Of a stretch of 64,000 nucleotides of DNA, positions 1 through 64,000 are shown piece by piece. The notes beneath the pieces were generated by a model that was given only the letters and a program-made list of their open reading frames with translations, was not told the origin of the DNA and made no database searches. The stretch covers positions 8,804,001-8,868,000 of the forward strand of contig JANJGN010000039.1 in the NCBI GenBank assembly GCA_026770705.1, written 5' to 3'. The position numbers were made by a program, and so were the translations under genes. Each line of letters begins with the position of its first letter. Position 1 is the first letter of the stretch. The DNA comes from Isurus oxyrinchus. Lineage: Eukaryota.

Positions 1-900
1 ATAAATCATTCCACTTCATGTAATGCAATATTTAATTTCATTTGGTAACAACGCTTGAGTTTTCTTTCCCTGTGTGTACTTGAGCTTTCGTGAATTCGTG
101 TCTGATGTAGACACTGCATTGTTTCCTTAAATACTCGCTATTGCCTGTCCACTGAGAAACATTTTCCTATCTTTTGCAAACAATCATAGCCAACTTGGCT
201 CTCTGACATTCATAATTTCCTTTCTTCAGATTTAAGAACCGAGTTTTGGAATTCAGCATATCGCTGTCATACATATTGCGAAACTATATCACATTGTCAT
301 TACTATTTCCCAAAGGCTCCTTGAAAGCATGGAAATCCATTGAGTCCTTTGCTTGGCATAGCACTAAATCCTGACTAGCTGGATCATTAGTTGGCTCTTG
401 AACGTACTGGTTCTGAAACCAATCTCGTATATATTCAATTAATTCCTCTTCCAGGCTATTAGTGCTGATTTGGTTAAGCACAGTCTTTTTGCAAATCGAA
501 GTTTCCTATTTTCCTGCTTTAAGCATGTTACATTCAGCTCCAAAGTCATGATTTATACTGTGCAACAAATTAGCACCGTTGTATGGTGGCCTATAAACAA
601 CTCCCACCAATATCAGATCCCCCTGTCATTCCCAGCTCTTCACATCATCATTTGTTGAAAGATCCGCTATTACCATTAATATCTTCCGTTATTAAGAGTG
701 CTACCCAGCCTGCTTTTCATTTTCGCCAAACCCTTCGAAATGCTAAAGCCACATGAAGCTGCATTTCGAATGATTGAATATTGTGGGTCACGCTGCTTGT
801 GACGAATATGCTGTCGTGCCATTCAACCATTGCAAAGCGAAATTCGAAAGCTTCGACTTCATCATTGATCGAGGACTAAGGCTCAATTTTAACAGTTGGG
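1..900 (-). mobile_element. Degenerate CR1-type LINE ORF2 endonuclease region
   Basis: ORF 284..481 reads NQYVQEPT...DLVLC...KEPLGNSNDNVI, resembling the CR1 APE motif (QYVxEPTR..LDLVLCNE...EPLGxSDHNMI). Upstream frames give GWVALLI and LVGVVYRPP. Many stops. Confidence 0.75.
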
Positions 901-1849
901 TTGTCACATTCTTCAGTAACTGTAATCAATGCCTTCCTGATATCAGCTGTTTGGTAACAGATTGCATTTCCATTCTAGACTAGAGATTCCACCAACAGTC
1001 TGACAACGACTTGAACGTTATACAGGAAGCATCCGCTCTCAATATATGCCATCTGTTATTTCAAACCGAAATAATTCTGTAAATTTGCAGCACAACTCCA
1101 AAACAGTATCACTGTTTTAGAACTGCACTTTACCATATCCAGTACCAGATATAAGTTGTGGCAGCCTCGTGGAGTTCAAAACCCTCGACGGTTGGGATGA
1201 AGGGGGCACGATTGTACGTCTTGTTTTTTATCCTTAATGTTTACCCGACTGTTGTTCCCCTGCCTCTTACAGTCAGTGATCCAAAGGCCAAGCCCATCTG
1301 GCGCATCATGGAGAGAATCAGACAGGCCTTGCCAAGTTTTGTCTTGCATCAGCACAAAATGAGTTAAATCCTCCCTTCGATTCATATCTTCAGAAGTCAG
1401 ATCAAGCTAACAAAGCTCAAGGAATATCTGATCTTCCTTACTCAGTAGAGCGGTACAGACAAGAATAAGCGCAAGGTTTATTGACGCCTTCACCTTTACA
1501 ATAACTTTTATTTTCTTCACCTTCGAAGTCATCGTCCAAAATAGTTCATTTTGAATACAAAGTCCAAGAATATGGTCAGGAGTGTATTAGTTTTTGATGC
1601 ATGGGACATATCCATGAAACGTAGGGTCGTATTTAGCTCAAATGTCAATTAATCCCAGAAAGGAGACATTTTTGTGCGCATATAGTCTTGCATATGTTCA
1701 AATAAATTCTGAGTTATGATCAACTGGAGCTGAACGGCTGCTATAATGCCTGTCAACGTTGATTGTCATTTTCTTCACCTTGTTTATTTATCAATTTGCT
1801 TTCTCATCCAGTGCCTTCATTTCTGGAAACATTCACTTTGTTTCAATCC

Positions 1850-2780
1850 ATTGTGTTGCGTTTTGAATATGCTCCTTAGACAGCTCGATAAAATTGCAAT
1901 CTGTCATTGAGATATTTCCGGGCACTGCAGCATTCCTTTCATAATTTCCGTGTGGTTTCTGAGCCGTACAATTTGCAGCACAATGAAAAAGACACATCAA
2001 CGCTTTTTTTGAGTTCACTAGGCAATTTGTTTCTCCGTTTGGCAGTTCCACAAGCTTAAATCCACAGAAAAGTTTCAATCTAATCATTGTTTGGAAAGAC
2101 ACCGGCACTGCCCAATATTTTCACAGTTCCACTCCTCACTGGAATGTCTATCGTCTTCTTGGTGAATAATTCTGGCCAATTCGCTGAAACATATATTACT
2201 TCTTCAGTGGAAAGCGCGCCGGAAGAATTCTCTATTTCATCAGACTATGCACGGTTTGCACTAATGCGCACTTCCTGAGCCTTGGTTGTACACTCGCTGG
2301 AGTGCATTAATTCAATATTTTGCAGATTTGTCGAAAGACTTCTAAAATGTTTCTAGATTTCTGGAGAACATTTGAGGGTCTTATCATTCTCTGGTTCTTT
2401 TTCTGTCTTTGCTTCGCACCCAAGCAATATTTCCCCAATGCTCTCTCTCTCTCTGATCGTGCTACCCATTAAATCATAAATACGAATAGAGCCGCTCACT
2501 TGTGTCACTTAAACAGACGCCTTCAAACTTACCCAGATAGGAAAAGTCTCCTGCATTCACAGGTCACCCAGCGCAGTGCATATCCCACCCTCAAAGTGCG
2601 GTGCCAAGCCCGGTCGCCACAATTTTCCATACCCGAGGCACGGCTCTGTCTGTCATACTCTAACATCGAAGCACACGCACCTTGGTCCCTCCATTGTATC
2701 ACATTATTTGGGACAGTGACATTCCGTCTCAACTTCCCCTCACTACGCCTTCTGCCAAATGGTATTATTTTACAATGCAA
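1850..2780 (-). mobile_element. Highly decayed L1/Tx1-like RT remnant
   Basis: Manual translation gives fragments such as KLWRPGLAPHFEGGI and ANWPE..IPVRSGTVKILG, in the order expected for Tx1-clade RT motifs. Weak, by-eye similarity only. Confidence 0.35.
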
Positions 2781-2789
2781 TAAATTGCA

Positions 2790-3110
2790 TCTGCTATTTC
2801 TCTGCCTGTTCTGCTCTTCACTCCATGTCCTATTGCAACGGATTCATATCATTATCACTGGTAAACTTGCCCCCCCACCCCGCCTCCCACGCCATGTGTG
2901 CATCACGAACACATTTTGAAACGTTGTGCTGTTTTCCAAGATCCAACCGGTTTATATCGAGCAAAAATATAACAAACCCGGATTCGTGAGGAACACCACT
3001 GGCTTCCATCATCCAGAATGAAGCAAAACGTAAACAAACAGTTGCGGTTTTCTGTGCATTACCAAATTTGTTGTAATTGGAAAGCAACACCTCCCCCTCC
3101 AAGAACCCGC
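2790..3110 (-). mobile_element. CR1 RT fragment (duplicated at ~40440-40750)
   Basis: ORF 2830..3102 SGVPHESGFVIFLLDINRLDLG...VSKCVRDA resembles CR1 RT [22 protein letters not shown]...SKFADD. Confidence 0.7.
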
Positions 3111-3849
3111 GCCTCTTTCCTCTTTAATAAGCCTAAATGTTCTTAAGCAGCCTTATCTGTGATAAATTGCCAATTAATATCTCACAAAAGACTTCGCCAT
3201 TTATTCTCCCCATTAACCTCCTCTGCTATGATATCAAAACGGAACTAGCTTGTTCGAGCATGTTCTTATTTTAAGGCATTTTGATACAAACCAGTGATCA
3301 TGCATAATTAAACACAACATTCTCTAATTGCCGGGTAGACTCTTGGCAGTGAGCACAGGTTCATTTAGTCTTTTTAGCGCTGCAGCTGAACAGTGAGAGC
3401 AGAGATTTAGAGAGAGCGGCTAGTAGAGCACGAACAGATGATAATTTAATAAAGAGGGTGAGTTGAGGCGCCAGGGAAGAAATGGAAAAAATAGCGGGAT
3501 CTGAGCTGCCAGAGGAGACATTTAAAAAGAGCAAGAATTAGATAGTCAAAGCACAGATTAGAAATGGGCTTCTCCTCCATAACAATGTTAAAATAGTGTG
3601 AGCTAGATAATCAAAGCACAGATTGAAAAGTAAAAGGCGCTCTTACCCCAGAGCAGATATTTATACAAGTGTGGAAGCTAATTGCTAGAGCATAGTATTG
3701 TAAGAAGGACGAAGTATTGGGACGATAGTGCTTTGACTATAGTAGAACAGAGCTGTCAGCGTGGAGAAATGGTTAGCCTAGTAGTTGTGCAGCTAGAGAG
3801 GACAACGATAATTTATTGTTATTCATTAAGGGTGTTTTGGCGTCAATCG

Positions 3850-4770
3850 TTCGCGCAGCATTTATTGCCCTGATGTAGGTACGCTTGAGAAGGTGGTGGT
3901 GAGCTTCCTTCTTGAAACGCAGCAGTCCCTCTGCTAACCCTACACCCATAGTGCTGTTAGGGCGGGAGTTCCTGGAATTCGAAGCAACGGCAAGGAAGGA
4001 ACAGGGATATATTTTCAAATCAGGCTGGTGAGTAGCTTTGAGGATAACTTCCAGTTCGTTGTGTACCCGTGCACCTGCTGCCCATTATCCTTCTAGATGA
4101 TTCCGGTCGTGGGTTTGGACTCTACTGTCCACGGTGACTTCGAAAATTCCTTCATTGCACCTTGCAAATAGTACAAACTGCTGCTGTTGGTCGTTAGTGG
4201 TCGAAGGAGTCAACGTTTAACGGCTGATTTGTCCCAATGCTATCAGGCTTCCTGACTGCTATTGGACCTGCCCGCATCCAAGCAAGTGCAGAGTATACCA
4301 TCACAATCCTATCTTTTGCCTTGTAGATGTTGGAAAGGAATTGGGGTGTCAGGAGGTGTGTTACTCGCCGCAGGATTCCTTGCATCTGAACCGCATTTGT
4401 AGACGTTGTGTTTATATGGCCAATCCAGTTCTGTTTCTGGTCAATGATAACCGTAGCAATGCTGATAGTGTGACTTTCAGCGATGGTAATGCCATTGAAT
4501 GTTAACGGGCGATGGTTTGATTTTCTCTTTTGGAGTTAATCATTCCGGATACTTGCATGGTATGAATGTCCTTTGCCACTTGTCAGCCAAAACCTGAACA
4601 TGCTGCATTTGGCGATGGACAACCTCATTATGTCAGGAGTCACGAATTATGTTGACCATTGCGCAATCATCAGCGATCATCCCCATTTCCGACCATAAGA
4701 TGGAGTGAAGGGCAGTGATAATGGCGCTAAACATCGTTGAGACTCGGACACTTCCCTGAGGAACTCAGGT
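3850..4770 (-). mobile_element. 5'-truncated CR1/L2-group LINE 3' end (duplicated at ~41480-42410)
   Basis: The tail TTGCCC..CTTGAGAAGGTGGTGGTGAGC..CCTTCTTGAA recurs in the window (23390, 34290, 63535) and is followed by decayed RT-like sequence. Confidence 0.7.
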
Positions 4771-6348
4771 TCCCTCAGGAGCTCAAAGGACTGTGAGCTG
4801 ATCAGCCGGGTGAATATTTATAAAGTGCACGTGCCGAAAGGCCAGAGCAAACATTTAGAAAAGAGTGGTAGCTGAGCAAGCGGCGTGGGCATTTAGTAAT
4901 TCAGGCCCTAAGCATCCAGGGCAAAGATATCAGAAACACTGCAGCTGCTCGAAAAGACGGAGCACGTATGCATTGCTGTACGAGCAATTAAAGATTGGCA
5001 ATAGTTGTTTTTTCTTGCCAGTTATGCCCCTCATTGCATGACCGTATCCGTCTTGTCTTTAATGTTAATTTATTCAAGAGAAGCAGTTGTAGTTTGCTAT
5101 TTAATGCCACTTTAATTGGCGGTTGTTCCGGCCATTCATTTTACCTGGTGAGTAGGGTGGTTAATTAGGAATCGTCAAGGCGATTTTAAATTAATATCTG
5201 AGAAAAGCGAATGACCCACATAACAGGGAGAAGCCGGAGGAGTGCCTGCCGTCTGCAACTTCCTTCAAAGAGACAATAAGGAAAGGAGGGGCCAAATGAT
5301 CTGCTTCTGTGCTGTAGCCCATGACTGCATGCTAAAAAAGCATTGAAGTTAAGTAAATGATACGAATATGCGACGAGAAGAATTACATTTCGTTTTTTTC
5401 CACATTCAGTTTGCGTAGGTATAGATAGCAGGAAGTTGATGGTAGGGCAATGTGTGATCAGACTTTATTTGGATGGGAAAACGTGCAAATACCTGATTGA
5501 TGTGTCACTCGTTATATTGATGAGTGGATATCAAGTTAAACATTAAAACATTCGAGAATTATGATAACAGCCATTTGGTGGCTGTGTGTGTGAAAGGACC
5601 GGATAACATGAAACAGAGAGGGTTGTGAATGCACTTGTCGGGATGAAGCGGCCCCCGTAATCGTGGAAAGAACAAGTGTGAGCAATTTGCGCTTTCAACT
5701 GAATCGGAGGGAAATCGGATTTAAAAGTTTTGAATCCTAGATATGGAGCCGTCTCTCAGCCCTATGGATCAGGAGAATGACTGATCAATTGTGCCAATGC
5801 CCGTCGTTCCATAAAACACGTGATAACCAGGCCTTCCTTGTTTTAATCATGTCAGGTAAATGGAAATCTGAGAAGCAGCTCATTGTGCAACTGTCTGATA
5901 TTTGGAGGGTGCCAGACTTCATGAAGCATGTTCTGAAAATTCCCTCTATGTACTATTTGGCCAAGAACGTAGGTTGTACGTAATTTGTGGCGTTTCTCTA
6001 TGTTACATTTGTCGAGTTATCCTGATCCAGCTGGTGATGTTTTGTGTGTTGTACTGTTGATCAGAACAACTGTTCCAATGAACACAAGGCTGTCAGAACA
6101 TGGCATCACAATTCATTCTGTCAAACTCTGCAACGCTAAAAGGGGCTGTTCAGTATTTTTTTTATTATTAACACAATTGCAATTCACCATTGATTACAGT
6201 ATACTGTGAAAAGGAGTTCGATTTGACATTATATTATAAACGGAAATTCTTAACAGCATATTAATTTCTTAGGATATTAAACGTTGTTACAAGCGCTATT
6301 CTAACATGAGTTGTTTCAGGGTACAATGTTTATGTCCTCCTGTAAAGG

Positions 6349-7253
6349 TCAATGGGTTTTCAGCTGTGATTTGCATAATTTTACGCACAGTTTCACAAGA
6401 TACTTCATTCCGCTCCTCAGCTCCTCCCTAAACCTAGCCTGTGTCAGCACATAAATGAATGTATTTGTGCAGCAACTTAAGTCCCCTAGCATGAATCCAA
6501 CTGACTCAAGGTGATTTGCGCCAGAATTCGATGTAATTGTTACATGCAGAGAGATAAGATATATAACCGGAGTTGTCCAGAGCAATATAAAGCAGCCGGT
6601 TATACTGAAGAGTAAAATAATGGACTTTCTTCGGCTTTCTATTTCAGAGTCCGTGTGATCTTCTCCATTGCTGCAACTGCGGAGACCCCTGCGAATGTTA
6701 CTGGCTGCCAAAATATGTCTAGCCGTCAAAACATTTAGCAACAAGATTAGAATGAATGGAACACATGGTTTCAAGGTAAGGGTAAAAAAGGCAAATGCGG
6801 CCCATTCATCAGAAATGAAAAATGTCTGTTTTAGGACACAACCACGATTTACATTGTCCATTATTTCTGCAGGTTCAAGCGCAAAGTACCAGGGAATATT
6901 TATAAAAAAACTCAACATGCTCACCACTGATATGACAGCTACTGCTGTTGTCTCCGTGGAATATTTTTTTCGTAGCTTCTTACAACATATAACCACAAAA
7001 CGATCGAAGGTGAACATCACTGTTAACCAGAGAGACGCTGATGTGACTACATTGATCAGTGTCACATTTAGCTGGCACAGCGTGCTCATGGTCAAGAATG
7101 AAACAGCGAAATAAATATCCAGTGTATTCTTCAGTATGACTTCAGCACAAACAACCAGGAGATCTGCCATGGCCATGGCGATCATATAGTGGGTAATACA
7201 TTTGGAGAGGCCACACTTTCTTCGGGAAAGAATCACAATCGCAACCACATTAA
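6349..7253 (-). CDS. GPR139/GPR142-like class A GPCR, coding exon 2 (TM1 end to stop)
   Basis: Open frame with seven-TM pattern: NVVAIVILSR..CGLSKC, MAMADLLV, FTFDRFVVICC, NIPWYF, PCVPF, RRKSIILL, LSCCTNTFIY. Acceptor CTCTTCTCTTACAG at 7254+ follows a pyrimidine tract, phase 1. TGA at 6349-6351. Confidence 0.92.
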
Positions 7254-10200
7254 CTGTAAGAGAAGGACAGAGAAAGCAGGAGATTGATGACACAGAAGAA
7301 CTTTATTAATTTTCTTCCTGTTGTAGCAAAGGATTGTGCATTTGACCCAAATATGCCACAGTTAGCTTTCCAAGGTGAACATGTTCTAAATGTAAACTGG
7401 ACCTACTGAAAGTGCTTAGGGAAGAGAAACATTAGATGATAATTCGTCTTTTGGAATGAAAATCATCAATGTAGACTGGACAACTATTGTACAGTAAAGA
7501 TTGAGATTGCTGAGGGCGAATTTGACCCGAACAATTTGACTGCACACAAACGGCTTGGCATGGTGAATATTAAAAGGAAAATGGGTGGTGTAAAAATTCA
7601 ATTCATGTGTGTTGGTGCAAAGTGAAATGTGAAAGGAATGCACAACATAGAATCTGGGCCAAGTAAAATTATACTCCAGAAGAGGTAGACATGCATTTCG
7701 TGCTGGGCAGTCTATAGATGCGATAGGCACTGGGAAGGATTACTGTACTACAGGACTTACAGTTTGAAGATTAAATATTGCCCAGGGACACGAACATACC
7801 GTGAATGCAAGTGAAAGCAAAGATGGAAAGGTAAAAAAAAGCAGGAACATATAAGGCCACTGAGCTACATAAAAGACCAGCATAGATGAGGCCAAATGCA
7901 AGTTTTCACAAGCGTCATCACAGTGGCAGTACAATTTGAATCAATACAAGGTGACATTCTTAAGCAGGTTCCCAGTGAGAAGTTTTATTTGAGGATGAGA
8001 GCTGATTAGTCCAGTGTCTTAAGTCAGGCTGAGTAACGTGAGATTGATATGCTGGCTGGGCATTGTGCAGGATTATTTCAGATGAACACATTGCTAATGC
8101 ATTGCAGAAAATGTGAAGCAACATTGCTATGCAGAATGGGTACAGTCAGTGCTGATCAAGAGGGCAGTATAATGGCAGACTGGGACCGGTGACATGCTAT
8201 CAGATTGAGTGAGCAATAGTTATTGGCCATAGGGGCACATTTCTTGCAAAGCATAGTGAATGAGCAATTCGAAGATGTGCTTCTCGTGAGGACATAACTA
8301 GCATTTTGCTTCCGAGTAGGCCGGACAGAGTTCCCATTAATTGAACGGCTGCAGAACAAATCACTTTGTTGTGGAAAGGGCAGAAGGGAATCGTTTGTCT
8401 TTCAAGGACAGCATCAGTGATTTGAAAGGTGAAGCTGAAAATTTAATTTTGCTTGGCACCAAGTACAGAAGATCGTGGTAAAGATTGACTGTGATGGGCA
8501 CATCGATTTCAGTCTGTAGACTAATATGTGTTCAGAAAGGTGAAATTACAAGTTGTCGATTACCTGACGATAAAGACCTAGCACCTAACACATCCATGTT
8601 TAAATTAATATCCTCTAAAGCTTACTTCATTTCAGATTGGCCAGGCTCATAAAGTCCATGAATTTTAGCATTTGTTCATAAAATGCATGTTTCTTTTTTT
8701 TTTCCAAAATGCAGGAACCTTTTCAGAGAATTAGCGAAGTGATTCACTGCTGAATCACTATACAGAAGATTAACTTCAGACATTTATACTGATTACTGAT
8801 GAAAATAAGTGATCTATATAAGTCAAATGAAATTGACCTGAGACTCAGATAATCACGGTTGCATTATGATTCTGTTGTCTACTTAGTAAAGGTCCAGTTG
8901 AATTTTTAAGAACGGATTTGCTAAGTGAATCTCACTGAACGAATTTGTAGCTGCCAGATATGTAATAACTTGATGCACACGTTTATTAAATTACTTTTCT
9001 GCATTTCAAAGCACTTTAAATACCTCCAGCCTGAATTATTATCGAATGTAGGTAATCAGCACATTGCCGAAATTTTGTTTGTACTTCTGGTGGCGATGAT
9101 AGAGGATAAGATTCATGGCTCTGGAAAGGGTGCAGAATAGGTTTCCGACTGAAGACTCCGGTGAGATTCGGGAGACACAGATTAGGAAAGAAGATAATGC
9201 ACATTCTCAAAATAATGGGATGAATAGATATAGAGTTATTTCAAGTACCAGCTGTTCTCAAGGCTATGCAATATGGTTGCAGACTGAACGTAGACTTTTC
9301 GCAAAATTGAACTTAGGGAAACAAAAATGCATTGATGTCTATAAACAGGGTGGTGAAGTAACAGTTTGGATCATATTATTTCAGTAAGTTGTTCGTTAAT
9401 AATTCAGATGAACTCTAAATGAAGTAAGGCGAATTAGCCGGATAAAGATAAACAGTTTTTAACATTTCTGAATCAGATTGCAAGTTGGCAAGCTTTGACC
9501 ACAAAAAAAAAATCTATTCGTGTTACATACACAACCCAGTTTGGTAGCCTCCTGTTGACAATTCTCTAACTCGAATGCAAGCAGCAAACATTGATTGTCT
9601 TAATGGAGCTGTCAATGATAATCACAAACAGCCTTGGAAACGCCAGGTAATGGATAAAAAATAAAGTTTGAGTTTCTGTTGACCATGTAGGATTCACTGG
9701 AAAAGGTGGAAACATTATTAATCAAAGCTAGTTTGACACAATTGCAGCTGAAAATAAATAACAAAATAAAACAACTTAAAATAAATAACAAAAATGAAAA
9801 TTGAACTTCATTTACCCGATAACATTTACCCGAAATAATTAACTATGTGCTATTGTGAGTGATGATAAGATGGTTAGCCAAAATATCCTCATTTGAAACT
9901 GTACTGGTCAGCACTGTAAATAAGGAAACAATGTAAACAGTGCAGTAATTTAAACAATTATATATTGAAGCAACGAATGTTTGGACAAATTAATTTTCAA
10001 AACAATTATCCAATAAATTATCATTATATTCCAAGAATATTCCTCCGAATTAAACATTGAAATGCCCAAGGAATGAACTAACCATTATCTACCGAATGAA
10101 ATAGTCCCCAATCCAAAAGATTATCCACTACTTAGCTAGCAAATTAATTATACAGACATGAAATATATTATCAACATTATTCCCTGCTAAATAAACTAGA

Positions 10201-10704
10201 GATATGAACATGTATACATGCTATAGAATCATCCATTGCTCCCTGCAAATGCAGTCTGCTTCTGACCTGTTATTGACTTGCTGTTTGGGAAAGGAAAATG
10301 GAGCAGGTGCAGTGCACTTTGGTTTATGTGCCTCTTGGTTTGGTTACTGTAACCATCCGAGTCTGAAGAACTGCAGAGCGGTGAAGTTTCCTCCACGGTC
10401 CCAAATCCATATCACTTGAACAACAATGATCTATTCGCAATGTAAGTACAAAATAACAATTTCCTATGGCATCTTTTGCATGCAAAACAGAAACTTAAGG
10501 GCTAATTCTTTTCAGTGGATATCTGAATGTTGTGGAGAACGCAATACCGAGTGTGATTCACTGAACTGTGGTTTTGGTTCTGACGCATTGTTGAGGGTCG
10601 GTAGCAGCATTTACACTAGAGAAGTGACACACATCCTCCGGTGCAGGTTCAAAACGCTAATCCCGATTTTGGATCATAAAGAAACATTACATTAAGTAGA
10701 CAGC

Positions 10705-11486
10705 GGCCTGGATTTTACATTATTCGGCAGCGTGAAATTAGAGAAATGTAAAATTAGCACTTTTCCTACTCAGCCTCCCTTAGACCATCTCCCGCCCCAC
10801 AATTCATTAAATTCCCTCGGGGAGGAGGCAATGAGGGAGCCAAAATGGGGTCCGCGTCCAATCGGCAGTGAAAGCCTGAACATCGTGCGGCAGAATGTAA
10901 TGCAGTGAACAGAAAGTCGATATGGCTGCAAGCTCAAGACCACCTGGTCTCAGAAACTGTTCTTGCAAAACTATTTTTCGTTGGAAACTCAGGCAAGAAA
11001 CAAAACAGAGAAAAGTAGACATGAAGGCAGCACAATCCCACCTTCCCCAGCACAATCTGTTGCTACATTTAATCATCGTCCCGGAGGCAGAAGGTCTCTT
11101 CCGCGCGATTGTCGTCAGATGGTAGCTGCCGGAAACTTTTTTTTCTCTCGTCTGGGCCACGGTAAGTGCAAGTCACGAATGAATAAAAGATGCCATTGTG
11201 TCATTGACAAACTCAATAACTTGCTCATTAGCAACTTTTAAAAGGTGGGCCCTCCCGTTCTCCATCTGCAACTGGGAGATTCAGGTACGTGACGACATTA
11301 TACCCGATGCACGTCATTGATCTTCGTGCGTATTCGGCATTTTTGAGGTGGGTGGGTGATGGAGGTGAGAGTTCTGGGGGAGTCAGGCGGTGGGAGGGGG
11401 GGGGGGGGGTTGGGTGGGTGGGGGGTAGTGGGGGGGGGTGGGGGGGTGAGGGGGAGGGGTGCGAGTTTCGGTCGAAATTTCCAGCC
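10705..11486. mobile_element. Putative non-autonomous DNA transposon/MITE with G-rich tract (duplicated ~48877-49586)
   Basis: Imperfect terminal inverted repeats GGCCTGGATTTT ... AAATTTCCAGCC bound a GC-richer block within an AT-rich intron. Confidence 0.4.
11350..11460 (+). repeat. G-run tract, potential G-quadruplex
   Basis: More than ten runs of 3 or more G within ~110 bp. Confidence 0.8.
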
Positions 11487-12519
11487 AATCCTTTTGCTTA
11501 AATATTTAGATATTTAGAAGTGAATTCAAAACATACGTTCTCAGTTTGGGACCAGTGTTCTCCAAAATAATTTACATTTAAATATGCATTTTGTAGTTAA
11601 TCTTTGTTGAGCCGGAACAAAAGAATCTTCCGGGCCATCATTTCAATAGAAAAAGGACATCAACATTCATAGATTCTTCACCATGCAACATTTTATTTTC
11701 TTTGCTTATATTGTCAAGATTAGCACTTTTATTTCCTTTTGCACTAATTCTTCTTGACAGTAACGGTTTTAAAGTGTTGCAGTCCATGTGAAGTGGATAC
11801 AAACACAATGCTACGAGTGACGATTTCCAGGTTTTTGGTCCAGTGACAGTCAGGGAACGGTGATTTATCTCCAAATCAGAGTGGTGTGTGACTTGGAAAG
11901 GATTTTATAATTAAGTGTGTTCTCCTGCCTCTCCTGCTCTTGCCGTTCCAGGCTTTCGAGGTCAAATGCACAAACGAAGGAACTTTGCTAACATCTGTCA
12001 TATGTCTCAGCAGCAGCGATCATGCATAACAACACGGCTTATCCTGGTGAATTGTAAGACAGGAAAACAAACAGGTGCAAAAACCTAATTGAATTCGCTC
12101 TACCAACCTACACGCCACATAGACATGTGTCCATTCAATGATGGATATGATTGACCAGGGCACGGTCCTCGTGCAGACGAATTCCACCTTCACATTGGGG
12201 CTTCCCTCAATCGTTTTGTGTGAGACAACCATTGTGCTAAATGGGGTCGGTTTCACCTTGATCAAAAACTCAAAAGTGCACATTCACGACGCACTGTGGA
12301 CCATTGGCTGGAGCTGATTTGTGCACAACCATAAGTTGTAAACCCAAGCCCAATGTATCCCCGACTCTACAATTTTCATGTGAGCTCTTTATGCTGATGT
12401 TTGTGGTGCTGGTCAAGCATTCTACTTTGCTGCTTTGGTGTAGATTTCATTACGTATGTTGTAACTCTGCGACAAGGAATGTTCAACAGATTACCTCTTG
12501 GATTACTGGTATTTAGCTG

Positions 12520-12960
12520 GGATTGTCCTATGTGGAGACATTGACGACCCTCGTCCTCTGCTTTCTGGCGCCCTGGTAAATGAGAAATTATCTCACTGAA
12601 GCATTCACCGTTCTTATACGTTTCGGTGGTGTAGATCTTGCATGGATGTTTCCCCTGGTGGGTGTGTCTAAAACCAGGAAAAACAATATCAGAACAAGAG
12701 GACTGCATTTACAAATGAGATGAGGATAATTGCATCACTCAGGGAGCGATAAATGATCGAAATTATGTCCTGCACCCTCGGCAGATGGGCAGTCACTGAG
12801 TATATTGAAGGCGCCTATGAACTGATTTCTCAATATTCAATGCATCCGAAGATATGAGATATTGCATGGAATGTCGTGAAGGCATTATTTCAGCCGGGAT
12901 ATACTTGACTTGCGGCCAAGTGACCAACTTCTACTCGGATTTCCTATGCTTCTATGTCTT
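12520..12960 (+). mobile_element. CR1 3' end fragment (duplicated ~52585-53045)
   Basis: Decayed form of the CR1 ORF2 C-terminus (LFSLE.RR.RGDLIE..KI) and 3' UTR seen in better-preserved copies at 19725-20620 and 25665-26190. Confidence 0.65.
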
Positions 12961-14126
12961 TCTGCCAGTGCCACCATTTAGTGTGACAATATGATTTTCC
13001 CAAAGCCAAAGGGGAGTCCGACAATGCTTACTATAAATTCACTCCAATTCTGAATGTAAATTAGTTAGAAGAGGAAGCAGGTTTTACAACAACAGGAAGT
13101 GGAGGGCGAGGAATTGAAATGTGCACAATAAGGAGAACCAGATAACTACTCGAGAAGCACAGGTGTTCCGAAATCGGGCCACGTATGTTTCAGTTAGCAA
13201 TCTGCGTGCTGAGATAGATGTTTGACTACTTACGCCCGGCGTCAGTACTTGAGAACAGAATTCTCGGCTAATGCTCTATTGCCGTGGTGAAGTAATTCTG
13301 CACCATCGGACGTAATAACTTTCGGAACAGATGTCAAATCGATTGAAAGTGTAAACGTGCAAGAACGCTTGCGACTATTTCCTCGTACAACATTGTCGTA
13401 GCCACTTGTGTCCTGCTAAAGCCTACAAAAAATATCATCTGGTCATTGTCAACTTGCTGCTTGTGGAAGCTTCCGGACCAAAAATTGCCTGCCACCTTTT
13501 GCGTTACTTCAGTGACTACACTTCATGTAAATTCATTATTAGAATTATTCGATAGAATTCATTATTCGATATTGGAGAGTGTAGAAATGCATGCATTTCA
13601 ATAGACAAGTGACGAAGACATCGGAATGTCTTCAGCACACATAGTAATCTGTTTCACCCAGATTTCCAGATATCCTCTCTGTATACAGATTTGTAAAAGC
13701 ATCGCTGTGGTAAGATGTATGTGATTTGACAGGGATTCCGTTCCTTTAAATATTGGAAGATGGATGAAAATAATTAGCAACGGCTTCAAGTATTTCAAGC
13801 AGAATTTTGCAGAATGCGAATTTGCTTCTGCACAGATTTTTCACAGTTTGTGTTTTCTACAAATTCAAACTCGGTTTGCACTTGATAATGATAATTATTG
13901 CAGAGCCGACCCTGTTATATGACATTCTGTAAAGCAAGAATAAGTTGTCAGCAGTGGAGACCACGGAGAGTAAGAGAGAGCAACAGCAAGACCGTGTTAA
14001 CATTATGGTTAAACATACATCCCTGCTTTGACGACTTTCCAACTGTAAATAAATGATTCCATGTTATCGGAACCGGCGTTTGAGAACATCCATTTATTCG
14101 GGTAATGATTGTATTTAGGCTCTTAC

Positions 14127-14196
14127 CAGGAACACCAATAGCCGCGAGAATAGGATAGTAAATGGCTTCTATCTGCCGAAGTATCAGTTCTCCCAT
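14127..14196 (-). CDS. GPR139/GPR142-like GPCR, coding exon 1 (MGELILRQIEAIYYPILAAIGVP)
   Basis: ATG at 14196 (alternative in-frame ATG at 14202). 70 nt ending CCTG|GTAAGA, phase 1. Splicing to 7253 gives GVP-V-NVVAIV, completing TM1. Total 324 aa; intron 7254-14126. Confidence 0.88.
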
Positions 14197-16129
14197 CTTC
14201 ATGTGGAGATGTCTTTCCTGCAGAGATGGATGCACAACATGGAATGAACGTGTGAGCTGAAAGGTAGAAATCCTCTTCTTCTTTAAATTCATTTCAGGAA
14301 AATAAGAGAAACACGTCAAAATCACAGGCGATTCGGAAGGAGTTGCCAAATTAATTAATCTGCAGCACCAGGGTAAAACTGGCGCGACAGCATTCGTAGC
14401 AGGGAACAGAGAAAATCTGTTAACTGTGGATAACATGAAGCCCTTTATTTAAGTAATCATACTCACGGCCGCTACGATCTAGAAAGACAAAGGGAAAATA
14501 ATCATGGGAATGCCACATGCTGAAGGTTCCTCTCCCAGCCACTCATCGCCCTGGTTCGGAAAAATATCGCCGTTTCTTCACTGTCTCCATGTCAAGTTAA
14601 AGGACCACAAACCCCCAACCCCTGCTAATAATAACGTGAATGTAACAACACCACAAAGACCGCAGCAGCTCACCACCCACTTCACAAGGGGAATTATAGT
14701 TGGGCAATAAATGCTGGCCTTGCCAACGTTGCCCTCATTGATGAATTGAAAGAAGGACAGAAATTTATATTGTTCATCCGAGGGCATGTTAGTAAACGTA
14801 CATCGGAAAACGAGAGCTTCGAAAATGGGTTTGTAAATGGCCCGTATCTGATGAAGTACAGCAAATTATATCTTCGGTGAGAAGCGCTAACTCTTGTTGA
14901 AACAGATACACCAGCCTGTTGGAAAAGATGAAATGTGACATTCAGAGGAACTGTTAAGTAGACAGCAGCTAAATCGCCAGGAGGGCATTCATGTCCCCTA
15001 AAGAAATCAATTAGTTTCAGTCATTGAACAAACAGGTTACGTCAGTTGCTCTCCTTCTGAAATGAACCGTTTCGAAGTGAAACGGCCAACATTGGAATAC
15101 AATTGAAGGGGCTATATTTTAATGATCAACGGGTAGATCCCATAGTGGATAGTCACGGCGGGAAATGATTGACCCACAGGGCGATGCTGGGAATCAAATC
15201 GTTACTAATTTATATCAAAATGATTCGAGAAAACTCAATCAGCCTGAACCGCCACGAGAAGAAGTGGGGCACTTGTAAATGTTCATCACTGTTTTGTGAT
15301 TCCGGACCAAGTCTTTGCTGAAACTGGGCACATGTCTGATGGATGTCTTTCTCATTAAATCTTCCAGAGCGAACTCATACGCTGCCCAGATCTTTCCGTG
15401 GATTCCTTGGGCACTGACATTTCGGTCAGATTCTTGGCCTACATTGTGGGTGGTTGCACATAAATTTGCACCATTCTGCCTGGAAATTATAAACGTAACC
15501 ATAGGACCGGGAAGGCTGGTGTTGGTGGTGACCTGATGAGCAATAGAAATTGTATGCAGTAGGCTTTTCTTTTCTCAACCAAAATATTTCAAAATAATGT
15601 GTTGAAGACAATCCGACCCCATACCCCCTCAGTAACGATTCCCCACGCCATGCAATGCTCCTGCTCAACCTCTCACATACTCCATCCAGAGAGATGGTTG
15701 ACATGAATGAAAAAACCTTTTTTTTGTAATAGAAGAATGGGATATATAGACTACATTGCTCGGAGGCTCTTCCACTCTTAACATTTAACTCTTAACCGTC
15801 AAACGTCTTCTGCAGACAATCATTAGCACATGGATGCACTGATTACAATGAACCCGAATCGACGGCGCCTCCGGCTTTGGTGTGGTCTGCATTTCAAACA
15901 CCCACCAAAACCAGTGTATTTAATGGCAGTTGGTCATTCGGCCCCTTGAGCATGTTCTGCAACTCGGAAAACTCATGGTTTATCAGATCGTGGCCTCAGC
16001 CCCGCTCTCCGCCAATCAGCGTCTTCCGCCGGCCCTTTCCGCCACTTTCCGCACATCACACACTTAAACGCTCATGAGCCTACTCTCCCTTATTGGTCAA
16101 TAAACTTTTCAACTCAGCCAATATTATGC

Positions 16130-17670
16130 GACAGAACTGAACAGACGATCAGTGTAATTCTCTCTTTTTGCAAAGTGGGTCGTCAATGTGAACCTATTTC
16201 ATGTCACTTGCGGCGCCAAATAAGGCTGTTTAATACACTTTAATGTGCAACCCAGCTCTGTTTTTCATACATTTGTCAGTCATTCTCCAAGCATGCGGTC
16301 AAAGCGCTTGACACAGGATTACACATATATTTCAGGACCACAGGCAGCCTTTCCAAAGAGCCAAAATTAAATCCTTGCACAGAGGTTACTGGAAAGCTAC
16401 AGAGGAATGTCTTATTCGCGGACCAATGCACACTCATAGCTCAGGATCCGGAGACATTCAGCTGCGTGCTGAGCGCTTTGCTGCAAACTCAGAATGTCTT
16501 CGATTGACAATATATCTGAGGATAGAGATGCTGCATCAAATCGTTGCTGGTCACGTGCTCCAAGATACCACAGTCGCTTTGAACAACGCACTCCTCTGTT
16601 CTTTACGGAAGTTTTGCTAACTTGGCAGCATGCAATCCAAAAACACTAACTGGATGGGAAAATTTCCCATCGCCTGACAAAAACTAGCTCGGCATTTGGC
16701 AAGCTTCACTCACTGACTTCTGCAAATAAAACACGGATTTTCCCGCAGATGGAAGATCAAGGCCTGCCAGGCAGTGTTTTTTTATATCACTTTCATATCA
16801 GCGCGAGACTTGCGTAACCTTTCGGCCTCTTAGAAAGTTCATGAAAACTTTACAACTTCACTGCCCGTAAAACATTTCCAACGGTTCTTGGCAATGCAAA
16901 ATCCGCAAAACCGATAATCTTGCAAAGTGCAGCATGACTGACAGCGAAAATATATTCATTACAGCCCCGGTTCCCGGAGTAGGTCATGCGGTTCATCTGG
17001 AAAATGCCTACGTACCAAACGCCACACTCGGTGAGCACAGGATGTCTGAAATCTCAAGGCCAAACTCAGAGATTGCAAGCTGGATCACAGTAAATGGATT
17101 CCTGATGCGACCTTGCTAAAAACAACGCGGTGTGCCTGCACCATATGAAGCATACTCCCGGAGCACCGGAATTCTGGTACTAAAATGGGGGGTTCACAGG
17201 CCGGCTTCTGGCGAAAAGCCCTGTGGGGATGGAGGATTGGGGAAAGGGGCAAGACTGTGTTGGCCCCCAGTCAAAATCCTGCACAAATGCGGCAGATCTG
17301 TGGCAGTCAATGGGCACATTTTTCAGGAAAGGGGTGCCTTTCCGTACCTGCCTCTGTCACTTACCATTACTCGTCCAAAGGGCGGCCAAAGAGAAAGGTG
17401 TAAGGCTGCACTGCAGGTCTCCGTAAAGCACTGAGGCCTTAACAACAGGGCACGGGAGGAGAATGCTGCCAGTCTCTCAGCCTGGCACCAAACTGTCCAT
17501 CAAATCGAAAAACACTTCGAGGCTCAAAAGAGTGTTGAAAAGGCCGAGGCACAGGAAGGAAAAGTGAACCGTCCTAGGCCTTTAATTTCCAAAAGTTAGT
17601 GCTAAAAACCAGTCCCACGGCGGAAGAACATATTTGTCCTGAGTTGGAATCCTCAGTCATCTGAAATCAC
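16130..17670 (+). mobile_element. Degenerate RTE-clade LINE RT and 3' region
   Basis: Decayed RTE motifs: ALDTGLHIYFRTTGSL, EVTGKLQRNVLFAD, RPKGGQRERCKAALQVSVK. The paralogous ORF 56345..56698 reads similarly. Confidence 0.7.
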
Positions 17671-17699
17671 CTTGAGCTTAACACGCTTCTTTCTCGGTA

Positions 17700-18384
17700 C
17701 TGATGGAATGCCCCTGACGTCAATAAGATGAAACAGACAATTTCAGGAAGATAGGACACCTCCACATCTTCAAGGGCAATTTGGGTGGAGCAACAAGTTG
17801 TGGCCGATCTAACCACATCCCTGCCACATGAATGGATACGTCTGAAAACATGATTCTGAACAAAATAACAAACCATCGGCACAACCAAATGGAGGAATCA
17901 TCCAGTGATTTCAGCATTTGTGGAGAGCAGAGTCAAGCACATTAAAGACAAGGAAGCGAGTGCAAAGTTAATTTATTCCGCCTGAAAAGACATTTTATGT
18001 AGAATTTGGCAATCGATCGTGCAAGGATAGACCTGATCTAACCTCTCACGTGATAGCACACTGGCACTTTTTTTTTTGCAGCGCACTCAAATGTCGACGG
18101 GCCGGGAGAATTAATCATCAAGCAGACCGACAGATGGATAGTCAGACACATAGATGTACAGATAGACAGACCTTCAAATGGATAGACTGATTTGAAGAGA
18201 GAGTTGAACGCGAGAGAGAGAGCGAGACAGAATGTGCAACAAATGGACCGACCGAGTGAAAGAGCAACAGAGTGAGAGAGCGAGATGGACGGATAGATAG
18301 ATAGATATTTAAATAGATAGATAGATAGACCGACAGACAGACAGATCGATAGATAGATTTCTAGATAGATGGATAGATGGATAG
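17700..18384 (-). repeat. Inverted paralogue of ~62995-63612, ending in a GATA/GACA microsatellite
   Basis: Reverse complement CTTGATGATTAATTCTC...GCACGATCGATTGCCA...AATTAACTTTGC...CTTGTCTTTAA...CTCCACAA matches 63201-63400 colinearly. Confidence 0.85.
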
Positions 18385-19350
18385 NNNNNNNNNNNNNNNN
18401 NNNNNNNNNNNNNNNNNNNNNNNNNNNNNNNNNNNNNNNNNNNNNNNNNNNNNNNNNNNNNNNNNNNNNNNNNNNNNNNNNNNNNNNNNNNNNNNNNNNN
18501 NNNNNNNNNNNNNNNNNNNNNNNNNNNNNNNNNNNNNNNNNNNNNNNNNNNNNNNNNNNNNNNNNNNNNNNNNNNNNNNNNNNNNNNNNNNNNNNNNNNN
18601 NNNNNNNNNNNNNNNNNNNNNNNNNNNNNNNNNNNNNNNNNNNNNNNNNNNNNNNNNNNNNNNNNNNNNNNNNNNNNNNNNNNNNNNNNNNNNNNNNNNN
18701 NNNNNNNNNNNNNNNNNNNNNNNNNNNNNNNNNNNNNNNNNNNNNNNNNNNNNNNNNNNNNNNNNNNNNNNNNNNNNNNNNNNNNNNNNNNNNNNNNNNN
18801 NNNNNNNNNNNNNNNNNNNNNNNNNNNNNNNNNNNNNNNNNNNNNNNNNNNNNNNNNNNNNNNNNNNNNNNNNNNNNNNNNNNNNNNNNNNNNNNNNNNN
18901 NNNNNNNNNNNNNNNNNNNNNNNNNNNNNNNNNNNNNNNNNNNNNNNNNNNNNNNNNNNNNNNNNNNNNNNNNNNNNNNNNNNNNNNNNNNNNNNNNNNN
19001 NNNNNNNNNNNNNNNNNNNNNNNNNNNNNNNNNNNNNNNNNNNNNNNNNNNNNNNNNNNNNNNNNNNNNNNNNNNNNNNNNNNNNNNNNNNNNNNNNNNN
19101 NNNNNNNNNNNNNNNNNNNNNNNNNNNNNNNNNNNNNNNNNNNNNNNNNNNNNNNNNNNNNNNNNNNNNNNNNNNNNNNNNNNNNNNNNNNNNNNNNNNN
19201 NNNNNNNNNNNNNNNNNNNNNNNNNNNNNNNNNNNNNNNNNNNNNNNNNNNNNNNNNNNNNNNNNNNNNNNNNNNNNNNNNNNNNNNNNNNNNNNNNNNN
19301 NNNNNNNNNNNNNNNNNNNNNNNNNNNNNNNNNNNNNNNNNNNNNNNNNN
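18385..19350. other. Assembly gap (966 N)
   Basis: Run of N; true size unknown. Confidence 1.
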
Positions 19351-19610
19351 TGCTGGGAATCCTAAACAAAAGCAAAAATACGTGGAAGAACTCAGCAGGT
19401 CTGACAGCATCTGCACAGAGAAACACAATTAACGTTTCGCGTTCGTATGACTCTTCAACGGAACTCAGGAAAAATTGAAAAGAGGCGAAATATAAGCTGG
19501 TTTAAAGGAGGTTGTGAGGCACAGGTAGAGCTCGATAAAAGGCCAGTGATCACTGTCATACGGACTTGAAACGTTAACTGTCTTCCTTTCCACAGAGCAC
19601 ACGTCCAGAT
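19351..19610. mobile_element. Penelope-like terminal repeat pair in inverted orientation
   Basis: CTCAGCAGGTCTGACAGCATCTG...TTAACGTTTCG...TATGACTCTTC, followed by the reverse-oriented GTCATACGGACTTGAAACGTTAACTG at ~19556. Confidence 0.7.
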
Positions 19611-19724
19611 CAATCATTCAATATATTTCCACCTTGAGTCGCTGCTCTCCCAATTCAAGCTTTTGAAGTAACCGTAGGATCACGGATCATGCCTCAATTT
19701 CTCTCTCTCTCTCTCTCCCTCTTT

Positions 19725-20620
19725 CACAGAATCACAGAACCAGGAAGCGCAGAAAAGGCACTTCAGCCTATCGAGTCTGCACCGACACGTGAGAAACACC
19801 TGACTTTCCACCTAATCACATTTGCCACCATTTGGCCCATAGTCAAGAATGTTATGACGTGCCTGGTGCTCATCCAGTTACTTTTTAAAGGATGTGAGGC
19901 AACCCGCATACAACATCTTCCCAGGCAGCATCTTCCAGACCTTCACCACCCTCTGGGTAAAAAGGATTTCCTCGCATCCCCCCTAAACCTCCTGCCCAGC
20001 ATTTTGAAATTTTGTCCCCTCAAGACTGACCCTTCTAATAAGGGGAACAGCTGCTCCCTATCCAGCCTGTCCACGCCCCTCATAAACTTGTACACCTCTT
20101 TCAGGTCACCCCTCAGTCTTCTCTGCTCCAACGAAAACAACCCAACTCTATCCAACCTCTCTTCACAACTTAATTGTTTCATCCCAGGCAACATCCTGAT
20201 GAATATCCTCAGCACCCCCTGCAGTGCAATCACATCCTTCCTATAATGTGTCGACCAGAACTGCAAACAATACTCCAGCTGTGGCCTCAACAAGGTTCTA
20301 AACAACTTCAGCATTACCACCCTACTTTCGTAATCTCTGCCTCGATTGATAAGTGCAAGTGTCCCATATGTCCTTTTCCCCACCCCACTAACATGCCCTC
20401 CATCTTCAGAGATATATGGACACAGATGCCAACGTCCATTTTTTCTCAGAACCTCCTAGTGCCATGCCATTCATTGAATACTTCCTCGTCAAATTGCTCC
20501 TTCCAAAGTGTATCACCTCACATTTTTCAGGGTTAAATACCATCACCCACTTATCTGCCCATTTGATCATCCCATCTATATCTTCCTGTTGACCAAGACA
20601 CTAAACCTCACGATTAACCA
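19725..20620 (-). mobile_element. CR1 LINE 3' end (ORF2 C-terminus plus 3' UTR)
   Basis: ORF 19943..20383 LVRP-like LLRPQLEYCLQFWS...LFSLEQRRLRGDLKEVYKFMRG, typical of CR1. Confidence 0.92.
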
Positions 20621-21120
20621 ACAAGCTAACGATAAATGGTTAAGATGCACAACAACTTGGTGAAAGGAGTAATGTTCAAGCAGTGCCTTGAAGGAGGGGA
20701 GCGAGTTAGAGAGGCAATGGAGGTAAATACCGGAGCTTGAGGCATAGGTAACTAACTAAAGGTACTGTCATGACAGTTGGGGCAATTCTGCTCGGGAACG
20801 CACAAAAGACCAGATTGTGACCAGCGCTGATAACTTGGAGAATCATGGGGCTGTGGGTAATTGCAAGAAAGAATGAGAATTGAAAAGTCAATATGGTCCT
20901 CGATGATTAGCAATTTCGTAATAGTGATTACAGCAAGGACAATTGAACTTAAATGCATTGAGACCCAACTATTTTCACGCACTATTAAATATTCCAATCA
21001 AGTCAGAACAGCATGTTGCATTGGAAGTTTCTATATGTGACTCAATCAGTCAGTTGAGGGTCTCTGCCTCTGCTACCCTTTTGCACAGCGAGTTCCTGAC
21101 TCCAAGTACCCGCGGTTTTT

Positions 21121-21175
21121 CTTGAAATCCAAAGCGGGGTTTCCCCACATGGTTCGAATCCTACCGACTATTCCA
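21121..21175 (+). other. tRNA-Ser(UGA) 3'-half copy with CCA, forming an extended PBS of the adjacent LTR
   Basis: CTTGAAATCCAaagcGGGGTTTCCCCacatGGTTCGAATCCTaCCGACTAttCCA vs vertebrate tRNA-Ser CTTGAAATCCATTGGGGTTTCCCCGCGCAGGTTCGAATCCTGCCGACTACG-CCA (recalled). It lies 3 nt from the LTR end. Confidence 0.85.
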
Positions 21176-21178
21176 ATC

Positions 21179-21713
21179 TGTTGTCACTTTGACAACCCGA
21201 CCACAGGGGCCTCAGGTACAGGTCACGAACGTTTATTCCAGCAATTGCAAGGGGAGAGTCATCTCAATACAGCTTGAGATCACACTCTGCTAAATTACAA
21301 GCGTTCAACATATTTATACATTATTGGTCACGTACAAGAACAGTTTCCAGATTCCCATCTCGTCACTATATCCGTTTACATTAAACAGGCATCTCTGGTA
21401 ACAGGTACATTCATCGCATGTCCCTATTTTTACCCAGGCAGAGACCTTCCGTCCTACCTAAACTAGGACCATCCGTCCTTCCCCTATCTGTTGAAGAGCA
21501 CAATTACTCTATGTCTTAGCCATCCTTTGACTGCAGTGTGGCTCCTGAGGCCTTTCTGTTGGTAACAGGCCCTAAGCCTGAGCAAAGTTCATCTGGTAAT
21601 CTTTAAGTGTTAATATACATGATAGCACTGGCTGCCTGGAGATATAAAGTAATTAATTCCTTTTCAATAAATTTTCCCTTACCATAAATTCTTACTTAAT
21701 TTCTTCCCCAACA
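21179..21713 (-). mobile_element. LTR (535 bp) of an ERV/LTR retrotransposon, 5' LTR with PBS, internal region lost
   Basis: TGTTG...CAACA termini. On the minus strand, TATAAATA (~21311-21318) precedes AATAAA (21232-21237), and a TGG-starting PBS lies just downstream. Confidence 0.8.
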
Positions 21714-22030
21714 CACTCTCTGCTCTAAAATTCCTAACAACCCCGTTAAACCCAATTCCCCTAGTCACTGGTTGAAGTAAATAGGTCCGTCACATCCATT
21801 CGATCCAGGCTGCTCACAATTCTGTATATTTCAATGTAATCTCCCCTCAGCCTCCTCTCTTGCAAGAAGAACGACTCCAGCCTATCCAGTCTTTCTTCAT
21901 TGTTGCAATTGTCCAGGTCTGGAAATATCCTCGTTATATTTCCTCTGTACCATGCCTAATGGAATTGCATCTTTTCTGTAAAGAGGTTACCAGAAATGCA
22001 CACAATACTCAAGTCACAACTAATGAACGT
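21714..22030 (-). mobile_element. CR1 3' fragment abutting the LTR
   Basis: ATCTCCCCTCAGCCTCCTCT...CCAGCCTATCCAGTCT is homologous to the CR1 copy at ~20100-20170. Confidence 0.65.
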
Positions 22031-22249
22031 TTCATAGCCCTAGTACCTTGAAGACACGCTCGCTGATATAAATTTAATTTTTTAAATATAAATTACTTAC
22101 AGCCCAGCCGACATCTCCAAATGTATTTGATGTCGTCAACTGGGGACATTGTGTCTGATTATCCGGTTTTCTTACTGTTCATTTTGCATGGACTGCAGAG
22201 AGTAAGCAGTCAGGTTGATTCGCCACAAACCGTTATTTGACTCATTTCC

Positions 22250-22860
22250 ATAATGCTCACTGGACTGGCAGAATTCCCTTTGTCCCCTTCCATTCCCCTT
22301 GCATATCATCCAACGGACTCTACATGCCCGCAAAACAGGACGCGTGCTCCTGATAATTGGCCGCATCAATTCAAGTCTGAGCACTCTCTTGGACTAAGGT
22401 TCACCAAGGAGCATTGCCTATTAGTGGATGCATTTGAATCGCTTCCTCACACACTTAGGCACTCCTCCATTTTCTGCATGCCATGATGCCCCTTCAGGAA
22501 TTCACCACAAAATCAGCCCAGGCACAGCTATCTTCGACTCTACAGTGCTCCTTGCAAACTGCCTGTTCTCCCAACCCGTGAGAAATGGACTGTTGCTTTA
22601 TCAAACTCATTCAGACACCTCCAGTGGAGGTTTTAAAGCAGTGGGGATGATCGTTTCCTTCCAGTATTCTAAGTTCTATTCCGATTTAAAAAGTACATCT
22701 GGGACCTGGTTCTCGCCCGACGGGTCTCTGACCTTCCCTTCTCATGGTCTCTGCACAGATTGTTAACCTTTACGCCTTGGTAATGCTCGATAATGTTGGA
22801 GTTCATCAAGGGCGCTATTATCGCTTACTTCCATGTGGCTGCTTACACAACAGGTTCTGT
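22250..22860 (+). mobile_element. Possible decayed Tx1/L1 ORF2 C-terminal region
   Basis: Fragments RFLTHLG..ACH, VLLANCLFSQPV and QIVNL..ALGNAR loosely match the Tx1 C-terminal Cys/His region. Weak. Confidence 0.3.
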
Positions 22861-23923
22861 GGTGCTCTGTTACAAAAGACATTGAAATTGCTGTCCCGTC
22901 CTAGCAGTGAAATGAAATTTCATTAAAATTTCACTGAAATTAATTTGCCCCAACTCCAACAGTACAATTCACCGTGACTCTACAACATGCCAGTTCACCG
23001 TCCCAAACCATTTTGTCCCTTTTTTGTGTGTGTGTGTGCAAGTGTTGTTGTCAAAAACATCTAATTAAAACTTGGCTTTTTCTGAACAGTTCCAGAAGCA
23101 TCTGCTATTGTCTATGCTTTCACAATCTAAGGCAGACATTCTGACTGAGCTCCAGTTTTGGTTCATTTCTAAATAACGTGGCTTCTTGCCTTCACTTGCT
23201 TTATCAGGAATATCCTAGGATCAAGACTGATAATTTGCATCACGGAATTAAGAGAAGACGAAGTACTTTGTGTTGTCTAGGGACTGTGTGTTATAAAAAA
23301 AAACAGTAAAACCAGCCCAGAACATTTGCCGTCAATATTGTTTTTTTCATTCATTCAGGGTATGTGGGCTTCGCTGTGTCGGCACAACATTTATTGCCCA
23401 TCTCTAGTTGCCCTTGAGAAGGTGGTGGTGAGCTGCCTTCTTGAACCGTTGCACTCCCGGTGGTGTGGTGTTTAGGAGGGAGTTCCAGGTTTTTGACCCA
23501 ATGATAGTGAAGGAACGGCCGATATATTTCCCAGTCAGGATGGTGAGTGACTTGGAGGGGAACTTCCAGGTGCCGGTGTTCCCATCTATCTGCTGCCCTT
23601 GTCCTTCTAGATGGTAGTTCTCGTGGGTTTAGCCTTTATCATGTGGCCGTTAAGACCGCCAGGTCAGGCAGCCAAGAGGAAAATCGTGGAAGAAATTTTA
23701 AACGCTGGCCGTTTAACATCCCCTGCTACTGATTTTATTAAGTTGTTCGGAAAAAATGTCCAATGGATTCTGTTAGGGTGCACGATTTTACACTGGCTAA
23801 GGGGCGTTTAGCACACAATCAGCTGGGAAGAATTTCCAAAGCTATTGATGTACTTAATTACATTAACACGCACATGGTTGTGTATTTAATCTTACACATG
23901 TTCAACGTTTTATTGCTCTCCAG

Positions 23924-24019
23924 GGACCACTTTCCCTCTAATTGCTGTCCTGGGGTGTGCAGTCGAAATAATCCTGGCAACGTTTGTGGCAATGACGGCG
24001 TGCTTGTTCGCCAGAAGAA
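23924..24019 (+). CDS. Immunoreceptor-like gene: transmembrane exon (xTTFPLIAVLGCAVEIILATFVAMTACLFARR)
   Basis: Acceptor TTTTATTGCTCTCCAG, donor GTAAGT, 96 nt, phase 1/1. About 25 hydrophobic residues followed by basic stop-transfer residues. Confidence 0.8.
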
Positions 24020-24454
24020 GTAAGTGTTCGTCAAGAAAAAAAAAAATAACTACCATTTTTCATGAAAAAAGGAGGAAACGTTGGCGGGAACCTGCAAACA
24101 ACCCTAAACTCAACTGCAGCATTAAAATTGTCAGCAGCTATGGATGACTACATGTTGAGGAATGAGGCCTTGTCTTAATTGAAAGGTCACTTTCATGCAG
24201 AGGATGTGAGTAAAGCAACTGGAACATCACCCTCATTACTGGCGGACAACAGTGACCGTCTCGATTCCACGCCCCTTCCCTTTCGTCTCACCCCATCGAA
24301 TGTCCCCACTCCCTGGGTACTTACGGTTTGCTCTCACCTGCCCTCTCTGGCTTTGTCTTCAGAAACGGCCACCGCTTCAACTCCTGGTAAACCGGCGTAG
24401 AGTGTAATTTGCGGCAGGGGTCATAAACCACACGCCCAGGCTTGTGGCACGGCC

Positions 24455-24780
24455 TCAGATTCCACAACGGCAGCTGCTGGAGTTTGAGGTAAACCTATTA
24501 ATAATTTTAGAATTTTAAGTCAGTGTCAGTACTGCTATCCAGGAATCTACAATCGATTACAATTTATATATGTATATATTTTAAAATGGTCCAGTAATGC
24601 TCTTTAGGGAAGCAACTCGGCCATCGTTGCCTGATCTCGCCTACATGTGACTCGTGAACACAGCAATATTGCTAACGCTTAAATGTCCTCTGAAATTGCT
24701 TAGACATTCGGTTCAAGAGCAATGAGGCATGAGCAACAAACTCAGGCATTGCCAGGGAAAACGACATCCCATGGGAGGAT
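24455..24780 (+). mobile_element. SINE (shark DeuSINE/SacSINE-like) copy
   Basis: GGCAGCTGCTGG..TAATG.TCTTTAGGGAAG..CCTACATGTGACTC..CCTCTGAAAT..GGGCAA-type tail. Reverse copy at ~29220-29560. Confidence 0.6.
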
Positions 24781-25059
24781 GAGTTGAAAGGAGAAATTTG
24801 ACACGAAGCCTCAATATATTTTGACCTCAACATTCAAATGGACATACAAACTTACATCTGACACCTTCCCTTGGCCGAATATTGCATTGAGCTTCTCATT
24901 CGGAAGTGTTGTATTGACAGCAGCTTTTTCAATTTCTCTGCAGGGATATTAAGCTGAACAAGCAGTACTCCGGTCTGTCAGCTCCAAACCAAAAGTCAAA
25001 AATTTAGGCCAAGCTCGTAACATTTTTTCTTGTACCAGGATAGGATATCGATATCAGAG

Positions 25060-25625
25060 TTGAAAGGCCAACTCTCCACTACTGCCTTCTACCGCCCCCT
25101 GGATCATGGCACTCCTTCATAAAATGAAGCCACCCGATCTAGGGCCGTCACTGACCTGATCTCCTGTGCAGATCTCCCCTCCATGCCTTCCAATCACATG
25201 GCCCAACCTCCGTAAATAGTCAGTATCTACCTCTACCCCAATCTAAAAAGGCGACGTATCTGGTTTCATCCTATTGTTTCAAACTACTCCTAACCAACTG
25301 TGCTTAATTATTCCTATCTCGATTCTATTTATTTCTTATACATCACTCCCTACCTACATCCATTGCTCTGCTGATGCCCTCCGTCTCTTCAACAGTTTCT
25401 GGCTCTGCTTCCGTTTCGCCATGGACGTCCAATCACTCTGTAGGTCAATTCGCCACCAGGGCGGCCTGTGAGCCCTCCCCATTCTTTCTCCTTGTATGGA
25501 GGACCAACAAATCTCCGTGACGTTAAACAACATTTGCTTCCACTCCACTTACCTCCTTCAAATTAAACATGTTGCTCTGGGCACTGAGTGGGACCTAGCA
25601 ACAGCTTCACTTCGCTGTTTTGCAG
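25060..25625 (+). mobile_element. Degenerate Penelope-like element RT
   Basis: FAMDVQSLCRSIRHQGGL (cf. TMDVQSLYTSIPH..GL) and NNICFHSTYLLQIKHVALGT..GPS (cf. NNFSF...YLQ.KGVAMGTRMGPS). Confidence 0.75.
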
Positions 25626-25664
25626 AGGAGGCGATAGCATAGTTGCATTGTTAGTGGACTTAGT

Positions 25665-26190
25665 AATCTTTGGTCCCCTTTATTCTAGAATGAATACACT
25701 GGCATTGGAGGCAGTTCAAAAGAGATTCAATGGGCTGATTCCTGGGATGGAAGTGTTGACTCATCGAGAACGGCTAAAGAGTTTAAGCCTTTATTCATTC
25801 GAGTTTAGAAGAATGAGGGGTGATCTTACTGAGACCTGCAAGATTTTGAGGGGGCTTGACAGTTTCAATGTTGAGAAGATGTCTCCACTCGTGGAAGAAT
25901 CTCAAACTAGGAGACATAGTTACAGCATAAGGGGCCACTCAATTAAAACTGAGCTGCATGTGGATTTCGTCTCTCAGAGGGTAGTGAATGTTTGGAATTC
26001 TCTAGCCTATTGAGCTGTGGAGTCTAAACCGTTGAAAGTATTTAATGATGATGTAGATAGATTTTTGAAATATTGGGGAGTTGAGGGCTATGAGGAGCTG
26101 GCACGAAAGAGGAGTTGAGGCCTGGGGCTAATCAACCATGATATTATTTAATGGCTCGGGTGGCTAGAGGGGCCGAATGGCCTACCTCTG
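25665..26190 (+). mobile_element. CR1 LINE 3' end
   Basis: ORF 25588..26013 ALEAVQKRFNGLIPGM...LYSFEFRRMRGDLTETCKILRG...SQRVVNVWNSL, plus 3' UTR GGGGCCGAATGGCCTACCTCTGCTCCT. Confidence 0.9.
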
Positions 26191-27214
26191 CTCCTTTTTT
26201 GTGTTCTGTCCTACACCCTAATACAAATCATCCCTTTTGTTCCTCTTCACGGCCTTCTGTGATTTCACCTGCGGAGAGAGAAACAGAGATAACATTTCGA
26301 GTCGAATATGACTCATCTTGCACACTGATCCTGCTGTTTCCCCTTCCCTACTGCAGATAGCTCTTTGTTCCATTCGCCAATATACAGATGTCAAACTGTT
26401 CCCCCTATTCATCCGGTCGTTTCACGTTGGTGTGCCACGTTCCATTTTCAACAATCTGAAGACTGAAACATTCCTAGTCGCACAGCCACATATCACAGCT
26501 GTGCCTACTACAGAATCCACTCCATGCCATTCGCCTTCATCACTGATGGTGGTGCTTCAGCGAAAGATTTCAGAACTTAACTAGCTAACTGGAAGCTTCC
26601 GAAAAGTTAAAGCCATCTACAAAATGCATCACTTCGAGAACGCTTTTGATCCATTCCTTCTGTAAAACAATTCAGGACCACTTCCATCACCCAAAGAAAG
26701 GCGAGAACTCGAAGTCTTCTCTTTATTTCTCTCTGTTTTTTATACTTTTCTTGTCAAAACTGATAACACCATTAATAAAGGCGGACCTGATGTGTTCAAG
26801 AGCGAAGGGGTAATAGAGAGAGTGATAAGTGGGAAGGCTAGAAAGAGGCAATTAGATCACGTGAAGTGTCAAGATCTGAATTATAAACACCAACACTACA
26901 TTACGTGTTTCAACGCTATTTATGTGTGTAGCCCAAGTGCTCTGGAGCACACGGGATATTTTACTGCCTTCAGGCACTGAATTTGTAAGTGGAAGCTATT
27001 GATACTGAGACGCAAGTAGAGGAAACTGGGTTGGAGGATATTATCGGTTAATTTCATGGTTTCCTACACCATAGCATGTGTATTAGTCACATATCCTCAT
27101 TACATTAGGAGCAAATTCATAAAACCTTTCAATGCATTAAATCCATAGAATATTGAGCATTTGGAAAACTTTATCAAGTGCCTTACATTTTTCCCACTTT
27201 TTGCTTTATTGCAG

Positions 27215-27242
27215 GAAAGAGAAAAAGACTAAATATTGAGAG
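27215..27242 (+). CDS. Immunoreceptor-like gene: cytoplasmic micro-exon 1 (RKRKRLNIE)
   Basis: TTTTTGCTTTATTGCAG | 28 nt | GTAATG, phase 1/2, in frame with the TM exon. Confidence 0.75.
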
Positions 27243-27414
27243 GTAATGACATTGCTTTAGTTCTCCAGTATTTATAGTTGTGAGCAAAATGCACCACACG
27301 ATATTACTCAATTCAGTAAAAGTTAAATATTTTCTTAAACTTGTGCATTGGAAAATAAACATGATTTTGGGGGGAATACTTCTAACAAATCAGTAACTTT
27401 CTTTCATTTTAAAG

Positions 27415-27467
27415 GTGTACAGCGTCTGCAAGTGGAATGGCAAATCAGCAAGATGGTGATCTCCTGT
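27415..27467 (+). CDS. Immunoreceptor-like gene: cytoplasmic exon 2 (RCTASASGMANQQDGDLL)
   Basis: TTTCTTTCATTTTAAAG | 53 nt | GTAAGT, phase 2/1. Confidence 0.75.
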
Positions 27468-27850
27468 GTAAGTATAGTAATGTTGACATTGACTGTATTT
27501 CTTGATCAAGGATCATTGCTCTTTCTGACACTGTCCGTCACGGTTGTCTGAATGGCTTATGTAGTTATTTCCAATATTCTCCCTTCTATATTTAAATAGA
27601 ATTTATTTGGTAGAACTAGTATAGAATTAGAAACATTTCTAAAGATTGTTGATCACTTGGTTGCAAAAAACATGAATCACTGGGGACCAAATTTTTCATG
27701 GGTCATCAAACACACTGCATCCATTTTAGAGTGTTATACTACACACCCAGTATTCTGTTCTATTAAAGTCGTGGTTACAGGAAAACTGGATGATATGGGA
27801 ATCGAATTATTCGTGGGCTGGCACATCAAACACACGGGATCTATTTAAAA

Positions 27851-28058
27851 GTGGAAAAGACTCAGCAGGTCTGACAGCATCTGTGGAGAGAAAGGGACAG
27901 TTAACGTTTGGAGTCAGTATGTCTCTTCTTCAGAGCTCTGGAAAGAGCCAAACGCATTCGAAAGGTTCGCTTTTTCTTTCTCTCCATGGATACTGTCAGA
28001 CCTGCTCAGTGTTTGTCAAGCATTTTCTATTCTTGTTTCAGATCACCAGTATCCGCAG
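27851..28058. mobile_element. Palindromic (fold-back) Penelope terminal-repeat dimer
   Basis: Arms CTCAGCAGGTCTGACAGCATCTGTGGAGAGA / TCTCTCCATGGATACTGTCAGACCTGCTCAG are inverted about CAGAGCTCTG (27931-27940). Confidence 0.8.
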
Positions 28059-28244
28059 AGCAGGAGTGTTTGACTGCCTGCAAGTCATGTGTTTGAAATG
28101 GAATTGAAATTCACGTCGTTCCTATAAAGAACAACAAATCTGTAACACCGCTTAATGTCAATAGACAAGGAACTTGCTAGACCATTTACGCTCCATGAAA
28201 GCATGCAATAATTGAATCAAAATGCACTTGTCTTTCCTTTTCAG

Positions 28245-28282
28245 ATCTTAACCAGAGTGGTTCCTCCAACCTGGAGATGAAC
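28245..28282 (+). CDS. Immunoreceptor-like gene: cytoplasmic exon 3 (YLNQSGSSNLEMN)
   Basis: TCTTTCCTTTTCAG | 38 nt | GTAAGC, phase 1/0. The T|AT junction creates a Tyr. Confidence 0.75.
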
Positions 28283-28346
28283 GTAAGCACCTATTTTGAA
28301 TATTGCTATTATTCTCAGCCAACTCACGGAAAAATGGACGCAAACA

Positions 28347-28390
28347 TATGATATTCTGAGTGGGAGGTATGATATTCTGAGTGGGAGGTA
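28347..28390 (+). repeat. 21-bp perfect tandem duplication TATGATATTCTGAGTGGGAGG x2
   Basis: Read directly. Confidence 0.95.
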
Positions 28391-29219
28391 GAGAGTGAGG
28401 TATAGGGGGCAAAAAGTGAACAGGGAAACCTGGAATTGCAGATCAAGGAAGAGAGAATGAATATTGAGACAGAGGAAAAGGGTGGGAGACCGAGCAAGAG
28501 CGGGAAAAAAAAAGAAAAGCCTGAAATTTGGGAACACAAGGAAAGACAGGAGGCGCGAGAGTGACTTAGAGAGTGACATAGGGAGGGACAAAAGAACAGG
28601 GGGCAGGCTGAGGAAGGGTGAGTGAAATTCAAAAGGAACATTCGATAGAAGAAATGAAACAATAAATCAGTGCATGATCGCACCATTGTTGAAGCGAACA
28701 GCCAAGGAGGAGGCCGTTCTGCCCATCGTCCAAGGGCTATCAGCCTCACTTACTCCTCCATGCTAGAACCGTGCCCATATCACTGTAAATTCCTCATTCA
28801 AAATATTTTTTGAAACATTGCACGGGGTTGCCTTCAATCACGTTATCAGATGGTATGCTCCAGATTCTAACAACTCTCTGAATGAAAAACAAGGTAACAA
28901 CAATCTATGCTCTTCTGCCCTCCAGTTTTATTTAATTCTCCAAATAAAGTCCACTCCCTGCTGTTGTAGGATGGCCCAGTAGTTAGCGGGAATATTATCT
29001 TCCCTCTATCGACTATGTTGAAAATGTCATCGCCGTGGAAACATATCTCAGTTAAACTCATAGTTCGAAGCAATGACTCATTTGTTTTAGTGTATTTTAT
29101 CTCCAAGGAAGCCCCACGTCCCCTTAATTTACTAATGAACGCACTTATGCTTTACCCTTTTTCTGAGGTCATTAACTCCTTCCTGAAGTCTGGTGTTTAG
29201 GTTTCAGAAATAAGTTTTT

Positions 29220-29560
29220 CATGGGTTGTGGGTGCCATTATCAAGGCGTCCCGAAATCACCCTTAAAATGAGCGGCTTGCTTGGCCATTTCAGAGGGCAG
29301 GTAAGGGCCAATCACTTTGCTTTTAGGTCTGGACTTACAGGTGGGCCAGACCAGATGAGGGCGTCAGATTTCCTTCCCTCGAGCACATGCGTGAACCTGA
29401 TGGGCTGCTAGAACAAACAATGGTAGCTTCATGAGGCCACATTCCATTTCCACATTTATTAAGTGAACTTGGATGAGCCTGATCAGTTAATTCAGTAAGT
29501 GTTAATCAAGGCTTCTGAATTACCTTTCCAAGCACTTGGTCACTAGGCCACTGCCTCCCC
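29220..29560 (-). mobile_element. SINE copy (same family as 24455-24780)
   Basis: GGCCATTTCAGAGGGCAG..GGTCTGGA..GGCCAGACCAG..CAGATTTCCTTCCCT is the reverse complement of that SINE core. Confidence 0.6.
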
Positions 29561-29805
29561 TGAATTGCCCACAGTGCTCTAACCAATGATATTATAAATC
29601 TGCAAAATGTCATCTTCGTAGTTATATTCCTCCCGTCATGTCCTTATGACTCAATCCAAATTATATGTTCTTCAAATCAATTTATTAGACTGCTCTGTGT
29701 CATGGAAAGAACATATAGCTTTCAGGAATTTAAATTTAGCTTGCGCCTGTTGCGATCACCTTGTTCCCTTTGCTTTTATTATTTCCTGTGTGTTATTCAT
29801 CGCAG

Positions 29806-29931
29806 GGATTCTATTCTGAAGTGCTAGAGGACGACAATGGGGAGATAAACTATGCATCGTTGAACCTGGAAGCCCTCAGTTGGAAAGATGGGGCCTCCAC
29901 CTGTGAACCAGGCGCCAACTTCCCAGCTAAA
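29806..29931 (+). CDS. Immunoreceptor-like gene: ITIM exon (GFYSEVLEDDNGEINYASLNLEALSWKDGASTCEPGANFPAK)
   Basis: Acceptor TTATTCATCGCAG, donor GTAGGG, 126 nt, phase 0/0. INYASL fits the ITIM consensus [ILVS]xYxx[LV]. Confidence 0.8.
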
Positions 29932-30140
29932 GTAGGGAAAAAAATTATATTTCTGTTCTGTGGGTGCTTGATTTGTGTGATGAAAAAGTGGGCGTAAAGA
30001 GGCAGAAGGAAAACTAAAAGGGGGAAATGTCAAAAAGTTTGTAGCTGGGGGTAAAGGAAAATAGAGCAGGACCCTAGGAAATACAAAGAAAATAAAAATG
30101 ATGCAGAGACAGAGAAAAAACGCAGAGGACATGGAGACGC

Positions 30141-30168
30141 AGAGAGAGAGAGAGAGAGAGAGAGAGAG
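30141..30168 (+). repeat. (AG)n microsatellite in a purine-rich intron
   Basis: Read directly. Confidence 0.95.
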
Positions 30169-30473
30169 CGTGGGAGAGGGAAAAGGTGAGTAAGAGAGAC
30201 AGCGAGAGAACATGGAGGTGGGGTGTCGAGGATGTGAGAGTGAGAGAGGGAGGGAATCAATGAGAGAGACAGAGACAGAACATGAGGCTTGGGGAGCGAG
30301 AGCGAGAGATAGCATGGGAGAGGGAGAACGTGAGTGAGAGAGACGGGGAGAGAACATCGGGGTGAAGTTGAATGGATTGCCAGATTAAGGGAGGAGAGCA
30401 TGAGGTTGATAAAAGGCGAATCGAGAGAAAGGTGATCTTACCCACTTGTGCCATTGTGTTTCTTTCCTTGTAG

Positions 30474-30557
30474 AAGAAGCGTTCTGAATTAGCAAAGAGC
30501 GAGTTTCAAGATGTCACCTGCGCACCTGTGAGAGTTGACTCTGAGAAACCGCAATGA
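30474..30557 (+). CDS. Immunoreceptor-like gene: terminal coding exon (KKRSELAKSEFQDVTCAPVRVDSEKPQ*)
   Basis: TGTTTCTTTCCTTGTAG acceptor, phase 0, TGA at 30555-30557, AATAAA at 30766-30771. Confidence 0.7.
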   Translation, partial: KKRSELAKSEFQDVTCAPVRVDSEKPQ

Positions 30558-30765
30558 ATGGACACTGCACCGCGTTAGACTCTGTAAGCTGTTCCGCCTG
30601 CATGTTACCAAAACACTTTGACTAAGTGCGAATATCGCCACTTACGGGACCTGTATGAACTGTGGTACTTAAAGATTTTTTTGAGAGGTTATAAATCTGC
30701 ACGCATATCAGCTTGAAGCACTTTTTCATGTTGCAATATATTCTACGCTCTTTGAATGTGTTTAT

Positions 30766-30771
30766 AATAAA
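30766..30771 (+). terminator. Putative polyadenylation signal of the immunoreceptor-like gene
   Basis: AATAAA ~210 nt after the stop, followed by T/G-rich sequence. Confidence 0.45.
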
Positions 30772-31175
30772 CTTTGAATGAACTTTTTCTATATTTGGTG
30801 GCAATAATCCAGATTGAAATTATTCAAAAAGTTACAATTTCAGTTTCGCTTTGATACAAATATCCAAGTTGGAACCATAAGCATAATTTGTTCGTACGCA
30901 ATTGTCCATCTGATCGCATCAGCAGAATAGTTAGCAATTAGGTTCTTACAATAAATGCTCATTTAGTAGCACAGGACTAGAGTACTGCTGCTAAAATAGA
31001 CCCACTGTCACAGCTTTTCGCCTTACGCTCATCAGGATAGCTCGTGACAAATTACCAACAGGAAAGGAGGAGTGATAATGTATACTCCAACTCTCACAGC
31101 AGTCACACATCTAACGCCAGGCCGCCTCGTTTTGAACACACAGCTGAATTATTCCCTGTGTGTCATTCATCGCAG

Positions 31176-31277
31176 AGACTCTATTCTGAAGTGCTAGCGA
31201 ATGACAATGAGGAGATAGACTATATTTCGTTGAACCTGGAAGCCCTCAGTCGGAAAGAAGAGGCCTCCACTGTTTAA
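31176..31277 (+). CDS. Duplicated ITIM exon, possible alternative terminal exon (RLYSEVLANDNEEIDYISLNLEALSRKEEASTV*)
   Basis: Paralogue of 29806-29900 including the acceptor ATTCATCGCAG; open to TAA. Confidence 0.55.
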   Translation, partial: RLYSEVLANDNEEIDYISLNLEALSRKEEASTV

Positions 31278-34259
31278 TATTAAATCTTCCAGCCTCACGC
31301 ACAGTCATCTTAATTCAGCGGATGAAAACATGATTTTCAATTATGAATTTTTTTTAAAAAATCACTCTTTAAGAATACTGGCTGCTGAGTCATCGGAGAA
31401 ATGTGGAAGCATATATCTCTGTGAGTCAATGGGGACATCGCTCCAACAATGGCACTGGGCTGAATGAGCATTAAAACTATCCGCAAGATGAGATATTTCA
31501 TTATTTTCAGTGGATTTGCTGAGAGTTAGTATCAGGATGCTGGAGTTGAAGTGTCCTTATTCTAATCTCCGAGACTGTGCTGCTTTCATATTCACACACA
31601 ATCGGGTAGTGACATCACTCACTGAACTTATTGGGGCAGAAGGCGTTTCACTTCCTGCTGCATCTCATTTACCTGAGTGAAGGCTTCAGGCCAGAGCTCC
31701 ACTCGGTGGTCGCTTGCTGAACGTCGTCTAGGGTGCCTTGAGGTGTATTTAAGTGGTGCAGTGTAGCTGAAAACGCAGCTGCACTTATTGCAGGAGGCTG
31801 AATCAGAGTTTCCTTGTATGGATTGTCTGTAAAAGGAAAAGGAGCAATGTGGAAGAGTGAAGGCGCTGACGGCAGTGTTGCAGTTCTTTAGTCCAGGGCT
31901 CTGCAGGAGGACCGAGGCCACTGTTCTGTTGTGGGCTGTGCAGGAGAACATGAAACAGAACGATCAGGAGGAAATGATTGCAGGGGGCGAAGGAGGGATG
32001 TTCGCAGAGTTTCTCCTCGAGGAACTAAAAGCGTGTTACTCGATGTGAGACACCATTGTAGAGTCACTAGGACAGAGAAAGAAGACAAACGGCTTTTCCA
32101 TCAATGCAAGTTCCTGGGCAATAGATGTAGCCCCATCCTCCGCCCTATTCCCATGTCCTGCATGTTAATTTCCACCAAACAATGTTTATTTGATATCATG
32201 ACTATACCTGCTTCTATATTTAAAAGCAGCAAATTCCCAATCATTACCATCTGCTGCATCAAAGTTATTGTCCCCATCACCCTTACACACACCCTATGCC
32301 TACGCCTCAGTAACTTTTCACCTAAAGTCAAACTGAGGAGAACATACACAAGGCTGGAGTGTGGAACGAAAGCTGCTCGTGATATTCGAATCAGCACGTA
32401 AAAATGTTACAGTTATATTAGGAAAAGCACGGTTGGCGTAAGCAGTGTTGGTCAGTTCAAAACTGATAATGATGTTCCTGTCAATGAAACTAATCAGGTA
32501 GCGGACACGCTGAATGGTAACCATGTTTCAGTTATTGAAGTTGAGGAATAGATCAGCCTGTCAGAGATCCCATGGAAACTATTCCTGAATCAGGTGCAGG
32601 AATTCAACAAAGTTAATGTGAACAACAATAATATTAATAGACAAATTATAGACACATGGGAGGGGAAAATCTCCAAGACCAGAAGTTTTATTCCTAGGGT
32701 GTGAAAGGAAGTAAATGGGAACGTTGTAGATGCCTTAATCATAAATGTAACATTTTTCTCCACTCCTTTCACATAAAAGGAAAGTGACGGGGCAATCCCG
32801 TAAGATAGAAATAAGGAGGCTTTTTTTTTTTCACTGAAAGAAACACGCACCATTCGAGTTTTCATCCTTAAAGGCCAGTGGAAGCAGAACTTCTCAATAA
32901 TATTTTAAGGCAGAACAAGATAAATTGCTGGGAGGCAAGATGGTTGAAATTTTATCAATGGTAGGAGCGAATGTAGAGATGATGATATGGTCAGGTCAGT
33001 CTTTATATTATCAATTGTGAAGAAGTCACGAGGGGCCGAGTGGACTACTGTTCCTAATTCGTATCTTCATATGTTCGCATGTGTTATGTGATGGGGAGGG
33101 AAATCTGCTGCAAAGCTTGGAATCACCAATACGTTTTCACCTTGTTTAGCGACAAACACAAGCAGGAATAGAAACCACAGAGAGGTTCATATGACAACGG
33201 GGGTTATAAATGCTGAGTTAGTGACATTGAACATGTTCAGCATGCTTGTTGGGATTCTGAGATCGTGTTTTCCTTCGGACGAAATAAGACGACAATAATC
33301 TTGTCATAAGATGGTAGACATTTGTTGAGGAGGGAGGTGGGGGGAGAGAAAGAGAGAGTGAAATGCCGCTAGACGGAGTGTAACTTTATCATTTGCAGTA
33401 AGATTTTTCAAATGTAACTTTATTTTTCAACTCCTGCATCTGGTTTAACTTTTATTTGTCTGTAGAGCATTTTAACTTAATTTTATATATTCGCTCATAA
33501 TTTAATTGTGTACTTTATTTTTCCTTCCATTTCGACCCATTCCTGAGCATAATTATTTCTTTCATTTTATCGTTCCTGCTTTTCCTGTCATTGTACTTAC
33601 TGTTGAGTTTTGCCTTAAGCCCTGAATTCTAGGCTATCCAATCTCGTAGAGACCAGCCTTCCTTCTAAGTTCTGGTGAAATAGCTTGCTCCTTTTTAAAT
33701 ATAATTTTACAATCATTATGGTTATTAATCCTAATTTGCTTGAAAAAATGTCTTCGATTCTGTTCTCTATGGTTCAGCTTTTTAGCACATACTCATTTAC
33801 GCTCAAAAGCCTTTTTGCTTGACAGTGTTTTTAGTTTCAAATATGCTTCTGCACTGGTAGTTCTGTGTTGCTGAATCTGTTCTCCATGTATTACTTCTCC
33901 TCCATTGTTTTGATCATCTTTTTAGTATTTCATACTGCTGTGCTCCCTCTCTGATCATCCACATGTAATAGTTGAACGTCATATGTTGCATTTAATGGAG
34001 CCCATCATTAACCTTTTCGTAGAATTGTCGAAAATTACAACACGGCGTCTTCACAGGCCAAAAATGAAACGTCCAGCTTCATCCCAATTTCAAACTCAAT
34101 CTGTAGCCCTGCTGTTTACAGCACTTGAGGTGTATATCAATACATTAATTGGGTTGTGGGTTTTGTTCCTCTGCTGCCTTTCCGGGCAGTAAGTTCAAGG
34201 CACCCACATACCTCTGGGTAAGAAGAAAACATGCCTTTTTTTAAAGCAATCCTCTTACC

Positions 34260-35780
34260 TGGGCGTCGCTGGCCAAGTTATCAAGCTTTTGCCGACCCAT
34301 AAATGCACTTGGCATGGTGCCTGGTGAGCTGCCCTCATGAACGGCTACATACCTTGTGATGTGTGTAAACCCACAATGCTGTTCTGGGAGACGCCCAGCT
34401 CCTGCGCCAGCTGCAGCAAATGGAAGGTGACATGTTTTAAATTCATGATGATGTGTGGATTGAAGGGGAACTCACAGGCGGTGGTTTTCCCGTGCATCTG
34501 CTTTTCTTGTCCGTCTAAATGCTAGCAGTTGTGGATTTCTTTGTGGCTGTCTAAGGGTCTTGCGCCTTCTTGGATCCATCTTGTCAATAGTACACAGCTC
34601 TGTAACTATGGGTCAGTGTTGGAGGGAGAGTGTATATGTGAATATAGTGCCAATCAATGTATTGTCCTGGATGATTTCAAGCTTCTTCCGTGTTGGAGCT
34701 GCCCATCTCCAGGCAAGTTCAAAGCATTCCATAAGAAACCTCTCGTGTGCCCTCAAGATTGTGGACAAGAATCTGGGAGCTGTTGGCCGGAGTAGTATTA
34801 GCCTCTGGCCGGTAATTGAAGCCGAGGTATTGATATGGCAGCCAATTCAGTCACTGATCAATGATAAATTCCACGCTGTTGAATGTGGGGACTACAGTGA
34901 TGGCAGTGCCATTCAATGTCAAAGGCATTGTTAGATTCGGGACATTGCCTGTCAACTGTGTGCGGTGAATTCTACTTGCCACTTGAAAACCAAAGCTTGC
35001 ATATTGTGCAAGTGATGGCATATTTGTATCTGGATTGCTTCAGTGTCTGAGGACTCACGAATGGCACTAAACATTGTGCAGTGAACATCTCCACTTGTAA
35101 CCTTATGATGGCAATAAGGACATTGATGATGCAGCTGAGATGGCTGGCCGAGGACACAACAATATGGAACTTATGCAGTGATGCACTCGGGCTGGGACCA
35201 TTGACCTCCAGAAACCACAAATATCTTGCTTTGAGCTAGGTATGAATTAAACCACCGGGAATTTTTCCCTCTTTAGTATTGACTCCAAATATTCTCGGGC
35301 GTCATGATGTCACACTCTGTCAAATGCTGCCTTGATGCTAGAGGCAGCAATTCTTACTTCGTCTCTGAATATTAATCAGTATCTATTCTTTGACTAAGGC
35401 TGTATTGTGCTCAAGGGCTGAGTGATCCGAGCAGAAAAAAAACACATCAGCGAATATGTTATTGCTAATTAAACGCTGCTTCATTATATATTCATAACGC
35501 CTTCTATCACCACTTCACGTGGAAAGCAAACTGGTGGTACAACAGTTGACTGGGTTGGATTTGCCCGGTTTTTTTTACGACAGAACGTACCTGAGCAATT
35601 GCCCATGTTTCCAGGTATATGCCAGTTTTGCCTGTACTGGAAGGGCTTAGCAATGGGCGCGACAAGTACTGTAACACAGGTCCTCAGTGATATTGCTGGA
35701 ATATTGTTAAGATCCATTGTCCTTGTGTATCCTCTGCCTTCAGTCATTTCGTGATATCACGTGGAATGAATCGAATTGGC
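34260..35780 (-). mobile_element. Decayed CR1/L2-group LINE RT and 3' tail
   Basis: Same tail and RT-like sequence family as 3850-4770. Confidence 0.65.
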
Positions 35781-35789
35781 AGAGGAATG

Positions 35790-36700
35790 TCCCCCTCTAC
35801 TCTTTGAACAAACATCGTAAGTATATGTCCGCTCGTCACTGATCTCTCCGTTCATACAAATAGACGGTTGCACGCATTCTATCCTGGCTCCACACAGTTT
35901 TGTACATCTCAATTAAATCTCAGCAAGTCTCCTCAGTTTCAAGGAGACGAAGCCCTAGCCGATCCAATCTTTCCTCAAAGCTTTAATTTTCCAGTCCTAG
36001 CAACATCCTTAGAAATATTTTCTCTACCCTCTTTAATGCAATTGCATCCTTTCTGTAATATGGCGACCTGGCCTGCGCACAGCATTAAGGTTTGCTTCCA
36101 AGTAATGTTTTAGATAGTTCCAGCATAACCTCCGTACTGTTATATTATGTGTCTCGGTTAAAAAACATGGAAGCATTCCAGATAGCTTCTCAGCCGCCTC
36201 ACCAACTTTTCCTCCTGCCTTCGGGCATGAGTGGGCTATCCCTTCAAGATCCAGAATCCTCAAGATCTCTTATTATCATTCCATTTATTGCGCAATAATT
36301 TCCTTTGTTTGGCCTTATTAAATGCATCGCCTCACAGTTCTGTGGGTTGAATTCCACTTGAAACGTTTCTGTCCACCTGACCAGTCCGTGAATACCTTGC
36401 TGCAATCTACAGAATTCCTTCTCGCTATCAAACGCTCGGTCAATTTTTTTCAGGCCTACAACTTCTTTCTCAGTCCCGCGACATTTGTAACTAAAACCAT
36501 TAATAAACGCCATACAAAGCAGAGTTACAACTGAGAAGTCCAGATGAAGCTCAATGGGAACAGCTCTCGGGTCACAAAAGCACCCGTCATTAATTATTCT
36601 TTGTTTTCAATGAATTAGTTTCATATCCAGCTTTTTACATTGTCCTGGAACATATGGGCTTCCATATATTTTAACCAATCAGCCATGTGCGATTTCGTCA
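35790..36700 (-). mobile_element. Decayed CR1 RT/3' region
   Basis: ORF 36244..36513 RLQQGIHGLVRWTETFQVEFNPQNCEAMHL (cf. CR1 LQ.DLD.L..W...WQM.FN..KC.VMH). Confidence 0.8.
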
Positions 36701-38879
36701 AATAAACTTGTTCCAACAAATTATTAATTCAATCAACCATAATCACTAATATCAAGTTCTCCAATCTATTCGTAGAACTTGTAATAATTATTTTTAGACA
36801 TATTAATATTATTATTGCATTCATATTTCTAAATCTGGCTCATAATGCTTGAAATTACAACTGGACCCTTTCCGAACGCAAGGCATTTAAACATTTCATG
36901 ACTTTGCACACATATTTTGCTCCAATTTTCTCCAATGTTAGTTGGGCTGTAGAATGCACATAGCGTTACTTAAACGGTCTGTGTTCCACCCTTCGTCGAG
37001 CAGCCTGTTTGCCAATTGGAAATACGGTTTGTAGCAAGAACCGTTTGCTGCCAATTATTTTAATGCTGAAGGAACATTTTGAAACTGACGACATCGCTTC
37101 AGTTACAGAGACAGGCTGTGGAAATTAAGGTTGGGTCGAGGGGGAGGGGAAGCAGAGAAGATGACCAGAGCGAAACACATTGAACACATGTACTCATCAG
37201 GACATGTGCTAATGATGCAGAATTAGGTTATTTTGTTAACATACTTTGAAGCCCCGTTCAATTTACTTGTATATCGTCATTTTTTGCCAAACGTTGAACT
37301 CTCCATGTAAACTTTCATTCCACCAGCATCAACATATTTGATCGAAAGATTTCTGATTTTATTCAAAGACCGAGCAACCTGCTGCTTTCTGTGGAGAAAA
37401 TTCCACAGATTCCCAACGCTTTTCAGTGAAGAAATTTGCTCACATTTTACTGATAAATGGCTAACCCTTGCCGCGATTTTCCAGTGTTTTGATTATCCAT
37501 TTACGTTCAATAATCAGCGACAGATGCATAACACAGTAACAAAACGAGTTCAGGATTGGAATTGGGTGAGGTGTTGTAGTGGGTCTGCGGCAGAGGTTAA
37601 AAGCAAAAGGAAGATTCTTACCAACAAAAAGACAAAAGAAGGTCAGATAAAGGAATAGATCTATTTGGTTTTCATCATCTTCTCCTTGATTGTTATTTTA
37701 CTGACGACAGGCAATTGGCTTCCAATATAGTTTTACGCTGTTTCATGCAAGCGTCCTCGTTCCTTGTTCCTGTTTGGGTAAACCAAAGCCCCTGTGCATT
37801 TCTATATTCAAGCGTTTCAAAACTTGAACATACTTCTGTTTACTGACTTTATTGTTAATATGTAAAAATTTTACTTTTTAATATCAGACAGCATCTGACT
37901 CCTTGTTTCACCCTTTATTTAAAATGTGCGTATCTAATTGGAGTCCATTTCTTTTCTCCTTATAGTTGACATTTCTTTTCGTCTGTTGACGCTTTCCAGA
38001 TGTAAATACATTAGTCTCCATCAGCTGATCGTTAATACCAGTTGCGAATGGCAGAGTCGCAAGCAGTAGTCCCTCTGGCGCATCCAAAGTTCCAGCCTGA
38101 CAAGTTGAAAATACCCCACCTGTTCCATCTCCCTGCTGCTTCCCTGTTACCATTTCTCCATCAATAATATCCTGACTACTTCAACTCTGCTCTTGCCTGT
38201 CACGATTTTCCGTGTCACTACACAGTCCAGACAGCTTCATGTCGAGAACGACAGCCTTTGATAGAATGAGGTAGAAAGAGAGAAAAGGTTAAAGGCCGAA
38301 AGGCACTGCAGACAAGTGGTCATATGAACTTCAATTGTAGGAGCTGCGAAGGCGACTTGTTCCTTGGAGCTTACTTTCCCACTCACATTCAACATGCCTG
38401 ATCTTTTAACTTCGCTCTACTTGTAAAAAAATTCCCAACACCTTTAATCCACTTTGTACCAAAAACACCACTGATTTTTTTTATTGTAAAAACTCAAAGT
38501 CCGAACATCAGCAGCTCTCTGCGGTTGAGAATGTCAAAGATTCTCAAACTTTTAATTGAAGAAATTTGAATATATTTTGAACTAAATTGCTGTCAGTTAT
38601 TCTGCGCCTACAAATTCTCAATTATCCAGCCAGCAGATGAGTTCATGAAAGATCACATTTGGGAGAGATGGTCGATTAGACGTGGAGGCCGATCTGAGGG
38701 GGATGTTAAGCATAATCAGTCAAAATCCACCTGATCAATTGCAAAATCATTTCGGAACTAATTTCACTGTCGCAGTCTGGCTCATCCAGAGAAGCTGATT
38801 TTAAAAAGTGGTTTGAAAGCTGATTTTTTGTGTTAAATATGGTTTGTGTGCATGCTCCGCTACTAAAAAAGTGTTTAAC

Positions 38880-40018
38880 CAGGGGCTGAACTAAGAACAG
38901 AGAAGCGCGGCGGTATTCGGGAGTTCAAAAGAAGCGCGAGAGGAGCTGGGAGTTGATAAGATGCGCGACAGGAGTCTGGAGTTGAAGAGAAGCCAGGAGG
39001 AGTGGTGGGTTGTAAAAGAGTTGGGAGAGCAGGAGCGACTAATGGATTTCAGTGACGAGGGAACGAGATCTTCCTGTGAGTACAATAAGGCAACGATTTG
39101 CTACTTTTATCGCATATACTTATTGAAGTTTCATTTTGTGGTTCATCGTTTGTCAGGGTTTTATTCTGTAACAACGAGGAGCCTTAGATTAATTGATATT
39201 ATGTGATATTAAATATATTCCTAAAGGTTTCATTTAAATTAAGTGGGTAAGCCTGGCAGCAGGGCTCAAAGCCATGGTGTGTTCCTCGTGCTCTCTGTGG
39301 GAAGCCTGGAACACTTCCAAAGCCCGGGTCCAGCATGTGTGCACAAAGTGTCGCCAGCTGCATATATTAGAAGCCCGGGTTTCGGAGCTGGAGCGGCGTG
39401 TAGGGACCCTGTGTTGCATCCATGAGGCACAGAGTATCTTGAATGGCACGTGGTCACACCACAGGCTTAGAGTCCTCACACAGGAAGGGAAGGGGTAACC
39501 ACCAGTCAGAACAAGATTACTAGACAGAGAGTGCAGGAATCTCCTGTGGCGATTCCACTGCAAAACAGATATGCTGCTATGGAAACTTTGGAGGTAGTGG
39601 CCTCTCAGGAGAAAGCAGCAGCAGCCAAATTCGTTGCCCCACGGTTGGTTTTGTTGCACAGGGGATGAGTAAAAATTGTAGGGATGCAATTGTAAAAGGT
39701 GATTCAATTGTAAGGGGAATAGATAGACGTTTATGTGGTTGCAAACGAGGCTCTAGGTTGGTATCTAGCCTCCCTGATGCTGGGGTGAAGGATGTCTCAG
39801 AGCGGCTAAAAAACATCCTGAAGTGAGAGGGTGAACATACATTGGCCGTGGTACTCGTTCTTACAAATGACATAGGTCAAAGACGGAATTAGCTTCTAAA
39901 AGCAGGATGCAAGGAATTAGGAAGTGTGTTGAAAAGTAGGACCTCAAATGATTGATCTGAGGATTACTACTTTTGTCACGTGCTAGCCAGAGCAGAAATC
40001 ACAGGACATGTCGGATGT
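38880..40018 (+). mobile_element. CR1 5' UTR plus ORF1 (zinc finger/leucine zipper, esterase), 3'-truncated at the duplication junction
   Basis: VCSSCSLWE...VCTKCRQLHILEARVSELE, then KGDSIVRGIDRRLCG...LPDAGVKDVSERL...TNDIG (SGNH-like). Confidence 0.88.
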
Positions 40019-43000
40019 TTTCCGGAGAATATTTCAAGGTCTTATCATTCTCTCATTATTTTTTCTGTCTTTTCTTTGCATCCAAGCAATATTGTCCCCA
40101 TTTCCTTTGTCTCTGCTCATGCTAGCCATTGAATCCTGAATACAAATAGGGCCGCTCATTTGTGTCACTTAAACAGTCTCCTTCAAACTTACCCAGATAG
40201 GAATGGCCACCCCCTTTCACAGGTCACTGCAGCGCAGTCCCTATCTGCCCTCAATGTGCGGTGCCAGGCCCGGTCGCCACAATTTTCCAAACCCGAGGCA
40301 CGGCTCTGTCTGCTTTACTCTTACATCGAAGCACATGCACCTTGGTACCTCCATTCTATCACACTCTTTGGGACAGTGACATTCCATCTCTATTTCCCCT
40401 CACTACCACTTGTGCCAAATTCTATTATTTTCATTGCAATACATTAAATTGCATCTGCTAATCCACTGCACATTCTGGTCGTCTCTCTATGTACAATTGC
40501 AACGGATTCGTATCATCCTCACATGTTTAACTCCCACCATGTCTGCATCACTAACACTTTTTGAGACGTTGTGCTGTAATCCAACATTCAACTGGTATAT
40601 GTCGACCAAAAATAAAACAAACCCGGATTCCTTTGGAACGCCAACGGCTACCATCATCCAGACTGATGGAAAACGATAATAAACTGTTCCTGTTTTCTGT
40701 GCATTACTGCAATTGATGCAATTGGAAAGCGACTCCTCCCCCTCCCACAATTCGCGTCTCTGTCATTTTTAATGAGCGTAAATGTTCTTAAGCAGCCTTA
40801 TCTGCGATTAGTTGTGAATTAATATCTCAAAGTCCACTTCACTAATTCATTAATTTTCTCTGTTGTGATATCAAAATGCAGGTAGTTTGTGCAAGCATAT
40901 TCTTATTTTAAGGCATGGTGTTACAAACTATTGACCATTCTTAATTAAGCTCAACTGTCTCTAATTCCCGGCTAGACTCTTGGCAGTCAGGGCAGGTTAA
41001 AGTATTCGTTTAATGCTGCAGTTGAAGAGTTAGAGCAGAGATTTAGAGAGAGTGGGGAGCTGATCACGAACAGGTGATTTTTATTTAAAAAAAGAGGAGT
41101 AGTTGAGTTGCTAGGGCAGAAAGGTAAAAGAGCGGGAGCTGAGCTGCCAGAGGAGAGATTTAAAAAGAGCTACAGCGAGATATTCAAAGTGCGGATTAGA
41201 AAGTCACTGCTCTCCCATAACAGATTTAAAAATATTGGGAGCGAGATAGTCAAAACACAGATAGGAAAGTAAAAGGCGCTCTTCTCCCAAAGCAGAGATT
41301 AATAAAAGTAAGGAAGCTGAATAGGTAGAGCATAGCTTTATAAGAAGCAGGAAGTATTGTCTAGGACATTGATTTTGCTGCAGTACAACAGAGCTGTCAG
41401 ACTGGGAAGCGCAGTATCTGTGCAGCCACAGAGACAATACTTATTTATTATTATTGATTAAGGGGGTTTTAGCATCAATCGTTCGCACAACATTCATTGC
41501 CCAGACGTAAGTACCCTTGAGAATATGGTGGTGAGCTCCCTTCTTGAATCACAGCAGGTAACCGTACAGCCAATATGCTCATAAGCAGGGAGATCCTGGA
41601 ATTTGACCCAACTACAATGATGGAACAGGGATATCTTTCCAAACAGGCTGGTGTGTAGCTTGGAGGGGAACATCCAAATCGTTGTTTTCCCATGTATCTG
41701 CTGCCCATTATTCTTCTAGATGGTTCCGGTCGTGAGTTTGGACTGTAATGTCAAAGGTTACTTTGGAAATTCAGGCAGTGCACCTTTCAGTTAAAACACA
41801 CTGCTTCTATTGTTCATCGGTTGTGGAGGGAGTCAACTTTTATTGAGTTGGTGTCAATCTACAGCTGATTTATCCCAGAAGCTGACGTGCATCTTGGATG
41901 CTTTGCAGCTATACGCACCCAATCAAGTGGGGAGTATTTCATCACAATCCTATCATCTGTGTTGTAGATGGTGGAATGGAATTGGGGAGTCAGGAGGTGT
42001 GTTACTCGCCGCAGGATTCCTTGCCTCTGAACTGCAATTGTAGACGTTCTGTTTATATGGCCAATCCAGTTCTGTTTCTGGTCATTGATTAGCGTTACAA
42101 TGCTGTTAGTGCGACTTTCGGCGATGGTAGTGCCATTGAATGCTGATGGTCGATGGTTTGATTTTCTCTTTTGGAGATATTCATTGTCTGGTACTTGTAT
42201 GGTGTCAATGTCCTTTCCCTCTCCTCAGCCAAAGCCTGAACATGCTGCATTTGGCCATGGACAACCTTATTATCTCAGGAGTGACGAACTGAGTTGAGCA
42301 TTGCGTAATCATCAGCGAACATCCCCATTTCCAACCTTAAGGTGGAGAGAAGATCATTGTTGATGGAGCTAAACATCGTTGTGTCTTGGACATTACCTTG
42401 AGGAACTGATGTTCCCTCAGGAACTAAAATGACTTGGAGCTGAGCAGTCGAGATGTATATTTAGAAAGTGCACGTGCCTAAAAGAAAGAGCAAAGATTTA
42501 GAAAAGAATTGTAGCTGAGCTGGTGGTGTGGGCATTTAGTAATTCAGGCCCTAAGCAGACTGTGTGAAGATGTCAGAAAATGGGTAGCTACTCAAAACGA
42601 CGGATCACATATGGTTTTCTGTAAGAGTAATTAAAGATTGGCAATAATTGTTTTTCTTGACAACTATGCCCCTCATGCCATGACCTAACCTGTCGTCTTT
42701 TTAATGTTCATTTATTCAAGGACAGTGGTTGTAGTTTTCTATTTAATGCCAATTTAATTGGCAGTTTTTCTGGACAATCATTTTACCGGGTGGTTAGGGT
42801 GGTGAATTAGGAATCGTCAAGACGTAATTGTATTAATATCTTTGAAAAGCGAATGACCCACATAACAGGGAGAAGCCGGATAGTGACTGCCGGCTGCATC
42901 TTCCTTAAGAGAGACAATAAGGAAAGGAGGGGCCAAATGATCTGCTTCTGTGCTGTAGACTGTATATGGTTGCATTCTATGCACGGCATTTAAGTTCAGT

Positions 43001-43159
43001 AAATTATAAGAATATGCGACGAGAAGAATTACATTATAATTTTTCACATTCAATATGCGTAGGTATACAGGGAAGGAATTTAATGTTGGGGCCATGTGTA
43101 GTCAGACGTTTCTTGGCTGGGAATTCTTGCAGATACCTGGTTGAAGCGTCACTCGCTAT

Positions 43160-43197
43160 ATCAAGTCATACATATGGAATCAAGTCATACATATGGA
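43160..43197 (+). repeat. 19-bp perfect tandem duplication ATCAAGTCATACATATGGA x2
   Basis: Read directly; not duplicated in unit A. Confidence 0.9.
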
Positions 43198-44009
43198 AAT
43201 ATTCGAGAATTATGATAACAGCCATTTGGTGTGTGTGTGTGTGTGAAAAGACCGGATAACATGGAACAGAGAGTGTTGTGAATGAGCATGTGGGGAGGAG
43301 ATAGCCTCAGCAATCGTGAAAAAAACAAGTATGAGCAATTTGCGCTTTCAAATGAATCGGAGGGAAATCGGATTTTAAAGTTCAGAATCCAATACATGGA
43401 GTCGGCTTTCAGCCCATTGGATCATGTTAATGAGTGATCAATTGTGCCACTGCCCGTCCTTTCCCAAATCACGTGATGACCAGGCCTTCCTTATTTCAAT
43501 CATGTGAGGAAATGGAAATCTGAGAAGCAGCTCATTGCGCAACTGTTCAATATTTGGAGGGTGCCAGACTTCGTGAAACATGTTCTGAAAATTCCCTCTA
43601 TGTACCAATTGCCCCAGAATAGACGTTGTAGAAAATTTGCCATGTTTGTCTAAGTTGCATTTGTCGACTTGTCGTGATCCAGCTGCTGATGCTTGGGTTT
43701 TCCCTTGTTGATCAGAACAACTGTTGCAATGAACACAAGGCTGTAAAAACCTGGCATCACAATTCATCCTTTCAAACTCTGCAACACTAACAGGAGCTGT
43801 TCAGTATTATTATTATTATTTATTATTATTATTGTTATCACAACTTACAATTCACCATTGAATAGTGTGTACTATCAAAAAGAGTTCATTATATTTTAAC
43901 AGAGCATTTTAAGTTGGATACCTTTTTTAGTAGGATATTAAACGTTGGTACAAGCGTTATTCTAACATGAGTTGTTTCAGGGCACAATGTTTATGTCCGC
44001 CTGTAAAGG

Positions 44010-44913
44010 TCAATGGGTTTTGAGGTGTAAATTGCATAGTTTTGCGCTCAGTTTCACAAGGTACTGCCTTCCGCTCTTCAGCTCCACCCTAAACCTAGCC
44101 TGTGTCAGCACATAAATGAATGCATTTGTGCAGCAACTGAGGTCCCCTAGCATGAATCCAACTGACTTAAGATCATTTGCGTCAGAATTTGAAGTGATTG
44201 CTACATGCAGAGAGATAATATATATAACAGGAGTTGTTCAGGGCAATATATAGCTGTCAGTTATACAGAGGAGTAAAATAATGGACTATCTTCGGATTTC
44301 AATTTCACAGTCCTTGTGGTGTTCTCCATTACTGCAACCGATGAGAGCTCTGCAAATTTTACTGTCTGCCAAAATACGTCTCACCGTCAAAACATTTAGC
44401 AACAAGATTAGAATGAAAGGAACACATGGGGTCAAGGTAAGGTTAAAAAATTCAAATGCGGCCCATTCAGCGGAAATGAAAAATGTCTCTATTAGGACAC
44501 AACCACGATTTACATTGTCCATTATCTACACAGGTTCATACGCAAAGTACCGTGGAATGTTTATCAAAAATCTCAAAACACTCACCACTGTTATGACAGC
44601 TACCGCTGTTGTTTCAGTGCAATATTTTTTCGCAGTTTCTTACAACATATGGCCACAAAACGATTGAAGGGAAACACCACTGTTGACCACACAGAGGCTG
44701 ATGGGACTACATAAATCAGTGTTATAGATAGATGGCACACTGTGCCCATGGTCAAGAACAAAACACGAAAATACATATCCAGCGTATTCTTCAGAATGAC
44801 TTCAGCACAAACAACCAGGAGATCCGACACGGCAATGGCGATCATATAGTGGGTAATACATTTGGAGAGGCCACACTTTCCTCGGGAAAGGATCACAATC
44901 GCAACAAAATTAA
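44010..44913 (-). pseudogene. GPR139-like GPCR pseudogene, exon 2
   Basis: 904 vs 905 nt in copy A: 1-bp loss in an A7 run (44625-44630). AAG->TAG at 44286-44288. DRF->NRF. Acceptor and terminal TGA are retained. Confidence 0.88.
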
Positions 44914-45838
44914 CTGTAAGAGAGGGATAGAGATAGCAGAAGATAGCGACACAGATGAACATGATTATTTTCTTCGTGTTGCAGCACAGGATCGTGCACT
45001 TCACCCAAGTATGCACAGACTGCTTTCTGAGGTGAGCATGTTCTAAATGTAAACTGGACCTAGTGAAAGTAGATAGGATAGGGAAACATCAATTGATAAT
45101 TCGTCTTTTGAAACGAACTTATTCAATGTAAACTGGACAACTAATTTTCAATAAAGATTGATATTGCTGAGGGCGAATGTGACCTGGACAATTTGAATGC
45201 AAACAAGCAGCTAGGCGTCGTGAACATTAAAAAGTTAAATAGGAGGTGTAAGGAGTCAATTCACTTGTGTTGGCACAAAGTGAAGTGGGAAGTTAATGGG
45301 CAAAATAGAATCTGGGCCATGTAGAGTTATACTCAGGAAGAGGTAGTGGTGCAATGCGTGCTGGGTGATCTATAGATGTAAATAAGTAATTGGAAGGATT
45401 ACTGGGCTGCAGAACTTACAGCTTGAAGGTAAAACATTGCCCAGTGGCACGAACATACTCTGAATGCTTGTGAGGGAAAAGATGGAATGATAAAAATGCA
45501 GGAACACGCAATGGTCACTGAGCTACAAAAAAAGACCAGCATAGATGAGCCCGATTTCAAGCTTATACCGGCGTCATCACAGTGGCATTACAATGACACT
45601 AAGTAAAAGGTGATGTTCTTATGCAGTTTCCCAGGGAGAAGTTTTATTCAGAGATAAGAACTGATCAATCATGAGCTTTAAGTCAGATTGAGTAACATGA
45701 GATTGATTTGCTGGCTGGACATTGTGCAGGATTATTTCAGATGAATGCATCGCTAATTCATTGCAGAAAGAGGTAAAGACACATTGCTATGCAGAATGGG
45801 TGCTGTCAGTGCGGATCAAAAGGGCAGTTTAATAGCGG

Positions 45839-45979
45839 TAAAAACAAAAAAACTGCGGATGCTGAAAATCCTAAACAAAAAGAAAAACAGAATTACCTGG
45901 AAAAACTCAGCAGGTCTGGCAGCATCGACGGAGAAGAAAAGAGTTGACGTTTCGAGTCCTCATGACCCTTCGATAGAAC
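45839..45979 (-). mobile_element. Penelope-like terminal-repeat insertion with minimal hammerhead motif; TSD TAGCGG
   Basis: Absent from unit A (empty site ~8171-8180). TAGCGG at 45833-45838 and 45980-45985. Confidence 0.85.
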
Positions 45980-47302
45980 TAGCGGACTGGGAAAGGAGAT
46001 ATTGCAATGAGATTGAGTGGGCAATATCTTTTGGCCAAAGAGGCACATATCTTGCAAATCAATGTGAATGAGCAATTCAAAGATGCGATTCTAGTGAGGT
46101 TATAACTACCGAGTAGACAGGACGGAGTTCCCATTAATTAACTGGCTGCAGAACAAATCACTTTGCTGCTGAAAGAGCAGAAGGGACTCGGTTGCATCTC
46201 AATGACAACATCCATGCTTTGAAAGCTGGAGCTTATTTTTTTTTTCTGGACACCAAGTGCATAAAATCGTGATAAAGATTGACCGTGATGGGCACAAAGA
46301 TTTGAGTCTGTAGACTAATATATGTTCAGAAAAGTGAAATTACGAATTGTCGATTACGTGACGATAAAGAACTAGTTTCTAACACACCCATGTTTAAATT
46401 AATATCTTTTACAGCTTAATTCACTTCAAATTGGCCAGGCTCGTAAACCCCATGAATCTTAGCATTATTTGTTAAAATGCATATTTCTTTTTTTTCAAAA
46501 TGCAGGATCCTTTTTAGAGTATTAGCGGTTATTCAATGCTGCATTATTATACAGTTGATTAACTTCAGACATTTACACCGATTACTGGTCAAATTAAATG
46601 TTCTATATAAGTCAAGTGAAATTGACGTGAGCCTCAGTTAATCACGGTTGCATTATGATTTTTGTTGTTTAGTTAGTAAAGTTCCATTTGCATTTTGAAG
46701 AAGAGGCTTTGCAAGTGAATCTCACTAAACTAATTTGTAACTGTCAGATATGTGATAAGGTGATGCACACGTTTATTAAATTATTTCCTGCATTTCAAAG
46801 CAAGTTAAATAACTCTAGCCTGAATTATTATTGAAAGTAAGTAATCGGCTCACTGCGAAAATTTTGTTTGTAGTTCTGGTGGCGATGCTACAGGATCGGA
46901 TTCATGGCTCTGGCAACGTGCAGAACAGCTTTCCGACTGAAATCTCCCGTCAGATTCGGCAGGCACCGATTAGGGAATGGAAAATGCACATTCTCAAAAT
47001 TATGGGATGAGTAGACAGAGAGTTTTTTCAAGTACCAACTGGCTTCATGGCTATGCAATATGGTGCAGATTGAACGTAGATTTTTCGCAAACTTGAACTT
47101 ACGGAAACAACAATGCATTGAACGTCTATTAATTGGGTGGTGAAGTAACATTTTGGATCATATTATTTCAGTAAGTTATTGTTTTATGTTTCAGATGAAC
47201 GTTGAATGAAGTAAGGCGAATGAGTCAGATAAAGCTTTTTAAAATTTTTGTATCCGATTATAAGTTGGCAAGCTTTGACCACACAAACAAAGAAAATATC
47301 TA

Positions 47303-47660
47303 GTTGAAAACAAAGAAAACTGCGGATGCTGGAAATCTAAAACAAAAACAGAATTACCTGGAAAAACTCAGTAGGTCTGGCAGCATCGGCGGAGAAGAAA
47401 AGAGTTGACGTTTCGAGTCCTCATGACCCTTCAAAATTTTTTTTTCTAGGAGGGAAATGGAAAGCAAAGAAGGTGAACAAGGCAACAGAGAGATACGGAA
47501 ATCTTGTCGCAGAGAGGAACAGAACTTCTTCAAGGAGATAGGCATTTCTTGAAGAGCAGTGGCAGTCAATTAAACACAGAGTTGAAAACAAAGAAAACTG
47601 CGGATGCTGGAAATCTAAAACAAAAACAGAATTACCTGGAAAAACTCAGTAGGTCTGAAT
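47303..47660 (-). mobile_element. Young Penelope-like insertion with partial tandem terminal repeat; 12-bp TSD AGAAAATATCTA
   Basis: TSD at 47291-47302 and 47661-47672. Identical 78-nt repeats at 47302-47379 and 47580-47657. Empty site in unit A at ~9500-9520. Confidence 0.88.
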
Positions 47661-50154
47661 AGAAAATATCTATTTGAGTTACATACACAGCCAGTTGGCA
47701 GCCTCCGATTCTCAATTCTCTAACCCGAATGCAAGCACCAAACATCGATTGACTTAATGGAGCTGTCAAAACTAATCACAAATAGCCGTGAGAACGCCGG
47801 GCAATGGATAAAAATTAAAGTTTGATTTTCTGTGAACCATGTAGGATTCACTGGAAAAGCTGGAAGCATTATTAATCAAAGTTATTTTCACTCAATTGCA
47901 TCTTAAAATAAATGTCAAAAATGAAAATTGACCTTCATTTACCCGATATCTATTATGATTTGAGCAAAGGTAATATATATATTCCTACAATGACATGCAT
48001 TTCAACTGAGAGACATAATTATCTGTGCACTGTTGTGAATTATACAAAGATTGTTATCCAAATTATCAGCACTTGAAAGAGTACCGACCAGAACTGTAAA
48101 TAAGCAAGCAGCTTAAAAATATTATAATTGAAACAATTATATAATAAAGCAGCCAATATTTGAACTCATTAATTATCAAAAAGATTATCCAATAAATAAT
48201 CAGTATACTTGCAGAATTTTCCTTCGAATAAAATTTGAAATGCCCCAGGAATGAACCACCCAATTATCTACCGAATGAAATAGTGACTTATACAAGCTAT
48301 TATCCACTATTCAGCTAACAAATTAAGTATACAGTCATCAAATATATTATCAACATTATTCCCTGCTAAATAAATTGGAGAAATGAACATATATATATGC
48401 TACAGAATTACCGATTGCTCTCTGCAACTGCAATCTGCTTCTGACCTGTTATTGATTTGCTGTTTGGGAAAAGGAACAAGGAGCAGGTGCAGTGCACTTT
48501 GGAAAATGTGCCTCTTGGTGTCGTTTCTACAAACACCCGGCTCTGAAGAACTGCAGAGTTTCCTTCACCGACCCAAATCCATATCACTTCAACTGCAATG
48601 TTCTATTCGCTATGTAATTACAAAATAACAATTTTCTATGGCATCTTTTGCATGCAAAACAGATCCTGAAGGGCTAATTCATTTCAGTGAATTTGAGAAT
48701 GTTGTGGCGAACGCACCACAGAGTGTGATCCACTGAATTGTGATTGTGGTTATGGCACATTGCTGCAGGCTCCATACCAGCAGTTACACTAGAAAAGTGA
48801 GACAAATCCTGTGGTGCAGGTTCAAAACGCTAATCGTGATTTAAGGTCATAAAGAAACATTACAGTAAGTAGGCAGCGGCCTGGATTATACGTTTTTCGG
48901 CAACGTGAGATGGTGAAATGTAAAATTAGCCCTTTTCCTATTCACCCTCCCTTAGACTACCTCCCCTTCCACAATTTCTTTAAATTCCCAAGGGGAGGAG
49001 GCCTGGAGTGATGCGAAATGGGGTCCGCATCCAATCGGCAGTGAAAGCCTGAACATCGTGCGGCAGAATGCAATGCTGTGAACAGAAAGTCGTTATAACT
49101 GAAAGCTCAAGATGACATGCTCTCAGAAACTGTTTTTCCAAAAATATTTTTAGTTGTAAGTTCAGGCAAGAAACAAAAAAGTGAAAAGTAAACATGAACG
49201 CGCCGGCACGTTCCCCAGCACAATCTGTTGCCACATTTAATCATGGTCCCGGGGCTTCTGTTCCGCAGGATGGTTGTCTGATGGTAGGTGCACAGAAACA
49301 TTCTTTTTCTTTCGTCTGGGCCACGGTAAGTGCAAAGCACGAATCAAGAAATCATACCATTGTGTCGTTCACAAGCTCAATAACTTGCTAATTAGGAAGT
49401 TTTAAAAGGTGGGCCCACCCATTCTCCATCTGCAACTGGGAGATTCATGTACGTGGCGCCATTATACCCGATGCATGACATTGATGTTCGTGCATGTTAG
49501 GCATTTTTGAGGGGGGTGTAATGTGGGGAGTGGGGTTTTCGGGTGGTGACGTGAGGGGGTGCGAGTTTCAGACGAAATTTTCATCCAATCTTTTTGGTTA
49601 AGGATTTAATATTCAGGAGCGAATTCGAAATATACGTTCTCAGTTAGGGGCCAGTGTTCTCCGAAATAATTTACATTTAAACATGCATTTCCTAGTTATT
49701 CTTTGTTGAGCCGGACAAAAGAAATAGCCAGGGCCGCGATTTCAATAACAAAAGGATATCAATATTCATAGAATCGTCATCATGCAACGTTTTATTTTCT
49801 TTGGCTATATTGTCAAGATTAGCACTTTTATTTCCGTTTTCACTAATTCTTCTTGAAAGTAAGGGTTTTCTAGTGTTGCGGTCCATGTGAAACGGGTGCA
49901 CACACAATGCTGCGAGCGATGGATTTCCAGGTTTTTGATCCAGTGACAATAAAGGAACTGTGATGTATCTGCAAGTCAGCTTGGTGCGTGACTCGGAAAG
50001 GATTTTGTAATTCAAAGCGTTCCCATGACACTTCTATTGTTGCCCTTCCAGGATTTTGAGATCAAATGCACAAACGAAGGAACATTGCCGACATCTGCCC
50101 TATGTCTAAAACAGCAGCAAGCAAAGCTAACAACATGGCTTAACCTGGTGAATT

Positions 50155-52150
50155 TCAAGCCGGGGCTACTTGCAAGCAAAAGAGCGTATTCAGCATGAGA
50201 AAGACAGGGCTCATTGATCCCCCTACCAAATAACAAAAGCTCAGCTCTGACGTCCTGTCACAGTCACCTTTAATGGTGGTGGAAAATTCCGCACCTCACT
50301 GGTGGACGGCTCTCCACCAATATCCCCATCAGCAATGAATGTGGAGCGCAGCACACCAGTGCATATACATGACAGAAGAATTTGCAGCCACATTCACCCT
50401 GAAGTGACGGGTGGATGAACCATCCGGCCTCCTCTTACGGATGACAAGCATCACAGATGCCAGTCTTCATACAATGTGATTCTCAGCACTCGGATTTAAG
50501 GAATGACTGAAGGAACTGGATGATGAAGAGGTTACAGGTCCTTTTACATAATGCCAATAGTACAGCGGATCACTGCTCCTGAATAAGCCTTCCTATCGAT
50601 GCTGGTATGGCGCATCTAAACCTTTGGCATCTATGAGAAATTTTGAGAGTTTTCACAGGTATGCCTATCCAAAAATAATCACGACAAATCCAACCAATCT
50701 AAGGACAGCCCCATCAGCCTACATTTCATCAGGATCAATGTGATGAAAAGCATCATAGAAAATGCGTTCAATCGCCAAATACTCAGCAGCAAACTGTTCA
50801 CTGACGCTCACTTTTTGCTTTGTGCGAGCTCCAACTCTTGGTTCGGCCTTCCTCGAAGCATGGACACAGGTGCCATACTTATAAGATGAGGAAAGAGTGG
50901 CTATGTATTATATCAACACATCAGTTATCACACTGAAATATCAAGGAGGGGTATAAGAATTGTGGTCAATAAGAATAAGCGGCAACTTCCCTACTGAGTG
51001 AACTCATACCAGGCAAAAATAATTTATTTTTTCATTTTTATTTTCTTTTGCAGGTGCATCATCTCAGCCCCATGAGATAACTGGACGACAGACTGAGGGC
51101 AGTGTCCTGAAACCTCCCATCTTAAGCTGCTGCATCAATTATGTTCTCTCCATTTGAAACACAGTAGGAGGCTGGTGTGGTGGGGAGGGTGTGGGAAAGT
51201 GAGGGGAGGTTATATCCGCTGAAAATTGTTCAACGTTCTGCACCGTTCACGACTCAGCAGATGCTGATGAAATCCGTGCCCATGTGCATCAAGTCCTGGG
51301 CAACAGCCAGACTTGTGCTGAAAAATGTCAAGTAATATTCGCCCCGCAAAATTGACAGGAAATGACCATCTGCACGAAAAGAACAGCCAACAAAATACCC
51401 TTGAAATTTACTGGCATTGCCAGCGCTTAAGCCCGCGTTTTCAACATCCTTGGACAAACCATTGACAGGAATCTGTGACTCGAAGAGCAGTTCAGAATCT
51501 GAAAATGTTGTCGTGAGCAACACACCCCCTGACTCTCCAAAACCTTTCCTCCATCTAAAACGCACAAATCAGGAATGTGATGGGATATGCTACACCTGTC
51601 TGGATGATTTACCCTCCAGTAGAATTCAAGGATATTGACTTAACCCAGAACAAAGCTAATTGCTTGATTTGCAATCATTCTATAAATTTAATGATTCGAG
51701 CTGTTTATCCTTATCTGAATAATTCATCTTCCTGTTTTTAAAGTTCATACGAATCTTAAGCAAACATCTGAGTGGAATTATCTTATCTAAAACATAATAT
51801 ATCCACCCAATTTGTCGGTACGCTCAACTCTATTACTGCTTTCCTAAATACTATTTTGCAACACTTTCAGCGTGCACCATTTTTCATATCCTTCAGTACA
51901 CCTGGTACTTAAGTGACATCTCATGACATCACGTAACACATGAGTAATGAATGTCCGCTTCAACTGACCCGTTCACCTCAGAGGATGAATCAATGATCAT
52001 CAATGGCCGACGTTTTAGGGAGACAGAATTAAAAAAACCTTTCCATCGGGGACCTCGAAGTCTGTGAGCAAGAGAGGATCGGTAGCATCAATAATGTCCG
52101 AGCTGGCAGAGTCATAAAGATAAATGCTAGACTAGGTCTTTGGTAGGTGG
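50155..52150 (+). mobile_element. ~2 kb block of decayed LINE RT, present only in unit B
   Basis: Colinearity with unit A (~12055) breaks here and resumes at ~52150. The content resembles the reverse complement of the 34260-35780 LINE family. Confidence 0.6.
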
Positions 52151-54207
52151 TCAGGGAACCAACCAGCTGCAAACCTCTACGTGAATTCGCTCCACAAACC
52201 TACCCAGCACAGGTGCATCTGTCCATTTAAGAATTGATATGATGGACCACTGCACGTCCTTGCACAAATGAATTCCGCCTTCACAATGGGGCTTCCCTCC
52301 ATCATATTGTGTGAGACAACCATTGTCCTGAATGGGGTAGGTTTCCCCTTGATTAACAACTCAAAAATGGGCATTCACGAGGCATTGTGGACCATTAGCT
52401 GCAGCTGATTTGTGCACAACCTTAATTTGTAACCCCAAGCCCAGTCTATCCGCAACTCTGCAATTTTCATCTGGACTGTTTATGGTGATGTATCTGATGC
52501 CAGTCAAACATTCTACTTTGCTCCTTTAGTGTAGCTCTTCGACAAGGAATGTTCAACAAATTACTTATCGCATTACGGGGATTTAGCTGGGATTGTCCTA
52601 TATGGAGACATTGACGAGACTAATCCTCGGCTTTCTGGAGCATTGGCAAATGAGAAGTGATCTCACTGAAGCATTCACCCTTCTTATAAGTTTTGGTGAT
52701 GTCGATATTGGATGGATCATTCCACTGGCTGGTGTGTCTAAAAGCAGGAAAAGCAATATCACAATAAGAGGACTGCATTTAGGATTATGATGAGGAATAA
52801 TTTAATCACTGAGGGAGGGGTAAATGTTCGAAATTATGTACTGCAACCTCGGCAGATGGGCAGTCATTGAATATGTTGAAGGTGCTGATGAAGCAATTTC
52901 TCAATATAAAATGCATCGAAATATATGAGATAGTGCATGGAATGTCGTGGAGACATAATTTCAGCCATGATAGACTTGAGTAGTGGAGCACATTTGTGCG
53001 GCCAAATGATCAACTTCTACTAATATTTCCTGTGCTCTTATGTCCTTCTGTCAGCGCCACCATTAAACGTGGCAATGTGAGTTTTCCAAAGCTACAGGGG
53101 ATTCGGACAATGGTTAATATCAATCTACTGCAATTCTCAATGTAAGTAAGTTAGATTTAGAAGCAGGGTTTACAACAGCAGGAAGTGTAAGGCTAGAAAT
53201 TGAAATGAGCAGAATAATGAGAACCATATAGCTACACAGGGAGCATAGTTGTTCCAAAATCGGATCACTTATGGCTCAGTTCACAATCTGCGTGCTGGGA
53301 TAAATGTTTCAATACTTATGTCCGGCTTCAGTACTTGAGGACAAAAGTCTCAGCTAATGTGCCTTTGCCGTAGTGAAGTTGTTCTACACTATCGGATGTA
53401 ATAACTTTCAGAACAGATGTCAAATTGTTTCACAGGGTAAACGTCAAAGATTCCATGCCCCTATTTCGAAGATCGAGACTGTCGTGACCCCGTGCGTCCT
53501 AACAACTATTTACACCTCTGTTAAATCCGACAAAACGGATAATTTGGTCATTGCCATCTTGCTGCTTGTGGAAGCTTCCCGACCACAAATTGCCTGTCCC
53601 CTTTTGCGTTACACTACATGTAAATTCATTAAGGTGGTCGATAAATGAGGTTTTGGAAATGCATGTATGTCAAGAGACAAGTGACTAAGACATCGGAATG
53701 TCTTCAGCACACACAGTAATCTGTTTCAGCCAGAATTCCAGAGATCCTCTCTGCATACAGATTTGTAAAAGTATCGTTGTGGTAACAAATATGTGATTTC
53801 ACAGGGATTCAGTTCCTTTAAATATTGGAAAATAGATGAAAACCATTGGCAACGGCTTCAAGTATTTTAAGCAGAATTTTGCATAATGCGTATTTGCTTC
53901 TGCACAGATTTTCACAGATTGTGTTTTCTACAAGCTCATACTCGGTTTGCGCTTGATAATGATAATTATTGCAGAGCCCAGCTTGTTACATGACATTCCG
54001 TAAAGCAAGAATAAGGTGTCAGCAGTGGTGACCACGGAGTGTAAGATACAACAACAGGAAGAAATCCGTTAACGTTATGGTTAAACATACATCCCTGCTT
54101 TGATGACTCCCCAACAGTAAAGAATCAACTCCATGTTATTGGGACTGGCGTTTGAGAAGAACGTGAACATCCATTTACTCGGGTAATGATTGCATTTAGG
54201 CTTTTAC

Positions 54208-54277
54208 CAGGAACACCAATAGCCGCAAGAATAGGATAGGAAATGGTTTCTATCTGCCAACGTATCTGTTCTCCCAT
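54208..54277 (-). pseudogene. GPR139-like GPCR pseudogene, exon 1 (MGEQIRWQIETISYPILAAIGVP)
   Basis: 70 nt, ATG at 54277, donor GTAAAA; 6 substitutions relative to copy A exon 1. Confidence 0.85.
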
Positions 54278-56199
54278 CTTCTTGAGGAGATGACTTTCCT
54301 GCAGAGATGGATGCACAAGATGGAATGAATGTGTGAGCTCAAAAGTAGAAATCCTCTTCCTCTTTAAATTCATTTCAGGAAAATAAGAGAAAAAAGTTAA
54401 AATCGCAGGAGAATCGGAAGGAGATGTCACATCAATTAATCTAGAGCACCCGGGTAAAACTGCTAGGACAGCATTCGTAGCAGGGAACAGACAAAGGCAA
54501 CATTAAGCCGTTTAGTTAACTAATCAAACCCACGGCCGCTACGATCCAGAAAGACAAAGGCAATAAGAACATGGGAACGAAATTAGCTGAGCGTCCCTCC
54601 CCCAGCCACTCATCGTCCTGGTTCAGAAAAATATCGCCGTTCCTTCAATGTCTCTGTATCAAATCAATGGAACCCGACCCACCCGCCCACCCCCCCACCC
54701 CACAAAAGAAAAATTCCGTGGATGTAACTGCATCATAAAGACCGCAGCAGCTCACCACCCACTTCACAAGGGGAGTTAGAGATGGGCAATAAATGTTGGC
54801 CTTGCCAGCGTTGCCCTAATCCACGAATGGAAAGAAAGCTATAAATTTAAGTACTTAGTCAGAGAGTCTTTTAAACGTACACCGGAAAACGAGAGCTTCG
54901 AGAATGAGTTTGTAAATGGCCCGTATCTGATGAAGTACAACCAATTATATGTTCAGTGAGAAGCGCGAACTCCTGTTGAAACAGATGCACCAAGCCGGTT
55001 GGGAAACATGAAATGTGGCAATCAGAGAAACTAGTATGTACACAGGAGATAAATCCCCTTGAGCGCATTCCCTTAAATGAATCAATTAGTTTCAATCATT
55101 GAATAAACAGGTTATGTCAGTCGCTCTCTTTCTAAAAGGAACCATTTCGAAGTGAAACGACAAACATTGAAATGTTCGGACAATACTGTTGAAGGGGCTA
55201 TATTTTACCGAGCAACGGGTAGATCAAATCGCTACTAATTTATATCAAAATGATTCGAGGAAACATAATTGGCCTGAACCACCAGGAGAAGTACTGGGAA
55301 AATTTCATATGTTCACCACCGTTTTGTGTTTCGGTACCCATTCTATGTTCCAACAGGGCACATGACTGAGGGATGTCTTTGTCATTTAATCTTCCAGGGG
55401 GCACTGATACGCTGCACAGATATCCCCGTGGATTCCTCTGGCAATGACAGTTCCATCAGTGACTTGACCTACATTCTGTGTTGTTGTACATAAATGTGCA
55501 GCATTCTGCCTGGAAATTATAAACACAACCACAGGGCCAGGGAGGTTTGTGTTGGTGGTAACCTGATGCGCAGTAGAAAGTGTATGGAGAAGGCTTTTGT
55601 TTTCTCAACTTAAAGATGTAAAAATAATGCGTTCAAGTCAATCCGCACCCATACACTCTCAATAACGATTCCCCACGCCATGCAATCCTCCTGCTCACTC
55701 ACTCACATACTCCATCCAGAGTGATGCTTGAACTGAATGAAAAACAACGTTTTGAATAAAACAATGGGATATCGAGAGTACATGGTTGGGAGTGTATTCC
55801 ACGCTTAACATTTAACTCCTGGCCCTCAAAAGTCTTCAGCAGATAATCATTAGCAGATGGATGCAGTGATTATAATGTCTCAGAATCGACGGCGCATCCA
55901 GCTTTTGTGTGGGGCGCATTTCAAACACGCACCAAAAAAAGAATAGTTAAGGTCAGTAGGTAATTCGGCCCATTGAGCCTGTTCTGCAACTCGGAAAGCA
56001 CATGGTTTATCTGATCGTGGCCTCAGTCCCGCTCTCGTGCCTGCTCTCCCACAACCAACGCCGTACACCGCCCCCGTCCGCCACCTCCCTCACATCACAC
56101 ACTTACATCCTCATGACCCTAGTCTCCCATATTGTTCAAAAAACTATCCAACACAGCCATGAATATGTGACAGCCCTGAACAGATGATCAGTGTCATTC

Positions 56200-57195
56200 G
56201 CTCTTTGATGATGGTGTCATAATCAGAGCGATGCAAAGTCGTTGATCAGTGGGAACCCATTTCATGTCACTTGCAGCACCAGATAAGGCTGGTTAACAGC
56301 TCCAGCTCTGTTTTTCATACATTTGACGGTCATTCTCCAAGCATGTGCTCAAAGAGCTTGACACAGGATTACACATTCATTTCAGGACCGCAGGCAGCCT
56401 TTTCAAAGAGCTAAAATTAAATGCTTGCACAGAGGTTACTGGAAAGCTACAGAGGGATGTCTTATTCACGGACCGAAGTGTACTCATAGCTCAGGATCAG
56501 GAGACATTCAGCTGCATGCTGAGTGCTTTGCTCAGAATGTTTTCCATTGACAATATAGCTGAGGATAGAGATGCTGTATCAAAGCTTTGCTGTTCACGTG
56601 CTCCAAGATGCCACAGCCGCTTTGAACAATGCACTCCCCTGATCTTTACGGTGCACTCCAAGGGCACTAACTGGATGGGCAAATTACCCATCGCCTGACA
56701 TAAACAAGCTCGGCACTTGGCAGGCTTCACTCACTGACTTCTGCAAAGAAAACAAGGAATTTCCTTCAGATGGAAGATCAAGTCGTTCCAGGCAATGTTT
56801 TTTTTTATATCACTTTCATATCAGTGCGAAACTCGCATAAACCTTTGGCCTCTTAGAAAGTTAATGAAAACTTTCCAACTTCGCTGTCCGTGAACCATTT
56901 CCAACGGTTGTTGGCAGGACCAAATCCGCTAAACCGATAATCTTGTAAAGTGCTGCATGCCCGACATTGCAAATATGTTCATTACAGCCCTGGTTGCCTG
57001 CGTAGGTCATGCGGTTCATCTGGAAAATGCCTACATAATAATACGCCACACTCAGTGAGCACAGGAAGCTCCACTACAGAATGTCTGAAATCTCAAAGCC
57101 AAACTCAGAGATTGCAAGCTGGATCCCAGTACATGAGGTCCTGACACCACCTTGTTAAAAGCAACCTGGTGTGCCTGCACCATATGAAGCATACA
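56200..57195 (+). mobile_element. RTE-clade LINE fragment (duplicate of 16130-17157, 3'-truncated)
   Basis: ORF 56345..56698 GLHIHFRTAGSLF..LQRDVLFTD..LIAQ. Confidence 0.7.
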
Positions 57196-57829
57196 CTCTG
57201 CCACCCTTTGAGGGTCTGCGTGTCACTTTGCAAGCCCCACTAAGCAGCGAGAATATCCTATGCATATCCAACTTCATTCTATTCTACCCGGATACTTAAG
57301 ATTCTTAAGCAATGGGAACAACGCTTCTGGCTTCCCTTCAGCAAACGAACGTTAGCTTGTACCTGATATTTTGATTCTTCTCCAGGTGCAGAGTGTTCCC
57401 GACTGTCCTGCAACGAATTCCCGATCACATGCGCCCAATCCTTACAAATGGATTCCTCAGGCTATTCTTCCATCCGGTCAGCATTCACTTTCTGGCTCCT
57501 GCCTAATGCTGATGCTGGACCCATCGGAGCCCAACAGAAAAGTGTGGCTAAATGCGATCACAGTTCATATCTCCTCTTTGTCATCTCCTTTAAGATACAT
57601 GAAAACTGTTTTACTGTTAAAGAGAAGCCAATTCACAAGCATCTTATCAATATTCCAATAATACATACCTATCAAGAAATTTCATCACTAACATTATGTA
57701 AAGTAGAAATGCCATCTTAAGCAACAAAAATTACACAAATGTATCAATGCGGTGATTCCTAAAAAGGTTAGAACATTATTTACCTTTCTATATGCCTGGT
57801 TTTGCTCTTGAAACTGTCTCCTGCATTCT

Positions 57830-58400
57830 TCAGTGAGTCAGGCTTGATCCCTTGCCTTCAAGGTTATGGTGGTGGCAGGAATATGCCATGCCAAGTCCTT
57901 GCAGGTTGCGTTTGAATTTAACGTTACTGCTGCAGATGACCCAGAATTCCTTGTGCAAGTTGAGATTTGAACTGTCTGGTCTGTTCTGAATCCATCCCAT
58001 TGAAATAAATGAGTGCAAGAGAACACAACGGAGCGTGTCTTCATTGAGAAGACAGTATCCCGTCGTCACAAGGTCACAAAACGTCAGGGACAGATGCATC
58101 AGCAGCAGGTATATTAGTGAGGATGATGTTGAGTAGAAAGTTCCTTCGTGTTGGTTCATCTGCCTCAGGCCTATTCTGGCTTTCAAGGCTCGGTCTCCGT
58201 GGTCTGTAACAGTGACCCTGAGCCACTGTAGGTGAAGAACATGCAGACCCAAAGCAGAGAACATTATGTGCCGTTGAAAAGCACAGTATTTCTTCCATGT
58301 GGTGCTTAACATGGAGAACTAAACACTGGTCAAATTCTGGAAAGTGGTATGTGGGAGTCAGCTGGAGTTTCCCTTCCCTTGTTTTCCCACCTGTCATGAG
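57830..58400 (-). mobile_element. LINE endonuclease-region fragment
   Basis: EPTRRNFLLNIILTNIPAADASV and WDGFRTD...AWHIPATTITLKARDQ are APE-domain-like. Confidence 0.7.
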
Positions 58401-58439
58401 ATATCAGAGAGAATGGATCAATGCTGCACACTCAAAGGA

Positions 58440-59225
58440 CAAAGAACAAAGAACAAAGAAAAGTACAGCACAGCAACAGGCACTTCGGCCATCCCAGCCT
58501 GTGCTGATCATATAGCCCGTCAACTAAAAAATGTTGCACTTCCAGGGTCCGAATATCTCTATTTCCATCCTATTCATGTATTTGTCAAGCTGCCTCTTTA
58601 ACACGATTATCGTACCTACTTCCACCACCTCCTCTGGCAGCAAATTCCAGACACTCACTACCCTCTGTGTAAAAAAACTTGCCCCGCACATCTCATTTGT
58701 AGTATTCTCTTCACACCTTAAATCTCTGTCCCCTAGTAATTGACTCTTCCACCCCGGGAAAAAGCTTCTGACTATCTACTTTGTCCAAGCCAGTCATAAT
58801 TTTGTACACTCATATCAAGCCACCCCTCAATCTCCGTCGCTGTAGTGACAACAGTCCTAGGTTCTCGACATTCCCGTCATAGCTAGTAATCGCCAGACCA
58901 GCGAGAAGCCTAGTAAACCTCTCTGCACCCTGTCCAACGCCTCCATATTCTTCTGGTAACGTGATGACCAGAATTGCACGCGATATTCCACGTGTGGCCT
59001 AAACAAGGTTCTATACAGCAGCAATATGACATCCGAGCTTTTATACTCAATACCCCTGCCGATGAAGGCATGCATGTCATATGCCTTCCTGACTACCTTA
59101 TCCAGCTGCGTTGCCACTTTCAGTGACTTGTGGACCTTTACACCCAGATCCCTCTGCCCGTCAATGTAATTAAGGGTTCTGTCATTTACTCTATAATTCT
59201 TGCCAATATTAGACCTTCCAAAAGG
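58440..59225 (-). mobile_element. CR1 LINE 3' end
   Basis: ORF 58857..59117 AFIGRGIEYKS..LYRTLFRPHVEYRVQFWS; short (AAAGAAC)n tail at 58441-58460. Confidence 0.92.
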
Positions 59226-59799
59226 ATTTCAGCATTGCCCTGCCTCCAGCATCTCATGTAATCCCCTTAAACTGTGCAAACCGAGAAAGCTATAGCTTAA
59301 AAAACCGGAATCATGTGTAATGTTCAATAAAAAAATGTTTTTTTATCGTTACACTCGATTTTCTTGTACTTTGGTACTTGAAATGAAATAATTAAAGGCT
59401 GCATTTTGCCAAACGGAAGCAGGCATTGTTTAGAGACATGATGTTTTTTTTTTTCAAAGCATCTCATCATTCAACAAAGTAACACAGGAAATTGGATGGC
59501 AGCACCAAGGGGATGGTTCAAGAGGCGGCGCCCGGGTGAGAGCAATTAATCAGGTGTTACAATCGGAATTCAGAAAGCGATTGGAGACTAGGGAAAAAGG
59601 GGGATTAGTGATTTTGATTTGTGGAGAGAAAGCAAGAAGGAACAGGGAGGATCGGAGAGGGAAATATAAATGTAGAGACCAAGAGAGAGACAGAGAGAAA
59701 GAGAGACAGCAAGAGAGGGTGAAGTGCAAAGGAAAGCAAAACGGAGAGCAGTCTCTGTGTTAACACTAGATCAGGATGAAGTTCTGAAAGTTCAAAAAT

Positions 59800-60340
59800 C
59801 ATAGAAACTTATATCGCTTAAAACAAGGGAGTGCATTCGGCCCAGCATGCCTGTGTCAGCCCTCTGCAAGAACAGCACATACCATGCCACTATCCATTTT
59901 TCCCCCTGTAACCCTTCAACCATTTCTTCTTCAAACGATGATCCATTTGTCTTTTTGAACATCGTCTTCTCTGTTGAATCTGCTTCCACGAGATTCTCTG
60001 CTAACCATCCCTGTTCCTGAGCCATTGCTGCGTAATGAAGGCGTGCTTCATGTCACTTTTGCTTCTTTGCCCAATGACCTTAAATTGGTTCTCCATAGCT
60101 CCACAATAAGGGGTAATTCCTGTCTTTTTTCTCTGTCCAGACCGATCATTATCTTGACAGCCTCTTGATCTCATGTTTGGCTTTTCTTCTCCAAGGAAAA
60201 CAGTCCCAAATTCGCATTCAATCCACATGAAAGAGATTGTCATCCATGGACCATTGCCGTGTAAATGTCTACAGCAGCCTTCGTGCCTTCGCATACTTCC
60301 TGCATAATTTTGGTCTGAAGTGGACATATACACTAGTTGT
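59800..60340 (-). mobile_element. Decayed CR1 3' end
   Basis: Homologous by eye to 58440-59225. Confidence 0.6.
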
Positions 60341-61249
60341 AGCCGAACTGCGTTCTGCCCAGAACTATCAATGCTTCCTTGCTTTGGATGCTCCCTAAAC
60401 CTCTCAAGTATCAGCGGCATGCAGTTCAATTATTATGGAATACACTCAGTAAGAGGAAGGACACGACAAATAACAAAACATTCTATTGATGGCACCCAAA
60501 CCGCTAGCAAGAACAACGACCCTCTGCAAAATCGGGGCACATAGCTGCTCGTCTCTACTATCAACAGGATGGAATACACTGGTGGCTAAAAGCTTGATAG
60601 AACATTCCAAACGAACAATCTTCACGACGGATAAGAACAAGGACGGCATGTACATTGGGAGAACATATAAAACATGAGCTGGAAGCAGGCATCGGCCTTT
60701 CGAGCCTCCTCCACCAATCAAGTGATCTTCTTTCTCAGATCGATCTTCCCGTACTGTGACCATATTCCTAAATTCACTGTTAACCCCAAAACACATCCAT
60801 CTGCGAACATATTAGATAAATTCAACGTGTTTGTAGAATACAAGTCTCGCAGTTCTGTCAACTACAAATGAAATTCTACAACTCGCTTCCGAAATTTCCA
60901 GGGACGGCAACATCACCAGTGAAAAAGAAAACACCGTGAAATATCGAGATTTGAAGACATGATGCGGATTTTCCAGGTTAGATGATTTTCAGAGTTCACG
61001 ATGTGTGTTTATGACTGTCGAATTCTAAACCTGCTGTAGTGGAAGCTCATTTGGCATTACTTTTTTTTAGAACGGATTAAATAGAAATAATATTCAATGA
61101 TAGTGTCTAACTATTAACACAATGGCTTAGCAATATGTGCCTGCAAAATTCAATGAAGGACAATGTGTTTTTCAGTCATCTTCATTAATCGATATGTTGT
61201 CAATATACTATGTATATATTTATAGGAAACTGTTTATTCATAATTTATT

Positions 61250-62045
61250 TTTCTCTCTCTGGACAAGAGCCACATAGGCTCACAGTTCAAAGTCACATCA
61301 GTTGTGTTATTGCAAATTATAGATTTCTCGTGACACACGAGGTTAATATGCAGGTACAACAAGGCAAATAGAATTCTGTATTTTGTTAACTGCAAAGGAA
61401 ATGGATTATTGAAGTAATGATATCTTACTGCAGTTGCGTAGAACGTTGCCAATATCACATCCAAGGTACTGTGCACAGTTTTGGACTCCAAATTTAAGAA
61501 AGGATATGAATTAATTAGAATCAGTTGATATAACATTCACTCTGCAGATACTTGCGATGCTGAGTTGGTGGAGGGTTTTGGTGGTTTGGGTGTTAACTTA
61601 TTCGGAAAGTTTGTCAACATATGTCGATTGCAGTCTGGAAAATGAGAGGTGTTTTGATTGAAATAGGTTAAATCCTGAGGAATCGTACATATTTGATGCA
61701 AAGAGAATGTTTCCATTGTCGTGGAGTTTGAGGCACAGGGAGAACAGTTTTCAAGTTGTCGGTCTCCCGCTAAAATTGATGTGGAAGCGCTTTGTTTCAT
61801 TCATAAGGTTCAAGGGCTTTTGAACTCTCTTCCCGCAAGTGATGTGGAGGGAGGCTGATTGGATATCTTTTCAAGAAGAGACAGATATTCTCTTGAGTAC
61901 CAAGGGTGTCAAATGTTATTGGAGGTGGACTGAATGTGGAATTTGCGTCCACAATCATATGAGCCATAATGTTATTGAATGGCGGGGCTGGCTCGAGGAG
62001 CCGGATTCTATAATTCTGCTCTAGATTCGTATTTATATGTTTCCA
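61250..62045 (+). mobile_element. Decayed CR1 3' end
   Basis: GTACTGTGCACAGTTTTGGACTCC...ATTGAATGGCGGGGCTGGCTCGAGG, as in other CR1 copies. Confidence 0.75.
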
Positions 62046-62647
62046 TGACCCTGTGACTTCAGGTTCCCCTCGTCCCTAAACCAGGTCCTCCTGTCCCAAC
62101 ACTGCATCTGCCTCAAGGTCTTGAAAGCAGTGATCAGGGCCTTTCCCCAATTTCGAGCTCTCAATGGCTCGACCTCCAGCTTCCACATCGAACTCGTTCC
62201 GGAAAGTGACGCTCCCAGCCGTGGCTCTCAGGCTGTTCCCGTTTTCTAAAGCCCACTGTTGATCCTTGTGATGCATAAGAACAAACGACATGCATGTCCG
62301 ACTGCCTTGTTACAATCCAAAACTGAGTGTGGAGCTAAGTCTCATTCTCACCCGTATATTCGCTTTCACTTGAATGCATTTATTGAACACAGCTCCCTCA
62401 CTTAGAACTTCCCGTGGATTGTGCGCAGACATTGTTCACTTTATGTTTGTGACTGTCCGAGGAGTTTTTGGTAATGGGATTTAGATACATTTTTGTGACT
62501 GAATGTGTTGTCCAGGCCGATTATCAGTTTACATATTAAATGCCGCAAAGAAGGGAGGAATTTAGAACCGTTCGAGGCAAACTGTTCCCTTGGCTCCAGG
62601 TCTGGTGAAACACTTCTGTTTTTTTTCCTGTTTATTCTCTCTTCCAG

Positions 62648-62935
62648 GTAACTTGGTGACGTTTTTGTTCCTGTCGCGAGGAAACTATTGCATCTCAAAG
62701 TGTATTATTTGCTACTTGGTGCAAATGGCAGGGACCGAATTCGAGGTCGTTATCTCTGATCCCATATTAAAGAGGATTTGTCAGGAGAAATTTCCAGTTT
62801 TATGCGAGCACAGTACTCGCATGTGGATATTCATTTTGTTTCTGTTGTTTTTTTCAATTATCACAAAAACCTCTTTCTGCCTCACAGTTGACATTACCTA
62901 CTATCCTTTAGAGGATATTTGTTGCATGAAGCAAA
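62648..62935 (+). pseudogene. Decayed GPR139-like exon-2 fragment (TM1-TM3)
   Basis: Acceptor TTCTCTCTTCCAG, phase 1, then NLVTFLFLSRGNYCISKCIICYLVQMAGTE...SFCLTVDITYYPLEDICCMK, aligning to NVVAIVILSRRKCGLSKCITHYMIAMAMAD...SLWLTVMFTFDRFVVICCKK. Runs into a TCTA/TC microsatellite. Confidence 0.75.
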
Positions 62936-64000
62936 TGTCTTGCATCCCTTCATGTTCAAAGCTCCAAAACTATATTCCTATCTATCAGCATTGTTTTTTT
63001 ATCTATCTATATAGCTATCTATCAATCTATCTATCTATCTATCTTTCTCTTTCACTCACTCGCTCTCTTTCTTGTTCGCACTGTTTTTTTCTCTCCCTCT
63101 CTCTCTCGCATGTTATCTCTCCCTATCACTCTCTCCTCATGTTAATCTCTGTCCATTTATCTATCATTCTATTTGGCTATCAGTTTGTTTTTCGAACTAT
63201 CTTGATGATTGATTCTCTCGGCGCATTGACAGGTGAGCATTCAACAAAATCTGCCTGATATCATGTGTGAAGTCAGACCAAGTCTAAATTGCACAATCGA
63301 TTGCCATGTTCTGTTTACAAAGTCTGTTCAAGTGGGCTAAATTAACTTTGCCCGCCTTTCCTTGTCTTTAACGCACTTGAACCTGTTCTCCACAATTGTA
63401 GAAATCACGAATTGAATTTCCAATTTGGGGTTGCCAAAGGTTTGTTTTAATATTCACAATTATATGTTAAAATACATCCTTTCATGAGGCGGGGATGTGT
63501 ATAAATGGGCCAGAAGATACTGTCCTTTCCAAATTGCCTTTGAGAAGGTGGTGGTGCCCCACATTCCTGAAATTATGGATTTCATGTGATTGTTGTCAGT
63601 GGCCATTCCTGGCAATCCAAGTCTTTCAGGCTCAGGGAGAATTCAGATGACTGAGAAGCGCAATTCTGGACCTATATTTGCATTCGCCGTGAGGCTCAAT
63701 TGTGGCCCATTTTGGGTTTCTTCTGCTTTCTGTGCCTCTGCCCTTCCACTTCCCTGTCGAATCGCTGAGCCGGAAACTGGTTTTAGACTTGATGGGCGAG
63801 GTGGTGCCAGGCCGAGAGATTGGCAGCATTCTACTCCTGCTCACTGGTGTTAATGCCTCCATCCTACAGGCCCACATTGAGCGTGCACTGATAATTTTTT
63901 ATTTGTCCGCCCTTTGGACAAGGACTGCTCACTGGCAGATGCAGCTGGTGATAGGCACACCCTTTCCCAAAATATGTGTCCGGCGACCACCACACTTCGG

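Follow-up and report, generated by a model that had tools for sequence, protein, structure and literature searches.

The window, a 64,000-nucleotide stretch of Isurus oxyrinchus DNA, carries an LTR whose primer-binding site runs far beyond the usual length and then passes directly into the LINE that hosts the insertion. The parts of this locus are as follows.

21714..22014, minus strand: host LINE on the U3 side, in register with the other flank; no 4-5 bp target-site duplication
21179..21713, minus strand: LTR of 535 bp with TG...CA ends, belonging to an abundant family of env-bearing LTR elements; 84-87% identity to dispersed copies
21176..21178, minus strand: 3-nt spacer between the LTR end and the primer site, of the length seen in family members
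21158..21175, minus strand: canonical primer-binding site for tRNA-Ser, 18 nt long and opening with the CCA complement; the alignment of family copies reaches exactly 21158
21124..21157, minus strand: over-extension complementary to tRNA-Ser from A58 as far back as G35, taking in the T arm, the variable arm, the anticodon stem and A37
21121..21123, minus strand: ambiguous junction bases, either tRNA positions 34-32 or the next three bases of the host LINE
21052..21120, minus strand: 3' region of the host LINE, resuming past the insertion; five bases away from the junction, 9-10 nt are deleted

Positions 21121-21175 correspond to the 3' portion of tRNA-Ser, which begins here in the anticodon loop and closes with an encoded CCA at 21173-21175. 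Read on the minus strand, the order is LTR (21713 to 21179), 3 nt, and the tRNA-Ser complement from its CCA end (21175 to 21121). Because the LTR lies on this strand, the tRNA copy is the primer-binding site of the LTR. Alignment of 21121-21172 with the host tRNA-Ser gene L087 gives matches in 42 of 54 columns. The best local score of the copy against 28 distinct host Ser gene sequences is 67, as compared to a maximum of 34 among 1000 shuffles scored against 10 of those 28 sequences. These data confirm the tRNA-Ser copy with an encoded CCA, 3 nt from the LTR end, that an earlier note had read from this DNA. None of the sampled host Ser genes encodes CCA, which makes a mature tRNA the template. 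The tRNA-derived part measures 52-55 nt, the range reflecting the three junction bases that also fit the host LINE. A 2-nt insertion near tRNA positions 43-44 is common to the window copy and its paralogue L045. In keeping with a half tRNA that has decayed, ARAGORN detects no tRNA gene within the window and Rfam yields no match in 20000-23000.

With 1092 first-look candidates, tRNA-Ser genes are numerous in the genome, a circumstance that favors an unrelated tRNA retrocopy, or the head of a SINE, lying beside a solo LTR. However, the tRNA 5' half or SINE body upstream of 21121, which the earlier note had itself raised as grounds for abandoning its reading, was looked for and is not there (local score 14); the DNA at that position is LINE, and the tRNA copy has no poly(A) tail. 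The copy is moreover of the isotype used as primer by the family, starts at CCA, is oriented as a primer site with exactly 3 nt between it and the LTR end, and shows this placement twice independently, the second case being described below. This geometry largely refutes a chance neighbor, which we regard as very unlikely.

The two flanks are parts of one LINE 3' region, joined in register, and the U3 end of the LTR is intact. The LINE resumes within 0-3 bases of the point at which the U3-side flank stops. A target-site duplication of 4 or 5 bp is absent at the window copy. The window has no second copy of the LTR, no internal region adjoins the LTR, and no internal element remnant lies beyond the tRNA copy at the junction. 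The search for an empty orthologous or paralogous site gave none, and the target sequence was therefore reconstructed by comparison with further LINE copies that are about 70-86% alike. The DNA past the tRNA copy was also compared with the family leader; the match was reached by 0-20 of 1000 shuffles for the window but by 513-787 of 1000 for paralogue L045, and the candidate was rejected, this DNA being host LINE.

The arrangement of LTR, 3-nt spacer and tRNA complement beginning at CCA is the geometry that plus-strand strong-stop DNA has. The long primer site is, in our judgment, most probably the fossil of one failed reverse-transcription event, the product of which likely entered a germ-line LINE. 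Plus-strand synthesis probably overran its usual stop at A58 of the tRNA and continued into the anticodon loop, on a tRNA whose A58 would have been under-methylated or bypassed. Because an over-long 3' end would be unable to pair with the minus-strand primer site, second-strand transfer would have failed. Clean joining of the U3 end would probably be the work of integrase, and the tRNA end would have been attached by host repair via 1-3 shared bases. The overall event would be a one-ended insertion of strong-stop DNA that was completed by host repair. Repair that was untidy would fit the 9-10 nt missing five bases away from the junction, although this loss is undatable. The long site in the window has no function and is a dead record.

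The same overrun could also have been followed by transfer to a downstream site, producing a defective provirus with two LTRs from which everything past the tRNA copy was later deleted. This route is published for HIV-1, the second event described below looks like such a transfer, and a later deletion would remove the target-site duplication as well. However, the LINE resumes so close to the stop of the U3-side flank that the deletion must have ended both at the tRNA copy and at the original target, and the missing internal remnant also speaks against it. We consider this history improbable.

The LTR at 21179-21713 is a repeated sequence, as the earlier note had assumed. A search of about 5 Gb of host genome returned 1968 first-look candidates; the best 40 were scored, and the identities of the window LTR listed above come from its comparison with dispersed copies. 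Family members with two LTRs span about 6.5-8 kb, and the LTR pairs are 93% alike in the two members compared. Target-site duplications of solo LTRs were tabulated in 22 family rows, one of which (L049) is really a 3' LTR; a 4-bp duplication is perfect in 11 rows and has at most one mismatch in 17, and a 5-bp duplication is exact in 2. Most of these rows have the duplication, expected of a normal integrase product, that the window copy lacks. Family elements show a weak match to the integrase core and an env-like frame with an RXKR-type site. The four elements scanned contain no reverse transcriptase of the family's own, the only one found lying in inserted DNA of L043, and RNase H was likewise not found in the family's own sequence. 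Atlas features of the env-like frame reach 0.94 for Baculo_F and 0.91 for Fusion_gly, at a recognition value of 1844, which is under the guide of 2300; neither a Pfam fusion match nor a PDB match was obtained. The env sequence resembles F-type fusion proteins no more than weakly. Searching with the env query gave 1314 first-look candidates, of which the best 150 were scored.

The closest described elements are the lokiretroviruses (Wang and Han, PMC7947760) and the F-type env-bearing Ty3/gypsy elements (bioRxiv 10.1101/2023.10.26.564294). The window family may be compared with them for its LTRs, its weak match to the integrase core and its RXKR-bearing env-like frame, the last with a weak likeness to F-type fusion proteins. 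Without a reverse transcriptase or RNase H of its own among the sequences found, the family is not placeable in either group, and its members (L041-L049, L208) are possibly non-autonomous relatives of lokiretroviruses or env-bearing gypsy elements. The abstract of PMC7947760 names no cartilaginous fishes as lokiretrovirus hosts.

Primer sites were classified in 93 rows of LTR 3' ends from the fetched loci. In 53 rows a Ser site of 18 nt gives way to the family leader, 32 rows have no site, 6 have a long site, and 2 have a special arrangement, classed as primer site only, namely L133 (a normal site with a leader deletion) and L148. The six long rows reduce to two events, two of the rows being offset duplicates. 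This check, run on the flanks of the family LTRs, supports the one-off read-through that the earlier note had offered as one of its two readings. Its other reading, a long primer site throughout the family, is rejected, because 53 of the 61 rows with a primer site have 18 nt and then pass directly into family internal sequence. Long sites are thus rare, with two events versus 53 normal rows; since the sample was targeted at primer sites, this is not a genome-wide rate, and the number of long sites is a lower bound. A search with the normal junction of LTR and primer site gave 639 first-look candidates, the best 40 of which were scored.

The window-type site occurs in five copies. Four lie on C39 (G000:C39 8718751, 8825060, 10501072 and 10616938), include the window copy, and share 3.4 kb at 98-99%. 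The fifth, on C48 (2501339), shares their flanks at 86-89%. The C39 region consists of recent segmental duplicates (98-99%) in both orientations, and the LTR of the older paralogue has lost about 290 bp. Because kilobases of flank are shared, the five copies are read as segmental duplicates of one insertion. Contigs of a second organism carry both types of window paralogue, and record 11 of X12 spans the LINE, the tRNA copy and the LTR. It is therefore likely that both the insertion and the first of its duplications predate the split from this second organism.

The second event, L044 on C21, consists of an LTR, a spacer, the complement of tRNA-Ser(CGA), a 17-nt linker and an inverted LTR, and it sits inside a LINE. 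The feature is given below.

L044 4121-5347 (G000:C21, about 91066120-91067346): head-on inverted LTR pair, arms 84% alike

A single sequencing contig runs through the long site and the linker and some way into both LTR arms; contigs of the second organism do not cover the linker, which carries no weight either way. The target-site duplication of L044 is decayed, with 3 of 5 bases matching over 5 bp. The linker resembles an internal site of the family and overlaps the tRNA copy by 3 nt. The match is modest: 6 of 300 shuffles reach its score on L047, and 98 of 300 on L208, where the alignment stops before the site. The polypurine tract was tried as a source of the linker and is not among its best matches; an internal site fits better. 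Given the 3-nt overlap, the tRNA part of L044 ends at 34-31. Its two outward U3 ends would make L044 a normal substrate for integrase. L044 differs from the window event in anticodon, junction and structure, and it is a second over-extension, independent of the first.

The near agreement of the two long sites in their tRNA endpoint would also be expected of an evolved subfamily whose long primer site pairs with a 3' tRNA half. The window LTR is farther from the family (84-87%) than L046 is from most copies (about 87-94%), which makes an old, unsampled subfamily conceivable. However, the five window-type copies are segmental duplicates, the two events are unlike, and the family leader follows neither long site. 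Targeted DNA searches gave no third long-site event among the best candidates scored (at most 40 each), a depth at which decayed copies are missed; a pattern search for long sites returned five matches, the four C39 copies and L044; and contigs of the organism itself, aligned on the window junction, showed just the two known types. We regard an evolved subfamily with a long site as very unlikely.

Another junction of the family is aberrant in a different place. In L148 1010-2365 / L206 (G000:C35, from about 5176600), the LTR and an 18-19 nt primer site are joined to the reversed internal region at the polypurine tract. The far end of L148 is truncated, and an inverted LTR was not found there. 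L148 is a third aberrant junction, a failed plus-strand transfer with a near-normal primer site.

The end of the tRNA copy is an interval rather than a point. The LINE has AGG at the junction in 27 of 30 copies, and both types of window paralogue have AAG; the tRNA complement of positions 34, 33 and 32 is AAG for a UGA primer with C32. Because the junction bases fit either tRNA or LINE, G35 is the last certain tRNA base and the first base of the anticodon is uncertain. The earlier note had named tRNA-Ser(UGA) as the source; the Ser identity is confirmed, whereas the assignment to the UGA isoacceptor rests on the ambiguous junction bases. The note had also described a match that stops abruptly at C32. 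Such a halt is compatible with the interval of 35-32, but the abrupt stop is not a measured endpoint, since bases 21121-21123 also fit the host LINE. Assumed mutation rates, with no prior and no penalty for target loss, give rough likelihoods of 0.43, 0.40, 0.04 and 0.12 for an end at 32, 33, 34 and 35.

The interval for the window copy (35-32) and that for L044 (34-31) overlap at 34-32. We estimate that tRNA ends distributed uniformly would give an interval of this width that includes position 33 in about 6-10% of cases, which counts as one independent test (n = 1). The two overlapping ends are modest evidence for a preferred stop, which a modified base and a cleavage within the loop would explain equally. 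Reverse transcription is arrested by m3C, or miscodes at it, and Ser tRNAs of human cells carry m3C32, according to PMC7969016. Plus-strand synthesis halts one base before m1A58, as described in PMC8599865, and by analogy a block at m3C32 predicts an end at 33. The earlier note's proposal of a halt at m3C32 is thus upheld insofar as position 33 lies inside the allowed range, but such a block would end the copy at 33 and not at 32.

A block at m3C32 is a cause of the stop to which we give slightly less than an even chance. Another pause, or trimming during repair, is possible at a lower level of confidence, and run-off from a cleaved 3' tRNA half is a little more doubtful still. The comparison with host tRNA-Ser genes recommended in the earlier note bears out the Ser identity; for position 32 it speaks against such a block, with C32 in 4 of 59 sampled Ser gene calls and in 0 of 5 TGA calls, though from queries that favored T32 genes and so biased the sample. 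In most sampled tRNA-Ser copies position 32 is T, not C, and m3C32 would be impossible in them. The tRNA-Ser genes are numerous (L072-L100 and L212-L241, on C26, C38, C42 and others) and often belong to repeated units in which a tRNA-Glu gene lies about 1.3 kb away.

Position 43 of the tRNA is A in both long copies (window 21131-21134; L044 4741-4743) and T in nearly all host genes sampled. None of the 28 Ser gene sequences is an isodecoder that has A at 43 or the 2-nt insertion. The A at 43 and the 2-nt insertion of the window copy may derive from a lost isodecoder or from a copying slip beside position 44.

Over-extension of this kind is known from HIV-1. Hardy et al. 2025 (PMC12657518) report 44 HIV-1 sequences with 7-54 nt of extra primer tRNA past the 18-nt site and ascribes them to read-through of m1A58. 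Defective proviruses with tRNA-Lys3 inserts, attributed there to deferred second-strand transfer, have the same order of LTR end, 18-nt site and further tRNA as the window. However, the HIV-1 cases are somatic and recent and rejoin downstream viral sequence, whereas the window copy is germ-line and old, derives from tRNA-Ser and joins a LINE directly. L044 rejoins an inverted LTR, unlike the HIV-1 cases, and the overlap at its linker corresponds to the mis-transfer described for HIV-1 in PMC12657518.

Strong-stop products made by read-through of m1A58 end at modified bases farther on, of which one lies in the anticodon loop (PMC13191261, PMC8599865 by Fukuda et al. 2021, and PMC11251516). Without m1A58, the over-extended HIV-1 strong-stop products P3-P5 fail in strand transfer, according to the first two of these. 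P5 is described there as stopping at ms2t6A37 of tRNA-Lys3, whereas the window copy passed A37 and ends at 35-32.

The read-through mechanism is therefore already known from HIV-1; what is new is a germ-line example, a Ser primer and two routes of rescue, by direct joining to host DNA and by an inverted LTR pair. Our literature search found no paper on germ-line fossils of over-extended primer sites, in a coverage that lacks most subscription journals. On the interpretation favored here, a read-through error of the HIV-1 type entered a vertebrate's germ line on no fewer than two occasions within a single element family. A single copy teaches little, but many fossils with shared endpoints would map past in vivo blocks to reverse transcriptase on primer tRNAs. 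Tentatively, over-extended primer sites may end at positions set by modification, at 33 for Ser or Thr primers with m3C32 and at 38 where a blocking base occupies 37. If so, genome assemblies would preserve datable traces of how tRNAs were modified, and of lapses in m1A58, in ancient germ cells.

Elsewhere in the window, a 317-aa open frame (6349-7302, minus strand) looks like a rhodopsin-type GPCR exon, with a possible likeness to GPR139-like receptors; a broken paralogue lies at 43926-45088. The window also contains a duplication of about 15 kb at about 80%, 2358-17155 versus 40019-57194.

What the first reader, a model, noticed from the sequence alone, without database searches (positions are those of the whole stretch)
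23924..30557. Hidden ITIM-bearing type I receptor tail assembled from six short exons inside a GPCR cluster
Seen: six exons (23924-24019, 27215-27242, 27415-27467, 28245-28282, 29806-29931, 30474-30557), each with canonical AG/GT sites and pyrimidine tracts. They join in phases 1-1-2-1-0-0 into a stop-free ~140 aa product: xTTFPLIAVLGCAVEIILATFVAMTACLFARRRKRKRLNIERCTASASGMANQQDGDLLYLNQSGSSNLEMNGFYSEVLEDDNGEINYASLNLEALSWKDGASTCEPGANFPAKKKRSELAKSEFQDVTCAPVRVDSEKPQ*. The ORF track misses five of the six exons in their coding frame. Established: a phase-1 TM exon followed by short cytoplasmic exons with [ILVS]xYxx[LV] motifs is the layout of Ig-superfamily inhibitory receptors (CD22/Siglec, FCRL, CD300, LILR). 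Inference: an unannotated, probably chondrichthyan, inhibitory immunoreceptor interleaved with an expanded GPR139-like array.
Basis: partly seen in the sequence, partly recalled or inferred. Interest (0 to 1): 0.85.

Follow-up and report, generated by a model that had tools for sequence, protein, structure and literature searches.

The report
Shark inhibitory Ig-receptor tail exons
The six short exons are real: they encode the membrane anchor and inhibitory signalling tail of a shark immune-type receptor whose two-Ig relatives are already machine-annotated in other sharks, but the outer half of this copy is not in the window.

Summary
Observation confirmed. All six + strand exons (23924-30557) have AG/GT sites and read in the stated phases to a stop at 30555-30557. 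Searched alone, exon 5 found one true relative among 1.84 billion representatives: XP_078390326.1, 'immunoglobulin superfamily member 1-like' of basking shark, 371 aa. Its residues 231-371 match all six exons in order and it ends at the same residue. A catshark protein, LOC119955052, has the same tail.

Spliced contigs in 3 of 4 runs of the same species label skip the predicted introns. They differ by about 8-13% in exons 1 and 5, so they come from a close paralog, not this copy.

The relatives carry two Ig domains whose predicted fold is closest to OSCAR, LILR and GPVI. No Ig exon was detected anywhere in the window. This copy is therefore either a whole gene with an intron over 23.9 kb or an orphaned 3' half.

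It keeps one canonical ITIM; the family's second tyrosine motif reads Cys here. This is a new member of a known kind. The scan has noted many ITIM Ig-receptor genes in this genome. The joined model was never searched.

The parts
23924..24019 (+). Exon 1 of the chain: phase-1 exon encoding a few ectodomain residues, the transmembrane helix and the start of the basic stop-transfer stretch. It has a Glu inside the helix where both relatives have Ala.
   Evidence: AG/GT sites. 76% identity to P0003 residues 231-264. Profile hit E 1.4e-9. The paralog's contig piece 23920-24020 ends at the predicted donor.
27215..27242 (+). Exon 2: 28-nt micro-exon encoding the basic juxtamembrane stretch.
   Evidence: AG/GT sites. 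8 of 9 residues match P0003 264-272, not significant alone (E 12). The paralog's contig carries 25 letters between exons 1 and 3. By my hand alignment these, with the shared edge letters, make a 28-nt version of this exon with 3 differences.
27415..27467 (+). Exon 3: 53-nt cytoplasmic exon.
   Evidence: AG/GT sites. 16 of 17 in-exon residues equal P0003. Profile E 3.4e-6. Contig pieces 27413-27467 in X1 and X2, and the joint 27467->28245 with GT..AG.
28245..28282 (+). Exon 4: 38-nt cytoplasmic exon. With the last base of exon 3 it completes a Tyr codon, giving Y-L-N-Q (a YxN motif).
   Evidence: AG/GT sites. 10 of 12 residues equal P0003 (E 0.61 alone). Delimited by joints 27467->28245 and 28283->29810 in X1-X3.
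29806..29931 (+). Exon 5: phase 0-0 exon with Y-S-E-V and the canonical ITIM I-N-Y-A-S-L.
   Evidence: AG/GT sites. 69% identity to P0003 303-344. Profile E 7e-14. Contig pieces 29810-29899.
30474..30557 (+). Exon 6: last coding exon, with stop TGA at 30555-30557. The family's second motif V-T-Y-A is V-T-C-A here.
   Evidence: AG acceptor. 74% identity to P0003 345-371, ending at the same residue. Profile E 1.3e-6. This junction was not covered by the laid stretch.
30766..30771 (+). AATAAA polyadenylation-type signal about 210 nt after the stop. A second one lies at 30950-30955.
   Evidence: Read from the sequence. Its use is not shown.
31151..31277 (+). Short diverged copy of the exon-5 acceptor region plus exon. 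The exon part (31176-31277) reads in phase 0 through Y-S-E-V and I-D-Y-I-S-L to S-T-V and a TAA stop. It is either a possible alternative last exon or a relic.
   Evidence: 88% nt identity over 91 nt and 22 of 30 aa. The 25 nt before the AG are 92% identical, and the flanks beyond are at background. dN/dS about 1.3 from 3 synonymous and 13 non-synonymous differences. 77% identity to P0003.
6349..7293 (-). Context: intact 314-aa rhodopsin-type GPCR ORF, GPR139-like, lying between the window start and the tail exons.
   Evidence: Pfam 7tm_1 E 8.7e-20. The best solved-structure matches are GPR139 chimeras, E 8.2e-11.
44013..44947 (-). Context: broken copy of the same GPCR, about 76% aa identity, with 3 stops and a frame change.
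   Evidence: tblastn of the GPCR ORF against the window.
18385..19350 (.). Run of N, 966 bases, 4.6 kb upstream of exon 1.

Best explanation
The six exons are the 3' half of one paralog of a shark gene family. They encode the transmembrane helix and a roughly 115-residue cytoplasmic tail. The family encodes type I receptors with a leader, two LRC/FcR-like Ig domains, one TM helix and an ITIM tail. It is annotated as XP_078390326.1 (IGSF1-like) in basking shark and as LOC119955052 in catshark.

Shown: the exon chain, its collinear homology to those proteins, the same splice junctions in a close paralog's spliced contig, and one canonical ITIM.

Inferred from what is established for ITIM receptors: when the receptor is clustered beside an activating receptor, a Src-family kinase phosphorylates the I-N-Y-A-S-L tyrosine. 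SH2 phosphatases (SHP-1, SHP-2 or SHIP) dock there and damp the activating signal. The Y-L-N-Q (YxN, Grb2-type) and Y-S-E-V tyrosines may add other SH2 partners.

Not resolved: whether this copy is still joined to Ig exons. My odds are about 55% for a whole gene, with ectodomain exons more than 23.9 kb upstream or in the N run and the GPCR gene nested in the intron. I give about 40% for an orphaned 3' half left by partial duplication.
For: Splice sites and frames are as claimed.
Searched alone, exon 5 gave 6 proteins at E<=0.001 among 1.84 billion. One is a vertebrate receptor, P0003, with 71% identity over residues 303-343 of 371. P0003 is XP_078390326.1 of Cetorhinus maximus.
P0003 residues 231-371 align in order to all six exons and end at the same residue.
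A P0003+P0007 profile hits only these exons and the exon-5 copy in the six-frame translation.
P0007 (Scyliorhinus) shares 54% identity over 95% of the tail.
One contig each in X1, X2 and X3 (729, 733 and 1014 nt) lies on exons 1, 3, 4 and 5. Its joints are 24020->27413, 27467->28245 and 28283->29810, and about 400 nt of it lie 5' of the TM exon, off the laid stretch.
The relatives' ectodomain has Pfam Ig_3 and Ig_2. In the model, the Ig part has pLDDT of about 70-90. The top PDB fold hits are OSCAR, LILRB4, LILRB2, GPVI, FcgRIIa, NKp46 and KIR.
Against: No Ig or leader exon was found in the window:
- no C..W..YxC pattern in any frame;
- 0 Ig families among 113 upstream + strand open segments;
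- no tblastn hit better than E 0.8 for P0003 residues 1-230;
- no profile hit better than E 2.4 for profile positions 1-240.
No contig of 99% or more was seen on this copy's own exons. The spliced contigs carry 12-13 other letters in 101 (exon 1) and 7-8 in 90 (exon 5), so they are a paralog's. No RNA holder was listed.
The runs' RNA label is a guess. An intron-less contig could in principle come from a retrocopy in DNA.
This copy has lost the second conserved tyrosine (Cys) and has a Glu in the TM helix where both relatives have Ala. Both could be signs of relaxed constraint.
ITIM function is inferred from a motif only.
Confidence: 0.85

Rival explanations
1. Orphaned 3' fragment. A partial duplication copied only the TM and tail exons of a two-Ig receptor gene into the GPCR cluster. 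Nothing is spliced onto exon 1, the piece is not translated, and it is young enough to look intact.
For: No Ig exon was detected in 23.9 kb upstream or anywhere else in the window. A GPCR gene on the other strand, repeat-derived ORFs and a gap fill that space. A close paralog exists, only about 2-13% different per exon, so the duplication is recent. The second tyrosine motif is lost and a Glu sits in the TM helix. No contig of this copy's own sequence was seen.
Against: All 11 splice sites, all six frames and the stop position are intact over about 425 nt. By my rough estimate, which no call computed, that would be unlikely after long neutral drift. Long introns are common in large shark genomes (general knowledge). 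The runs available were small, 70-116 million letters of contigs.
Confidence: 0.4
2. Ig-less membrane adaptor. An unrecognised short 5' exon (start codon plus signal or short ectodomain) in the window splices to exon 1, giving a small transmembrane adaptor-like protein with tyrosine motifs.
For: No Ig exon was found in the window. The tail has YxN, YxxV and ITIM tyrosines, a mix known from transmembrane adaptors (recalled, not tested).
Against: Both relatives with this tail have two Ig domains. The paralog's contig has about 400 nt 5' of the TM exon, enough for an Ig exon. No candidate 5' exon was identified, and I did not scan for one.
Confidence: 0.04
3. Chance: open frames flanked by AG and GT that a reader could chain together in any AT-rich vertebrate intergenic DNA.
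For: Exons 2 and 4 are too short to be significant on their own (E 8.1 and 2.1; E 12 and 0.61).
Against: Four exons hit the family profile at E 1e-6 to 7e-14, in order. There is a full collinear match to two annotated shark proteins. The same junctions appear in spliced contigs.
Confidence: 0.01

Closest known systems
XP_078390326.1, 'immunoglobulin superfamily member 1-like' [Cetorhinus maximus] (P0003), an automatic RefSeq model
   Same: The TM helix and whole tail are collinear with the six exons: 69-94% identity per exon, the same C-terminal end, and the same I-x-Y-A-S-L-N ITIM and Y-S-E-V.
   Different: P0003 has a leader and two Ig domains, and none is in the window. It has V-T-Y-A where the window has V-T-C-A, Ala where the window has Glu in the TM helix, and no Tyr at the exon 3/4 junction.
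LOC119955052, uncharacterized protein [Scyliorhinus canicula] (P0007)
   Same: The same tail family, with 54% identity over 95% of the P0003 tail. The I-T-Y-A-S-L-N ITIM is conserved.
   Different: It has a second canonical ITIM (V-T-Y-A-S-L), Gln in place of the Tyr of Y-S-E-V, and a longer stalk.
Mammalian LRC and Fc receptors (OSCAR, LILRB, GPVI, KIR, NKp46, FcgRII)
   Same: The relatives' two-Ig ectodomain model is closest to these: OSCAR E 1.7e-12, LILRB4 2e-11, GPVI 8e-10. Inhibitory members are monomers with ITIM tails (PMC6557307, passage seen).
   Different: Only 16-24% identity in the fold alignments. No sequence hit to any solved structure at E<=0.01. Orthology and synteny were not tested. 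A 2014 survey reported no C2-only LRC homologues in sharks (PMC4016189, passages seen).
MDIR (modular domain immune-type receptors) of skate
   Same: A multigene family of activating and inhibitory Ig receptors in a cartilaginous fish (PMC3031540, passages seen).
   Different: MDIRs are described there as having V-type, CD300/TREM/pIgR-like domains. P0003 and P0007 show only Ig_2, Ig_3 and ig matches and no V-set match at E<=0.01. I had no MDIR sequence to compare.
Teleost leukocyte immune-type receptors (LITR); recalled, not tested
   Same: Fish receptors with C2-type Ig domains resembling FcR and LRC, in paired activating and inhibitory forms (recalled).
   Different: No sequence comparison was made here.

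Membership tests
Shark two-Ig ITIM receptor family (XP_078390326.1 / LOC119955052) | TM helix and cytoplasmic tail homologous and collinear over the whole tail | tested here: met
   all six exons in order. Four are significant alone (E 7e-14 to 3e-6). The C-terminal end is the same.
Shark two-Ig ITIM receptor family (XP_078390326.1 / LOC119955052) | Conserved membrane-distal ITIM I-x-Y-A-S-L-N | tested here: met
   I-N-Y-A-S-L-N in exon 5; I-T-Y-A-S-L-N in both relatives.
Shark two-Ig ITIM receptor family (XP_078390326.1 / LOC119955052) | Second C-terminal V-T-Y-A tyrosine motif | tested here: not met
   The window reads V-T-C-A-P-V. The relatives read V-T-Y-A-P-M and V-T-Y-A-S-L.
Shark two-Ig ITIM receptor family (XP_078390326.1 / LOC119955052) | Leader plus two Ig-domain exons upstream of the TM exon | tested here: inconclusive
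   None in the window.
Shark two-Ig ITIM receptor family (XP_078390326.1 / LOC119955052) | Transcribed and spliced as predicted | tested here: inconclusive
   Junctions 1-2, 2-3, 3-4 and 4-5 are seen only in a paralog's contig, in 3 of 4 runs that come from one sample. Junction 5-6 was not covered. No contig of this copy itself was seen.
ITIM-bearing inhibitory receptor (functional class) | [S/I/V/L]xYxx[I/V/L] in the cytoplasmic tail of a type I membrane protein | tested here: met
   There is one match, I-N-Y-A-S-L. The hydrophobic helix is followed by a run of Arg and Lys, which puts the tail inside the cell.
ITIM-bearing inhibitory receptor (functional class) | Phosphotyrosine-dependent recruitment of SHP-1, SHP-2 or SHIP, with inhibition | not testable with these tools
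   Needs biochemistry.
LRC / FcR-like receptors (LILR, KIR, OSCAR, GPVI, FcgR, FCRL) | Tandem C2/I-type Ig domains with the LRC/FcR fold | tested here: inconclusive
   Met for the relative P0003. It cannot be tested for this copy, whose ectodomain is not in the window.
LRC / FcR-like receptors (LILR, KIR, OSCAR, GPVI, FcgR, FCRL) | Orthology or conserved synteny with the LRC or the FCR locus | not tested
   No tree or synteny analysis was made. The neighbours here are GPR139-like GPCRs.
Siglec / CD22 | N-terminal V-set domain (sialic-acid binding) | tested here: not met
   No V-set match in P0003 or P0007 at E<=0.01. The fold hits are LRC and FcR. This was tested on the relatives, not on this copy.
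CD300 / MDIR | V-type CD300/TREM/pIgR-like domain | tested here: not met
   No V-set match in P0003 or P0007. This was tested on the relatives only, and no MDIR sequence was on hand.

The most novel reading that the evidence does not exclude
This copy is a live, tail-variant member of a shark family of C2-only, LRC/OSCAR/LILR-like inhibitory receptors. It has one ITIM, a YxN site, an acidic residue in the TM helix, and an optional short tail ending in S-T-V through the duplicated exon at 31176-31277. The family would show that LRC/FcR-type ITIM receptors predate bony fish, against the 2014 survey that found none in sharks. It would also show that small acceptor-plus-ITIM-exon cassettes of about 125 bp can be copied on their own to remodel receptor tails.
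Probability: 0.25. Interest if true: 0.55.

Novelty: new member of a known kind. Interest (0 to 1): 0.35.

Why it matters
The finding adds a correctly delimited tail to a shark receptor family that so far exists only as machine-made gene models with borrowed names. The tail comprises the TM helix, a 28-nt micro-exon, an ITIM exon and the last coding exon.

The relatives' Ig domains fold most like OSCAR, LILR and GPVI. The family therefore bears on when LRC/FcR-type paired receptors arose. A 2014 survey (PMC4016189, passages seen) placed that at the base of bony fish.

For this particular copy the value is modest. Its ectodomain is not in view, its own expression is not shown, and the scan has already noted many ITIM Ig-receptor genes in this genome.

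Tried and rejected
Ectodomain exons. None of these found an Ig exon in the window:
- A regex for the Ig C..W..YxC pattern in six frames found nothing.
- A Pfam scan of all 113 + strand open segments of 45 aa or more ending before 24020 found 0 Ig families. It returned 10 unrelated families with one member each, at E 0.0064-0.098, which I take as noise.
- tblastn of P0003 and P0007 and a profile of both against all open segments of 20 aa or more on both strands found only tail exons.
- One weak match, P0007 residues 18-38 at 443-505 (E 3.2), was rejected. It would run across the expected leader/Ig1 exon boundary.

Expression. The look-up of sequencing runs on 29700-31400 listed no RNA holder.

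Homologue breadth. The search with whole P0003 found only P0003 itself, 1 of 3663 candidates. The alignment search added a Heterodontus three-Ig protein with an unrelated short tail and a marsupial IGSF1-like protein, 4 of 6941 candidates.

The other 5 of the 6 hits to exon 5 are long repeat proteins. I take them as spurious from their sequences and did not look up their sources.

Selection on the exon-5 copy. dN/dS is about 1.3 on 33 codons, too few to decide. Homology stops sharply about 25 nt before the AG and right after the copy's last codons. The duplicated unit was therefore short, and its survival is not evidence of constraint.

Solved structures. There was no sequence hit for P0003 at E<=0.01.

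Repeat ORFs at 25588-26010 (+) and 19946-20383 (-) have no Pfam family but are 34% identical to each other.

Literature. Searches (15 of 28 listed; 4 of 4; 15 of 373; 15 of 21; 3 of 3; 1 of 1) listed no title on this family. That is as far as 'not in print' goes. What I saw of each paper:
- PMC4016189, PMC6557307, PMC11372145 and PMC3031540: passages only.
- PMC4701786: its 'shark' matches were the surname Sharkey.
- All others: the listing only.
Supplements were not opened.

The joined six-exon model was not built, translated or searched. Each exon was handled apart.

Full report
WHAT IS THERE. Each follows a pyrimidine-rich stretch and AG, and exons 1-5 are followed by GTAAGT, GTAATG, GTAAGT, GTAAGC and GTAGGG. 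Translated one by one in the claimed frames they have no stop. The split codons fit phases 1/1/2/1/0/0 by hand. The frame closes at TGA 30555-30557, and an AATAAA lies at 30766-30771. Exon 1 encodes a hydrophobic helix followed by a run of Arg and Lys. Exon 5 holds Y-S-E-V and I-N-Y-A-S-L. As the operators required, I never built, translated or searched the joined model; everything below was done exon by exon.

IS IT MORE THAN CHANCE. Yes.
- Exon 5 alone (42 aa) was scored against 1.84 billion representatives and gave 6 proteins at E<=0.001. Five are long repeat proteins that I take as spurious from their sequences.
- The sixth, P0003 (371 aa, 71% identity over residues 303-343), is XP_078390326.1, 'immunoglobulin superfamily member 1-like' of Cetorhinus maximus.
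- tblastn of P0003 against the window places its residues 231-371 on all six exons in order. Identities are exon 1 76%, exon 2 8 of 9, exon 3 16 of 17 in-exon residues, exon 4 10 of 12, exon 5 69% and exon 6 74%. Protein and window end at the same residue.
- A tail-restricted search found a second relative among 230 candidates: P0007, LOC119955052 of Scyliorhinus canicula, with 54% identity over 95% of the tail.
- A profile of the two proteins, run against every open segment of 20 aa or more in six frames, hits only exon 5 (7e-14), the exon-5 copy (6.5e-10), exon 1 (1.4e-9), exon 6 (1.3e-6) and exon 3 (3.4e-6). Exons 4 and 2 are in place but not significant alone (E 2.1 and 8.1).

RNA. No RNA holder of 29700-31400 was listed. 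Five small runs came up only by species label. Four of them were laid on 23900-29899 at 90% likeness.
- In X1, X2 and X3, which are one sample, one contig each (729, 733 and 1014 nt) lies on 23920-24020, 27413-27467 and 29810-29899. X4 shows none of this.
- The joints are 24020->27413, 27467->28245 (GT..AG) and 28283->29810.
- The 25 letters between exons 1 and 3, together with the shared edge letters, align by hand to the 28-nt exon 2 with three differences.
- Four of the five predicted junctions are thus used in a spliced molecule. The fifth (29931->30474) lay outside the stretch.
- The contig is not this copy. It has 12-13 other letters in 101 in exon 1, 1-2 in 55 in exon 3 and 7-8 in 90 in exon 5. 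Its TM codons read Ala-Ala-Ala-Ile-Ile-Leu-Ala-Ile, as in P0003, where the window has Val and Glu at two of the Ala positions and Thr at the last residue. It is a close paralog's transcript.
- About 400 nt of each contig lie 5' of the TM exon and off the stretch, room for an Ig exon.
- Caveats: the runs' RNA label is a guess, and an intron-less contig could also come from a retrocopy. No contig of 99% or more lay on this copy's own exons.

WHAT THE FAMILY IS. P0003 and P0007 have a leader, two Ig domains (Pfam Ig_3 and Ig_2; P0007 also matches the HIDE1 Ig model), a stalk, a TM helix and this tail. They have no V-set match at E<=0.01 and no sequence hit to any solved structure.
- A model of P0003 built from a three-row alignment has mean pLDDT 61.7. 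The Ig part is at about 70-90, and the tail is below 35, as expected for a disordered tail.
- Foldseek against the PDB ranks OSCAR first (E 1.7e-12). LILRB4, LILRB2 D3D4, GPVI, LILRB1, FcgRIIa, NKp46 and KIR follow, at 16-24% identity.
- A Heterodontus relative, P0008, shares the ectodomain as three Ig domains but has a different TM and a short tail. Tails are therefore swapped within the wider family.

THE MISSING HALF. No leader or Ig exon was detected in the window.
- There is no Ig cysteine-tryptophan pattern in any frame.
- There are 0 Ig families among 113 upstream + strand open segments.
- No tblastn hit is better than E 0.8 for P0003 residues 1-230, and no profile hit is better than E 2.4 for profile positions 1-240.
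- The 23.9 kb upstream hold a GPR139-like GPCR ORF on the other strand at 6349-7293 (7tm_1 E 8.7e-20; GPR139 best at 8.2e-11). They also hold repeat-derived ORFs and a 966-base N run that I left alone.

Two readings remain.
- A whole gene with an intron over 23.9 kb that contains the GPCR gene: about 55%. In its favour, all 11 splice sites, all frames and the stop position are intact.
- A 3' half orphaned by partial duplication: about 40%. In its favour are the recent paralog, the loss of the family's second tyrosine motif (V-T-C-A against V-T-Y-A in both relatives), a Glu in the TM helix where both relatives have Ala, and no transcript of its own.

HOW IT WOULD WORK. Inference from the ITIM paradigm (named in PMC6557307, passage seen): a Src-family kinase phosphorylates the tyrosine of I-N-Y-A-S-L when the receptor is brought next to an activating receptor. 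SHP-1, SHP-2 or SHIP bind through their SH2 domains and dephosphorylate the activating pathway.
- Only this motif fits [S/I/V/L]xYxx[I/V/L], and it is invariant in P0003, P0007 and the exon-5 copy's I-D-Y-I-S-L.
- Y-S-E-V has Gly at -2 and is Gln-S-E-V in catshark.
- Y-L-N-Q, a YxN Grb2-type site, is made by the codon split between exons 3 and 4. By my reading of the X3 joint letters it also occurs in the expressed paralog. It is absent from P0003 and P0007.
- None of this was or could be tested here.

THE DUPLICATED EXON. At 31151-31277 lies a copy of the exon-5 acceptor region and exon. It shares 88% nt identity over 91 nt and 22 of 30 aa with exon 5. It reads in phase 0 to S-T-V and TAA.
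- Homology is 92% in the 25 nt before the AG and falls to background beyond that and right after the last codons. At this divergence (dS about 0.15), co-duplicated flanks would still be recognisable, so the copied unit was only about 125 bp.
- dN/dS is about 1.3, from 3 synonymous and 13 non-synonymous differences in 33 codons. This shows no sign of constraint, but there is too little data to decide.
- The copy is closer to P0003 (77%) than exon 5 is (69%).
- It could be an alternative last exon spliced from exon 4, or a relic. No read bears on it. Another first-stage note, s1-897785, raised the same idea.

KNOWN OR NEW. The family is in RefSeq as automatic models. I found no paper on it in six searches (listings only, as counted in Tried and rejected).
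- A 2024 single-cell study mentions genes labelled fcgr1a-like, fcrl3 and fcrl5 in bamboo-shark B cells (PMC11372145, one passage seen).
- Skate MDIRs are a described cartilaginous-fish family of activating and inhibitory Ig receptors, but with V-type domains (PMC3031540, passages seen).
- The scan has already noted many ITIM Ig-receptor genes in this genome, one of them 1.6 Mb away on the same piece, and many GPR139-like clusters.

Verdict: a real, correctly read tail of a new member of a known kind, with its completeness open.

Noticed in passing
window 31151-31277 (+): A copy of about 125 bp of the exon-5 acceptor plus ITIM exon, ending in S-T-V and TAA. Homology stops sharply on both sides, dN/dS to exon 5 is about 1.3, and it is closer to the basking-shark protein than exon 5 is.
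   Followed up: partly
window 23965-23967 (+): A Glu codon in the middle of the TM helix, where both relatives and the expressed paralog have Ala. An acidic TM residue is unusual for an inhibitory receptor. It may reflect relaxed constraint or a partner-binding change.
   Followed up: no
window 6349-7293 (-), 44013-44947 (-), 62638-62931 (+): One intact GPR139-like GPCR ORF; a copy at about 76% aa identity broken by 3 stops and a frame change; and a remote fragment at 32% identity.
   Followed up: partly
window 25700-26300, 27700-27900, 29100-29300: These intron stretches have very high summed contig depth in all four runs, up to about 20,000 at 27700-27899, with many loose ends. They are interspersed repeats. 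The ORF fragments at 25588-26010 (+) and 19946-20383 (-) are 34% identical to each other but match no Pfam family.
   Followed up: partly
P0008 (Heterodontus francisci, IGSF1-like isoform X1): It has the same kind of ectodomain with three Ig domains, but a different TM helix and a short tail without the ITIM exons. This hints that the wider family swaps tails, as paired receptors do.
   Followed up: no
window 28324-28749 (-) and 29824-30401 (-): Long minus-strand ORFs rich in Ser-Leu and Pro lie inside introns 4 and 5. They look like translations of simple CT-rich repeats, not genes.
   Followed up: no
window 18385-19350: A 966-base run of N, 4.6 kb upstream of the TM exon.
   Followed up: no
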